Positions 1 to 39,672 of a stretch of DNA of 39,672 bases are shown here, piece after piece (positions within the stretch are counted from its first letter, which is position 1; every line of letters starts with the position of its first letter). The notes under the pieces were generated by a model. That model did no database searches and had not been told where the DNA came from. It was given only the letters and a program-made list of their open reading frames with translations. The DNA is taken from assembly GCA_041483295.1 (NCBI GenBank), contig JBGPFL010000001.1, forward strand, positions 1 through 39,672. Direction: 5' to 3'. Both the position numbers and the translations under genes were made by a program. Origin of the DNA: Blastocatellia bacterium (GTDB lineage: Bacteria > Acidobacteriota > Blastocatellia > UBA7656).

Positions 1-311
1 CAGTCGTCACCAATCGCTCGTGCCCTGGCTGGCGAGGGATCGGCTCTCCAGGTTCTCGGCAGTCGTGAAGGATCGACGTGAGCAATTAGCGAGTCGTCGA
101 TTCCAACTTCGAACAAAACATACTTCTCCAGCAGTTCGGGGGAGTCGAGGTGTACGAGCATCTCAAGCACGGCAAGCGATTGCGATTGTGCCGAGTACAC
201 GATGGAGGTCCCTGGATTATTCCAGCGACCTCCAAACATGCGTGCGCCCTCGCCGGTGAATGCAGTCTTGGCGTGCTTTCGCTTGGCAATTCGCCAAGCA
301 GTGAGCTTCAT
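1..311 (-). CDS. RES-domain toxin (RES family NAD+ phosphorylase type), 3' end cut by window edge
   Basis: Manual reverse translation from the ATG at 311 gives MKLTAWRIAKRKHAKTAFTGEGARMFGGRWNNPGTSIVYSAQSQSLAVLEMLVHL..., which contains the RES-type FGGRWN and LAVLE motifs. It stays open to position 1. Its ATG overlaps the TGA of the upstream antitoxin (ATGA), the usual arrangement for a type II TA pair. Confidence 0.8.
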   Translation of the reverse strand, partial: MKLTAWRIAKRKHAKTAFTGEGARMFGGRWNNPGTSIVYSAQSQSLAVLEMLVHLDSPELLEKYVLFEVGIDDSLIAHVDPSRLPRTWRADPSPARARAIGDD

Positions 312-934
312 GAAAAGACCCCGTGTTCGAGCCTGCCGATCAGGTTCTCTACCTCCCGAGCACCCAGTTCAGTGCGGCAATAGGTCAGAGGAGAAAAGTT
401 GCCCAAAGCTTTCTTGGGAGTGGTTAGCCACTTAACCGCCGCCACAGTGTCGCCCTCGAACAATTCGGTCGCTTTCTCGAATACGGTTGAGAGCCGAAGC
501 AATCGCTCGGACTCATCGGTCGAGAGCTTAGTCGCCGCCTTGCGTCGAGCAAGTGTTCGCTCCGGGATTCCAACGATCGCGGTGATCACGGATACGGATA
601 TGCCGCTATTCGAGGCGAAGGCCTGTAAAGCCTTAAAGGAGAACCCGCGTTCGAGCTGATGAATGAGATCATTGGTGTTCGAAGCGCTTAACCCCAAACT
701 GGCTCCCAGGGTCTTGGGGCGTACAATGCGAGAGGGGGAAGCACGGCGAGTAGAACGACTCGACTTGTGAGTTGGGGATTCAGCCACGGGATCAGGATAC
801 GATCGCTCCGCCAGAGTGTCAAGAAAAACTCCGCCAGGTGGCAGCCGACGGATCCTCCGAGCGGACTGGCAGTGACGCAGATCTTCAAGTCGCAATCGGG
901 TAGGATCGGGTATACTTGCGGGTATGTCTGACAT
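308..934 (-). CDS. Xre/MbcA/ParS-like antitoxin (DUF2384 toxin-binding domain) of the RES-Xre family
   Basis: The C-terminal part (STDESERLLRLSTVFEKATELFEGDTVAAVKWLTTPKKALGNFSPLTYCRTELGAREVENLIGRLEHGVFS) is the characteristic DUF2384 signature. The conserved region begins around aa 89. An alternative TTG start at 697, preceded by GGGAG, would give a 129-aa protein of more typical size, so the start is uncertain. Confidence 0.85.
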   Translation of the reverse strand: MSDIPASIPDPTRLRLEDLRHCQSARRIRRLPPGGVFLDTLAERSYPDPVAESPTHKSSRSTRRASPSRIVRPKTLGASLGLSASNTNDLIHQLERGFSFKALQAFASNSGISVSVITAIVGIPERTLARRKAATKLSTDESERLLRLSTVFEKATELFEGDTVAAVKWLTTPKKALGNFSPLTYCRTELGAREVENLIGRLEHGVFS

Positions 935-1991
935 GGTGGTTTCTCACGAGGCGCTGCGACTCATTGCCGAGATAGATGAGTTCAGGGGCCGCTGGGAAGC
1001 CCTGAAGACGCTATCTCCGGAGCGGTTGCTGGCGCTGCGGCGGGTTGCGACCATCGAAAGCATTGGCTCATCGACCAGGATCGAGGGCGTCAAGTTAGGC
1101 GATAGAGAGATCGAGACGCTGTTGGGAAACCTCAGAAGGTCTGAGTTCAGGTCACGTGACGAACAGGAAGTCGCCGGCTACGCCGAGGCGATGGATCTGG
1201 TCTTCCAATCCTGGGAGTCGCTGACGCTGACAGAGAACCATATCAAGCAACTACATTCGGTGTTGCTGGGGTTCAGCACCAAAGATGAGCACCACCGGGG
1301 GCAGTACAAGAAGTTGCCGAACAATGTTGTCGTCTATGACGAAGACGGCCGCGAGATAGGCGTGATTTTCGAGACGGCGGCCCCCTTCCAGACACCTTGG
1401 GAGGTGGAGCGGTTGGTGGAGTGGGCCAGCAGGGCACTTGAGGATAGAGCTATTCACCGGCTTCTGGTAATCGCTGGCTTTGTAGTCCGATTTTTGGCGA
1501 TCCATCCGTTTCAAGACGGGAATGGCCGACTGTCGCGAATCCTGACCACGTTACTCCTGCTGCGCGCCGGGTATCAGTACGTGCCTTACGCATCGCTGGA
1601 AAGCGTCATCGAGGAGAACAAAGATCTCTATTATGCGGCGCTGCGGAAGACGCAGATGACCATCAAACAGGAGGCCGCCGACTGGGAGCCGTGGGTAAGT
1701 TTTTTTCTCCGCTGCCTGAAGAAACAGAAGGACAATCTGAGTAAGAAGCTGGAGCGCGAGAGGATTTTGGCCGACACGCTGCCGCAGTTGTCGGTGAGGA
1801 TTCTGTCGCTGCTCAGAGAACATGATCGGCTGACAATTTCGGATTTAGAGAGGCTGACGGGAGGAAACAAGAATACGTTGAAGGTGCGATTGAGAGAGCT
1901 GATCACCTCGCGGCATATCACGAGACAGGGCAAGGCGAGGGCGACATGGTACACAATGAGCCCTGGGAGCGGTGCGGTGACCGATGAATAA
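924..1991 (+). CDS. Fic family protein (class II, N-terminal inhibitory motif) with C-terminal winged-helix domain
   Basis: Canonical Fic motif HPFQDGNGRLSR at nt 1503-1538. An (S/T)xxxE(G/N) inhibitory motif, STRIEG, lies at nt 1071-1088. The C-terminal stretch LTISDLERLTGGNKNTLKVRLRELI looks like a wHTH. Confidence 0.9.
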   Translation: MSDMVVSHEALRLIAEIDEFRGRWEALKTLSPERLLALRRVATIESIGSSTRIEGVKLGDREIETLLGNLRRSEFRSRDEQEVAGYAEAMDLVFQSWESLTLTENHIKQLHSVLLGFSTKDEHHRGQYKKLPNNVVVYDEDGREIGVIFETAAPFQTPWEVERLVEWASRALEDRAIHRLLVIAGFVVRFLAIHPFQDGNGRLSRILTTLLLLRAGYQYVPYASLESVIEENKDLYYAALRKTQMTIKQEAADWEPWVSFFLRCLKKQKDNLSKKLERERILADTLPQLSVRILSLLREHDRLTISDLERLTGGNKNTLKVRLRELITSRHITRQGKARATWYTMSPGSGAVTDE

Positions 1992-2356
1992 AGACAGAGC
2001 AAGGAAGGAGAGGGTATAACCTGCCGAGGCCCCCCACCGTCAATCGGCCCCGTAGCTAAGGCCGCCCAAGGCCACAGAGCACCAACGGTGGGTCTGATAA
2101 CCAATATTATGAAATACCTGTAGGCTGGACGACATAAATAAAGATAGGCGAGATGCTTCTGATTCAACCCTGACCGTGATACACACAAATGCGCGGTTGA
2201 GATGCTTTGGGTATAACATCACCAATTCACAGGCCAGGCACTTAAACCGTCTTGGTATCGCGGGTTGTGTCTGCGTTTGAAAGCACGCAAACGATCACTA
2301 CCCGAAGTTTCCGGGGGCTAAAGCTCCTACAGACCAAATTCGGCCGACATAGAAAA

Positions 2357-2749
2357 ATGGAACCTGTATACATGAGGTCCGATGCAAGGCAGATGGTCGG
2401 AGTCAAAGCAGATCCCTCACCTCTGCTGGGCTCCTGGACCAATACCAACCCCGAAACTGATTACATCTCCCGGGTCATAGTTCGAGAGATCAATAGCGCC
2501 ATTGTCGTACACGCCTACGGAGCAAGCTCGCCGGAGCCGATCGACTGGGGTGAGGTTGAAGCGACCCCCTATGTCGTGGGATCCACACAGGAGTGCGCCG
2601 GATTCTATGCCCGATACGCATTCGACTCGGGGGAAACTCATCTTGCAGCAAATCAGAAATTGGGAATTCTCGTGATCCAAAGCTACACCTCATTCAGAGA
2701 TGGCAGCGGCCGTTTGAGTCATTACGCTAGAGAGTTCTTTCATCGATAG
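2357..2749 (+). CDS. small hypothetical protein, paralog A (GxWxNxNP motif, predicted beta-barrel/calycin-like)
   Basis: Aligns along its whole length with the next ORF (PLLGSWTNTNPETDYI / PLLGTWVNSNPATEWI, DWGEV, HLAAN, REF). The ORF is open from 2252. ATG 2357 or ATG 2372 fit the paralog's length best. There is no clear SD. Confidence 0.55.
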   Translation: MEPVYMRSDARQMVGVKADPSPLLGSWTNTNPETDYISRVIVREINSAIVVHAYGASSPEPIDWGEVEATPYVVGSTQECAGFYARYAFDSGETHLAANQKLGILVIQSYTSFRDGSGRLSHYAREFFHR

Positions 2750-2825
2750 CCGGAACCGCAAACAGCGCTAGCCGGAGCCGGAGAAAAGCAGGACCCGCCA
2801 CGGGAAGGAATGAGGTTCAGAACGT

Positions 2826-3200
2826 ATGACATCTGATGAGCCCTTGTCTGATAAAGACCGATCACAGGTCGACATAACGCCTCTGTTGGGCACCTGGGTC
2901 AATTCCAATCCCGCGACAGAATGGATCACGAAGTTCACCCTCGCTAAGAAGGGAGAGACCTTTACCATATCCACATCCAGCGCTCGGAAACCCTTCGACT
3001 GGGGCGAAGTGAAAATCACCACCTATTCCGACAACATCGGTGAAACAGCTTTCCTCGCTTTCTATGATCTGGGCTTCGTGAAGTCGCATCTGGCCGCAAA
3101 TACTAACAAGGGTCTTATCGTGGTCGCGGCGTTTCACAGGTTCAAGGACTCCGAGCGGCCGAATTTCCTGTGCAGGGAGTTCTACTACCGAGAGCAATGA
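2826..3200 (+). CDS. small hypothetical protein, paralog B (GxWxNxNP motif, predicted beta-barrel/calycin-like)
   Basis: 124-aa ORF sharing conserved blocks with 2357-2749. It lies immediately upstream of the LLM genes on the same strand. Confidence 0.6.
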   Translation: MTSDEPLSDKDRSQVDITPLLGTWVNSNPATEWITKFTLAKKGETFTISTSSARKPFDWGEVKITTYSDNIGETAFLAFYDLGFVKSHLAANTNKGLIVVAAFHRFKDSERPNFLCREFYYREQ

Positions 3201-3243
3201 AGGCACTCGCAGCGGCGAGCTTTCAAAGAAAGGAGGAAGCTCG

Positions 3244-4356
3244 ATGCCCTTGAGATTTCATTGGAGCCTGTCTCAGGTTGGCGACAAGTTTAGAAGGGCC
3301 AACTCCACCGAGCTTATGAAAGGCCTCCCTGACCTCGAAGCTCAGCTCGAGTTTTGTCGCCGCGCTGAGGACTGCGGAATCGACTCCGTATTGATGGCCG
3401 TTGGATTCACCAGGCCCGATCCGATGGCGCTCTCCGTCGCGCTGGGGATGGCGACAGGGAAGATCAAGTTCATGATTGCCTGCCGCCCCGGGCTGTTGTC
3501 TCCCACACTCTTCGTTCAGCAGATCAACACCGTTTCGGCGCTAACCAATGGACGGGTCTGCATAAACATTGTGGCCGGCCATTCTCCTCACGAACTGCGC
3601 TATTACGGGGATTGGCTCCCGCACGACGAGAGGTATGAGCGCACCGACGAGTTCCTCTCTATTTGCCGGGGATTCTGGCAGCGCGACGGAGAAGTCACCT
3701 GCAATGGCAAGTACTACCAGATCGAAGCGGGGAGACTGAACACGCCATTCGTGTCACCCGAACGTCTCTCACCGGAAATCTTCCTCGGCGGCAATTCAGA
3801 GCAGGCCGAGCAGCTAGCCATCAAGCACGCCGACTGTTGGTGGCGGTTCGCCGATACGCCCGAGAGCCTTCGCCCACACGTGCAAACAACAATCGGTCAT
3901 AAGGTCGAGGTAGGACTTCTCGTTTCAATCCTGGCGAGGCCGACGCGTGACGAAGCGCTGCGCGACGCCTATTCGATGATCGAGATGCTCGATAAGAGAT
4001 CGAACACAGTCGGCAACCTCGGCAAGCCCGGCAAGGAGTTCGCACAAAAGACCGATTCCGTAGCGTTCAGATCGACGCTGGAGCTGGCTGAGAAAGGAGA
4101 ATCCGACTGGCTGACTCCCTGCCTGTGGACGGGTGCGATTCCGTACCTCGGATCTCCCGCCATCGCACTGGTCGGATCCCCGGAAGAGGTCGCGTCCGCC
4201 ATTATGCAGTACAAAAGCATAGGCGTCTCTCAGTTCCTTTTCATGGGATGGCCCGACCTGGAGGAGATGGAGTATTTCGCCAAAGAGATACTGCCTCTCA
4301 TCAGGAAGAAGGAGGAGGAAGCTGAGGATCGAGTCGAAGCAGACTCTGCTGCGTGA
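3244..4356 (+). CDS. LLM-class flavin-dependent monooxygenase (SsuD/SfnG-like luciferase-like family)
   Basis: Strong SD (AAAGGAGGAAG) upstream of the ATG. The N-terminus (LRFHWSL...DSVLMAVGFTRPDP...INIVAGHSP...YERTDEFLSICRGFW) is typical of luciferase-like monooxygenases. Confidence 0.9.
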   Translation: MPLRFHWSLSQVGDKFRRANSTELMKGLPDLEAQLEFCRRAEDCGIDSVLMAVGFTRPDPMALSVALGMATGKIKFMIACRPGLLSPTLFVQQINTVSALTNGRVCINIVAGHSPHELRYYGDWLPHDERYERTDEFLSICRGFWQRDGEVTCNGKYYQIEAGRLNTPFVSPERLSPEIFLGGNSEQAEQLAIKHADCWWRFADTPESLRPHVQTTIGHKVEVGLLVSILARPTRDEALRDAYSMIEMLDKRSNTVGNLGKPGKEFAQKTDSVAFRSTLELAEKGESDWLTPCLWTGAIPYLGSPAIALVGSPEEVASAIMQYKSIGVSQFLFMGWPDLEEMEYFAKEILPLIRKKEEEAEDRVEADSAA

Positions 4357-4361
4357 TAGCG

Positions 4362-5459
4362 ATGGATAAGCCTTTGAGATTCCATTGGAGACTGCCATTT
4401 GGGGGAGAGACCTCGGTAATAACCAGGTCCGCTCAGGCCGACCTGTCTGCCATCGGCCTGCCGGACCTCGATGCGCAAATCGCTTTTTGTCGCGCCGCCG
4501 AGGAGGCCGGGGTCGATTCTTTGCTGACCGACTTTGGATTCGCCAAGCCGGATCCGATTTTGCTCGCGGCATCTCTGGGCATGCCAACAGAGCAAATCAA
4601 GTTCATCATCGCCTATCGCTCGGGACTCATGTCTCCAGCTACATTCGTTCAACAACTCAATACTCTTTCAACGCTGATAAAGGGCCGCTTCTCTCTCAAC
4701 ATCGTCGCCGGCTACTCACCGCAAGAGCAGCGTTCTTATGGAGACTTTCTCTCGCACGACGCGAGATATGAGCGAACGACCGAATTTTTATCGATCTGTC
4801 GTTCATTCTGGAACAATAACGGCGAGGTCTCTTTTGACGGGAAATACTACAAGATCGAGAACGGGAGACTGAACACGCCGTTCGTCAACAGCGACCGGAC
4901 ATTTCCGGAGATCCTCGTCTCCGGGAGTTCGCCGCCGGCAAAGAAGCTCGCAATCGAGTGCGGGACCTGTTGGATGAGGCTGGCCGACACACCGGACCGC
5001 CTGCGTTCGGAAACTCTGGAGATGGCCCGGCAGGTGGACGTTGGGCTGCGCCTGGCGGTTATCGCGAGGCCCAACCGCGAAGAGGCCCTGCAAGTCGCCT
5101 ACTCCCTCATCGATGGCCCCGACGCCAAGCAGCAGGAGAAGAGACTGGTCCAGGCCAGCGACTCTGTCTCGATCAAAGCGACATATGAACTTGCCGGCAC
5201 AGAATGGCTCTCCGATCGTATGTGGACCGGTGCTGTCCGCGCTTATGGACCAACTTCGATTGCGCTGGTAGGGTCGTCGGAGGAGGTTGCCTCGGCGTTC
5301 ATCGAATACAAGAGAATCGGCGTCTCACAATTCATTCTGGCAGGGTGGCCGAAACGGGGTGAAATGACTCGCTTCGGAAGGGAGGTTCTTCCCCTCATCA
5401 GACAAAAGGAAGCTGAGCTTGACGGTAGAAATTTGGCGGCAGGCGGCGCTTCTACGTAG
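4362..5459 (+). CDS. LLM-class flavin-dependent monooxygenase, tandem paralog
   Basis: Colinear paralog of the preceding ORF (MDKPLRFHWRL vs MPLRFHWSL; LNIVAGYSP; YERTTEFLSICRSFW). The ORF track starts at GTG 4353, but ATG 4362 matches the paralog's N-terminus. Confidence 0.9.
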   Translation: MDKPLRFHWRLPFGGETSVITRSAQADLSAIGLPDLDAQIAFCRAAEEAGVDSLLTDFGFAKPDPILLAASLGMPTEQIKFIIAYRSGLMSPATFVQQLNTLSTLIKGRFSLNIVAGYSPQEQRSYGDFLSHDARYERTTEFLSICRSFWNNNGEVSFDGKYYKIENGRLNTPFVNSDRTFPEILVSGSSPPAKKLAIECGTCWMRLADTPDRLRSETLEMARQVDVGLRLAVIARPNREEALQVAYSLIDGPDAKQQEKRLVQASDSVSIKATYELAGTEWLSDRMWTGAVRAYGPTSIALVGSSEEVASAFIEYKRIGVSQFILAGWPKRGEMTRFGREVLPLIRQKEAELDGRNLAAGGAST

Positions 5460-5470
5460 GACCTGCGACG

Positions 5471-6211
5471 ATGTCGTTTGTGACAAGAAACTACGGACAG
5501 TTTGCGTACTTTGACGCGCAGCTAGGCAGGCCGGACTGGCGGGCTAAGAAGGTTCTGGACTTTGGCGGCAATACCGGTAACCTGCTGAAGGACTCGAACT
5601 CGACTGTAGAACCTGAGAACTACTGGTGTATCGATGTTTCGATAGATGCAGTTGGAGCTGGTCAAAGGGACCATCCCACGGCGCATTTCATATTCTATGA
5701 CCGCTACAGTTTTGAGTATAACCCCGAAGGGATAAGAGACCTCGAGATACCTGATACCGGAACCACGTTTGATTACATACTCGCTCTATCGGTCTTCACC
5801 CATACACCCAGGTCAGAAATGCTGGAACTGGTACGGCGCCTTAAGGCGGTGTTGAAGCCGAACGGTGTCGAGGCATTCACGTTTCTCGATCCGCGATACG
5901 TCCCCGAGGACAGTGGTTTATGCAATCTTGAGCACTACATGACGGACGATAATAGATTGTGCAATCGCCTGACCCTCGATGTGGATTCAGTCATGGAAAG
6001 AGCCTGCGACGCTAGCTGGTGTACGCTGGTGAATCAAGATCTCTATATCGAGAGTGACGCACTTGATCGTTGTCTCGATCGCGGACAAAACGGCTACCTG
6101 GCATTTTATACAGTCGAGTATATAAAGAGTGTTTTTCCTGGCGCTGAGATTTGCGCCCCAGTTGGTTCCTTTCCGTTTACCAGGCAGCATTGCTGCGTGA
6201 TCGGAAATTGA
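5471..6211 (+). CDS. class I SAM-dependent methyltransferase
   Basis: Motif I-like VLDFGGNTGNL, plus a post-I/II arrangement (DYILALSVFTH, LKPNG). Confidence 0.7.
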   Translation: MSFVTRNYGQFAYFDAQLGRPDWRAKKVLDFGGNTGNLLKDSNSTVEPENYWCIDVSIDAVGAGQRDHPTAHFIFYDRYSFEYNPEGIRDLEIPDTGTTFDYILALSVFTHTPRSEMLELVRRLKAVLKPNGVEAFTFLDPRYVPEDSGLCNLEHYMTDDNRLCNRLTLDVDSVMERACDASWCTLVNQDLYIESDALDRCLDRGQNGYLAFYTVEYIKSVFPGAEICAPVGSFPFTRQHCCVIGN

Positions 6212-6254
6212 GGAGTCAATAAGCCAGTCGTAGAGGTTGGAATCGGGAGCGTTG

Positions 6255-6890
6255 ATGATGTCAAATACGCCGCAGGCAGTCTATCAGATTGAGCCCACCA
6301 GATACGACTTTGCTCCAAACTGCGTCTGGACGTTTAAGGTCCCGGACTATGAGGAGCTGAATCGTCGCCTCTTGCACCTTATAAGAACGGAAAGAGAGAA
6401 GTGCCCGGAAAGCCGCGAATGCGCCGGCCGCGAGATGTGGCAGAGTCAAAGGCAGGTAGGGGAAGACCCGCCCGTCAGAGACTTGTTCAGATCGATCTTT
6501 CGCGTAGCGGACCAGATCGCAGACTTTCTGAAATGGGACGTAGACGGCCGACAGGCTGTTTGTAAAGTGTGCTGGGCCAACATACACCCGACGGGTTCTT
6601 ATCACACAAGGCATATTCATCCCGCCACGATTCACCTGAGCGGGGTCTACTACGTCGATGCGCCGCCCAACTGCGGCGACATCGTGTTTCACGATTTACC
6701 GCGCTTTCTCGGCTTATGGGGAACCGCCCCAAAAACACTCGAGCCAACCTATCACAACATCTCGAAGTTCTCGGTAAAACCGGAGGCGGGTCTTTGCGTT
6801 CTTTTTCCGGCTTACATGATGCACGAGGTTGAAACGAACAGAAGCCAGGGGGACCGGGTAGGCATCGCATTCAATATCAATTTCGAGTAG
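6255..6890 (+). CDS. TIGR02466-like putative 2OG-Fe(II) oxygenase (2OG-FeII_Oxy_5 type)
   Basis: WANIHPTGSYHTRHIHP...LSGVYYVDAP...GDIVFHD...LFPAYMMHEV matches the family signature as I recall it. GGAG lies 5 nt upstream of ATG 6255. The ORF track begins at TTG 6237. Confidence 0.7.
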   Translation: MMSNTPQAVYQIEPTRYDFAPNCVWTFKVPDYEELNRRLLHLIRTEREKCPESRECAGREMWQSQRQVGEDPPVRDLFRSIFRVADQIADFLKWDVDGRQAVCKVCWANIHPTGSYHTRHIHPATIHLSGVYYVDAPPNCGDIVFHDLPRFLGLWGTAPKTLEPTYHNISKFSVKPEAGLCVLFPAYMMHEVETNRSQGDRVGIAFNINFE

Positions 6891-6918
6891 GAGCTCAACT
6901 GAGCACGGGGCGGCGCGG

Positions 6919-7638
6919 ATGAATGATAATCAAGAGACTGGGTTAATCAGTCCAACAATGATTCTCAATTCTCTCTCAGAGTACGGCTATGCTCACATAA
7001 GAGAACCTGTGTCGTTGGAAGCCTTCGAATTTCTCTCAAGCGAAATAGGAACCATCGAACTGCGAACCGACATCAAGGTCGATAGGAAAGTGGAGGCGCT
7101 CCAGGCCCGGAACCGGATCACGGGCGGCCGGCCGAGCACATATCAGGCGGACCCGCTTGAGTTCCATTCGGACAATCCTCGAATGAACGTACTGGCCTGG
7201 TACTGTGTTGAGCAGGATGAGATTGACGGCGCCACCCGGTTGATCGATACGAGTAACGTCGTAGAACACTTCTCGGAGGATGAGTTGACTGTCTTAACCG
7301 GCATCAACGTCAGATACTCGGTGTGGCAGCCGGGATCTGACAGGGAATCCTTCCTCAACGAGCCTCTGCTGACCAAGACCGCTTTCGGTTATCGCACGTA
7401 CTATCAGTCCTGGTTATTACTCGATCCATATTCCGACGAGCAGGTGGCTGCACTGAACAAGTTTGCGAGCTACATACACCATATGCGAGAGGCGCACTCG
7501 ACAGACGTGAAGCTTGCGAAAGACGAATGCCTGTTCATTGACAATCGGCGCATTCTCCATGGAAGAAACGCGCTAGGGTACGGCAGCAAGAGGCATCTGA
7601 TCCGCCTGTACATTCGGTCTGCCCATCTATGGGGCTGA
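6919..7638 (+). CDS. TauD/TfdA-family Fe(II)/2-oxoglutarate dioxygenase
   Basis: HxD facial triad context (EFHSDNP...LAWYCV...GATRLID) and distal His (RRILHGRNA). At 239 aa it is shorter than E. coli TauD. Confidence 0.8.
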   Translation: MNDNQETGLISPTMILNSLSEYGYAHIREPVSLEAFEFLSSEIGTIELRTDIKVDRKVEALQARNRITGGRPSTYQADPLEFHSDNPRMNVLAWYCVEQDEIDGATRLIDTSNVVEHFSEDELTVLTGINVRYSVWQPGSDRESFLNEPLLTKTAFGYRTYYQSWLLLDPYSDEQVAALNKFASYIHHMREAHSTDVKLAKDECLFIDNRRILHGRNALGYGSKRHLIRLYIRSAHLWG

Positions 7639-7705
7639 GAACTTATAGAATGCAGGTGTTTCTTAAGTCGCCGACCGCTTCAGCGCACGAAGAGCTGATG
7701 GATAG

Positions 7706-8611
7706 ATGGGGTGCAGTCGACTGAAGAAGCTGTCGAATGTCCAAAGGAGAGATTATACATTGACTTCGAGTAACGGGACAGAAGTGGGACGCAGGATTCT
7801 CCGCTCTATTTCCAGCGAACAGCTTGTTCGCTACGAGGCCGACGGAGTCATTTTCCCGATCCCTGTTCTCACACCGGACGAATTGACAGTATTCAAAGCG
7901 GGCTTCGACGAGGTAGAGGCCCGCGTATTGGACAGATTTCACTACGCAGTATTCGCGCACCTTTATTTCCGCTGGGCTTATGATCTGGCTACTCACCCGG
8001 CCGTTGTGGACGCAGTAGAGGATGTACTTGGCCCGGAGATCCTCGTCTACGGAACCCTGATTATCTGCAAGGAACCTCATACTATGGGCTACGTATCCTG
8101 GCATCAGGACGGCGAAGGTATGGGAAAGGCGCCCTCGGTGTCGGCATGGGTAGGTCTGACCGAGAGTACCCCGGAGAGCGGGTGCATGCGTGTGCTTGCC
8201 GGGTCGCACAGGCTGGAAAGGCTTCCACATGTCAGGACGTATATGGGTGGGGACAACATGCTACGGGATGGCGTTGAGATTCGGCACGACGTTCGTGATG
8301 AGGAAGCTACGGACGTCATTCTGGAAGTCGGCGAGATGTCCCTGCACCATAAGAACATCATTCATGGATCGAATCCGAATAGATCCGGCGGTCGGAGAGT
8401 CGGATTCATCATAAGGTTTGTCACCCCGGAGTTGAAAGAAAGCCGGCATCCATTGATCCGTGTCCGAGGCAACGGCGATTGCAGCCACCTCAGCACGATA
8501 GGCGGGCCGCCAGCCGGCGATCTCGACGATTCGATCGCGGAGTGGCAACGGCGGACCGGAGAACCAGGCGGGTCGGTCTTGCGCTTCCCTGCCCCATCGA
8601 ATCTTGACTGA
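7706..8611 (+). CDS. phytanoyl-CoA dioxygenase (PhyH) family protein
   Basis: VSWHQDGEG (HxD), SAWVGL, LHHKNIIHGSNPNRS...RVGFIIRF. An alternative TTG start at 7760 follows AAAGGAGAG. Confidence 0.85.
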   Translation: MGCSRLKKLSNVQRRDYTLTSSNGTEVGRRILRSISSEQLVRYEADGVIFPIPVLTPDELTVFKAGFDEVEARVLDRFHYAVFAHLYFRWAYDLATHPAVVDAVEDVLGPEILVYGTLIICKEPHTMGYVSWHQDGEGMGKAPSVSAWVGLTESTPESGCMRVLAGSHRLERLPHVRTYMGGDNMLRDGVEIRHDVRDEEATDVILEVGEMSLHHKNIIHGSNPNRSGGRRVGFIIRFVTPELKESRHPLIRVRGNGDCSHLSTIGGPPAGDLDDSIAEWQRRTGEPGGSVLRFPAPSNLD

Positions 8612-8631
8612 CAGTTCAAGGAGGGTTGGCA

Positions 8632-9282
8632 ATGTTCTTGCCGGACGTTTTCGATTCAAACTTTGAACTTCCCAACGACAAGGTTTGTATTCTTGCGCCC
8701 GGCCCCAATGGGAGGGAACATTATGCGAAAATACCGGCCGACTTTTGCGTGATAGCGGTTGCCAAGGCGATCCTGATTCCCGACCTCAGAGCCGACATAT
8801 GGATGATGACTCATAGTCATCAGGACTGGTATTCACAGGCTGATGAGGCCTTCGATGGTGTGCGGATTTACAGCTACGAAGCTGCTATGGCCGCGCTGCC
8901 GTCACTGGCTGGAAAGAAGAACTGCTACTATTTCATGCCGGTGCGGGACCTGCTCGACCCCACTGTCATCAAGCCGATCGAGGGCCTAATCAGATACGGT
9001 GGAACAATCGTCGGCAACGCCATTCAACTGGCATACAACTTCGGCGCAAAAGAGATTCTGATTTGCGGCGCCGATATGTCGGGGGATGGATATTGGGATG
9101 GAAGCATGAACATCGAGCGTCAACATGGCGAGGTATGGGAGGCTGTTCCAAGAGTCAATCGATTGGTGAAATGGCTGCGAGACGAGAAGGGCATAAAAAT
9201 GTCCACCCTCAGTCCCACAAACATCGATATGGAGGAGTATAGGCCTGAAGGAATCACTACTAGGTCCCATGCGAATGAGTAG
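8632..9282 (+). CDS. DUF115 / Maf-like (MptE-like) putative glycosyltransferase-type protein
   Basis: AGGAGG lies 7 nt upstream of ATG 8632. The Rossmann-like VCILAPGPNG start and the GGTIVGNAIQLAYNFGAKEILICGADMSG block resemble the DUF115 core. This is a motif-level call only. Confidence 0.45.
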   Translation: MFLPDVFDSNFELPNDKVCILAPGPNGREHYAKIPADFCVIAVAKAILIPDLRADIWMMTHSHQDWYSQADEAFDGVRIYSYEAAMAALPSLAGKKNCYYFMPVRDLLDPTVIKPIEGLIRYGGTIVGNAIQLAYNFGAKEILICGADMSGDGYWDGSMNIERQHGEVWEAVPRVNRLVKWLRDEKGIKMSTLSPTNIDMEEYRPEGITTRSHANE

Positions 9283-10246
9283 ACACTCAGAGCTCAGGCC
9301 AACCGCTCAAAGGTCGGTCGCCTTCATTGCATGTGTAGAGAGCGGGTATCTGGAGAATCAAACGATGCTGCTCTGCCGGTCGATTCGCAGATACGCCGGT
9401 CAATATCGAAATGCGCCGATCTACACTTTTCAACCCAGGCGAGGCACCGCTATCAGTAACGACACGCTCGCGGTTCTGAACGAATTGGGGGTCGTGCACG
9501 ACACCAGGCCGCTCAACGTCGAATTCCATAGCTACGCAATTGCAAATAAGATTCTTTGTTGCGCCTGGGCGGAGGAGAATCTGCGGCACGACACTCTCGT
9601 GTTCCTGGACAGCGACACGATCATAACAGGCGAACCGTCGGACCTCGACCTGCCTCCCGGAGTCGATGGAGCTGCCCGACCCTGCAACAAATGGGAAGGC
9701 GGCGTCAGCTCGACCGGGCCCGGAGATCCAAATGAATCGTACTGGCAACGAGTATATGCGATCTGCGGATTGAAGACCGAGTCTTTCGTCGAATCGGTCG
9801 TGGATCGGAAGCGCGTCCGCGCCTATTTCAGTTCGGGATTGGTTGCCGTCAGACGCGATGCGCGGTTGTTCGCGCGGTGGAGGGAGGACTTCTTCAGACT
9901 GGTTCAAGCAGGCCATATTCCCGAAGCGAGGCGCACCAGGCAGATGGACGAGATCTCTCTGGCGGCAACCTTCGGCCGCGCATTTGACCGGGTTCGGGTG
10001 CTCGATTGGCGCTATAACTACCTTCTGTACAGGCGGCCGGAACTCGGCTCTCCGGCGCGCGAAGCTCAGCTTGAGGAATTGATCCACGTCCATTACAGGT
10101 TCTGGTTTAACCAACCGGGATACCTGCGTCAAATTCAGCCCTCATTCAATCTCTCAAGCAAAGTCCTTCAATGGCTCGACCGCTATTTGCCTTTCCAGCC
10201 GCTCATCGACGAGCCGATACAATCTCAGTTGTACTCGTTGACGTAG
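9269..10246 (+). CDS. nucleotide-diphospho-sugar transferase-like protein (GT-A fold, GT8-like, DxD)
   Basis: VAFIACV...start, a DxD-like LVFLDSDTII, and overlap with the stop of the preceding gene (translational coupling). The start could be 9269 or 9275. Confidence 0.5.
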   Translation: MRMSRHSELRPTAQRSVAFIACVESGYLENQTMLLCRSIRRYAGQYRNAPIYTFQPRRGTAISNDTLAVLNELGVVHDTRPLNVEFHSYAIANKILCCAWAEENLRHDTLVFLDSDTIITGEPSDLDLPPGVDGAARPCNKWEGGVSSTGPGDPNESYWQRVYAICGLKTESFVESVVDRKRVRAYFSSGLVAVRRDARLFARWREDFFRLVQAGHIPEARRTRQMDEISLAATFGRAFDRVRVLDWRYNYLLYRRPELGSPAREAQLEELIHVHYRFWFNQPGYLRQIQPSFNLSSKVLQWLDRYLPFQPLIDEPIQSQLYSLT

Positions 10247-10275
10247 CAGCTCCGGGGCTGAATGATGGAGGATAG

Positions 10276-11028
10276 ATGGCGGACTACAAGAATGGATACG
10301 ATATCTTTATCTGCGGCGGATCGGACCACTTTGGGATGCTCGAGGAGTTGCTTCCAAGACTTCTTCCCTTCGGCAGAGTCCATCTCGCCTCAAGCTTCTT
10401 GACCGATGACGAAATCTACCAACTGAGACCCTACTATGATCTCCTTCACAAACCTCAGCATCATTCGAATGGATACAAGAATTTCGAGTTGTTCTGCATA
10501 AGGGATATCAACCGCATTGCCACGCGGCCGCATTTCATCAAACTCGATGCTGATGTCCGCCTTCGCAGCGACTGGATCGACTACGTGAATCAGGGGATCG
10601 ATGACCACAAAGAGGCAGTGTTGTTTGGAACCCATCGCGGGCAGAGCAACATCACATTCGAGCTGTCTGGCCCGCTGGTGCGCAGGAAGTGTGGAAAGGA
10701 CATTAAAATCCTTGACGGTCTGAAGGTGCGAGGCGGATTTTACGTCGGAGAGACCGGGTTCTTCAAACAGCACGGCGATCTCATGCAAACGCTCCATGAG
10801 TTCCTCTACTGTTTCAGCGATGGCGTTCGCGTGAAACCGAGCGCGAAACCCGAACAATGGCCGGCTGCCGGGGAACGCGAAGATGGACCGGTTAGGATGA
10901 GAGCAGGCGGCAACCAATCCTGGGGAAGTTCTACGGAAGATGTTTTGAGAAGCTTTGTAGTCCACGTTGTAGGGGCAGAGGACCGCCTGCGTGTAATGGA
11001 TAGCGGCGGCAGAATCTGGGTACCTTGA
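10276..11028 (+). CDS. hypothetical protein, possible GT-A-like transferase (KLDADV DxD-like motif)
   Basis: 250-aa ORF with GGAGG upstream, on the same strand and tightly spaced after the previous gene. Only a weak DxD-like motif supports a function. Confidence 0.4.
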   Translation: MADYKNGYDIFICGGSDHFGMLEELLPRLLPFGRVHLASSFLTDDEIYQLRPYYDLLHKPQHHSNGYKNFELFCIRDINRIATRPHFIKLDADVRLRSDWIDYVNQGIDDHKEAVLFGTHRGQSNITFELSGPLVRRKCGKDIKILDGLKVRGGFYVGETGFFKQHGDLMQTLHEFLYCFSDGVRVKPSAKPEQWPAAGEREDGPVRMRAGGNQSWGSSTEDVLRSFVVHVVGAEDRLRVMDSGGRIWVP

Positions 11029-11060
11029 AGGCTGTGGAGGGCTTGCAGGTTAAGACCATA

Positions 11061-12113
11061 TCACCCGCCGGCTATGTCAATGCGCCCGACCTCCCGGACT
11101 CTATTGGCCCACTGATGTTTCCATCTGTGAATCTGTAACAGGTCGACCTCATCGAGTCTCATTTCGTAAGCAAGCTTGATCGCCGCGTGAATAAAAAGTC
11201 TCCCAGGCGACCAGCGTTCAGCTTCGGGAAGGAACCCCCCGTTCCAGGCGCAAAGACTGTTAGCGCCGACCATATAGAGGTCTATACCTATGGTCTTCTC
11301 GCCCTCGAGTAGCGCGAATACTCGAACCTTGCGCTCTTTGAACAGCTTCGGCAGCGCCGTTATAATAAACGACCTCTGCGGTCCTCGCTGGAAGCAACTC
11401 TTATCGCCGAACCGGCTGAAGTGCAGGGATAGGAAAAGATCGGCGAGATGCTCTGAAGGAAAGATTTGTGGCTCGAGTTCTCGCACAAAGACGTCGCCGG
11501 CTTCTGCCAGCCGCTGTGCTCTCTTTATGCCCTTCCTGAATTTCTGTCTCCTCGTCATCAAGTACTGGTCGTAGCATGGTGGAAGATACATGTACGCATA
11601 CTGCATATCAAAGGAGAGCTTGAGATCGTATGCGCCGTCCAGACCCTCGCTCGCCCTCGCCAGGTTCGAGTCGCTTCGAACTCGGGTGAGTGCAAGTCTC
11701 CCGCTGCCCGTTACACTGGCCGCGGCATGCTTCAACAGGTTTATAAGGACACGGGGATCGTCCGGCGCAGCGATCATGTCTTGATAATCGCTCATGTTGT
11801 GCGGGAAACCGATCTCGTGCCCACCGTCCCTCAATACGAGAGGAAGTATTCCTACGAGGTTGGCACCGCGCCGGGCCGTGAACACCCAGGGCGAAATACC
11901 GGGAGAGGCATCGCAGGTTGCGAGAAACCAGGTCGAAGAACTGAATGCTCGATTGCACAGAGTGCGCTCAAGGAGCGAATCCCATTCTGTTGAAAGGGCC
12001 CCGATATCCGGTATTTCTTTGAGGAGACTGCAGATGATCAGGTTTTGATCGCGGGGTTCGCTTCGAGCCAGTGGCTGTTGCCGCATCACGGTATCGGGAG
12101 TTATTGTTCGCAC
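11061..12113 (-). CDS. CelD/BcsL-like GNAT acyltransferase (FemAB-like, Acetyltransf_6 type)
   Basis: 350 aa with the typical N-terminus for this family (WDSLLERTLCNRAFSSSTWFLATCD) and a C-terminal GNAT-like region (GIDLYMVGANSLCAWNGGF). Confidence 0.7.
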   Translation of the reverse strand: MRTITPDTVMRQQPLARSEPRDQNLIICSLLKEIPDIGALSTEWDSLLERTLCNRAFSSSTWFLATCDASPGISPWVFTARRGANLVGILPLVLRDGGHEIGFPHNMSDYQDMIAAPDDPRVLINLLKHAAASVTGSGRLALTRVRSDSNLARASEGLDGAYDLKLSFDMQYAYMYLPPCYDQYLMTRRQKFRKGIKRAQRLAEAGDVFVRELEPQIFPSEHLADLFLSLHFSRFGDKSCFQRGPQRSFIITALPKLFKERKVRVFALLEGEKTIGIDLYMVGANSLCAWNGGFLPEAERWSPGRLFIHAAIKLAYEMRLDEVDLLQIHRWKHQWANRVREVGRIDIAGG

Positions 12114-12281
12114 AACAGACGCAGCTCAAATTGACCGGGTCAGTCTGACTTCAGCGGGAACTTCAGCGCTATTCTATGTAATCGAATCTACGATCACAAG
12201 CGGCGTGTGTGGTATCCTCCAAGGCTTACAAAACACCGACGAAAGGACGGCAAGGGTTGGTTACTTGGCCGGAGCCGAAAA

Positions 12282-13034
12282 ATGATATTGTCCGAAGCCG
12301 ACAGACCGAACCCCGGCACGAACGAGGCTATCCAGGGATTATGGATTGGCCCCGAGCTCTCCTTAATGGAACAACTCTCTATTCGCTCGTTCCTAATGAA
12401 CGGGCACGAGTATCGTTTGTACGTTTACGATGATGTGAAACACGTGCCGGATGGCACGATTCTCAAGGATGCCAACGAAATTCTGCCTGCTTCAATGATC
12501 TTTCAGTACCGGCACCGCAAATCATATGCGGGGTTTGCGAACTTCTTCCGCTATAAGTTGCTGCTCGAGAAAGGCGGTTGGTGGGCGGACTCCGATCTCA
12601 TCTGCCACAGACGATTTGATTTCCGGCAACAGTACGTCTTTGCTACTGAAAAACGGCACGATGATGAGGTGATAACCTGTGGCGCGATTAGAGCCCCGGC
12701 CGGCAGCGAAATCATGGCTTATGCCTGGCATATCTGCAGTAATAAAAACCCGGACGAATTGACGTGGGGAGAGACTGGATCGAGGCTGATGGTCGAAGCC
12801 GTCGAGAAGTTCTCGCTGGAAGAATATGTGACGCCACACCAGGTGTTCTGCCCCTTACCCAACTGGCAGTGGAATGATGTTTTGAATCCGGATATCGAGT
12901 TGGGGTTTGATGGAGTCACCTATGCTATTCACTTGTGGAACGAGATGTGGAGGAAGGCGAGCCAGGACAAGAATCAAGCGTATCATCGGGACTGCCTATA
13001 CGAGCGATTGAAGCGACGGTTCTTGCTTTCATAG
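12282..13034 (+). CDS. GT32-like glycosyltransferase (Gly_transf_sug DXD family, Och1/alpha-1,4-Gal-T-like)
   Basis: IQGLWIGPELSLMEQLSIRSF, FANFFRYKLLLEKGGWWADSDLIC (DxD context). ATG 12282 follows GGAG. The ORF is open from 12207. Confidence 0.75.
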   Translation: MILSEADRPNPGTNEAIQGLWIGPELSLMEQLSIRSFLMNGHEYRLYVYDDVKHVPDGTILKDANEILPASMIFQYRHRKSYAGFANFFRYKLLLEKGGWWADSDLICHRRFDFRQQYVFATEKRHDDEVITCGAIRAPAGSEIMAYAWHICSNKNPDELTWGETGSRLMVEAVEKFSLEEYVTPHQVFCPLPNWQWNDVLNPDIELGFDGVTYAIHLWNEMWRKASQDKNQAYHRDCLYERLKRRFLLS

Positions 13035-15196
13035 AGAAATGAGTACCGCGCGAGAAGCTCCGCGTATTCTTCTACCGTGTGCAGGTGCTCCTCAATGGAA
13101 GCCTTCTTATATCCTTCATTGCCAAGGAAGGTTGCAGCCTCTTGCTTCCATGCAGCGATCGCAGAAGGGTTAGTTCTCGCCTTGATATAGCAGGCGACGA
13201 TGGTATCCCAATCGCGGGACCTCTTGGAAATTGACGCCGGGAACATTTCCTGGAGGGTTCGATTGTTGGCAAGCTCATCTTGGGCCTTCCGGTATGCCGT
13301 TTCCATCGCTCCGCAAAAGCAGTTCTGTCCCTGCCCTATGAGACGTTCTCCAACCCGGTAGATCCGCTCGAGACAGTGCCATTCGCTTTTGGCAGTGTCA
13401 GTCTTGCGCATCGTACCTCGGATGAACCTCTCATCGCTGCTCATGGCTCTCATGGCGACTCTAGGGTGGAAGTCTGCGCGATCGCTTCCGATAAGGAACA
13501 GATTGTCGTGGTCCATAAATATCAGCTTCACTTTCCATTCGCCGTCACTCCAGTAACTCTTCAGTCCAACGTTCCTGTCGACAAACGACTCGCCAAAAGA
13601 ATAGCCTCTTAGAGCGAGCAGGGTACCCCAGAATGCTCCAACCTGCGCCATCGCAGAAAGATAATTGTGATCGGCCCGGGCGCGGTTCTCAGGCACCGAG
13701 AGGCAGTCCTCTATATATCGCTCATAAGTTCGGTACCGGGCTCGCGGCGGCAATAACAGGCCTAGAACTTCGTCCAGCAGATCGTCCGCAAGCCGCTTCG
13801 CATCCAGTGGCGTGCAATCGACCCCCAGTCCCTCTTTGAAGTATTTCTCTGGTCCGTCGCCCGAAAGGTATGTGGCAAGACGTTCCAGGCGAAAGGAGGT
13901 TGAACCGGTAAGGACCGCCTGACAAGGAGTGGCGTAAGTGAGAAACTCGACTATGAGTGCCAACCGAGTAGATAGGTCGAGAGGCTTTCTGTCGGCATCT
14001 CTACTGAAGTCATCGACCGCCTTCTTGAGCTCCGCCTGCATTTCACGAAACCCACCACCGAAGACCTCGGGTCTGGTGAAGTAATCGAATATGTGGGCAT
14101 CGCCCTTTCTGGATGGAACCGTGTATACGGAGGACAGGGTGATAACCCTTGGCACCGAAGCTTCTCTTCCATGAATGAGCCGATAGATCCACGAAACTGA
14201 ATTCGATTGGGTTGCCTCCCATCTCAAATGGCGGCTCAGACTTCCCCCGTCGAGGCGGTGATGGGTTGGAACCGTCACGCCGTTACGCTGAAAGACAATT
14301 GTCAGGGGACCCGCCGATCTGCGCCCAACCCTCTTGATTTGAAACTCGATGTCGCTTCCGGGTGGTTTCACGACCAGCACCACCGTTCCGATCGGATACT
14401 CAACCAGTGAATTTATTTCGGAGCTGGTCGATTCTGAGACCCAGTAGATCCGGGAGTTCTCGCAAAGCATCCTCAGTATCGCCGCTTCGTAATCGGGCAA
14501 ATCCGAGAGTGCTGTCTTTGCCTCGTTTCTTACACAGGGATTTCGAAAGGGCTCAAAATCATCAAGGCCGCGCGAGATTCTCAGTTCTTTGAGTACTTGA
14601 GCTACGACCTCTTCGGGAGTGAAGAGATACCTTGCTAGAGATAGCTTACAATCCTGGCAGCTCAATCTTAGGAGATCTGTTAACGCGCTGGTTGTGGTGT
14701 TCTCTCCTTCAATTTGCGCGTGAACTCGGTTCAACCTCCGGAGCTTTCTCCTGAACTGCTTGACGAACTCCACGATCTTCGTCGTCGAATAGCCTTCTCT
14801 TAAGACTGAATCGTCAATTCTATGCTTCCGTCCTGCCGCGGATTTCAGTCTTAGTTGGACGAAAATGAAGTCGTGCTCAGCCAGATCTCTCCGGTCCAGC
14901 TTCAGAATCTGGTGCTCCAACATCAAGACGGCAAGCCTTCTGATCTCCCACGGCTCTCCGGATAGTCCCCTGGCCACTTCAAAGAGCTTCAGAATGAAGG
15001 TGCGGTTGTAAGCTCGATGCTGAAGAAACTCCCTGAGCAGAGCGCGAACACGGGAAGGATCTTCGAAGCCAGCCGTCAAAATGCGAAGCGAGCGGCCCGG
15101 CACTTTTGCGCGACGCGCCATACGATTGTCCCACGTGGCAGACCCCTCCAGCCCTCCCTTATTACCCGCAACCCAAGTCTTCCCGTTGTGGGGCAC
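12983..15196 (-). CDS. large hypothetical protein with atypical protein-kinase-like (AceK-like) motifs
   Basis: 737-aa ORF. An N-lobe-like TVVLVVKPPGSDIEFQIKRVGRR (nt 14318-14386) parallels AceK's LVFTLPGFDRVFKVIKDRF. A catalytic/Mg-loop-like GESFVDRNVGL...KVKLIFMDHDNL (nt 13499-13600) parallels AceK's GDMLFKNFGV...VVFYDYDEI. The AceK sequences are from memory. The GTG start at 15196 is uncertain (alternative ATG at 15121). Confidence refers to the CDS; the functional call is weaker. Confidence 0.6.
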   Translation of the reverse strand: MPHNGKTWVAGNKGGLEGSATWDNRMARRAKVPGRSLRILTAGFEDPSRVRALLREFLQHRAYNRTFILKLFEVARGLSGEPWEIRRLAVLMLEHQILKLDRRDLAEHDFIFVQLRLKSAAGRKHRIDDSVLREGYSTTKIVEFVKQFRRKLRRLNRVHAQIEGENTTTSALTDLLRLSCQDCKLSLARYLFTPEEVVAQVLKELRISRGLDDFEPFRNPCVRNEAKTALSDLPDYEAAILRMLCENSRIYWVSESTSSEINSLVEYPIGTVVLVVKPPGSDIEFQIKRVGRRSAGPLTIVFQRNGVTVPTHHRLDGGSLSRHLRWEATQSNSVSWIYRLIHGREASVPRVITLSSVYTVPSRKGDAHIFDYFTRPEVFGGGFREMQAELKKAVDDFSRDADRKPLDLSTRLALIVEFLTYATPCQAVLTGSTSFRLERLATYLSGDGPEKYFKEGLGVDCTPLDAKRLADDLLDEVLGLLLPPRARYRTYERYIEDCLSVPENRARADHNYLSAMAQVGAFWGTLLALRGYSFGESFVDRNVGLKSYWSDGEWKVKLIFMDHDNLFLIGSDRADFHPRVAMRAMSSDERFIRGTMRKTDTAKSEWHCLERIYRVGERLIGQGQNCFCGAMETAYRKAQDELANNRTLQEMFPASISKRSRDWDTIVACYIKARTNPSAIAAWKQEAATFLGNEGYKKASIEEHLHTVEEYAELLARYSFLYESKNRRFNRSYRQSR

Positions 15197-15294
15197 GGCA
15201 ATTGTCGAAGCCGGCGTACTCTTGGGCTGCGTGCTTTTCTCGGCACCCAGGGAGGGCGATTTCGGTCGAGCAAAGAGAAGGCCTTCGTTACTCG

Positions 15295-15588
15295 TTAATG
15301 CTTCTTATGCTTACCTGCTTTACCTTTTGGACTACCCACTTTGCCCTTCGGACTGCCCACTCCGCCTTTTGGACTGCCTCCTCTACCTCTACCCCCACCC
15401 CGGCTCCCCTTCGGAACGCCCACTTTGCCCTTAGGGCTGGCCTCCTTACCCTTGAGACCGCCCCCTCCGCCGAGCGCAGCGGTGAGCAGGTACAAAAGAT
15501 GTCTGGCTGTCTCCTCATCAATCGCCAGGTTTACTATCCTCTTACCTCCACGAGATCCATAACTCTTAGCTTGTCCTTTCACTCCCAT
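15295..15588 (-). CDS. small basic protein: RHH-like N-terminus plus six SPKGxVG-type heptad repeats
   Basis: GGAGG lies 10 nt upstream of the ATG, and the ORF has the same orientation as its flanking genes. KRIVNLAIDEETARHLLYLL resembles the strand-helix of a ribbon-helix-helix. The tail is SPKGKVG VPKGSRG GGRGRGG SPKGGVG SPKGKVG SPKGKAG KHKKH. Other frames are also open here because of the repeat, so the coding call is moderate. Confidence 0.45.
   Translation of the reverse strand: MGVKGQAKSYGSRGGKRIVNLAIDEETARHLLYLLTAALGGGGGLKGKEASPKGKVGVPKGSRGGGRGRGGSPKGGVGSPKGKVGSPKGKAGKHKKH
15313..15438. repeat. six imperfect 21-nt tandem repeats (in-frame heptads of the 97-aa ORF)
   Basis: I checked each unit: 15313-33, 15334-54, 15355-75, 15376-96, 15397-417 and 15418-38. 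On the minus strand they translate to SPKGKAG, SPKGKVG, SPKGGVG, GGRGRGG, VPKGSRG and SPKGKVG. Confidence 0.8.
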
Positions 15589-15683
15589 TAGGGTCTAACC
15601 TCCGTGAAATTCAGAATCCAACGTACCGATGTCTATGAAGGCTGCTGCGCGCAATTCCGTTTCGGAGCCGGAGCAGGTTCCTC

Positions 15684-16595
15684 TTACAAGGGGACCGCCG
15701 AGTCTGCCGAGTCTACCTCCCGGTCGAACATAGCCGTCGAACACCCGTCAACGCAGGCGATCCAATCCCCCCGAACTGTTAAATGAGGATCGGCGTGATG
15801 CATCCCGGCGCTATTCCATCCATGGGCCGCACGGAAAAGAATAGGGCTCCGTGTGGTCTCTTCCTCACGATAGCTACACGTCGTCAATTCTGTTATTTCA
15901 AATGCCCTGAGCTGAGTGCCGTAGCGGGGATAACAATCCTGGGCAAACCGAATCAGCCTGCCTTCCCAATTCGTCATTCTGCCTCCAGGCCTCGCCCTCC
16001 TTCTATCGCCTTTTACTATTGGGCTCCGTGGGTGTTCATACCAGCGTCCCATCAAATCATCGGCGAAGTACAAGTTGAGGGTGTCGTGAGAGTAGTGCGC
16101 CGAACAGGTAAACATCCACCATCTGTGATCGAAATAAAAGATCGAGGGGTCCGCGTGTGTCCCTTCAATCAGTCTTCCGGCAAGCTCCCAATGCGCTGGG
16201 AAGTCTCTTGCCTTGTACAAACTTATGTAGTTCGCTCCGAGAGTCTCGGGAATCATGTAGTGATCGTCTTGCCACTTGAAAACGTTGGGATAGGATAGAT
16301 GGAAAGGCTCCTTGAGGACGATCTGCCGGTATTCCCAATGGAATCGGTCGGAACTGACCGCCAATCCGACCTCTCCCTTAGAGGTGGCTCTGTTCAGGGC
16401 CTCGAAAAACATGAACCACGTGCCGTGTTCCTCAACCATAAACGGGTCTGCCACAAACTCAGCCTCGATATCTGTCACGTCCCCGCAAGTAACTACGGGG
16501 TTCTCTATCGCCGGGTGAGGAGACAGTGAAAGAGGTGAATCACCAGTATAGATTCCTATTGCCCAAACGCGACGATCCTGGCTGACGGAAAACAT
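15684..16595 (-). CDS. five-bladed beta-propeller protein, GH43-like (the family often annotated as glucosamine inositolphosphorylceramide transferase family)
   Basis: FVADPFMVEEHGTWFMFFE, HLSYPNVFKWQDDHYMIPE, ADPSIFYFDHRWWMF, and repeated W/F-rich strand motifs. Motif-level call. Confidence 0.6.
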   Translation of the reverse strand: MFSVSQDRRVWAIGIYTGDSPLSLSPHPAIENPVVTCGDVTDIEAEFVADPFMVEEHGTWFMFFEALNRATSKGEVGLAVSSDRFHWEYRQIVLKEPFHLSYPNVFKWQDDHYMIPETLGANYISLYKARDFPAHWELAGRLIEGTHADPSIFYFDHRWWMFTCSAHYSHDTLNLYFADDLMGRWYEHPRSPIVKGDRRRARPGGRMTNWEGRLIRFAQDCYPRYGTQLRAFEITELTTCSYREEETTRSPILFRAAHGWNSAGMHHADPHLTVRGDWIACVDGCSTAMFDREVDSADSAVPL

Positions 16596-16663
16596 TTATG
16601 TATTGGCTCGAATAACGCGCTTCAATACGGAAACGAAGCGGGAAAGTAGCCCTATTAAGTTCA

Positions 16664-16686
16664 GGGGAGCGCACCTGAGGCTCCCC
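16664..16686 (-). terminator. possible hairpin terminator downstream of the giant MCO gene
   Basis: GGGGAGC (16664-16670), a 9-nt loop, then GCTCCCC (16680-16686), lying 36 nt past the stop at 16722. There is no clean U-tract, hence the low confidence. Confidence 0.3.
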
Positions 16687-16721
16687 AGAGAGAGATAGTG
16701 AGATGCGGTGACCTTCGCGAT

Positions 16722-19700
16722 CTATTTCTTCTTACTCTTCTTGTTGCTCACTTCGGGTTTTGGTTTCTCCTCCGGGGGCGGGAAGAATCTCTCAAACCCG
16801 TTCCTGGTCGGCCGCGGAGCTACTCCTGGAGGCACGCCTGGCGGCAGGAGGCGCGGCGCCTTCAATGCCGCTGCTGCGGGGGTAGTGGTCGAAGGACACG
16901 CGAACGTCTTCTGGCCGGGAGGAAGGACTCTGAATATTCCCCATGCCCCATTGATGAATTCACCGCTCGCCGGATAACTCCTGTAGAGGTAATCCCCGGG
17001 AACGCTGAAACTGCCGCCAGCCTTGTCGATCAGAATATCGAAGTGATTGCCCGGCCCAAAACCATCGCGCGATCCCATCCATTGCGATAGAGGATTGAGG
17101 CCCAATCGCGCGCTGGCAGTAAACTGCGGGCAGGTCTCCGGATTATCACAACTGTCGACATAGGGCTCCTCTTGCCAGACGTGGCCGTGAATTGTCCAGA
17201 CGCTATCCGGGAATCCGCCCTTTCCGTCCGGGTGCAGCATACGGAACCTGACAGGTTTCCCCGCTTCGGCCGAGAAGATCGGCGTGTACGGATCACCCTT
17301 GCACTGGCCGGCAGGGGAAGTGCCGCTAAAGGCCAGTTGATTCAGATTGGAGAAACTCGTCGACAGGTCGACCATACTGTAGGAAGTCGTATTGAACCGC
17401 GGCGTGCCGTTGGGCTGGCTATTGTTATAGTTCATCGGTTCCGTACCGTAATTGACTGAAGCGAACCCACTCTTGAGGTTGCTCTGCAGGATCGTAGCGA
17501 ATTCGCGGAACGAGTTGCCGCCGTCATAGCTCACATCGACAGCCGCATCCGGAATTGGCGTTCCCGGAGCGGGGCCGCTGCAATTTGAGCTGTTTGCAGC
17601 GCTGCACCACCTCGAGGCTGGAGGTTCGATGATCAGTGCTCCGATGAGAGACCACGATGGTTGGTTGACAGGATCGGATGCCATCAAGTTGGCCGCGCCC
17701 AGCTCTGCCGGCGATCTCGTCACCGAACCATCCTGGTTGATCGTCACGTTGCCAGCGTACCACTTGTACGTAACCGAATTCGAGCAACCGGTCGTGCCCT
17801 TTGGACAGGCCGTATTCACCGGATTGAACCCGGTGTTGGCGCCGTTGCTCTGGGTGACATCAAACGAGGCGAGTTGAGGATGCAACCCGATCCATTGAGA
17901 CGGGCTGGTGTTGCCGACACCCTTGCCTGACAGCAGAGCCGGGTTGAGGTTGTTAAACAGAGTGACTTGTATGCACTCTCCGGCAGCCGCTCGTAGTATC
18001 AGTGGCGTTGTCGGAGGAAGCGGACCTTGTGGATTGCCACTCTGGTTCGACAATACATAGGCGACGGCGGAACCGGAGCTGCTGCCATTCGTCAGCGCCG
18101 TGGAGTTGCGGGTGTTGTAAGTTATCGTCAAGGGCGTGGTATCGGTCGGTAATCCCTTCTGAGTATTTATCGCTGCAACATAGTAAGTCCGCGGCGTCGC
18201 GCCTGCCGGGCAGGTCTGATCGGTGGTGATGACGGGTGCCTTCAGCGGATCGTTGTTCGGCAGCTCTTGCAGATCGCTGATCAACTGTCCTGCTCCGGCT
18301 ACGTTGTATGCTCGCAATATGCCCCAGATACCGTTGGTTTGAAGGTCCCTGGTGCCCTGCCCTGCAACATACTGATAGTCGCCGAAGAAGGTTCCCTGCG
18401 GAATCTGCTTGGCCGGAGGGGGAGCACTGAAGTAACCGGTCGTATCCGTCTTCTGACTGTAAGGAACTGTAAACAGCATCTCGAAGTGCTCCGAGATCCC
18501 CATTACCTGGTTATCGCGCCACCCCGAGGTGCTGTTGGACGGCTCAAAAAGCCACTTGATACCCTGCATCCCAAAGCTATGTTGAAAGAGGTGCGCGCCT
18601 ACCAACAAGCGGACCTGCACTTTGTCATTCTGGTACGCGCGAAGAAGCGGAGTGTAGGGATCGTAGCCCGTAGCGCCGGCGAACCCCCCAGGATAGACGA
18701 ACGGGCTACCCTGCGGGCAACCAGATTGGCTCGGCGGACATACTGGCTGACCAAGCGCAGGCTGGGCGTTTATGTTTGGTTGATTAACGCTACCGGCGGT
18801 CGTAGCGCGCTGAATCGAGCTGAACGCAAAGGACATGTCCGTTGCAAGCGTGTTCGGCCCCTGTGAGGTCACCCGTTGCATAAAACTGCTGGACGAGCTC
18901 CCAATCGGCTCGTTTCGATAATTCACGGCCGCTGTGCCAACACCCTGGTTGTTAGAGATGAGAGCCGGAGTCGGTTGTGATGGTGTGCTCGTCGTCCCCG
19001 TGCAACCCGCGCCAATCAGGTTGCCACCGTTATTGCTGCAATCAACCCATCCCCAAGGCGTCTGCAGCGTGGTTATGAAACGGGGAGCGTTCTGAGGATA
19101 GGGCGTTATCTTGGCAGCGCTGGTGTTCTTGTATGCGAGCGCGAGATCCTGAAGCATCAACGCGAATTCGCGATAACTGTCAGCCTGATTCGGCGACTTG
19201 ATAATAGCCTGCCAGCTCGTGGGGCCTCCGTCCACACGGTTGCCCAATGGGCTTCCATCAACGGCGTTTAACCAACCGGATCGTTCCGGCTCGACCAACA
19301 GACCAGCATATAGCCCCGCCTGTTGATGAGTAGACGGGCCGAAATGGTCGTGAGTGAATACGCTTCGCAGAGTGCGATCGTCCTTTTGCCTGCCGAAACA
19401 ACCCTCGGCGCCATTAGGACAGCCTTCTAAAGGATCTGGATACCAGCGTTGTATGGTGGTTTGAGCGCCGAACCAGTCATCGTGGCACTTATTCGACCCT
19501 GAAGTACCGCATATGAGTGACGGCGGCGGTTGAGGGTCTCGCAGAGGCGGACAGGTCGGACAGGATCTCCAGGAACCGTTTCTGATCGCGAAAATCCGGT
19601 TGCGAACTTCGTCCGGGCTTAATGTGCCATCCTCGTAATTAAAACCGTTGGATGCCCCGTCCGAAGCCAGGACATCGAACTTTACGAGGTGAATATGCTG

Positions 19701-22700
19701 GCCGAGGATATCGGTCGGAGTTCGCACCTGAAAATTATCCAACTCGTAATAGTCGGGGACCAGGTTTGTGTGCCAGAACTCGATGATATCCTCTTTACTA
19801 TTCGCTCGGAAGAGAAACGGCTCCACCTGCTTCAGGTTGTTCATTGTCGGCATCACATCTTGCCAGAGCAATTCAAACCGTTGCTGCGGGTAATGGGACC
19901 CGACTTTACTGAAAGCTACGTCTTTCTCCACGACAGCCGCCTTGTAGCGCCGGATATTGGTACCCACAGGTATCGACTGACTATACTTCCCGTCTTCTAC
20001 CGCGGGATCGGCATAGGGCGCCCCCAACTGCGACCCGTACTGATTCTCTGCGTGAAATCCTTGACTCGGTTTCCTGGGCAAGCCGTTAGTCAAGAAAAAG
20101 CACGGTTGACCCGGAGGAACCTGGGTACAATCCACTCCCTTCGGCGTGATGGTCCCCTGTATCCTCCCCCCCATATACCGCATCGCGACGAGTTCGGTCT
20201 GCGTCCCTCCCTCGGGAAGCTGGAGAGCTAGGAGAGCACCCTTCCTGGTGGTCCTGTCGTAGGTGTCTTTCGTGAAATCCCAGTGAGTGTGGCGCTCGAT
20301 CACCACGTCGCCGTTCAAGACCAGGTGTCTGGGCAAGCCCCCATCATAGTAGACCTTATTGGCGTAGGAATCCGTTTCATAGGCGAAATCCAGCGGCGGA
20401 TGCGGGGCCCGATGGCCGGCTATTCCCGGAATAAAGAAAGGAAAGCCTGGGTTCAAATTCTTTGCTATGTCATCTTTGTTTACTACGGCGGCATATCCCA
20501 CCACCGGTTCTGGTTTTCTTACGCACTGATCGCCTACAAAGGAATCTATCCTCCAGTCGCTGTAGACCGGACAGATCTGGATCTTGGCTGGATCAGGTGC
20601 CATTGCAATGGTTGGAATCGGCACGATAGCCGGAATGGGTGTGCCCGCCGATATTTCGCCATCCGGCAGGACTCGATTGAAACCCGGCTGCGGTGTGAGA
20701 CCGTCACTCTGCAATGCCGTTCCCTCTTCGAAAACATCGTGGACTCGCCACAATGCCCACATGCCGGCGGCAAAGTGCGGATAGAAATGGCAGTGGAAGA
20801 TGGAATCTCCCGCGGTCTTATTGCGGTTCCCGCTACCGTCGTAGACCATCTCAAGAGTGAAGGCAGCGCCGGGACTGATCATCTGGCTGTCGAGATAACT
20901 GCTGTTCGTATTGTCCGGTGTATGCAGCCACTGATGCGCGTGCTGGTGATGCACGTGGCTTATCCCGCCACCTGCATTCAGTATCTGAAATTTCATGTGG
21001 TCGTTCAGGTAGCTGTGGTAAACATTAGACGGATCGTCCGGATAAAATGCCACCTGTGCTTTGGCCCCTGGCTGCGGTTCGTTCGGCCATACCGGGTTCT
21101 TGCCAGTTGTTTGTACACAAGCGAGCTGTTTAATCACATCTGATGGTACCTCTTGATTAGGTTTGTCCGGCTGAAAGTACAGGTTCACGGCAACGCCGCT
21201 GTTGTGGGCAGTAGCGGTCGAACAGTCGGCCGCGCGCAAGACGCTTACAGTGCCGATCTGGTTCCCGCTCACCCCAACGTATTGGATGAATTCGTCGTCG
21301 ATTCTTACGATGCCGCTTGAAGGGAACCCAACGCTGCTCTGAATCATGATCGGGGTGACACTGCTGGAGGTGATATTTTGAGAGAGGCCTGTTTGAGCTC
21401 TGATGGGAGTGTTAGCCGGTCTATCAACCGCCATGGCGGGGTCCCCAGAAGACCACGCGGTTAGGAAAAACTCCTCGAACTTGCATTCGACGCAGTTAGT
21501 CATCGGGCCGACCTTGATTCGATTCGCAAGGATTTCGGAACCAATTCCTCCCGTCCCATAGTTGATTGAGAATCCATCCACGCCTGCGGACATGACTGAG
21601 GAGAGGTTAGCCACGAACAGGTTCACCGTCACCTTCGCATTGTGAGCCGCGCTCGTGGACCCGTCCACTCCACGTTGAACCACGGCAGTCCCGAGGCTCG
21701 CACTGTTCTTCCCTTCGTACCAGATGTATTCGCTATCGATGAATAGGGTGCCGGCTAAAGGGAATGCCGCCGTGTTGCTAACCGGAATCGGAGTGGTGCT
21801 CGTCTGGCTGATACTTGCGGTCAAGGTAGTCGAGGTCTGCTGTGGCGGAGCATAGTACTCGCGGAACGCCTGCACGGCTGTCGGCACCTCATGATAGATC
21901 ACCGTCACTTCGCGCCATGGCTGCGTGCGATCAGGCGAAGCGGATACGGGAACGAATTGCGGAGGCGGATTCTTCGGATCTACCTTGAACACATCGGCAT
22001 TCGGCCCGGTGATAATGGCGGTCAGATCGGTGTGATAGAGCTGAAGTCTCGGATCCTTGAACGGGTCAGCCTTGCATCTCCCATTTCCCTTCTCATCGTA
22101 CTCGATGCGCTGTACGTCAACCATCTTGAGAATTGGGGCGCCGCACGAACGATTGGGCTGCTTGGGATCATATTGGCCATCCGTGGGATAGCGGGCACTG
22201 TAGTTTACTTTCCTCCTGCCGGACTGAATGGTGGAGGCGCGCATCAAATCATCGCGGGTAACCTGACTGCGGTAGTACTCTGCGGTTGCAGGTTGCACGT
22301 TCACCGCTCCGAACATTCCAGTTGAAATTTGGCCGGCATCACCAGGCCCGGTACTGCCGAGAGGAGCGCCCTGGCTGTAGAGCAAGAACGTTCCGACCTC
22401 GGCGCCATAGAGCAAGTACGTCTTGGTCTTGCCAATGTCGACGAGAGATCCTCTTTCTGTGAACAGGTTCACCAACTGGCCGCTTGGATGCGCCGCGGGA
22501 GTGGATCCCTGGACGCCGCGCGTGATGCCAGTAAACTGACTACCGCTTAATGCTGTGTATTGAATGTACTCCTCGTCGATTCTGATTACCCCGCCGGTTG
22601 TCGGGAACCCGGCGATATTTGACACCGCGATCGGACTGGTACTGGTAGCGTTGATGCCCGCGGTCAATCCAGGGGGCTGCGGCGGTGGTTGAGGCTGAGC

Positions 22701-23258
22701 CGTCATACCGTTGGTGCCGACCCAGGACCCGTCGTCCTCCGGGCCCTTGGCCCACTGCATTCCGTTTGCGTGCAGGGAGACTTCTCTTGTCAGCGGCGAC
22801 AGCGCCTGAAATCTTGCATCGGGAGTCAGAAGGTTGATCAGGTTCACCTGCAAACATTGCCCTTTGTTCACCCGTAACACGATCGGCCGGGGACGCTTAT
22901 CGGACCGCAGCCTTACCTTTCCCGGTTGCATGGCGGTGCTGGAGTCCGTTGAGATGACGTCTTGCCGAAGCGCAAAGACCGTACCCTGCGGGTAGGCCGC
23001 CCCGAGGCGGTTAAGCATGAATGGCTGATCAAGCGCCACGACATCACTGACGACGGTGTTCGTATTGTCACATTTCGGAGAAGCGGCTTGAACGGAGGCA
23101 GCTTCTTGAGCGGCTGGAAAAGAGCCAGCTCCGGGAGGAGAACCCGGAATCGCGCCGCGTAGACTCGTCGTTTGGGCATGTGCCGCGACGACGAGAATGA
23201 GAACAACCAACCCAGAACCGAACCACATCAGCCTGTGAATACGCTTGCGAGTTTTCAT
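16722..23258 (-). CDS. giant secreted multicopper-oxidase-like protein (2178 aa; MnxG/MofA-class size)
   Basis: Sec-type signal (MKTRKRIHRLMWFGSGLVVLILVVAAHA/QT) and an SD GGGAGAGG 7 nt upstream. An L3-like HVHHQHAH lies at nt 20922-20957. A canonical L4 HCHFYPHFAAGMW lies at nt 20757-20795; I verified this by reverse translation. Paralogous downstream units carry GQHIHLVKFDV (19674-19703), FTHDHFGPSTHQQAGL (19311-19358), GLHPQLASFDV and TIHGHVW (17163-17195). Confidence 0.9.
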   Translation of the reverse strand: MKTRKRIHRLMWFGSGLVVLILVVAAHAQTTSLRGAIPGSPPGAGSFPAAQEAASVQAASPKCDNTNTVVSDVVALDQPFMLNRLGAAYPQGTVFALRQDVISTDSSTAMQPGKVRLRSDKRPRPIVLRVNKGQCLQVNLINLLTPDARFQALSPLTREVSLHANGMQWAKGPEDDGSWVGTNGMTAQPQPPPQPPGLTAGINATSTSPIAVSNIAGFPTTGGVIRIDEEYIQYTALSGSQFTGITRGVQGSTPAAHPSGQLVNLFTERGSLVDIGKTKTYLLYGAEVGTFLLYSQGAPLGSTGPGDAGQISTGMFGAVNVQPATAEYYRSQVTRDDLMRASTIQSGRRKVNYSARYPTDGQYDPKQPNRSCGAPILKMVDVQRIEYDEKGNGRCKADPFKDPRLQLYHTDLTAIITGPNADVFKVDPKNPPPQFVPVSASPDRTQPWREVTVIYHEVPTAVQAFREYYAPPQQTSTTLTASISQTSTTPIPVSNTAAFPLAGTLFIDSEYIWYEGKNSASLGTAVVQRGVDGSTSAAHNAKVTVNLFVANLSSVMSAGVDGFSINYGTGGIGSEILANRIKVGPMTNCVECKFEEFFLTAWSSGDPAMAVDRPANTPIRAQTGLSQNITSSSVTPIMIQSSVGFPSSGIVRIDDEFIQYVGVSGNQIGTVSVLRAADCSTATAHNSGVAVNLYFQPDKPNQEVPSDVIKQLACVQTTGKNPVWPNEPQPGAKAQVAFYPDDPSNVYHSYLNDHMKFQILNAGGGISHVHHQHAHQWLHTPDNTNSSYLDSQMISPGAAFTLEMVYDGSGNRNKTAGDSIFHCHFYPHFAAGMWALWRVHDVFEEGTALQSDGLTPQPGFNRVLPDGEISAGTPIPAIVPIPTIAMAPDPAKIQICPVYSDWRIDSFVGDQCVRKPEPVVGYAAVVNKDDIAKNLNPGFPFFIPGIAGHRAPHPPLDFAYETDSYANKVYYDGGLPRHLVLNGDVVIERHTHWDFTKDTYDRTTRKGALLALQLPEGGTQTELVAMRYMGGRIQGTITPKGVDCTQVPPGQPCFFLTNGLPRKPSQGFHAENQYGSQLGAPYADPAVEDGKYSQSIPVGTNIRRYKAAVVEKDVAFSKVGSHYPQQRFELLWQDVMPTMNNLKQVEPFLFRANSKEDIIEFWHTNLVPDYYELDNFQVRTPTDILGQHIHLVKFDVLASDGASNGFNYEDGTLSPDEVRNRIFAIRNGSWRSCPTCPPLRDPQPPPSLICGTSGSNKCHDDWFGAQTTIQRWYPDPLEGCPNGAEGCFGRQKDDRTLRSVFTHDHFGPSTHQQAGLYAGLLVEPERSGWLNAVDGSPLGNRVDGGPTSWQAIIKSPNQADSYREFALMLQDLALAYKNTSAAKITPYPQNAPRFITTLQTPWGWVDCSNNGGNLIGAGCTGTTSTPSQPTPALISNNQGVGTAAVNYRNEPIGSSSSSFMQRVTSQGPNTLATDMSFAFSSIQRATTAGSVNQPNINAQPALGQPVCPPSQSGCPQGSPFVYPGGFAGATGYDPYTPLLRAYQNDKVQVRLLVGAHLFQHSFGMQGIKWLFEPSNSTSGWRDNQVMGISEHFEMLFTVPYSQKTDTTGYFSAPPPAKQIPQGTFFGDYQYVAGQGTRDLQTNGIWGILRAYNVAGAGQLISDLQELPNNDPLKAPVITTDQTCPAGATPRTYYVAAINTQKGLPTDTTPLTITYNTRNSTALTNGSSSGSAVAYVLSNQSGNPQGPLPPTTPLILRAAAGECIQVTLFNNLNPALLSGKGVGNTSPSQWIGLHPQLASFDVTQSNGANTGFNPVNTACPKGTTGCSNSVTYKWYAGNVTINQDGSVTRSPAELGAANLMASDPVNQPSWSLIGALIIEPPASRWCSAANSSNCSGPAPGTPIPDAAVDVSYDGGNSFREFATILQSNLKSGFASVNYGTEPMNYNNSQPNGTPRFNTTSYSMVDLSTSFSNLNQLAFSGTSPAGQCKGDPYTPIFSAEAGKPVRFRMLHPDGKGGFPDSVWTIHGHVWQEEPYVDSCDNPETCPQFTASARLGLNPLSQWMGSRDGFGPGNHFDILIDKAGGSFSVPGDYLYRSYPASGEFINGAWGIFRVLPPGQKTFACPSTTTPAAAALKAPRLLPPGVPPGVAPRPTRNGFERFFPPPEEKPKPEVSNKKSKKK

Positions 23259-23614
23259 AAGCCTACCTCTCCCGGTCTTCTCAAGGACGGATCTCTTTTG
23301 GCCCCTGTCTCCCTGCTGGTTAACAACACTGGCGACACTTTGAGCTTGCCGCGATTGCGGTCAGACCCTCTTTGACATCAATAAGACGCTTGAGGAGCTG
23401 CCGTGGTGAAAATCTTTCGAATTCCGGCAATCTCCACGGCATTCTTTGTTACTACCCTTGCCTCCGACAGCCACGTTGATTACAATCGCCGCGCCTCTGT
23501 TCGCGGGATTGCGTTTGCGCGACCGTTGGGCAAACTGGCGACGCGATGCCTTCACATCAAAGAGCAACCAACATGTTTCTCTCTCTACGAGAGAACGCGC
23601 CCGAGTAATGGACG

Positions 23615-24517
23615 ATGACGTTTGAACACGGAACAAAGATCGAAATCGATCAGGAGCTTTTGGGAAAGCACGCGCGCAACTACAATTGCTCTCTTTTGAA
23701 ATACCGCGATCGCATTCTGTTTGCATACAGGCAGGACATTGGTCCAAGTCCCACCTCGAGGATATGCCTGTGTCTGTTGAATGATGAATTTCAGCCGCTA
23801 CCCGGCACACATAGGGTTCTAACGCCGAAAATTTGCGACTTACCGCTCCAGAGAATCAACGATCCGCGCCTGTTTATCTGCGGAGGGCTCGTCTATTGTA
23901 CCTACACCGCGGTTTACACAGACAAAACCGGTAACGGCCTCAGCACTCGTAACGGCCTCAGCACCCTGGATCCATATACGCTTTCACCCATTTCCGACTG
24001 CTTGGTTAGTTGGACGGGTTGCCGTAGGAAAGAGAAGAATTGGCAGTTCTTCGATTTTGAAGGCCAGATGTACTGCGTCTATTCCATAACGCCGCACGTT
24101 GTTCTGCGAGTCGGCGCCGACGGTGTCTGCCATCTTGCGGGATCCAGCGAACCCGAGATCCACTGGAAATGGGGAGAGATGCGCGGAGGCACCCCGCCCA
24201 TCCTGGTTAGAGACCGATACTATTCCTTCTTTCATAGTTCTTTTCAAGACCGGGCATTGTTACGCTACGTTATGGGTTGCTATTCTTTCGAAGCCAAGCC
24301 ACCATTCAAGATTACGTCTGTGTCGAGAGTTCCCTTACTCCGTCCGGGCATCAAAGACCGGCCGTCGACGTGTCATCCAGAGCTTGCCGTAGTCTACCCC
24401 TGCGGAAGCTGGCTTCTTGGAAGCCATTGGCTTGTGTCATACGGCTATCACGATTCTTTCTGCCGAATAATCGGACTGCACCACGACAGGATCCTAAGCA
24501 ACATGGCAGAGATTTAA
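23615..24517 (+). CDS. GH130/DUF377-like beta-propeller protein (glycoside phosphorylase/hydrolase-like)
   Basis: EKNWQFFDFEGQMYCVYSITP parallels the DKNxxLFPxxxxGKYxxxxRP block of GH130-type propellers as I recall it. Repeated strand motifs are present. Weak call. Confidence 0.45.
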   Translation: MTFEHGTKIEIDQELLGKHARNYNCSLLKYRDRILFAYRQDIGPSPTSRICLCLLNDEFQPLPGTHRVLTPKICDLPLQRINDPRLFICGGLVYCTYTAVYTDKTGNGLSTRNGLSTLDPYTLSPISDCLVSWTGCRRKEKNWQFFDFEGQMYCVYSITPHVVLRVGADGVCHLAGSSEPEIHWKWGEMRGGTPPILVRDRYYSFFHSSFQDRALLRYVMGCYSFEAKPPFKITSVSRVPLLRPGIKDRPSTCHPELAVVYPCGSWLLGSHWLVSYGYHDSFCRIIGLHHDRILSNMAEI

Positions 24518-24544
24518 TCAACACCCGAAAGGAGCAACCTGGTA

Positions 24545-26548
24545 ATGAAAGGGTCTCGTTCCAATCTGTTGCTTCCCCCTTCGAAGGACCGCCGTAGTTC
24601 CTTCCGGGTCCTCTTTGCGGGCTTCGCCTTCTTCTTTCTTGCAGTTCAATCGCCGCCAGCCGCACCGCTGCGGGCCGGGCAAGCCGGGAGAGACTCAGGT
24701 AAGAGCGCCTTCGAGGGTCAAAGGGGACCAGGAGAGAAAGTGGTCTACCAGGGAATCGAGGTCGGCTTCGAAATCGAACATGTCGATACAGAGGAAAAGA
24801 AGAAGAAGGGCTCTTTTGTCGAGGGTGAGGACGTCGCGGTCCGATTTACGATCACCGATGCGCGCTCAAAGGCACCGTTGACCGGCAGTGCTCCGCTTGC
24901 GTGGATGGATCCCGTGGGTCAGATTCCTTTGGCAGACTGCGCTAAGAAGGTGGCGGGCTTCGTCAACGGGGGGCTCCTATCGAGGCCGGCGATCGATCTA
25001 AACGCCTACTATGTCCTCGCTCTAAACGAAGACTCGACCATCTCCGTCGTAGACCCACATTTTGAGTTTGGCGGCACGAAGTTGCTTGCCCTGGTGGCTC
25101 TCGATAGTCAGGGTGACGACTGGAGGCTTACATCCGATCAATCGAGACTATTCGTTTCGATGCCGGATTCAAACGCTGTTGCGGTTGTGGACACCACAAC
25201 CTGGAAGAAAATAGCCGGCATCGCTCTAGGCCGCAGACCGACCCGTCTTGCAATCCAACCGGATCAACATTATTTGTGGGTGGCCTATGGCGACCCAAAG
25301 ACGAAGGAGGATTCAGGCGTAATCGCCATAAGCGCTAAGGGACTGGTGGTGTCGGCGCGAATACCGACCGGAAGCGGCCCGCACGAACTTGCCTTTAGTA
25401 ATGATAATCGTTTCGTATTCGTCACCAACGGTCAGGAAGGAACGGTCTCTGTAATTGATGTGCGAAGCCTGAAAAAGATAAAAGACCTCAAGACGGGTCG
25501 ACAGCCAACTTCGATCGCCTTTTCAAGTCTCAGCAAGCTGACCTATGTCGTAGATGAGAGCGATGGAACAATCGTCGCGATCGACAGCGTTAAGCATCAG
25601 ATTGTCGCAACCAGGCAAGTTCAACCAGGACTTTGCCAAATAAGATTCGCTCCCGGCGAGCTCCATGGTTTCGTGACCAATCCGCGAAAGAACGTCGTTT
25701 ACGTAGTCGACGCGTCCAACAACCAGGTGGTTCAATCGGTGGACATACCGGATGAGCCTGACCAGATCACTTTCTCCAGTGCTTTCGCCTACGTACGGCG
25801 GCGAGGCAGCGAGACGGTGCTCTTGATTCCACTGGACCTGATAGGAAAAACGGACAAACCGATTTCAATGATGGATTTTCCTGCCGGACAGAGACCTCTT
25901 GGCAAGGTGTCCAAACCAAGCCCGGCAGAGAGCATAGTCCAGGCGCCCGACAACAAGGCGGTTCTAGTGGCCAATCCCGCAGACAAAACCATCTACTACT
26001 ATATGGAGGGCATGGCGGCTCCTAAGGGAAGCTTCGGCAACTACAGCCGAGAACCGAGAGCCGTGCTGGTAGTGGAACGTAGCTTTAAGGAGAAGTCTCC
26101 CGGCGTCTATGAAACAACGGCAAGACTGGCTCAGCCAGGGATGCACTACGTCGCGTTCTTCCTGGATTCTCCTCGAATTACACATTGCTTTCGCGTTTGG
26201 ATCGATCCGGACCCGGCGAAGTTACAGCAGAGAGAAGCACCGATTAATGTCGAACCGTTAATCGAACGTCGAGTCCTTCGCGTCGGCGAGACGGCTCGCC
26301 TGCGTTTCAGGCTTACCAACGTCAGGACTGGCGCGCCCAGGACGGGACTGGACGATGTTCGCGCACTTACGTTCCTCGCCCCCGGAACCTGGCATCAACG
26401 GTTCCCCGCAAAGGAAATAGGCGATGGCGTTTATGAAATTGAGTTCGCCCCGCCACAATCCGGGGTCTACTACGTCTACTTGGAATCGGCATCGGCGGGA
26501 CTCAAGGTCAACAATCCCCAATACGTGGTGCTTGAAGCCACCAACTAG
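24545..26548 (+). CDS. secreted YVTN-family beta-propeller repeat protein with flanking FixH/Ig-like domains
   Basis: AGGAG upstream and an N-terminal hydrophobic signal. YVTN-type repeats are present (TGSGPHELAFSNDNRFVFVTNGQEGTVSVIDV, TGRQPTSIAFS...YVVDESDGTIVAID, FVTNPRKNVVYVVD). The N- and C-terminal beta-sandwich-like segments are FixH/YtkA-like. Confidence 0.8.
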   Translation: MKGSRSNLLLPPSKDRRSSFRVLFAGFAFFFLAVQSPPAAPLRAGQAGRDSGKSAFEGQRGPGEKVVYQGIEVGFEIEHVDTEEKKKKGSFVEGEDVAVRFTITDARSKAPLTGSAPLAWMDPVGQIPLADCAKKVAGFVNGGLLSRPAIDLNAYYVLALNEDSTISVVDPHFEFGGTKLLALVALDSQGDDWRLTSDQSRLFVSMPDSNAVAVVDTTTWKKIAGIALGRRPTRLAIQPDQHYLWVAYGDPKTKEDSGVIAISAKGLVVSARIPTGSGPHELAFSNDNRFVFVTNGQEGTVSVIDVRSLKKIKDLKTGRQPTSIAFSSLSKLTYVVDESDGTIVAIDSVKHQIVATRQVQPGLCQIRFAPGELHGFVTNPRKNVVYVVDASNNQVVQSVDIPDEPDQITFSSAFAYVRRRGSETVLLIPLDLIGKTDKPISMMDFPAGQRPLGKVSKPSPAESIVQAPDNKAVLVANPADKTIYYYMEGMAAPKGSFGNYSREPRAVLVVERSFKEKSPGVYETTARLAQPGMHYVAFFLDSPRITHCFRVWIDPDPAKLQQREAPINVEPLIERRVLRVGETARLRFRLTNVRTGAPRTGLDDVRALTFLAPGTWHQRFPAKEIGDGVYEIEFAPPQSGVYYVYLESASAGLKVNNPQYVVLEATN

Positions 26549-26629
26549 CCGTGTCCTATCAACCCCAACGGAGCGGCAAATACTTACGCTTGCCCTCACC
26601 CAAAAATATGTTAATTTAGGAGCATGACC

Positions 26630-27163
26630 ATGAACATCAATCGCCGTTTAGCCTGGAATGGCTGGATCGTGGCCGTATTTTTCGCCGCGGCCGTAGTCGT
26701 TGGGCAGCCCGATCGCGCAGTCGCCCAGAACACCGTGGGAGGGCACTTCGGGGTCGCATTCCCTCTTGTCACTCGCGCTGACGGTAAGACAACCAACCTT
26801 GGTGACAACTTCACCACCGCTTTTCCGATGGGCATCACCATCAAGCGCCAAGGTGCGAGAATGGCTTTCGACCTGGAGCTTGTCCCAGCAATTCAGGACA
26901 GCCCTAGAAAGGTCAACCTCACCGTTCATCCCGGAGTGATCTGGCACCTCAGTGGGCCCTGGGCGGGTGGGATCAGAGCCGCCTTTGACGTGAATCAGCC
27001 GTCGTGGGGATTCACACCTCTGCTTGCCCGGGAGTTTCCGATCACTGGACACAACTTCAAGCTTTTCGCTGAAGTCGATGTCCCGGTTAGGTTCCAGAAG
27101 CCATCAATCGGCCATAACGTGACCGCGGTGACCCTTGCAATTCACCTTGGGACGGCGTTTTAG
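26630..27163 (+). CDS. small signal-peptide protein, possible 8-stranded outer-membrane beta-barrel
   Basis: Signal peptide ending AVAQ, alternating hydrophobic pattern, C-terminal ...LGTAF (terminal Phe). AGGAG is 7 nt before ATG 26630. The ORF track starts at 26624. Confidence 0.45.
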   Translation: MNINRRLAWNGWIVAVFFAAAVVVGQPDRAVAQNTVGGHFGVAFPLVTRADGKTTNLGDNFTTAFPMGITIKRQGARMAFDLELVPAIQDSPRKVNLTVHPGVIWHLSGPWAGGIRAAFDVNQPSWGFTPLLAREFPITGHNFKLFAEVDVPVRFQKPSIGHNVTAVTLAIHLGTAF

Positions 27164-27614
27164 CTCGCCAAGCCGCGCTCAAACAGGCGGGCAGGATCGG
27201 CGAGAGCGCTAAGATGGAAGGGCGCGGGGAAGATGTGTGCCCTTCTGCGCCTCGCCCTAAAAGACCCGTGTAAATGGTCCGCCCCAACGGAAGGGCTGGA
27301 ACTTCTGTATTCCGGCGCGAAATCTTTATTATTGACTTCCTCGCATAAGGCCTTATTCTTCACACTTGAGCCCAGGGTTCGGGCTACCGCATTGGAGGCT
27401 TACGCTTATTACGATCAGATCCTGAAAGCCGTCATTCCCCTTCGAATACAGCCTGTGCACAAGGTTTTTTAGCAAAAGAGACGGCCGCCTGAAAAGATTC
27501 AAGAGACACCCCAAACTCCTAAGCCCCTATTTAGGTTAACCACAGTGGCCGCTCGGCCTTTCTTAGCCCCCCGGTATCGGTCAACAAAGTTCAGTTCGCG
27601 GCAGGAGAGCAACT

Positions 27615-28175
27615 ATGAAGAAGGTTGGTTTCGTTCTGGGAGTCGTTCTACTCCTCTGCGTCTCTCACGCACTTGGAGGGGACATCAAGGGCAAGGCAGG
27701 CGGAAAGCCAGGAGCCGCAGTTGTCGTATGGGTCGAAGGCATTAGGAGATTTCAGGTTCCGCACAACCGACCGAGCATCTCGCAGATGGGCACCAAGTTC
27801 TCGCCGGCCCTCCTGGTAGTCGTCGTCGGACAGACTGTCGAGATGCCTAATGACGACAATGTGGCGCACAACATCTTCTCTTATTCGCCGGCTAAGCAGT
27901 TCAACCTCGGAATCTACCCAAAAGGCGAGTCCCGCACGGTGACCTTTACAAAACCGGGTGTGGTCGATCTGTTCTGCTCAATTCACCGCCGCATGAACGG
28001 AAAGCTCATCGTAGTGCCCAATCCATACTTCAACCAGACTAGCGGCGGCGATTCATACCGGATCGCTTCGGTTCCTGCTGGCAGGTATGTTGTGAAGATG
28101 TGGACCGAGGGGCTGGGTGAGCTGTCCAAGGTTGTCACCGTTCCGGCCAAGGGAGAAGTAACGCTGGACTTTTAG
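27615..28175 (+). CDS. cupredoxin-like protein fused to a carboxypeptidase-regulatory-like domain
   Basis: Signal peptide; possible type-1-Cu-like ligand set (AHNIF ... FCSIHRRMNG, i.e. H...C-x2-H-x2-M); a C-terminal YRIASVPAGRYVVKMW beta-sandwich. AGGAG lies 7 nt upstream. Confidence 0.65.
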   Translation: MKKVGFVLGVVLLLCVSHALGGDIKGKAGGKPGAAVVVWVEGIRRFQVPHNRPSISQMGTKFSPALLVVVVGQTVEMPNDDNVAHNIFSYSPAKQFNLGIYPKGESRTVTFTKPGVVDLFCSIHRRMNGKLIVVPNPYFNQTSGGDSYRIASVPAGRYVVKMWTEGLGELSKVVTVPAKGEVTLDF

Positions 28176-28332
28176 TTGTTATTCAAACCTAACACATCTG
28201 ATTTGCATTCTGTGAGATGTTAGCGCACTTGCATGCCGCGCTCTAGGCACTGGATATCCAAGGGCTCAGCCCTTAGCCTCGGCAGTAACTGCAAGCAGTG
28301 CGCAGTCCGAACCAAAAGGAAGGGTACGACCA

Positions 28333-29442
28333 ATGCCATACGAGACAAATAGAAACGCGCAGAAACAGATACTGGCCGTTTCGGCATTTACGATATTGAT
28401 AGCCATAGCGATGGTGAGCGGCCCCGCGTTAGGTGCGCGTGGTGACGCGCGCGATCTGCCTCATCCGCCCGGGAATGCCATCACGACAAAGATCCTCGAC
28501 GGGATGAGAGTCTTGCCGGGCGACCTTGCGCCGTTGCCGCCGCTCGGGGTGAGCAGCGCGCAGGAGCAGGCACAAATCGAGCTGGGCAAGATGCTCTTCT
28601 TCGACAGCCGGCTGTCACGCGACCGCTCGATGAGCTGCGCGACCTGTCACGATCCTGCGAAAGGATTCGGCGATGGCCGCGCGCTTGCCGTCGGATTCGG
28701 CGGAAAGGTGCTTGCCCGCCATTCTCCAACCGTGCTCAACGCAGCTTACAACTCGTCTCAGTTCTGGGACGGACGCGCGGCTAGTCTGGAGGAGCAGGCA
28801 GCCGGCCCGATTATGGCGGCCGCCGAGATGAACATGGCCAGCGAACAAGATGTGGTGGCGCGGCTCAACCTGGCGTCGGCTTACACCGAGCGCTTCCGCG
28901 CCACATTCGGCGAAGCTCCGAACCTGAAGAACATCGCGAAGTCTATCGCTTCATTCGAGCGTACGCTAGTGACGCCGGATTCGCGCTTTGATCGCTATCT
29001 CAGTGGCGACAAGTCCGCTTTGACCGAGCAAGAAAAGCGCGGGTTGATACTGTTCATCGGCAAGGCCTCGTGTTCCGCCTGCCACAACGGGAACAACCTG
29101 GCCGACAGTAAGTTTCACGTGCTCGGCAGCACGCCAAACCAGAAAGAGGATGTCGGCCGTTATGCCGTTAGCAAAGACGAGAAAGACCGCGGCGCCTTCA
29201 AGACACCCACGCTGCGCAACGTCGAGCTTACCGCACCCTACACACACAACGGCGTGCTCAAGAGTCTCGATGAAGTCATCGAGTTCTATAACGAAGGCGG
29301 AGGCGAGGCTAGGAACAAGTCTGACTTGATTTTGAAGCTTGAGCTGACAAAGCAGGAGAAGGCCGACCTGATCGCTTTCCTGAAGTCGCTTACCGGCAGA
29401 CAGCCGCAGGTTGAGATACCGCAGCTCCCGAGCGACAACTGA
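28333..29442 (+). CDS. di-heme cytochrome c peroxidase (CCP/MauG family)
   Basis: Two CxxCH motifs (CATCH at nt 28636-28650; CSACH further on), GKMLFFDSRLS, FWDGRA, FKTPTLRNV...PYTHNG. Confidence 0.9.
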   Translation: MPYETNRNAQKQILAVSAFTILIAIAMVSGPALGARGDARDLPHPPGNAITTKILDGMRVLPGDLAPLPPLGVSSAQEQAQIELGKMLFFDSRLSRDRSMSCATCHDPAKGFGDGRALAVGFGGKVLARHSPTVLNAAYNSSQFWDGRAASLEEQAAGPIMAAAEMNMASEQDVVARLNLASAYTERFRATFGEAPNLKNIAKSIASFERTLVTPDSRFDRYLSGDKSALTEQEKRGLILFIGKASCSACHNGNNLADSKFHVLGSTPNQKEDVGRYAVSKDEKDRGAFKTPTLRNVELTAPYTHNGVLKSLDEVIEFYNEGGGEARNKSDLILKLELTKQEKADLIAFLKSLTGRQPQVEIPQLPSDN

Positions 29443-29516
29443 AAGCCTAGGGTTCAGCTCTTCGGGTTACTACATCGTGAATCGGCGAGCTGAGACTGAA
29501 CAGAAAGGGGGAAGGA

Positions 29517-30038
29517 ATGATTTCAGACACCAGGAGCAGAACCGCTCGACTTGTTCAAGCTGCAGCGATTCTGTCCGTACTGCTTGTTGCGGCCTTTGCG
29601 CAGACTCACGCGCGGGTGAAGCGGTCTGCCCCGCCTTCGAAAGAGTTCGCGAGCCTCTCTCAACTGATGAAGGATGGAATTCACGAGCAATTTACCCTTC
29701 TCTCGTTCACGATCTGGCACGACAGCCCCATGACTGAAGAGAAGTTGAATTCAGTAGCAAGGTCAGCATCCCACCTCCAGGAGCTTGCCGTGCGCATCCC
29801 GGCCTTCAAAACAAGTTACTTCCGTAAGTACCCCGGAGAGGACCTGGCGCTGGTCGACGCAGACTCTGCTGAAATGGAAACCCTCGCCCGCTCAATCTCT
29901 CGAGCGGCCGCCAATGGAGATGAAAAGAGTCTTGAGCCGCTCCTCACCCAGCTCGAGGCCAACTGCAACAGCTGTCACTTAAAGTTCAGACAGGAGCTGT
30001 CCAGCCAGTATGTGGAGCCGACTCAATTTAAGAAATAA
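29517..30038 (+). CDS. cytochrome c'-like (class II, four-helix-bundle) heme protein
   Basis: Signal peptide, a predicted helical body, and a single C-terminal [11 protein letters not shown], matching the class II CxxCHxx[FY]R placement. Confidence 0.65.
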
Positions 30039-33000
30039 AGCGCTTGCCAGCATCGTTGGCCTGGTTGCCATCCTCACCCTGTTGGTGCTCGTCGTGATTC
30101 AGTTGGCGGTGCGCGGCCAGGCGGCCCGCACGCTGCAAGAGGAACAGGGACGCGCAAGCCGGGCTATCCAGCAACACCTGTCCGATCGCTATCGCGAGCT
30201 GGAACGCGGCATAGGAGCGCTGGCCGAAGCGCCCGACTTCAAAGCGCTTTCCACCGCCAGCGGAGTCGATCACGACACGCTGATGGGCAGTCTTGGCGAT
30301 TTTCAGAATGTAATTGGCACCAACCTGCTGATCATGCTTGACAAGCGAGGCCACGCGCGCGCGCGCACGGATCAACCACAGGCAGAGGGAGAAGACCTCA
30401 CTGAGATCTCCATCGTACGGGACGGACTCGAAAGCAAGAGCAGCCGGGAGGTGTACACCTTCGGCGGGCAGATCTTCCTGGTCTACTCGCACCCGCTGCA
30501 AGTGAATGGTCAACTCGAGGGCTGCATAGTCGCGGGTCTCGTGCTCGACTCCGATTCGATTCAACCGCTCAAAGGGATTCTGCACCGCGACGTGATGCTG
30601 CTAAATCAGGAGAAGGTGATTGCTACCACTCTTTCGGCTGACACGGCCAGCATGTTGAAGGTCGAACTGGACAGCAACCGCAGCCGGCTGATGAAGCTCG
30701 CAACGTCGGGCGAAAGCGCCGACGAGGTCCGCCACGACAGTTGGGGCGTGCCCATCGGCAAAGAAGATTTCCTCGCCGTAGGGAGCGGCGTTTTCATCGC
30801 AAATGCCACGGCCGCATCCGGGTTGGTGTTTATCGCATTCACTCCCGAAAGCGCGGTATACGGTTTCTACTACACTATGCGGTGGGTGCTGCTGACGCTT
30901 GCCGTGGTGACGATGGCCGGAGCGGTGGGCGCCAGCCGGTTTTTCCTCAAGGGCATCACCGATCCGATCGAAAAGCTTGCGGCATCGATGCGAAAGGCGG
31001 CTGGCGGTGACATTTCCGACCGAATAGAGTTCGATGCGCGCCAGGACGAGATTGGCCAGTTGAGCCGCTCCGCCAACGAACTCTTCTCTTATCTGAAAGA
31101 CATGGCCGCTCTGGCCGATGCCATAAGCACCGGCAAGCAAATGGGGCAAGTTGCGCCGCGCTCTTCGGGCGACCTCTTCGGCAATGCGTTCCTTGCGTGG
31201 GAAAGGGTGACTGCTCTGCAGGCGGCCGAAGCTGCTAATCGCGCAAAGAGCGAGTTCCTCGCCAACATGAGTCATGAGATTCGCACGCCTCTGAATGGGA
31301 TCATAGGAATGACCGACCTCGCACTCGACACCGGCCTGAACCGGGAGCAACGGGAGTATCTGAGCATGGTCAAGACATCGGGCGAGTCGTTGTTGATCAT
31401 CATTAACGACATACTCGACTTTTCCAAGATCGAAGCCGGCAAGCTTCAACTTGACCCGGTCGACTTCAGCGTGCGGGAGATCCTGAACACCACCATTAAG
31501 TCGATGGCGGTGCGCGCCGACCAGAAAGAGGTCGAGCTGGCTTGCGACATCGCCTTCGATGTGCCCGGCGTACTGTTTGGAGACCCTTTTCGCCTCAGGC
31601 AGATCCTTACAAACCTGGTGGGCAACGCCATAAAGTTCACCGATGAGGGCGAGGTAGTGACCACCGTCCAACTTGAATCCAGAGGAGATCAAGACGTTTG
31701 CTTGCACTTCGCCGTTTCGGATACCGGCTGCGGCATTTCACCGGACAAACAGGGGCTGATATTTGAGCCCTTCGAGCAGGCCGATACTTCCACTACGCGC
31801 AAGTACGGAGGGACCGGACTGGGTCTGGCTATCTCGGCTAAGTTCGTCGAGATGATGGGCGGCCGGATATGGGTGGAAAGCGAGACAGGCAAAGGAAGCA
31901 CTTTCCACTTCACGGCCACGTTTGGCTTGCAGAAGGAATCGAGTGTGTTGGAACCCGAATCAGCAGCGCTCATCAACGCTGTGGGACTTTCGGTGTTGGT
32001 CGTAGACGACAATGCAACGAACCGCCGCATACTTAAAGATATGCTGACCAACTGGCATATGAATGCCACTGTTGTAGAGAGCGGCGAAGCGGCTCTTGAC
32101 TCATTGAGAAAGACCAAAGCGGCGGGTGAACCTTTGCCGCTCGTGCTGCTTGACGCCTATATGCCTGGGATGGACGGCTTCGCTGTAGCGGAGCAGATAA
32201 AGAACACACCCGAGCTTGCGTCGTCTACGCTCGTGATGTTGACCTCCAGCCGGCAGAGCGGTGATGCCGCTCGATGCCGCGAACTGGGGTTGGCGGGCTA
32301 CCTGACGAAGCCCTTTTCGCAATCGAATCTTCTCGACACTATTGTCACCGCCCTGGGTCCCTCGCCCTTCGACGGTAGCGGGCGCGCAACAGTTGGTACC
32401 CCCGTCGAAAAAGAAGGCCAGCGGCCTCTCCGGATTCTTCTGGCAGAAGACAACATGGTGAATCAACAGCTAGCCATCAGAATACTCGAGAAGCAAGGAC
32501 ACTCAGTTGTTGTCGCCAACAACGGGAGGCAAGCCGTAGAAAGGTTCGACGCCGATTTCTTTCAGCTCGTCTTAATGGACGTGCACATGCCTGAAATGAA
32601 CGGCTTCGAAGCAACTGCAGCAATCCGCCAGATGGAGCAGGTTACCAACAGCCGCGTGCCAATCATCGCGATGACCGCCTATGCGATGAAGGGAGATCGG
32701 GAGCGTTGTCTGGAAGCCGGCATGGACGGGTATGTTTCGAAGCCAGTCAGCGTGGAGGAGCTGCTTCGCGTGATCGCGAGCTTTTCATCCGGTTCTGTTT
32801 CCGTTATGGAAGAACCGAGCTCGCCTGGTTCGACCCTCGCCCCGGCAACGGGCGATGACCAGGTGCTTGACCGATTGGAGTTGCTAACCTTTGCCGATGG
32901 CGATCTAGTGTTCTTGCGGAAGGTTGCGAAGGGATTCTTCGAGACCTGTCATCAAACCATGCCTGAAATTCGCAAAGCCTTAGCCTCCGGCAACCGCCAG

Positions 33001-33234
33001 CAGCTGGAAGATGCGGTTCACACTCTCAAGGGCGCGGCTGGAAATATGAGGGCCCGGGCCACGTTTGAAGCAACCCTTCGATTAGAAGAGAGCAGTCGCG
33101 CGGGCAATCTAGATGAAGCGAAAGGCCAATTGAAGGCTCTCGAATGGGAACTGGGCAGACTCGAGCGCGCGCTTATTGAATTGACCGGAGAGCCGGAACC
33201 CACACCGACCATAGAGGGGGTGCTGGTGAGCTGA
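30010..33234 (+). CDS. hybrid sensor histidine kinase (periplasmic sensor, HAMP, HisKA, HATPase_c, two REC domains, HPt)
   Basis: Two TM segments flank a ~250-aa periplasmic region. H-box [15 protein letters not shown]; N/G boxes ([28 protein letters not shown]). REC1 is [14 protein letters not shown]...[14 protein letters not shown]2 is [13 protein letters not shown]...[11 protein letters not shown], and the HPt is [10 protein letters not shown]. The ATG at 30010 overlaps the cytochrome c' gene by 29 nt. Confidence 0.95.
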
Positions 33235-33265
33235 TCCAAAGCTTTGTGCTCGATGAGGACATTAT

Positions 33266-33721
33266 ATGTTGAAACAGACGCATACGATACTCGTTGTCGA
33301 TGATGAGTCTACAAGCCTGTTGATGCTGGAGAAGGTATTGCGAACCAACTACACCGTGCTCACCGCACGATCTGGTGCAGAAGCGCTGGACGTTCTCAGG
33401 CGTGAAGAGATCTCCCTCCTTATTACTGACCAACGAATGCCGGGGATGACCGGAACCGAGTTGCTGCGCGAAAGCCAATCACTGAGACCGGGTATGGTCT
33501 CGATGCTAATTACATCCAACAATGACACCGAGACTTTCATCGACGCGATAACGAAGGCCGGCGCCCTTCGGGTGATAAACAAGCCCTGGGACGCTGCCAG
33601 TCTGCTGAGCGTTGTCGAGAGATCCCTTAAGGCGTACGAGAATTTCGTTGAGAGAAAGGGGTCCAGCGATCGTCTCAAACAGATGCAGCAAAAATTGGAC
33701 AAGATAGCGAAGCCTGTCTGA
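33266..33721 (+). CDS. single-domain response regulator (REC only)
   Basis: ILVVDDESTSLLMLEKVL...LLITDQRMPGMTGTELL...KP, with no output domain. Confidence 0.9.
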   Translation: MLKQTHTILVVDDESTSLLMLEKVLRTNYTVLTARSGAEALDVLRREEISLLITDQRMPGMTGTELLRESQSLRPGMVSMLITSNNDTETFIDAITKAGALRVINKPWDAASLLSVVERSLKAYENFVERKGSSDRLKQMQQKLDKIAKPV

Positions 33722-33741
33722 AGAAATGGCGCGCCATGGAC

Positions 33742-34905
33742 TCAAAGCTCTCGCAGCGCCTTAGTGATCGGCATGCGTGCGGCGAACCTCGAGGGCAACA
33801 ACCCGCCAAGCAATCCCATCACTGCCGCGAAGATCAGCGCCGAGGCCATCAGGTCGGGCGTTATCCGGAAACTGAATGCAAGCTCGCTAAAGGTCCGGAA
33901 GTTCATCGTGCCCGTCGCGATCCCATTCACCGGAATCGCAAGGACGCAGCCTATCACGCCGCCTATCAAAGCGATTATCACAGACTCGATGACGAAGCTT
34001 GTCATTATGCTTCCCTTTGAAAAGCCGAGCGCCCTGAGCATCCCTATCTCTCGCGTGCGGACGGCTACCGCAGCGTACATAGTGTTCATTCCGCCAAAGC
34101 AAGCGCCAAAGCCCATTACGACCGCCACGAAGATGCCTAACCCGCGGATCGGTGCGCCGGCGCTGGTCTGTTCCTCGTAGTAGACGGTTTCAGGCTTCGC
34201 CTCGAGATTCAACCGCTGCTCTGCGGCTATTCGATTCGCCAGGCTATCCCGAGTTGCTACGCTGTCAGCGCGAACCATGACCGATGAATAGTTTGTACGT
34301 TCAAATGCGTCGGCTACATCGTTGACCTCGGTCCAGATCTCCGAATCGAACGCCGATCCGCCGGCCTCGAACAGACCCACAACGGTCCAGTCGCGACGGC
34401 CAAGGCGTATGACTTCGCCCATACCCGTAGATGAAAAACGCTCCGCGATCTTACGGCTCGCGATTGCCTCGCCGATTCCTGGCCTGAACATCCGGCCCTC
34501 GACCAGCTTGATCAGGGGCCTGATTGCAAACCCTGCGTCAGAGACCCCTCTCACAGTGACGTTTGTTGCCTCCCCCGTGTCGCGACGCGGCAGATTGACC
34601 AGCACGGCTATCTCGGCCGAGGCCATCGGCTTACCCTGAGTGTCTCGCGCAATGCCAGGCAGGGTCTGAATCAATTGAAACGCCTCGCGAGTGACCTGGC
34701 TGTTCACTTCCGTCTGCGAGCTCGGCCTGATTATGACTATGTTTTCAGGCGTCCCGGTGGAGACGAGGGCAGCGTTCAACCCATTGGCCAGGGCCATAAT
34801 CGCAATGAAGACCGCCACCACCAGGGCTATCGTAAATACGGTCATGAGAGTGCTCACCCTGCGGACGACCAGGTTTCGAAGATTGTATTTCAGCGGTATT
34901 GCCAT
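33742..34905 (-). CDS. ABC transporter permease, FtsX/MacB-type
   Basis: The N-terminus (MAIPLKYNLRNLVVRRVSTLMTVFTIALVV) and the C-terminal FtsX block (REIGMLRALGFSKGSI) fit the family. The ORF is open to 34962, but ATG 34905 fits family N-termini. Confidence 0.85.
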   Translation of the reverse strand: MAIPLKYNLRNLVVRRVSTLMTVFTIALVVAVFIAIMALANGLNAALVSTGTPENIVIIRPSSQTEVNSQVTREAFQLIQTLPGIARDTQGKPMASAEIAVLVNLPRRDTGEATNVTVRGVSDAGFAIRPLIKLVEGRMFRPGIGEAIASRKIAERFSSTGMGEVIRLGRRDWTVVGLFEAGGSAFDSEIWTEVNDVADAFERTNYSSVMVRADSVATRDSLANRIAAEQRLNLEAKPETVYYEEQTSAGAPIRGLGIFVAVVMGFGACFGGMNTMYAAVAVRTREIGMLRALGFSKGSIMTSFVIESVIIALIGGVIGCVLAIPVNGIATGTMNFRTFSELAFSFRITPDLMASALIFAAVMGLLGGLLPSRFAARMPITKALREL

Positions 34906-34984
34906 AATAAGTGATCCGCGATGCGTGATACGTGATGCGTGGTCCCTGAAGCCTCCGGTCACGGATCGCGCATCACGGGTTTGG
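34906..34984 (-). promoter_or_regulatory. structured intergenic spacer (imperfect 18-nt inverted repeat) between the two permease genes
   Basis: GTGATCCGCGATGCGTGA (34911-34928) and TCACGGATCGCGCATCAC (34959-34976) can pair as 5+6+5 bp with two single mismatches. The loop contains GGAGG. Confidence 0.3.
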
Positions 34985-36136
34985 CTAGGCCACTCTGCGC
35001 AGGCCGTCGACGATCCGTACTCTGGCGGCGCTCCAGGCCGGGATGCCGCCGCTGCATAAGCCGATCAAGATTGACGCGCCCAAACTCAACGCGATGACAG
35101 TCGGACTGACCCTCAGGTTCTGCAAAAAGATCATGTCCCTTAGCGCCGAAGGCAAGGCCGAAGCTCCAAGCCTGGCTCCCAGCGTCCCCAGCACTCCGCC
35201 TATAAGCGCGATGAATACCGACTCTGACAGTATCAGGCCCAGGACTAACCCGGGCCTGAAGCCGAGGGCCTTCATCACCGCTACCTCAGTGAAACGCTCG
35301 CGCGCGGTCATCGCCATCGCGTTAGCGGCAATCAAGCTGATCGTGAAGACTACAACCAGACCGACGCTCGTTATCAGACCTTTCACATTTCCGAGCATCG
35401 AGACGAAGCTCGCTTGAAATGAAGCTTCAGTCTCGGTCTTGGTGGGGGCCGCAGAACTCTTGAACATAGCGTCGACCGCATCCATTACTCCAGGTGCGCT
35501 CGCAGGCGAATCGAGCTTTATTCTGAAAGTGCCAACCTCACCGGGCCTTCCCAGCGCTTCTTCGACGTATTCGCGGTGAAAGAAAAGGCCGCCCTCCGGC
35601 GCGTCGGCTGCCGTCGTGTAAGTACCCCGCAGTGTTAGTTGGGGATTGACGGGATGAAATGTGCCCTTCAGTTCGATCACATCGCCTATCTTCCACCCAT
35701 ACTTCGCCGCAAGCTTCCGCCCCGCGATCGCTGCAGTGCGCTCCTGCTGAAACGCCTGCTTCTCTGCAGGCGATATCTGATACTCGCTCTGCACATCGAA
35801 GAGTGTCTTCGCATCAACGTAGAACTGCGCGAAGTAGTACTGCGGCTTGTCTTCCTTGTACGTCCCGCCGAACCAGTTTGCCGGGCAGATGGCAACTACG
35901 CCCGGCACCTGGGCTATCTTTTCTCGGTACGACTCGGGCATCGCGTCGGCAAGCGAGTTCCGCCGCACGATCAGCCGCAACTCCGCTCCGGTCAACTCCG
36001 ATGCGGAACTGAATGAGTTCATAATTGCCTGCATAAAGGCCAGCAAGAAGATCGCAGCGGAGATGCTGAGGATTGTCAGTACGCTCCGCCGCTTGTTTCG
36101 GCCGGCGTTCTTAACTATGAGCCGCAGGTACTTCAT
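34985..36136 (-). CDS. ABC transporter permease, FtsX/MacB-type (second copy)
   Basis: [24 protein letters not shown], preceded by GGAGGAG. FtsX block [16 protein letters not shown]. The ORF track start at 36193 would overlap the ATPase by 83 nt, so ATG 36136 is preferred. Confidence 0.85.
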
Positions 36137-36824
36137 AGACTCCTCCTGTTCTGCTGAGCAGACCCTTGTCGAGATGGATGACAGAATGGGCATGGCCGGC
36201 AGCGCGCGGGTCGTGCGTGACCATTATGATGGTCTTTCGAAACTCAACGTTGAGCCGTTTGAGCAGGTCGAGTATCTCTTCGGCCGACTTCGCGTCCAGG
36301 TCTCCTGTCGGTTCGTCGGCGACAAGCAACGTCGGATCGGTAACGATTGCTCTCGCGATGGCGACACGCTGTTCCTGGCCGCCCGAAAGCTGGCGCGGAT
36401 AGTGCCCATCGCGATCGGACAGGCCGACCACCGACAACGCGGTCATAACGTGATCGCGTCGCTTCTTCTTTGACAAACTGGTCAGCAACAACGGCAGCTC
36501 TACGTTTTCAAAAGCCGTAAGCACGGGGATGAGATTGTAGAGCTGAAAAATGAACCCGACGTGGCGAGCCCGCCACTTGGCAATTTCCTTCTCGTTCAGG
36601 CCGGTGATGTTCTTGCCGTCGATCTCAATGCGGCCCGAGTTTGGCTTGTCTATTCCGGCAATGAGGTTCAGGAGCGTCGTCTTGCCGGAGCCCGACGGAC
36701 CCATCAATGCAAGGAACTCGCCGGTGCCAACATCGAGGTCGATGTTGTCGAGCACAGGTATATCGATCGCATCGCGGCGATAGTGCTTGGTGACCTTCGA
36801 TAGACTAATCAGCGTTTCTGCCAT
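36111..36824 (-). CDS. ABC transporter ATP-binding protein (MacB/LolD-like)
   Basis: Walker [13 protein letters not shown], signature [14 protein letters not shown], Walker [13 protein letters not shown]. Confidence 0.95.
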
Positions 36825-36929
36825 GCAAGCGTCTCCATTGTTTGGACCTGTACGGGGTAGCCCTTTTGGCCCCCCTTTTTCACGAATCCTAATGCCCTCT
36901 CGAACAGCAACAAATCATTGAGGAGGGCG

Positions 36930-38273
36930 TTACAAGTCAGAAGAACCTCCAGTCTTCACCTTTACGCGTGTGCCGTCGCTGAGGTTCTCGGCGCCTTTGA
37001 TAACCAGAGTCTCGCCGCCCGCCAGCCCCTGCTTTATCTCTATCCGATCGCCGAAATCGCCGCCGACCGTCACCGGCTGAGACCGCATTCGATCCCCGGT
37101 CAGCACGAGAACCGTGGTCTTCCCTTCCCTCTGTTGAATCGCCGATTTTGGGACCGTGACTCTCGCTGCCTGATGACTCGCGGCCTGAGGGTCCTTCTGA
37201 ATGAATGTTATCTTCGCAGACATATCGGGCAGTATTCTCGGATCGACCTTCTTGAATCGGACTTTGACTTTGACCGTGGCCTTCTGGCGGTCGGCCGTCG
37301 GGACGATCTTATAAGTCTCAGCCGGCAGCTTCTCATTGCCAAGCGCATCGAGCGTTACTTCGGCCGGGAGCCCCTTGGTTATCTTGGCGATGTACGATTC
37401 GTTGATGTCGGCTTCGACCTCGAGGGTCGCCGGATCGACGATAGTAACCACCGAACCGCGAGTCGAGGTCCCGCCGAAGATTGCGGGCGCGACGGTCTCG
37501 CCCACCTCCGCGTCTTTTGAGATCACAATACCATCGAATGGAGCGCGAATGTTGCAGTACTCGATCTGCGCCTGTATGACTCCGATGCGTGCCTCAGCGG
37601 ACCTTATTTGAGCGGTTGTTGAATCGATCTTGAACTGCCCGGCGCGGATGAGAGCCTCAGCCGCTCGGACGTTGGCTTCATCGACTCGCGCCTGAGCTGT
37701 TGCGTTATCGAGATCGGCTCTTGAGGCGACGCCGCCCTCTATCAGCCTGGTTTGTCTGGCGAGCTCGAGGCTGCTCTTCAGCCTGTTAGCTTGCGTTTGA
37801 GCCAGAGTCGCTCGCGCTTGCTCGAGTTCGGCCTCGGCCTGGCTCCTGGTCGCCTGCCAGTTGGTGAGTGAGCCTTTGGCGTCGGCCAACTGAGCATCCA
37901 GATCGCGATGTTCGAGCCGAGCAATGATCTGACCGCTTTTGACATTGCTTCCGGTATCAACGCCGAGGTATTCGAGCCGGCCTGAGATCTTGGGGCTAAC
38001 CGCTGCCTTACGATTTGCGACGACATATCCGGTTGCGGTATGAACTTCGAGCCCGCTGCTCCCCGACTCGATGGTAGCGCGGGCGACTTCAACCTCCGGC
38101 AGAGTCGCCGCGCTCCACATTCGATACGCGATCAGCAGACCGCCGACTACAACGACAAGAGCAGTTCCGAGCAGAACAACACGTAACCCGGTTTTCGGTT
38201 TCTCGTCATCGTCGCGGTCTATCCTGAGCGCAGACAGGTCAGGTTTTCGTACCTCTCTCAGCTTACTATCCAA
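36930..38273 (-). CDS. periplasmic adaptor (HlyD/MFP family, MacA-like)
   Basis: N-terminal TM anchor, a long coiled-coil region (AQLADAKGSL...QAEAELEQARATLAQTQ) and beta-barrel segments. TTG start preceded by AAGGGGA. Confidence 0.9.
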   Translation of the reverse strand: MDSKLREVRKPDLSALRIDRDDDEKPKTGLRVVLLGTALVVVVGGLLIAYRMWSAATLPEVEVARATIESGSSGLEVHTATGYVVANRKAAVSPKISGRLEYLGVDTGSNVKSGQIIARLEHRDLDAQLADAKGSLTNWQATRSQAEAELEQARATLAQTQANRLKSSLELARQTRLIEGGVASRADLDNATAQARVDEANVRAAEALIRAGQFKIDSTTAQIRSAEARIGVIQAQIEYCNIRAPFDGIVISKDAEVGETVAPAIFGGTSTRGSVVTIVDPATLEVEADINESYIAKITKGLPAEVTLDALGNEKLPAETYKIVPTADRQKATVKVKVRFKKVDPRILPDMSAKITFIQKDPQAASHQAARVTVPKSAIQQREGKTTVLVLTGDRMRSQPVTVGGDFGDRIEIKQGLAGGETLVIKGAENLSDGTRVKVKTGGSSDL

Positions 38274-38493
38274 CCAGGTCCCCTTCGATTAGTGAACTAT
38301 TATTCTAGCCATGTGCCTTCTTTTTCGCTTGCGCCTTATTGACATTCTATGACGAGATCGCGTCAGGCCCTTTCATCCCACTCTCGGCAGAAGCATCGAG
38401 GCAATATACCAAACAAAGAAGCACCACGCATCCTGCTTGATACGCTTAATCATGATCGTTATCAGACTCTTGACGCCGGTGGGAGGGGCCAGC

Positions 38494-39036
38494 TTAGCCC
38501 TTTTTCGTTTTGCTCCACGGGGGCCTAGACTTGACAACCCGCTTGTACACCGGACACTCCAAATCGTGCGCACCGGGAAGATACCCCGTGCTGATCAGGA
38601 ATTCGCCCGTTATCTCGCCCCCGGTAAACCTAAACGTCCTCCTGAACAGCTTCACCCACTCCTCTTTAGTAAGCGGATGCTGAGCGTCAAGCCACTCGGC
38701 AAATGAGCCGTGCGCTTCGCAAATCAACCTCAGCCGGCGCGCATTCTCAATCACCGCGTCGACCTTGAGCTCATTGCGAATGATCCCGGCGTCGCGCAAC
38801 AGACGCGAGCGCTCCTTACGACCATAACCTGCCACTCGATCTATGTCGAATCCCTCGAATGCTGTGCGGAAGTTCTCGCGCTTCTTGAGTATCGTCAGCC
38901 AGCTTAAGCCCGCCTGATTGATCTCAAGCGCCAGCCGCTCAAACAGCGCGGCATCGTCCCGAATCGGAAAGCCATACTCGTGGTCGTGATAAGGGCCATG
39001 ATAAGGGTGGCCCGGGGCAACTAAGCAGTAACTCAT
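38494..39036 (-). CDS. tag: DNA-3-methyladenine glycosylase I
   Basis: YHDHEYGFPIRDDAALFERLALEINQAGLSWLTILKKRENFRTAFEGFD is the Tag signature. ATG at 39036. Confidence 0.9.
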   Translation of the reverse strand: MSYCLVAPGHPYHGPYHDHEYGFPIRDDAALFERLALEINQAGLSWLTILKKRENFRTAFEGFDIDRVAGYGRKERSRLLRDAGIIRNELKVDAVIENARRLRLICEAHGSFAEWLDAQHPLTKEEWVKLFRRTFRFTGGEITGEFLISTGYLPGAHDLECPVYKRVVKSRPPWSKTKKG

Positions 39037-39170
39037 CAAAGACCTCGCTTATTGGAATAGAAAAGACCGATCCCACCTGCTCTTCGGCCAGTCTATCTTG
39101 TATGATAAGAGCGAATCATCCGCAACCCGTCAGAACGTGAATACCGGAGGGGCAGTCTTTCCTTTAAGCC

Positions 39171-39672
39171 ATGGTCCAGCGCGAATTTCCGGACGTCAAA
39201 TCGCTCGCCTCTGAGATTGCCGCGCGAATGCGCGCGCTGGCGAGCCTCAGCACCGCTGATGTGCGCGAGCTTCGCCGAGAGTTCTCAAAGCGAATCGCCA
39301 AGGCGCCCGCAAAGCAGGTGCTAGACCTCGCCCTCCTGCTCCTCAACCAGGGAGCCATCGAATATCGCTTTGTCGCCTACGAACTGGTCTGCCATCACCG
39401 CCCGACGCTTCAGAGCCTCGGCGCAAAGGAACTCGAGCAACTCGGCCGCGGCCTCGACAGTTGGGGGGCCGTCGATACATTCGCCAGTTATCTCTCCGGC
39501 CCGGCCTGGCGCGAACGTCAGGTGCCGGACTCGCTCATTCACCGATGGTCTCGCTCTCAGGATCGCTGGTGGCGGCGCGCGGCCCTGGTCAGCACCGTCC
39601 CCCTCAACAACAAGGCGCGCGGCGGCACTGGTGACTCCTCACGCACGCTCGACGTCTGCCGCAGGCTAGCCA
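39171..39672 (+). CDS. DNA alkylation repair protein (AlkD/AlkC-like HEAT-repeat family), 3' end cut by window edge
   Basis: Manual translation from ATG 39171 gives MVQREFPDVKSLASEIAARMRALASLSTADVRELRREFSKRIAKAP...YRFVAYELVCHH...WGAVDTFASYL...RWWRRAALVSTVPLN. It stays open to the window end and is not in the ORF track because there is no stop. Confidence 0.7.
   Translation, partial: MVQREFPDVKSLASEIAARMRALASLSTADVRELRREFSKRIAKAPAKQVLDLALLLLNQGAIEYRFVAYELVCHHRPTLQSLGAKELEQLGRGLDSWGAVDTFASYLSGPAWRERQVPDSLIHRWSRSQDRWWRRAALVSTVPLNNKARGGTGDSSRTLDVCRRLA

Follow-up and report, generated by a model that had tools for sequence, protein, structure and literature searches.

A giant MnxG-like multicopper oxidase with three inserted phage-fibre-type modules in a Blastocatellia bacterium

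MnxG of Pseudomonas putida GB-1 is a manganese oxidase with genetic support (10.1101/2022.11.10.515945), and its operon also encodes a lactonase-family β-propeller, a SCO protein and an ABC-type protein (PMC8218464; 10.1101/2022.11.10.515945). The second described system, MnxG of Bacillus sp. PL-12 (Mnx complex, PDB 9bxa), acts with the subunits MnxE and MnxF. In ceruloplasmin, type-1 sites are located in domains 2, 4 and 6, and the trinuclear cluster lies between domains 1 and 6.

We analysed a window of 39,672 nucleotides, the full extent of a Blastocatellia contig, which encodes a 2178-aa oxidase. We read this protein as a Sec-exported MnxG-like oxidase with Mn(II) as its likeliest substrate and with inserted modules that may serve as docking or adhesion handles, and we assign this reading as a whole a probability of roughly 0.6. 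The MnxG-type ‘manganese oxidase’ family is already known and common in soil Acidobacteriota; the unusual feature of the present oxidase is a set of three phage-tail-fibre-like modules near its front.

Reading frame, fold and copper sites

The oxidase gene (16722..23258, minus strand) is a 2178-aa ORF that runs over 6.5 kb without interruption, as the preliminary description had stated. Its ATG is the earliest possible start downstream of the preceding stop codon and is preceded, a few bases 5', by a Shine-Dalgarno-like GGAGAGG, while a search 5' of the gene gave no match to a sigma-54 promoter. The Sec signal that had been claimed was seen again by eye: the N-terminus MKTRKRIHRLMWFGSGLVVLILVVAAHA, followed by QT, has n-, h- and c-regions with predicted cleavage between AHA and Q (aa 1–28; 23175..23258, minus), it shows neither a twin arginine nor a lipobox Cys on the same reading, and equivalent N-termini, with Q after A-x-A, occur in homologues.

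The protein is almost certainly an MnxG-family multicopper oxidase (MCO). The NCBIfam model NF041487 (copper_ox_MnxG) matches with 940 bits (E 2.4e-282), and Bacillus MnxG (9bxa) is matched with E 6.5e-64 by the oxidase and with E 1.2e-138 by the family profile, in agreement with the earlier proposal of a secreted multi-domain MCO related to MnxG manganese oxidases. The profile alignment proceeds in order over 9bxa residues 6–1210; by this collinearity the oxidase is predicted to comprise six cupredoxin domains. Furthermore, two-domain laccases match the family profile at three separate regions, and the suggested comparison of a predicted model with MnxG placed 9bxa_A first among the PDB folds similar to an AF2 model of aa 61–860; MCOs, nitrite reductases and two-domain laccases came next. 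The Pfam scan, proposed as a way to find Cu-oxidase hits beyond the HCH region, was formally negative, with a single sub-threshold hit (18.3 bits, cutoff 20.4). This weak result reflects the low sensitivity of Pfam for a divergent family and is no argument against cupredoxin domains.

A database search yielded 1219 homologues, the median homologue has 1878 aa, and at least 582 matching stretches were found in species-representative genomes from many phyla; ‘manganese oxidase’ is an existing JGI and NCBI label on homologues. The nearest genome loci belong to Terriglobia and Ca. Angelobacter (46–48% identity), which points to a probable acidobacterial host. The oxidase sits in the large Pseudomonas-MnxG-like branch of the MnxG superfamily and its architecture is no orphan. 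The former impression of a protein unlike characterised members is not supported: the size has to be seen against the median given above, the Pseudomonas-type MnxG-like family has the same overall plan, and the basic tail is common to most relatives. This C-terminal tail (16725..16856, minus), Pro-rich and then Lys-rich as described before, contains ERF at aa 2156–2158 and ends in ...PPGVPPGVAPRPTRNGFERFFPPPEEKPKPEVSNKKSKKK; in most of the 40 homologue C-termini listed, a basic/hydrophilic tail comes after a motif of the ERF/DRF type, usually DPxERF.

The single L3/L4 pair reported earlier lies in domain 2, and HCH occurs only once in the entire oxidase. L3 (HVHHQHAH, aa 768–775; 20934..20957, minus), with H768, H770, H771 and H773 invariant, pairs with HVFHYHVH of 9bxa. 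L4 (HCHFYPHFAAGM, aa 822–833; 20760..20795, minus), part of the stretch HCHFYPHFAAGMW (aa 822–834), contributes the type-1 copper ligands Cys823, His828 and Met833 together with two type-3 His, and H828 pairs with residue 340 of 9bxa, the position mutated in the H340A entry. Domain 3 carries L1 (H1188-I-H1190; 19689..19697, minus) and L2 (H1303-D-H1305; 19344..19352, minus), both invariant, which pair with HIH and HDH of 9bxa, respectively. The type-1 set thus comprises His768, Cys823, His828 and Met833, and the trinuclear cluster His771/773, His822/824, His1188/1190 and His1303/1305. Every one of these ligands is invariant in an alignment of 50 homologues, and we consider the copper sites very probably catalytically competent. 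Homologues of Undibacterium, Aquimarina, Angelobacter and Methanoperedens all have the L4, L1 and L2 motifs, and the L3 pattern was found in those of the first three.

Both paralogous units noted previously, at aa 1185 and aa 1790, are present, and a further paralogous unit at aa 160–183 had been overlooked. The unit at aa 1185 (GQHIHLVKFDVLASDGASNGFN) supplies the trinuclear cluster with its L1 HxH ligands, and L2 corresponds to FTHDHF (aa 1301–1306); the preliminary description had missed both assignments. The domain-1 copy of this odd-domain signature (VSLHANGMQWAKGPEDDGSWVGTN, aa 160–183; 22710..22781, minus) lacks copper ligands and pairs with 9bxa residues about 70–100 in the profile alignment, and in the domain-5 copy (GLHPQLASFDVTQSNGANTGFN, aa 1790; 17823..17891, minus) the sequence and the 9bxa alignment show a degenerate HxH. 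In domains 1, 4, 5 and 6 the fold signatures are retained, but a Cys ligand is absent. A strongly conserved block (FSINYGTGGIG...CVECKFEEFFL...GDPAM, aa 559–612; 21423..21584, minus) has invariant and near-invariant columns in the 50 homologues, including a near-invariant CxxC, and is missing from the segments aligned to 9bxa; CxxCKFEEFF recurs in the Undibacterium and Angelobacter homologues, and this exact pattern was not found in those from Aquimarina or Methanoperedens.

Gene neighbourhood and the candidate substrate

Adjacent to the oxidase gene lies a gene for a 667-aa YncE/lactonase-type β-propeller (24545..26548, plus; Pfam and NCBIfam hits), a conserved partner of MnxG-like genes that has a homologue next to MnxG in 55 of 80 MnxG loci. 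The flanks of MnxG in these 80 loci also encode SCO1 (54 loci) and a PBP-cytochrome c protein (43), neither of which was found on the 39.7-kb contig. A GINT1_N-like protein is encoded directly downstream of the oxidase (15684..16595, minus; PF24793, E 2e-60), recurring in 9/80 loci and at the equal position in locus L001, and a 737-aa protein (12983..15196, minus) without a Pfam, NCBIfam or PDB hit has homologues in 34/80 loci (median identity 44%). An accessory set at 2252..13034, recurring near MnxG-like genes and assigned by Pfam and by tblastn against the 80 loci, encodes a 165-aa protein (22 loci), two luciferase-like monooxygenases (19), a methyltransferase (22), 2OG/TauD/PhyH dioxygenases (PhyH, 29), a GT32-like glycosyltransferase (11), and MptE-like and GNAT proteins.

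We propose that the type-1 site would accept electrons singly from an extracytoplasmic reductant and that the trinuclear cluster would reduce O2 to water. The reductant would most probably be Mn(II) and next Mn(III), giving Mn(III,IV) oxide, and the oxidase probably cooperates with the conserved β-propeller partner. Judged from sequence, Mn(II) is the physiological substrate that we favour by a small measure. The NF041487 score lies far under the equivalog cutoff of 3100 bits, as do those of five relatives from other taxa (1040–1170 bits), and the Mn(II) assignment is therefore a homology transfer over a large distance.

A working MnxG-family MCO with another substrate, be it Fe(II), Cu(I) or phenolic, humic or polymeric organic matter, is a less probable explanation, in which the label ‘manganese oxidase’ would have been carried over from Pseudomonas and Bacillus. 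Sub-cutoff scores for every non-Pseudomonas relative tested speak for it, as does the known promiscuity of MCOs: CueO and CotA show Mn(II) oxidation in vitro, at high Km (10.1101/2022.11.10.515945). A literature search linking Acidobacteria, manganese oxidase and MnxG found no paper, the sole mention found of MnxG in Acidobacteriota being the pipeline annotation of a metagenome-assembled genome (PMC13439051). However, both experimentally studied members of the superfamily are Mn oxidases, Bacillus MnxG on biochemical and P. putida MnxG on genetic grounds, and the Pseudomonas operon partners are conserved with the branch to which the oxidase belongs. Moreover, phyla hardly differ in the motifs that surround the copper sites, which suggests conserved function.

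Three inserted modules

Three copies of one ~70-aa repeat, R1 (aa 197–267; 22458..22670), R2 (aa 478–549; 21612..21827) and R3 (aa 624–695; 21174..21389, all minus), are inserted into variable stretches of domains 1–2, with R2 and R3 on either side of the CxxC block (blastp E about 1e-16 between copies; module HMM 101, 115 and 116 bits, respectively). Inserted modules had been hinted at before, and they are indeed present; that they are three copies of one repeat, of phage-fibre type, had been missed. R1, a phage-fibre-type β-barrel by PHROG, AF2 and BFVD matches, follows a Pro-rich linker (MTAQPQPPPQPP) and is not present in the other 49 aligned homologues; the R2 site holds one module in homologues P0002, P0003 and P0006; R3 is conserved in P0283 and P0121, two fragments from metagenomes. 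Modules and linkers account for ~230 of roughly 300 extra residues and essentially make up the query-specific insertion segments. All three modules are all-β, with the consensus TLxxxIxxxxTTIxVxSTxGFPxxGxxxIDxExIxYTGxxxTxFTGxxRGxxGTTAAxHxxGxxV; an AF2 model of the module reaches a pLDDT of 94.8, and within the 800-aa AF2 model the copies are poorly placed (pLDDT below 50).

No Pfam or NCBIfam family exists for the module, which is faintly similar, below threshold, to PF23666 (Rcc01698_C) and PF24149 (K1-lyase Rider domain; E 0.005–0.025). It matches tail-fibre, baseplate and virion-protein PHROGs (down to E 6e-8), 41 BFVD entries at E<=1e-3 with TM 0.8–0.89, named tail fibres among them, and, by sequence in the PDB, 8vjh, which is a minor tail protein of a phage (E 1.4e-5), as well as protein J, the tip attachment protein of JBD30. 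It is carried by 4560 protein cluster representatives; modules of this type otherwise occur in tail fibres and baseplate proteins of phages and in giant surface proteins, and we found no experimentally defined function for them. As a guess, the modules in the oxidase may be docking or adhesion devices, which would anchor it to a surface structure or partner and presumably take no catalytic part.

That they are neutral decorations instead, a promiscuous self-folding mobile domain tolerated in permissive surface loops without a specific role, appears somewhat unlikely. Most family members do without a module (116/120 best homologues, 79/80 genome loci, 120/120 partial homologues), its position varies widely among carrier proteins, neither the ID.E motif nor the conserved His survives in the copy of P0003 and P0006, and the two clades with a module at the shared site come out separately in an NJ tree, as a permissive loop predicts. 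Against this, one independent metagenome fragment, 80% identical overall and the only homologue with all three modules, keeps them at 68–73% identity; three copies in one enzyme, each above 100 bits against the module profile, exceed a single accident; and module GC3 stays inside the span seen elsewhere in the oxidase gene, the modules therefore being old rather than recent arrivals. That the giant ORF is an artefact, either an assembly chimera that joins an oxidase gene to phage or adhesin sequence or a pseudogene in decay, is very improbable: the contig is metagenome-assembled, modules of this kind typically belong to phage proteins and the gene call for the related fragment P0283 is truncated on its own contig, yet the frame is open with all ligands intact, the modules are in frame between conserved oxidase sequence and match its codon composition, the identical three insertions occur in an independent metagenome sequence, and a Pfam scan of 29 neighbour ORFs (>=150 aa) revealed no phage-type domain.

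Comparison with known systems

R1–R3 share consensus and predicted fold with an unnamed β-barrel module (PHROGs 4406, 2885, 1101, 11439 and 9851) of tail fibres, baseplate wedge proteins and tip-attachment (gpJ-like) proteins; here it resides within enzyme loops, whereas elsewhere it is part of a fibre or giant repeat protein. Like ceruloplasmin-type six-domain MCOs, the oxidase is a tandem of three two-domain units whose odd and even domains are paralogous, but it has one HCH and its cluster ligands are in domains 2 and 3.

MnxG of P. putida GB-1 (PputGB1_2447; NF041487, ‘manganese-oxidizing multicopper oxidase MnxG’) is likewise a giant (~1900 aa) exported MCO, its profile matches along the length of the oxidase with the copper motifs in the order L3, L4, L1, L2, and a lactonase-type β-propeller gene lies alongside in both. 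The oxidase is nevertheless, by its score, no equivalog. Three ~70-aa modules split the N-terminal profile match, and the SCO and substrate-binding-protein partners are absent from its contig.

Compared with Bacillus MnxG, the oxidase is almost 1000 residues longer owing to family-specific insertions and the three modules, and the CxxC block as well as the regions around aa 860–1100 and 1383–1526 align poorly or not at all to 9bxa. Yet both proteins carry L3/L4 on domain 2 and L1/L2 on domain 3, share the odd-domain signature xxHxxxxxxDxxxSDGxxxGxN, and place their copper ligands at identical positions.

An MnxG-superfamily oxidase with intact copper ligands

Our analysis shows that the 2178-aa protein is an exported multicopper oxidase of the MnxG superfamily, which has intact catalytic copper ligands and carries three phage-fibre-type modules. 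It is encoded by a single unbroken ORF of 6537 nt (16722-23258, minus strand), whose ATG is the first start codon past the upstream in-frame stop and has a Shine-Dalgarno-like sequence (GGAGAGG) 5' of it. Base composition is uniform along the gene. The N-terminus, MKTRKRIHRLMWFGSGLVVLILVVAAHA followed directly by Q, reads as a Sec signal, and homologues have equivalent A-x-A|Q ends. Matches to the sigma-54 promoter consensus, as present at P. putida mnxG, are fewer than expected by chance and none lies upstream of the oxidase gene, while scans for sigma-70 promoters and terminators gave matches at background level.

A scan with the Cu-oxidase Pfam models, recommended in the preliminary description, failed to assign the protein, as its sole match was PF07731, whose 18.3 bits fall short of the 20.4 cutoff, and the gathering thresholds of PF00394, PF07731 and PF07732 were not reached. 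This is an issue of model sensitivity; a PF07732 match is precomputed for some homologues. The NCBIfam model of Pseudomonas-type MnxG, NF041487 (manganese-oxidizing multicopper oxidase MnxG), matches the oxidase with an E-value of 2.4e-282 and 940 bits, well under its equivalog cutoff of 3100 bits. Five relatives, from Undibacterium, Ca. Angelobacter and Aquimarina and the metagenomic proteins P0002 and P0006, score 1040-1170 bits with the same model and thus also below the cutoff, so that the whole branch is MnxG-like without being equivalog. The sequence of Bacillus MnxG (PDB entry 9bxa) aligns with the oxidase in segments that follow in order along the protein (E 6.5e-64), and a family profile built from 50 sequences covers residues 6-1210 of 9bxa in order (E 1.2e-138); two-domain laccases match this profile at three separate regions. 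An AlphaFold2 model of aa 61-860, comprising domains 1-2 only, has a confident core (pTM 0.72), and the comparison with MnxG structures that had been advised revealed a cupredoxin fold with 9bxa_A as the best PDB match, followed by multicopper oxidases, copper nitrite reductases and two-domain laccases.

Among 8000 candidates scored, 1219 are homologues at E<=1e-5, and several of them are named 'manganese oxidase'. At least 582 confirmed homologous stretches occur in species-representative genomes, which span Acidobacteriota, Alpha- and Gammaproteobacteria, Undibacterium, Bacteroidota, Planctomycetota, Nitrospirota, Myxococcales and Ca. Methanoperedens, the nearest being those of Terriglobia and Ca. 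Angelobacter with 46-48% identity, which makes an acidobacterium the probable host. Our literature search retrieved no paper on the 9bxa structure, nor any on Acidobacteria and MnxG.

As criterion for a multicopper oxidase we used the ten His and one Cys contributed by the motifs L1 (HxH), L2 (HxH), L3 (HxxHxH) and L4 (HCHxxxHxxxxM). In the oxidase these are L3, H768-V-H-H771-Q-H773, and L4, H822-C823-H824-FYP-H828-FAAG-M833, in domain 2, and L1, H1188-I-H1190, and L2, H1303-D-H1305, in domain 3, and all of their ligands are invariant in 50 homologues. The L4, L1 and L2 motifs are kept across phyla, and the L3 pattern is found in three of four homologues checked. All motifs pair residue for residue with 9bxa, where L3 and L4 likewise precede L1 and L2, and H828 corresponds to residue 340, mutated in this entry (H340A). 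Since there is only one HCH, we infer a single type-1 copper, with one trinuclear cluster where domains 2 and 3 meet. The units at aa 1185 and 1790, initially described as paralogous, are indeed copies of a signature that recurs in the odd-numbered domains 1, 3 and 5 (xxHxxxxxxDxxxSDGxxxGxN), the former carrying L1 and the latter being degenerate; the copy at aa 160-183 had been overlooked.

Outside these motifs, a near-invariant block, FAINYGTGGIG...C-x-x-C-KFEEFFL...GDPAM, lies at aa 559-612 (21423-21584), flanked by the second and third modules. It is missing from the segments that align with Bacillus MnxG, and its CxxC could form a disulfide or bind an additional metal. The C-terminal tail (aa 2135-2178; 16725-16856) is Pro-rich, contains an ERF motif and ends Lys-rich, with PPGVPPGV immediately N-terminal to the ERF-type motif. 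Likewise, in most of the 40 homologue C-termini compared (P0002-P0040) a motif of the DPxERF type has a basic or hydrophilic low-complexity tail behind it; this end could act as a sorting or anchoring signal or as a propeptide. The reading of the preliminary description holds in part: the protein is a secreted multicopper oxidase, related to MnxG, with inserted modules; the basic tail, which that description counted as unusual, is a common trait of the family.

Three inserted modules of the phage-fibre type

The oxidase exceeds the median homologue (1878 aa) by roughly 300 residues, of which three copies of one ~70-aa module plus short linkers make up about 230. The copies, R1 (aa 197-267; 22458-22670), R2 (aa 478-549; 21612-21827) and R3 (aa 624-695; 21174-21389), all on the minus strand, sit in variable stretches of domains 1-2 and went undetected in a self-BLAST of the full protein, becoming visible with a segment as query. 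Pfam and NCBIfam matched no family to R1-R3, and canonical copies from other proteins gave faint Pfam matches only. All three copies, however, match PHROG families of tail-fibre, baseplate-wedge and virion proteins, with best hits from E 6e-8 to about 1e-3 (the segment occurs in PHROGs 4406, 2885, 1101, 11439 and 9851). A broad module profile, which scores R1-R3 at 69-84 bits, detected a phage minor tail protein (8vjh) and the JBD30 tip attachment protein J among PDB sequences, where a narrow profile of six sequences had no match.

From an alignment of 68 sequences, with an invariant Glu, an invariant Arg and a nearly invariant His, AlphaFold2 predicts a small β-barrel with a pLDDT of 94.8. 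This model matches 41 predicted viral proteins in BFVD at E<=1e-3 (TM 0.8-0.89, rmsd ~1-2 Å), named tail fibres among them, while Foldseek against the PDB gave weak matches only, to phage capsid and baseplate chains and then to the N-terminal barrel of F1-ATPase. As a word-indexed search with the 72-residue module profile had yielded just two fragments, we resorted to an exhaustive HMMER scan, which found 4560 cluster representatives with the module at E<=1e-3. These usually carry 2-24 copies and are often giant proteins of up to 7980 aa; sampled carriers also have Kelch, LVIVD, prophage-tail and Big_9/cadherin domains. The module is a large uncurated domain family common to phage tail fibres and cellular surface giants.

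Within the oxidase family the module is rare, being present in 3 of the 120 best homologues (P0002, P0003 and P0006, with one copy each at the R2 site), in one of 80 related MnxG loci compared in genomes, and in none of 120 partial homologues that a word-indexed search with aa 61-860 returned for three-module relatives. P0283, a fragment from a JGI metagenome, carries all three modules at the same places and is 80% identical over aa 81-803. This fragment and two concordant read-level fragments argue that the three-module architecture is real and retained. P0283 is the only other sequence with three modules. On its contig (sample 3300041967, 2622 nt), the P0283 gene call starts at the equivalent of aa 81 and stops at about aa 798 with an altered reading (…ISPGAGRQRE), another ORF following, which points to frameshift errors or to a disrupted gene in that assembly.

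R1-R3 are mutually 40-50% identical, about as distant from each other as from modules of unrelated proteins, and orthologous copies of the oxidase and P0283 are 68-73% identical. We found no DNA-level repeats linking the copies, and their GC3 values fall among those of the remainder of the gene; hence, the modules are old, and a recent duplication or transfer is rejected given the lack of both DNA repeats and a compositional anomaly. In a neighbour-joining tree all 30 bootstraps place the oxidase with P0002, and P0003 and P0006 stand apart from them among sequences that have no module. The stretch following AVQAFxxFYxPP holds a module in two clades that are apart in this tree, P0003/P0006/L030 (the last a genome locus) and P0001/P0002, so that either two insertions hit the same stretch or the module was lost repeatedly. 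The copy of P0003 and P0006 is without the ID.E motif and the conserved His.

Genomic neighbourhood

Several neighbours of MnxG-like genes recur among the 80 related loci. Homologues of the YncE/lactonase-type β-propeller (24545-26548, plus strand) occur in 55 of them, those of SCO1/SenC in 54 and those of a periplasmic-binding-protein-cytochrome c fusion in 43, the latter two having no gene on the contig of the window. A 737-aa protein (12983-15196, minus strand), for which Pfam, NCBIfam and PDB gave no match, represents a type of ~700-aa protein without family that has homologues in 34 of the 80 loci (median identity 44%) and adjoins MnxG-like genes in Gammaproteobacteria too; it is a conserved partner of these genes. 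The segment 2252-16595 further holds tailoring enzymes alongside GINT1_N-like, GNAT and GT32-like genes, and PhyH (29/80), a methyltransferase and a small 165-aa protein (22/80 each) and two luciferase-like monooxygenases (19/80) have homologues in related loci.

As a block, two luciferase-like monooxygenases, a methyltransferase, 2OG/TauD/PhyH dioxygenases, MptE-like, GNAT, GT32-like and GINT1_N-like genes and the small 165-aa protein recur next to MnxG-like genes in several phyla (loci L001, L003, L004, L008-L018, L025, L045 and L046). This block might serve to make a glycan or matrix, or to modify the oxidase. A pair resembling five-bladed-propeller-type glycoside phosphorylases/hydrolases flanks the oxidase, GH130-like at 23615-24517 (plus strand) and GINT1_N-like at 15684-16595 (minus strand), of which the GINT1_N-like gene alone recurs in related loci (9/80).

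A row of genes at 27615-33721 (plus strand) encodes a small cupredoxin, a MauG-like protein or di-haem cytochrome c peroxidase, a cytochrome c', a hybrid histidine kinase (HAMP-HisKA-HATPase-2xREC-Hpt) and a response regulator of a single domain. None of them occurs in the 80 related loci; the first four were therefore rejected as oxidase partners, and the row probably forms a separate unit. At the left contig end (308-1991), the gene of an Xre-like antitoxin (Xre_MbcA_ParS_C, minus strand) overlaps a divergent Fic/DOC-family gene by 11 bases at its own 5' end. Among the related loci, L058, on a contig of Ca. Methanoperedens nitroreducens ANME-2d (9845-14920), encodes a 1692-aa homologue that is 41% identical, has intact HCH, HIH and HDH motifs and adjoins a β-propeller gene. 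It deserves mention because the Methanoperedens lineage is associated with metal-oxide reduction.

Putative function and comparison with known systems

By analogy with its characterised relatives, the oxidase probably oxidises Mn(II); this role has biochemical support for Bacillus Mnx and genetic support for P. putida MnxG (10.1101/2022.11.10.515945). Alternatively, its physiological substrate may be one other than Mn(II). As to R1-R3, they may serve as docking or adhesion handles, because modules of this kind are found in receptor-binding proteins of phages and are faintly similar to the N-terminal 'rider' of tailspikes and to gpJ-type domains; the competing view is that they are neutral decoration. 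Lastly, an artefactual giant ORF is very unlikely. What the preliminary description observed is confirmed, and every motif it named lies at the residues it assigned.

Taking the docking or adhesion reading further, R1-R3 would fasten the oxidase to a surface scaffold or glycan made by the recurring accessory genes (those of the 737-aa protein, PhyH/TauD/2OG dioxygenases, methyltransferase, luciferase-like monooxygenases and glycosyltransferases). Soil Acidobacteriota would then carry an organised extracellular apparatus that forms Mn oxides, and the module would be a general protein-to-surface adaptor used by phage fibres and cellular enzymes. We regard this combined scheme as improbable, with a chance of roughly one in eight.

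Few natural oxidants and sorbents of soils are as strong as Mn oxides and, to our knowledge, the bacterial Mn oxidases known so far stem from a small number of cultured Proteobacteria and Bacillus. MnxG-like enzymes that keep their copper sites intact occur widely, in Acidobacteriota and many further phyla, and their genes have a conserved set of partners (β-propeller, SCO1, PBP-cytochrome c and the tailoring-enzyme block), which makes the carriers candidates for environmental Mn oxidation and defines the genes to test. The variant with insertions represents a natural experiment in the extracellular positioning of such enzymes. It also exposes a module family of more than 4500 clusters that is without a Pfam or NCBIfam model, and a module-bearing enzyme could serve as a handle for finding the module's ligand. 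Current understanding is not overturned; both the class of the enzyme and the chemistry that it likely performs are known ones.

Ceruloplasmin-type six-domain multicopper oxidases have type-1 copper in domains 2, 4 and 6, and their trinuclear cluster lies between domains 1 and 6. The oxidase differs from this layout in its single HCH and single Cys ligand and in having its cluster ligands in domains 2 and 3. In P. putida GB-1, the operon with mnxG includes an ABC-type protein, a lactonase-family β-propeller, a SCO protein and a SurA-N protein (PMC8218464). In the window, a lactonase-type β-propeller gene is oriented divergently to the oxidase gene, and homologues of SCO1 and PBP-cytochrome c are absent from its contig. 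Among the annotations of the scanned window neighbours there is no MnxE or MnxF; the oxidase itself is collinear with Bacillus MnxG, whose six-domain structure is solved (9bxa), along the full length of the latter, and has L3 and L4 placed before L1 and L2.

What the first reader, a model, noticed from the sequence alone, without database searches (positions are those of the whole stretch)
21177..22667. Three ~70-aa repeat modules inserted into the N-terminal MCO region
Seen in sequence: three colinear modules at aa 198-266 (nt 22461-22667), aa 479-548 (nt 21615-21824) and aa 625-694 (nt 21177-21386). They share the pattern T/S-rich lead, P-I-x-V/I-x-(S/N)-x-x-x-F-P-x-x-G-x-(I/F)-x-I-D-x-E-(Y/F)-I-x-Y, then R-(G/A)-x-x-(G/C)-S-T-x-A-x-H, then V-N-L-(F/Y). 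They precede the L3/L4 copper motifs, so they interrupt the first oxidase unit rather than forming a terminal appendage. Inference: from memory (unverified), this FPxxG-xIxIDxExIxY...RGxxGTxAxxH pattern resembles a small module seen in phage tail-fibre/baseplate and cell-surface proteins. That would suggest a binding or anchoring role (glycan, mineral or partner docking). Divergence at the DNA level suggests the triplication is old.
Basis: partly seen in the sequence, partly recalled or inferred. Interest (0 to 1): 0.6.

Follow-up and report, generated by a model that had tools for sequence, protein, structure and literature searches.

The report
Phage-type beta-barrel modules inside copper oxidase
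A giant secreted manganese-oxidase-like copper enzyme of a soil bacterium carries three old, diverged copies of a small beta-barrel domain otherwise typical of phage tail, baseplate and head proteins, spliced into surface loops of its first two domains, where they most likely act as non-catalytic docking modules.

Summary
The 2178-aa ORF (16722-23258, minus strand) holds exactly three colinear ~72-aa copies at aa 198-268, 479-550 and 625-696. Pairwise identity is 41-49%, BLAST E about 1e-15, and z is 24-28 against shuffles.

The copies are clean insertions. Of 280 related MnxG-type oxidases examined, about 270 have none and a small sister group has one, at site 2. Only this protein and an 80%-identical metagenomic fragment have all three.

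The module is not a cupredoxin strand. It folds alone as a six-stranded beta-barrel (AlphaFold pLDDT 95). It belongs to a very large family with no Pfam or NCBIfam model: 4980 cluster representatives, up to about 20 copies per protein. Members occur in phage tail fibres, baseplate wedges, tail tips and head-associated proteins, and in secreted bacterial proteins. The closest solved example by both sequence and fold is domain VI of the JBD30 baseplate hub.

The nearest non-oxidase relatives sit in a phage structural gene block. The triplication is old: the DNA copies have diverged, GC matches the gene, and each copy is closer to its counterpart in the 80% orthologue than to its two sister copies.

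Function is inferred, not shown. I favour tethered surface-docking modules that bind polysaccharide, mineral or a partner protein.

This is a new variant of a known enzyme kind, of moderate interest.

The parts
16722..23258 (-). 2178-aa secreted MnxG-type giant multicopper oxidase (host gene)
   Evidence: The ORF is open throughout. NCBIfam NF041487 MnxG scores E 2.4e-282 and 940 bits, below the equivalog cut-off of 3100. PDB 9bxa_A, Bacillus MnxG, scores E 6.5e-64.
23175..23258 (-). N-terminal signal-peptide-like segment (aa 1-28, ...VVAAHA|Q)
   Evidence: Read from the translation. No predictor was run, so this is an inference.
22668..22703 (-). Pro/Gln-rich linker TAQPQPPPQPPG (aa 186-197) leading into module 1; it is part of the insertion
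   Evidence: Absent from all orthologues that lack module 1. Coordinates.
22455..22667 (-). Module 1 (aa 198-268), beta-barrel domain inserted in a loop of cupredoxin domain 1 between DDGSWVGTN and SLVD
   Evidence: AlphaFold of this copy with a 49-sequence alignment gave pLDDT 95.3 and pTM 0.82. Present at the same site only in the 80% orthologue P0271.
21609..21824 (-). Module 2 (aa 479-550), inserted between ...AVQAFREYYAPP and ...LSSVMSAGVDGFSINYGTGG; the phylogenetically widest site
   Evidence: The same site is occupied in P0002, P0003, P0004, L017, L177, L178, P0155 and P0271.
21171..21386 (-). Module 3 (aa 625-696), inserted in the length-variable loop after DPAMAVDRPAN and before the first copper motifs
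   Evidence: The same site is occupied in P0186 and P0271.
20760..20957 (-). First copper-ligand motifs HVHHQHAHQW (aa 768-777) and HCHFYPHFAAGM (aa 822-833), downstream of all three modules
   Evidence: This stretch aligns to Bacillus MnxG residues 254-366.

Best explanation
Shown: each segment is one copy of an autonomous ~70-residue six-stranded beta-barrel domain. The domain belongs to a very large family that Pfam and NCBIfam do not model. Its members lie mostly in phage virion proteins (tail fibres, baseplate wedge and hub, head-associated proteins) and in secreted bacterial proteins. The three copies sit in three indel-tolerant loops of the first two cupredoxin domains of a secreted MnxG-type multicopper oxidase, and they leave the oxidase core colinear with its relatives. 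Inferred history: the ancestor of a small acidobacterial clade captured one copy at site 2, from the same sub-family as a phage head-proximal protein. Sites 1 and 3 were filled later in the lineage of this genome, by intragenic duplication or by further capture. All three have been kept since then. Inferred function: the barrels are non-catalytic modules displayed on the enzyme surface on short Pro/Gln/Thr-rich linkers. Three weak contacts together would hold the secreted oxidase on a surface. I favour extracellular polysaccharide or the metal-oxide product over a partner protein as the target.
For: The repeat is real and occurs exactly three times. The copies are insertions: 116 of 120 best homologues, 79 of 80 genome loci and 78 of 80 metagenome loci lack the module; the closest few have one at site 2; P0271 (80% identical) has all three at the same sites. 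The fold is independent: pLDDT 95.3, pTM 0.82, all-beta. Foldseek matches the phage VP1 capsid chain 9in6_M (TM 0.78, rmsd 2.4), the JBD30 baseplate hub 8rk3_b (TM 0.71), and 32 BFVD proteins at E<=1e-3 with TM 0.8-0.9, including annotated tail fibres. Sequence links: PHROG tail families; 158 phage records; 4980 representatives at E<=1e-3; more than 600 stretches in IMG/VR; a weak motif match to the JBD30 hub residues 514-556 and to a minor tail protein. [quoted passage not shown] The same module is spliced into beta-helix proteins and heads signal-peptide fibre-like proteins in related acidobacteria. Partner domains are extracellular or adhesive: Big_9, cadherin-like, VWA, TIG, FG-GAP, dockerin, Tad. 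The nearest non-oxidase copies lie in a phage structural block just after the capsid gene. Retention: orthologous copies are 73%, 72% and 64% identical against 85% for the surrounding sequence, and paralogous copies only 41-49%. GC matches the gene. The gene is flanked by glycan-related genes.
Against: No binding has been tested, and no ligand site is known for any family member. The one solved homologue with a described role braces neighbouring domains and does not bind a ligand. The family's near-invariant E, R, H, G and Y are kept in that structural context too, so they probably define the fold and not a binding site. Site-2 copies in P0003 and P0004 have lost the I-D and the His, which suggests relaxed constraint in that lineage. 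The modules evolve faster than the core. The AlphaFold model of aa 60-900 gave pLDDT below 50 for the modules because the alignment does not cover them, so their packing on the enzyme is unknown. Duplication and repeated capture cannot be told apart: R1 is as close to unrelated copies (50-54%) as to R2 (49%).
Confidence: 0.6

Rival explanations
1. Structural bracing or protein-protein docking. As in the JBD30 baseplate hub, the barrels would contact other domains of the same protein, another copy of it, or an accessory subunit. They would stabilise or oligomerise the very large six-domain enzyme and would not bind an external surface.
For: The only solved homologue with a described role does this: domain VI contacts domain VII and stabilises the baseplate (structural and sequence hits). 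The nearest Pfam relative, Rcc01698_C, lies in the fibre-binding part of the RcGTA megatron protein. Bacillus MnxG works in a complex with small accessory subunits (PDB 9bxa is titled 'Mnx complex').
Against: About 270 of 280 related oxidases do without any copy, so the core needs no brace. The Pro/Gln linker before module 1 suggests a tethered domain, not a packed one. No candidate partner with the same module exists in this genome.
Confidence: 0.22
2. Near-neutral passenger insertions. This compact domain tolerates being spliced into loops, so the copies would persist because they do no harm and would have no role of their own.
For: The modules landed in loops that vary in length among homologues. 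They evolve faster than the core. The site-2 copies of P0003 and P0004 have lost family-defining residues. The domain turns up inserted in many unrelated hosts.
Against: All three copies stay intact, in frame and with the full motif in two lineages that differ at 20% of residues. The DNA copies are saturated with change while the protein motif is kept. Three separate fixations in one protein are unlikely without a benefit.
Confidence: 0.12
3. Extra metal-handling sites. The conserved Asp/Glu/His of each barrel would bind Mn(II), Cu or Ca and feed or regulate the oxidase.
For: D-x-E and His are invariant in the three copies, and the host is a metal oxidase.
Against: The same residues are conserved in thousands of phage structural proteins that have no link to metals. 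P0003 and P0004 lack them. No metal-binding family matches.
Confidence: 0.04
4. Not a separate domain: ordinary strands of the cupredoxin fold, or chance similarity.
For: None was found.
Against: z is 24-28 against shuffles. Orthologues lack the segments and keep the cupredoxin core. The segment folds alone with pLDDT 95 and matches phage domains, not cupredoxins.
Confidence: 0.01

Closest known systems
Domain VI of the baseplate hub protein gp53 of Pseudomonas phage JBD30 (PDB 8RK3)
   Same: It is a small six-stranded beta-barrel of about 70 residues that extends from another domain as an insertion. It shares the core motif (I/V)D-x-E-x-(I/V)...RG...T-x-x-A-x-H-x-x-G-x-x-V (profile hit at residues 514-556). 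Foldseek gives TM 0.71.
   Different: The sequence match is marginal (E 0.04) and covers only the C-terminal two thirds. There it is a single copy in a tail-tip protein with a bracing role. Here three copies sit in an enzyme.
Repeat regions of PHROG families 2885, 708 (baseplate wedge), 4406, 701 (virion structural), 1101, 11439 and 9851 (tail, tail fibre); for example the gp7-like proteins of cyanomyoviruses
   Same: It is the same sequence family, with single-copy E-values down to 7e-8, 40-49% identity in tblastn, and copies that are often tandem.
   Different: Those are long phage structural proteins with arrays of up to about 20 copies. None is an oxidase, and no function has been assigned to the repeat itself.
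Pfam PF23666 (Rcc01698-like, C-terminal; RcGTA megatron protein)
   Same: It is the only Pfam model that touches the family. It hits 4 of 61 module-bearing proteins, and the match overlaps the RG..GT.A..H end of a module.
   Different: The three window copies give no hit even at E<=10, and only about 20 of the model's 98 positions align. The relation is distant and this is not membership.
MnxG-type manganese-oxidising multicopper oxidases (Pseudomonas putida MnxG, NCBIfam NF041487; Bacillus sp. PL-12 MnxG, PDB 9BXA)
   Same: The host protein is a clear homologue with the same multi-cupredoxin layout and the same first copper motifs.
   Different: It scores 940 bits against an equivalog cut-off of 3100. 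It is about 300 residues longer in the first two domains, largely because of the three modules. Mn oxidation has not been tested for this protein.
Accessory Ig-like, FN3 and carbohydrate-binding modules of phage particles and secreted enzymes
   Same: These are a functional analogy only: small beta domains, promiscuously shuffled, displayed on surfaces, often on Pro/Thr-rich linkers, and giving weak multivalent adhesion. This rests on my general knowledge, not on a test here.
   Different: The fold is different (a closed barrel, not a sandwich). There is no sequence relation, and no binding data exist for this family.

Membership tests
Phage-virion small beta-barrel repeat (unnamed; PHROG 2885/4406/1101/11439 repeat; JBD30 gp53 domain VI type) | Sequence signature FP..G...(I)D.E.I.Y ... 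RG..(G)T.A..H..G..V over about 70 residues | tested here: met
   All three copies carry it. PHROG hits reach E 7e-8. A broad 61-sequence profile scores the copies at E 7.5e-25 to 2.5e-21.
Phage-virion small beta-barrel repeat (unnamed; PHROG 2885/4406/1101/11439 repeat; JBD30 gp53 domain VI type) | Autonomous six-stranded beta-barrel fold | tested here: met
   This rests on prediction only. AlphaFold gave pLDDT 95.3 and pTM 0.82 with six strands. TM is 0.78 to 9in6_M, 0.71 to 8rk3_b and 0.8-0.91 to BFVD models. There is no experimental structure of these copies.
Phage-virion small beta-barrel repeat (unnamed; PHROG 2885/4406/1101/11439 repeat; JBD30 gp53 domain VI type) | Occurs as tandem arrays or as an insertion within other domains of extracellular or virion proteins | tested here: met
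   Proteins carry up to about 20 copies. The module is inserted in beta-helix proteins, in the JBD30 hub, and here in three cupredoxin loops of a protein with a signal-peptide-like N-terminus.
Pfam PF23666 Rcc01698_C | Score at or above the Pfam gathering threshold | tested here: not met
   The three copies give no hit at E<=10.
NCBIfam NF041487 MnxG equivalog (host protein) | Whole-protein score at or above the curated cut-off of 3100 bits | tested here: not met
   The score is 939.9 bits. The protein is a homologue, not an equivalog.
MnxG-type multicopper oxidase superfamily (host protein) | Homology to a solved or characterised MnxG, including the first HxH...HCH copper motifs | tested here: met
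   9bxa_A scores E 6.5e-64. The alignment covers HVHHQHAHQW and HCHFYPH. The fold match has E 2.5e-16.
MnxG-type multicopper oxidase superfamily (host protein) | Mn(II) oxidation activity | not testable with these tools
   This needs an enzyme assay.
   The segments fall in gaps of every orthologue alignment. The core on either side is modelled at pLDDT above 90.
Curated carbohydrate-binding or adhesin domains (Pfam, NCBIfam) | Significant match to any curated binding-module family | tested here: not met
   No Pfam or NCBIfam hit was found for the copies.

The most novel reading that the evidence does not exclude
The oxidase would use its three phage-type barrels as phage baseplates and heads use theirs, for domain-to-domain contacts. 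The secreted enzyme would then self-assemble, or lock onto a matrix scaffold, as an ordered extracellular layer that templates metal-oxide deposition. That would be a virion-assembly module domesticated for biomineral organisation.
Probability: 0.08. Interest if true: 0.75.

Novelty: new variant of a known kind. Interest (0 to 1): 0.45.

Why it matters
There are two points.

1. **The domain family is uncurated.** It is very abundant: about 5000 clusters at 50% identity, hundreds of phage genomes, and giant proteins with about 20 copies. Yet Pfam and NCBIfam have no model for it and it has no assigned function. This locus shows it as a portable cassette that can be inserted into loops, and that has moved between phage structural proteins and a cellular enzyme.

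2. **Giant Mn-oxidase-like oxidases are poorly understood.** How they are held where the oxide forms is an open question. A small clade with zero, one or three copies at defined loops is a natural deletion series for testing whether such modules localise the enzyme.

If the modules have no role of their own, the case still shows how large enzymes grow by capturing phage domains.

Tried and rejected
- **Curated families:** Pfam at E<=10 and NCBIfam at E<=0.1 on the single copies gave nothing.
- **PDB by sequence:** the three-sequence profile gave nothing. The 61-sequence profile gave only marginal hits.
- **Viral loci:** The search for related loci with the three-copy alignment found only 3 loci. 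A narrower 10-sequence alignment worked.
- **Tree:** FastTree was used instead, so branch supports are approximate.
- **Module packing:** AlphaFold of aa 60-900 with 76 homologues modelled the oxidase core well. The three modules came out below pLDDT 50 because almost no row covers them, so it says nothing about how they pack.
- **dN/dS:** the metagenome scan did not return the contig of the 80% orthologue, so dN/dS could not be computed. That protein came from a tool whose output cannot be used to fetch its DNA, so I did not try.
- **Literature:** searches found no name for the domain.
- **Rejected readings:** cupredoxin strands or chance; a recent DNA duplication or an assembly artefact, given the diverged DNA and an independent orthologue with the same architecture; and an intein or other selfish element, since the copies match only a structural beta-barrel family and no other curated family.
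Full report
**1. The observation**

The finding lies in one long minus-strand ORF, 16722-23258, of 2178 aa. The three segments are 41-49% identical in pairs. BLASTP E-values are 5e-16 to 1e-14. Smith-Waterman scores of 141-146 compare with about 25 +/- 5 for 500 shuffles, so z is 24-28.

Nothing else in the protein resembles them; the next best E is 0.78. Neither a three-sequence nor a 61-sequence profile finds a further copy in the 5.4-Mb, 82%-complete genome. The repeat is real and there are exactly three copies. I set the boundaries at aa 198-268, 479-550 and 625-696.

**2. The host protein**

- NCBIfam places the protein with MnxG-type manganese-oxidising multicopper oxidases: E 2.4e-282 and 940 bits, well below the equivalog cut-off of 3100.
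- The only solved relative by sequence is Bacillus sp. PL-12 MnxG, 9bxa_A, at E 6.5e-64. The alignment covers the first copper motifs, HVHHQHAHQW (aa 768-777) and HCHFYPH (aa 822-828).
- An AlphaFold model of aa 60-900 has a confident core. Its best fold matches are the Mnx complex (E 2.5e-16) and whole two-domain laccases (target TM 0.6-0.66).

So the N-terminal 900 residues are one two-cupredoxin unit, and all three modules lie inside it, upstream of its copper ligands. The N-terminus looks like a signal peptide (my inference, no predictor was run).

**3. The modules are insertions**

In alignments with homologues, each module falls in a gap between conserved blocks:

- Module 1 lies between DDGSWVGTN and SLVD, and brings a Pro/Gln linker of its own.
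- Module 2 lies between ...AVQAF.EYY.PP and ...L..G.D.F.INYGTGG.
- Module 3 lies in the length-variable loop after DPAMAVDRPAN.

A module HMM gave these counts:

| Set examined | With the module | Copies and site |
|---|---|---|
| 120 best homologues of the N-terminal region | 4 (this protein plus P0002-P0004) | three here; one at site 2 in the others |
| 80 loci from species-representative genomes | 1 (a Pyrinomonadaceae MAG) | one at site 2 |
| 80 loci from JGI metagenomes | 2 | one at site 2 |

Homologous regions without modules are about 540-570 aa long, against 841 aa here.

A 737-aa metagenomic fragment, P0271, is 80% identical to aa 81-803 and has all three modules at the same three sites. 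Two shorter fragments confirm sites 2 and 3. The architecture is therefore not an assembly artefact.

The most parsimonious order is site 2 first, with sites 1 and 3 added later in this lineage.

**4. Age**

- The DNA copies share only a 14-nt stretch at the VNLF end.
- Module GC (0.569) equals that of the rest of the gene (0.566).
- Orthologous copies in P0001 and P0271 are 73%, 72% and 64% identical, while paralogous copies are 41-49%.

So the triplication predates the split of these two lineages. The surrounding sequence is 85% identical, so the modules evolve faster than the core but are retained.

**5. What the module is**

Pfam and NCBIfam give nothing for the copies. PHROGs gives tail fibre, baseplate wedge, tail and virion structural families for each copy, with a best E of 6.8e-8. 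tblastn against 50,697 phage records finds 158, mostly Synechococcus and Prochlorococcus myoviruses, under features named baseplate wedge subunit or gp7.

A profile of the three copies, run against 1.84 billion cluster representatives, finds 4980 proteins at E<=1e-3 and 531 at E<=1e-10. Many have tandem copies. HMMER reports up to 23 matched stretches per protein, 18 at domain E<=1e-3, and the proteins reach 8000 aa. A narrow peptide pattern alone hits more than 600 stretches in IMG/VR.

With a 49-sequence alignment built from the window and viral loci, AlphaFold folds module 1 at pLDDT 95.3 and pTM 0.82 as an all-beta domain of six strands. Foldseek results:

| Library | Match | Score |
|---|---|---|
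| PDB | 9in6_M, a phage VP1 capsid chain | TM 0.78, rmsd 2.4 Å |
| PDB | 8rk3_b, JBD30 baseplate hub | TM 0.71 |
| PDB | 4y9v_A, AP22 tailspike | TM 0.54 |
| PDB | N-terminal beta-barrel of F1-ATPase subunits | TM about 0.55 |
| BFVD | 32 viral proteins at E<=1e-3, including annotated tail fibres | TM 0.8-0.91, rmsd about 1 Å |

A 61-sequence profile also hits the JBD30 hub by sequence at residues 514-556 (E 0.04), with the (I/V)D-x-E...RG...H motif aligned. It hits a 1296-aa minor tail protein as well. [quoted passage not shown]

The only Pfam model touching the family is PF23666 (Rcc01698_C). It matches 4 of 61 module proteins over the RG..GT.A..H end. That region of the RcGTA megatron protein is its fibre-binding domain (PMC7296036).

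**6. Where else the module occurs**

In 8 of 36 genomes of the same family, and 1 of 24 more distant genomes of the same order or class, the module occurs in other proteins. Two kinds stand out by eye:

- proteins with a signal-peptide-like start, then the module, then fibre-like repeats;
- beta-helix-like proteins in which the module is spliced into the N-terminal part of the helix domain.

Among 61 mid-sized module proteins the partner domains are Tad, NHL, Big_9, cadherin-like, VWA, TIG, FG-GAP, dockerin, pectate-lyase-like beta-helix, phage sheath, Dit and prophage tail. These are extracellular, adhesive or virion contexts.

**7. Origin**

In a FastTree of 137 copies, all oxidase copies fall in one clade (support 0.86) together with five copies from three proteins, P0173, P0196 and P0216. 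This clade shares two features: an extra residue giving T-(S/T)-P-I before strand 2, and, except for R1, a longer loop before the Arg. P0173 is encoded in a phage structural block, two small genes downstream of the major capsid gene.

So the oxidase modules and a phage head-proximal protein drew on the same sub-family. The direction of transfer is not resolved. Duplication and repeated capture cannot be separated either: R1 is as close to unrelated copies (50-54%) as to R2 (49%).

**8. Mechanism**

Shown:
- the domain folds on its own;
- it sits in loops;
- its family lives on virions and secreted proteins;
- the copies have been retained in two lineages.

Inferred: the barrels are displayed on the surface of the secreted oxidase on short linkers and act as non-catalytic contact modules.

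I favour multivalent docking to an external surface for five reasons:
1. The core enzyme plainly works without them in most relatives.
2. The partner domains elsewhere are adhesive.
3. Module 1 brings a Pro/Gln linker.
4. The copy number rose from one to three.
5. The gene sits among glycan-related genes (GH130-like, GINT1_N/GH43-like).

Against this reading:
- The only described role of a solved homologue is bracing.
- The conserved E, R and H are probably fold determinants.
- The site-2 copies of P0003 and P0004 have lost some of these residues.

I put docking at about 0.6, bracing or partner binding at about 0.2, passenger at about 0.1 and metal handling at a few per cent.

**9. Novelty and verdict**

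The enzyme family is known. The fold has been seen in solved phage structures. The sequence family is large but has no Pfam or NCBIfam model. Its presence three times inside an MnxG-type oxidase is a new architecture, confined to a small acidobacterial clade. This is a new variant of a known kind and of moderate interest.

Notes from the earlier scan on this window describe the gene neighbourhood and agree.

Noticed in passing
window 16725-16900 (-), aa ~2120-2178: The oxidase ends in a Pro-rich then strongly basic tail (...PPGVPPGVAPRPTRNGFERFFPPPEEKPKPEVSNKKSKKK). It could itself bind anionic polymers or oxide surfaces.
   Followed up: no
L006, L009, L012, L013 (genomes of the same family or class): Proteins that look like right-handed beta-helix (pectate-lyase-like) proteins have the same module spliced in just after a conserved 'YLRGGTYxGKF...VRSYPGEWA' start. 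This recalls the insertion domains of phage tailspikes.
   Followed up: partly
L004, L005, L007, L008, L010 (genomes of the same family): These proteins have a signal-peptide-like start, a conserved 'YP..LDS..SL' lead, one module, a helical 'HNTLS.A....E.K.G' segment and then long fibre-like repeats. They look like tail-fibre-like secreted proteins or prophage fibres.
   Followed up: no
L257 10001-11512 (metagenome contig, phage structural block): P0173, the closest non-oxidase carrier of this module sub-family, lies two small genes downstream of a Phage_capsid_4 gene and upstream of SU10_adaptor genes. It may be a head fibre or decoration protein. Its family has only 11 members in 5.8 billion clusters.
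   Followed up: partly
P0121-P0134, P0158, P0167 (representative library): Giant proteins of 3800-8000 aa carry 10-23 matched stretches of the module. Their nature, phage or cellular, was not examined.
   Followed up: no
window 21176-21189, 21614-21627, 22460-22473, 22835-22848: A 14-nt word (GGTGAACCTGTTCA on the coding strand, encoding VNLF/VNLI) ends each module and occurs a fourth time in a cupredoxin strand (aa ~137-141). This is probably coincidence plus codon preference.
   Followed up: no
window 27615-28175 (+) and 28333-29442 (+): A small plastocyanin/azurin-type cupredoxin and a di-haem cytochrome c peroxidase (CCP_MauG) lie a few genes from the oxidase on the divergent strand, after a GH130-like gene and a 667-aa beta-propeller protein.
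   Followed up: partly
P0003, P0004, L017 (one-copy orthologues, site 2): Their single module has lost the I-D of the ID.E hairpin and the conserved His, so it may be decaying or re-purposed in that lineage.
   Followed up: partly
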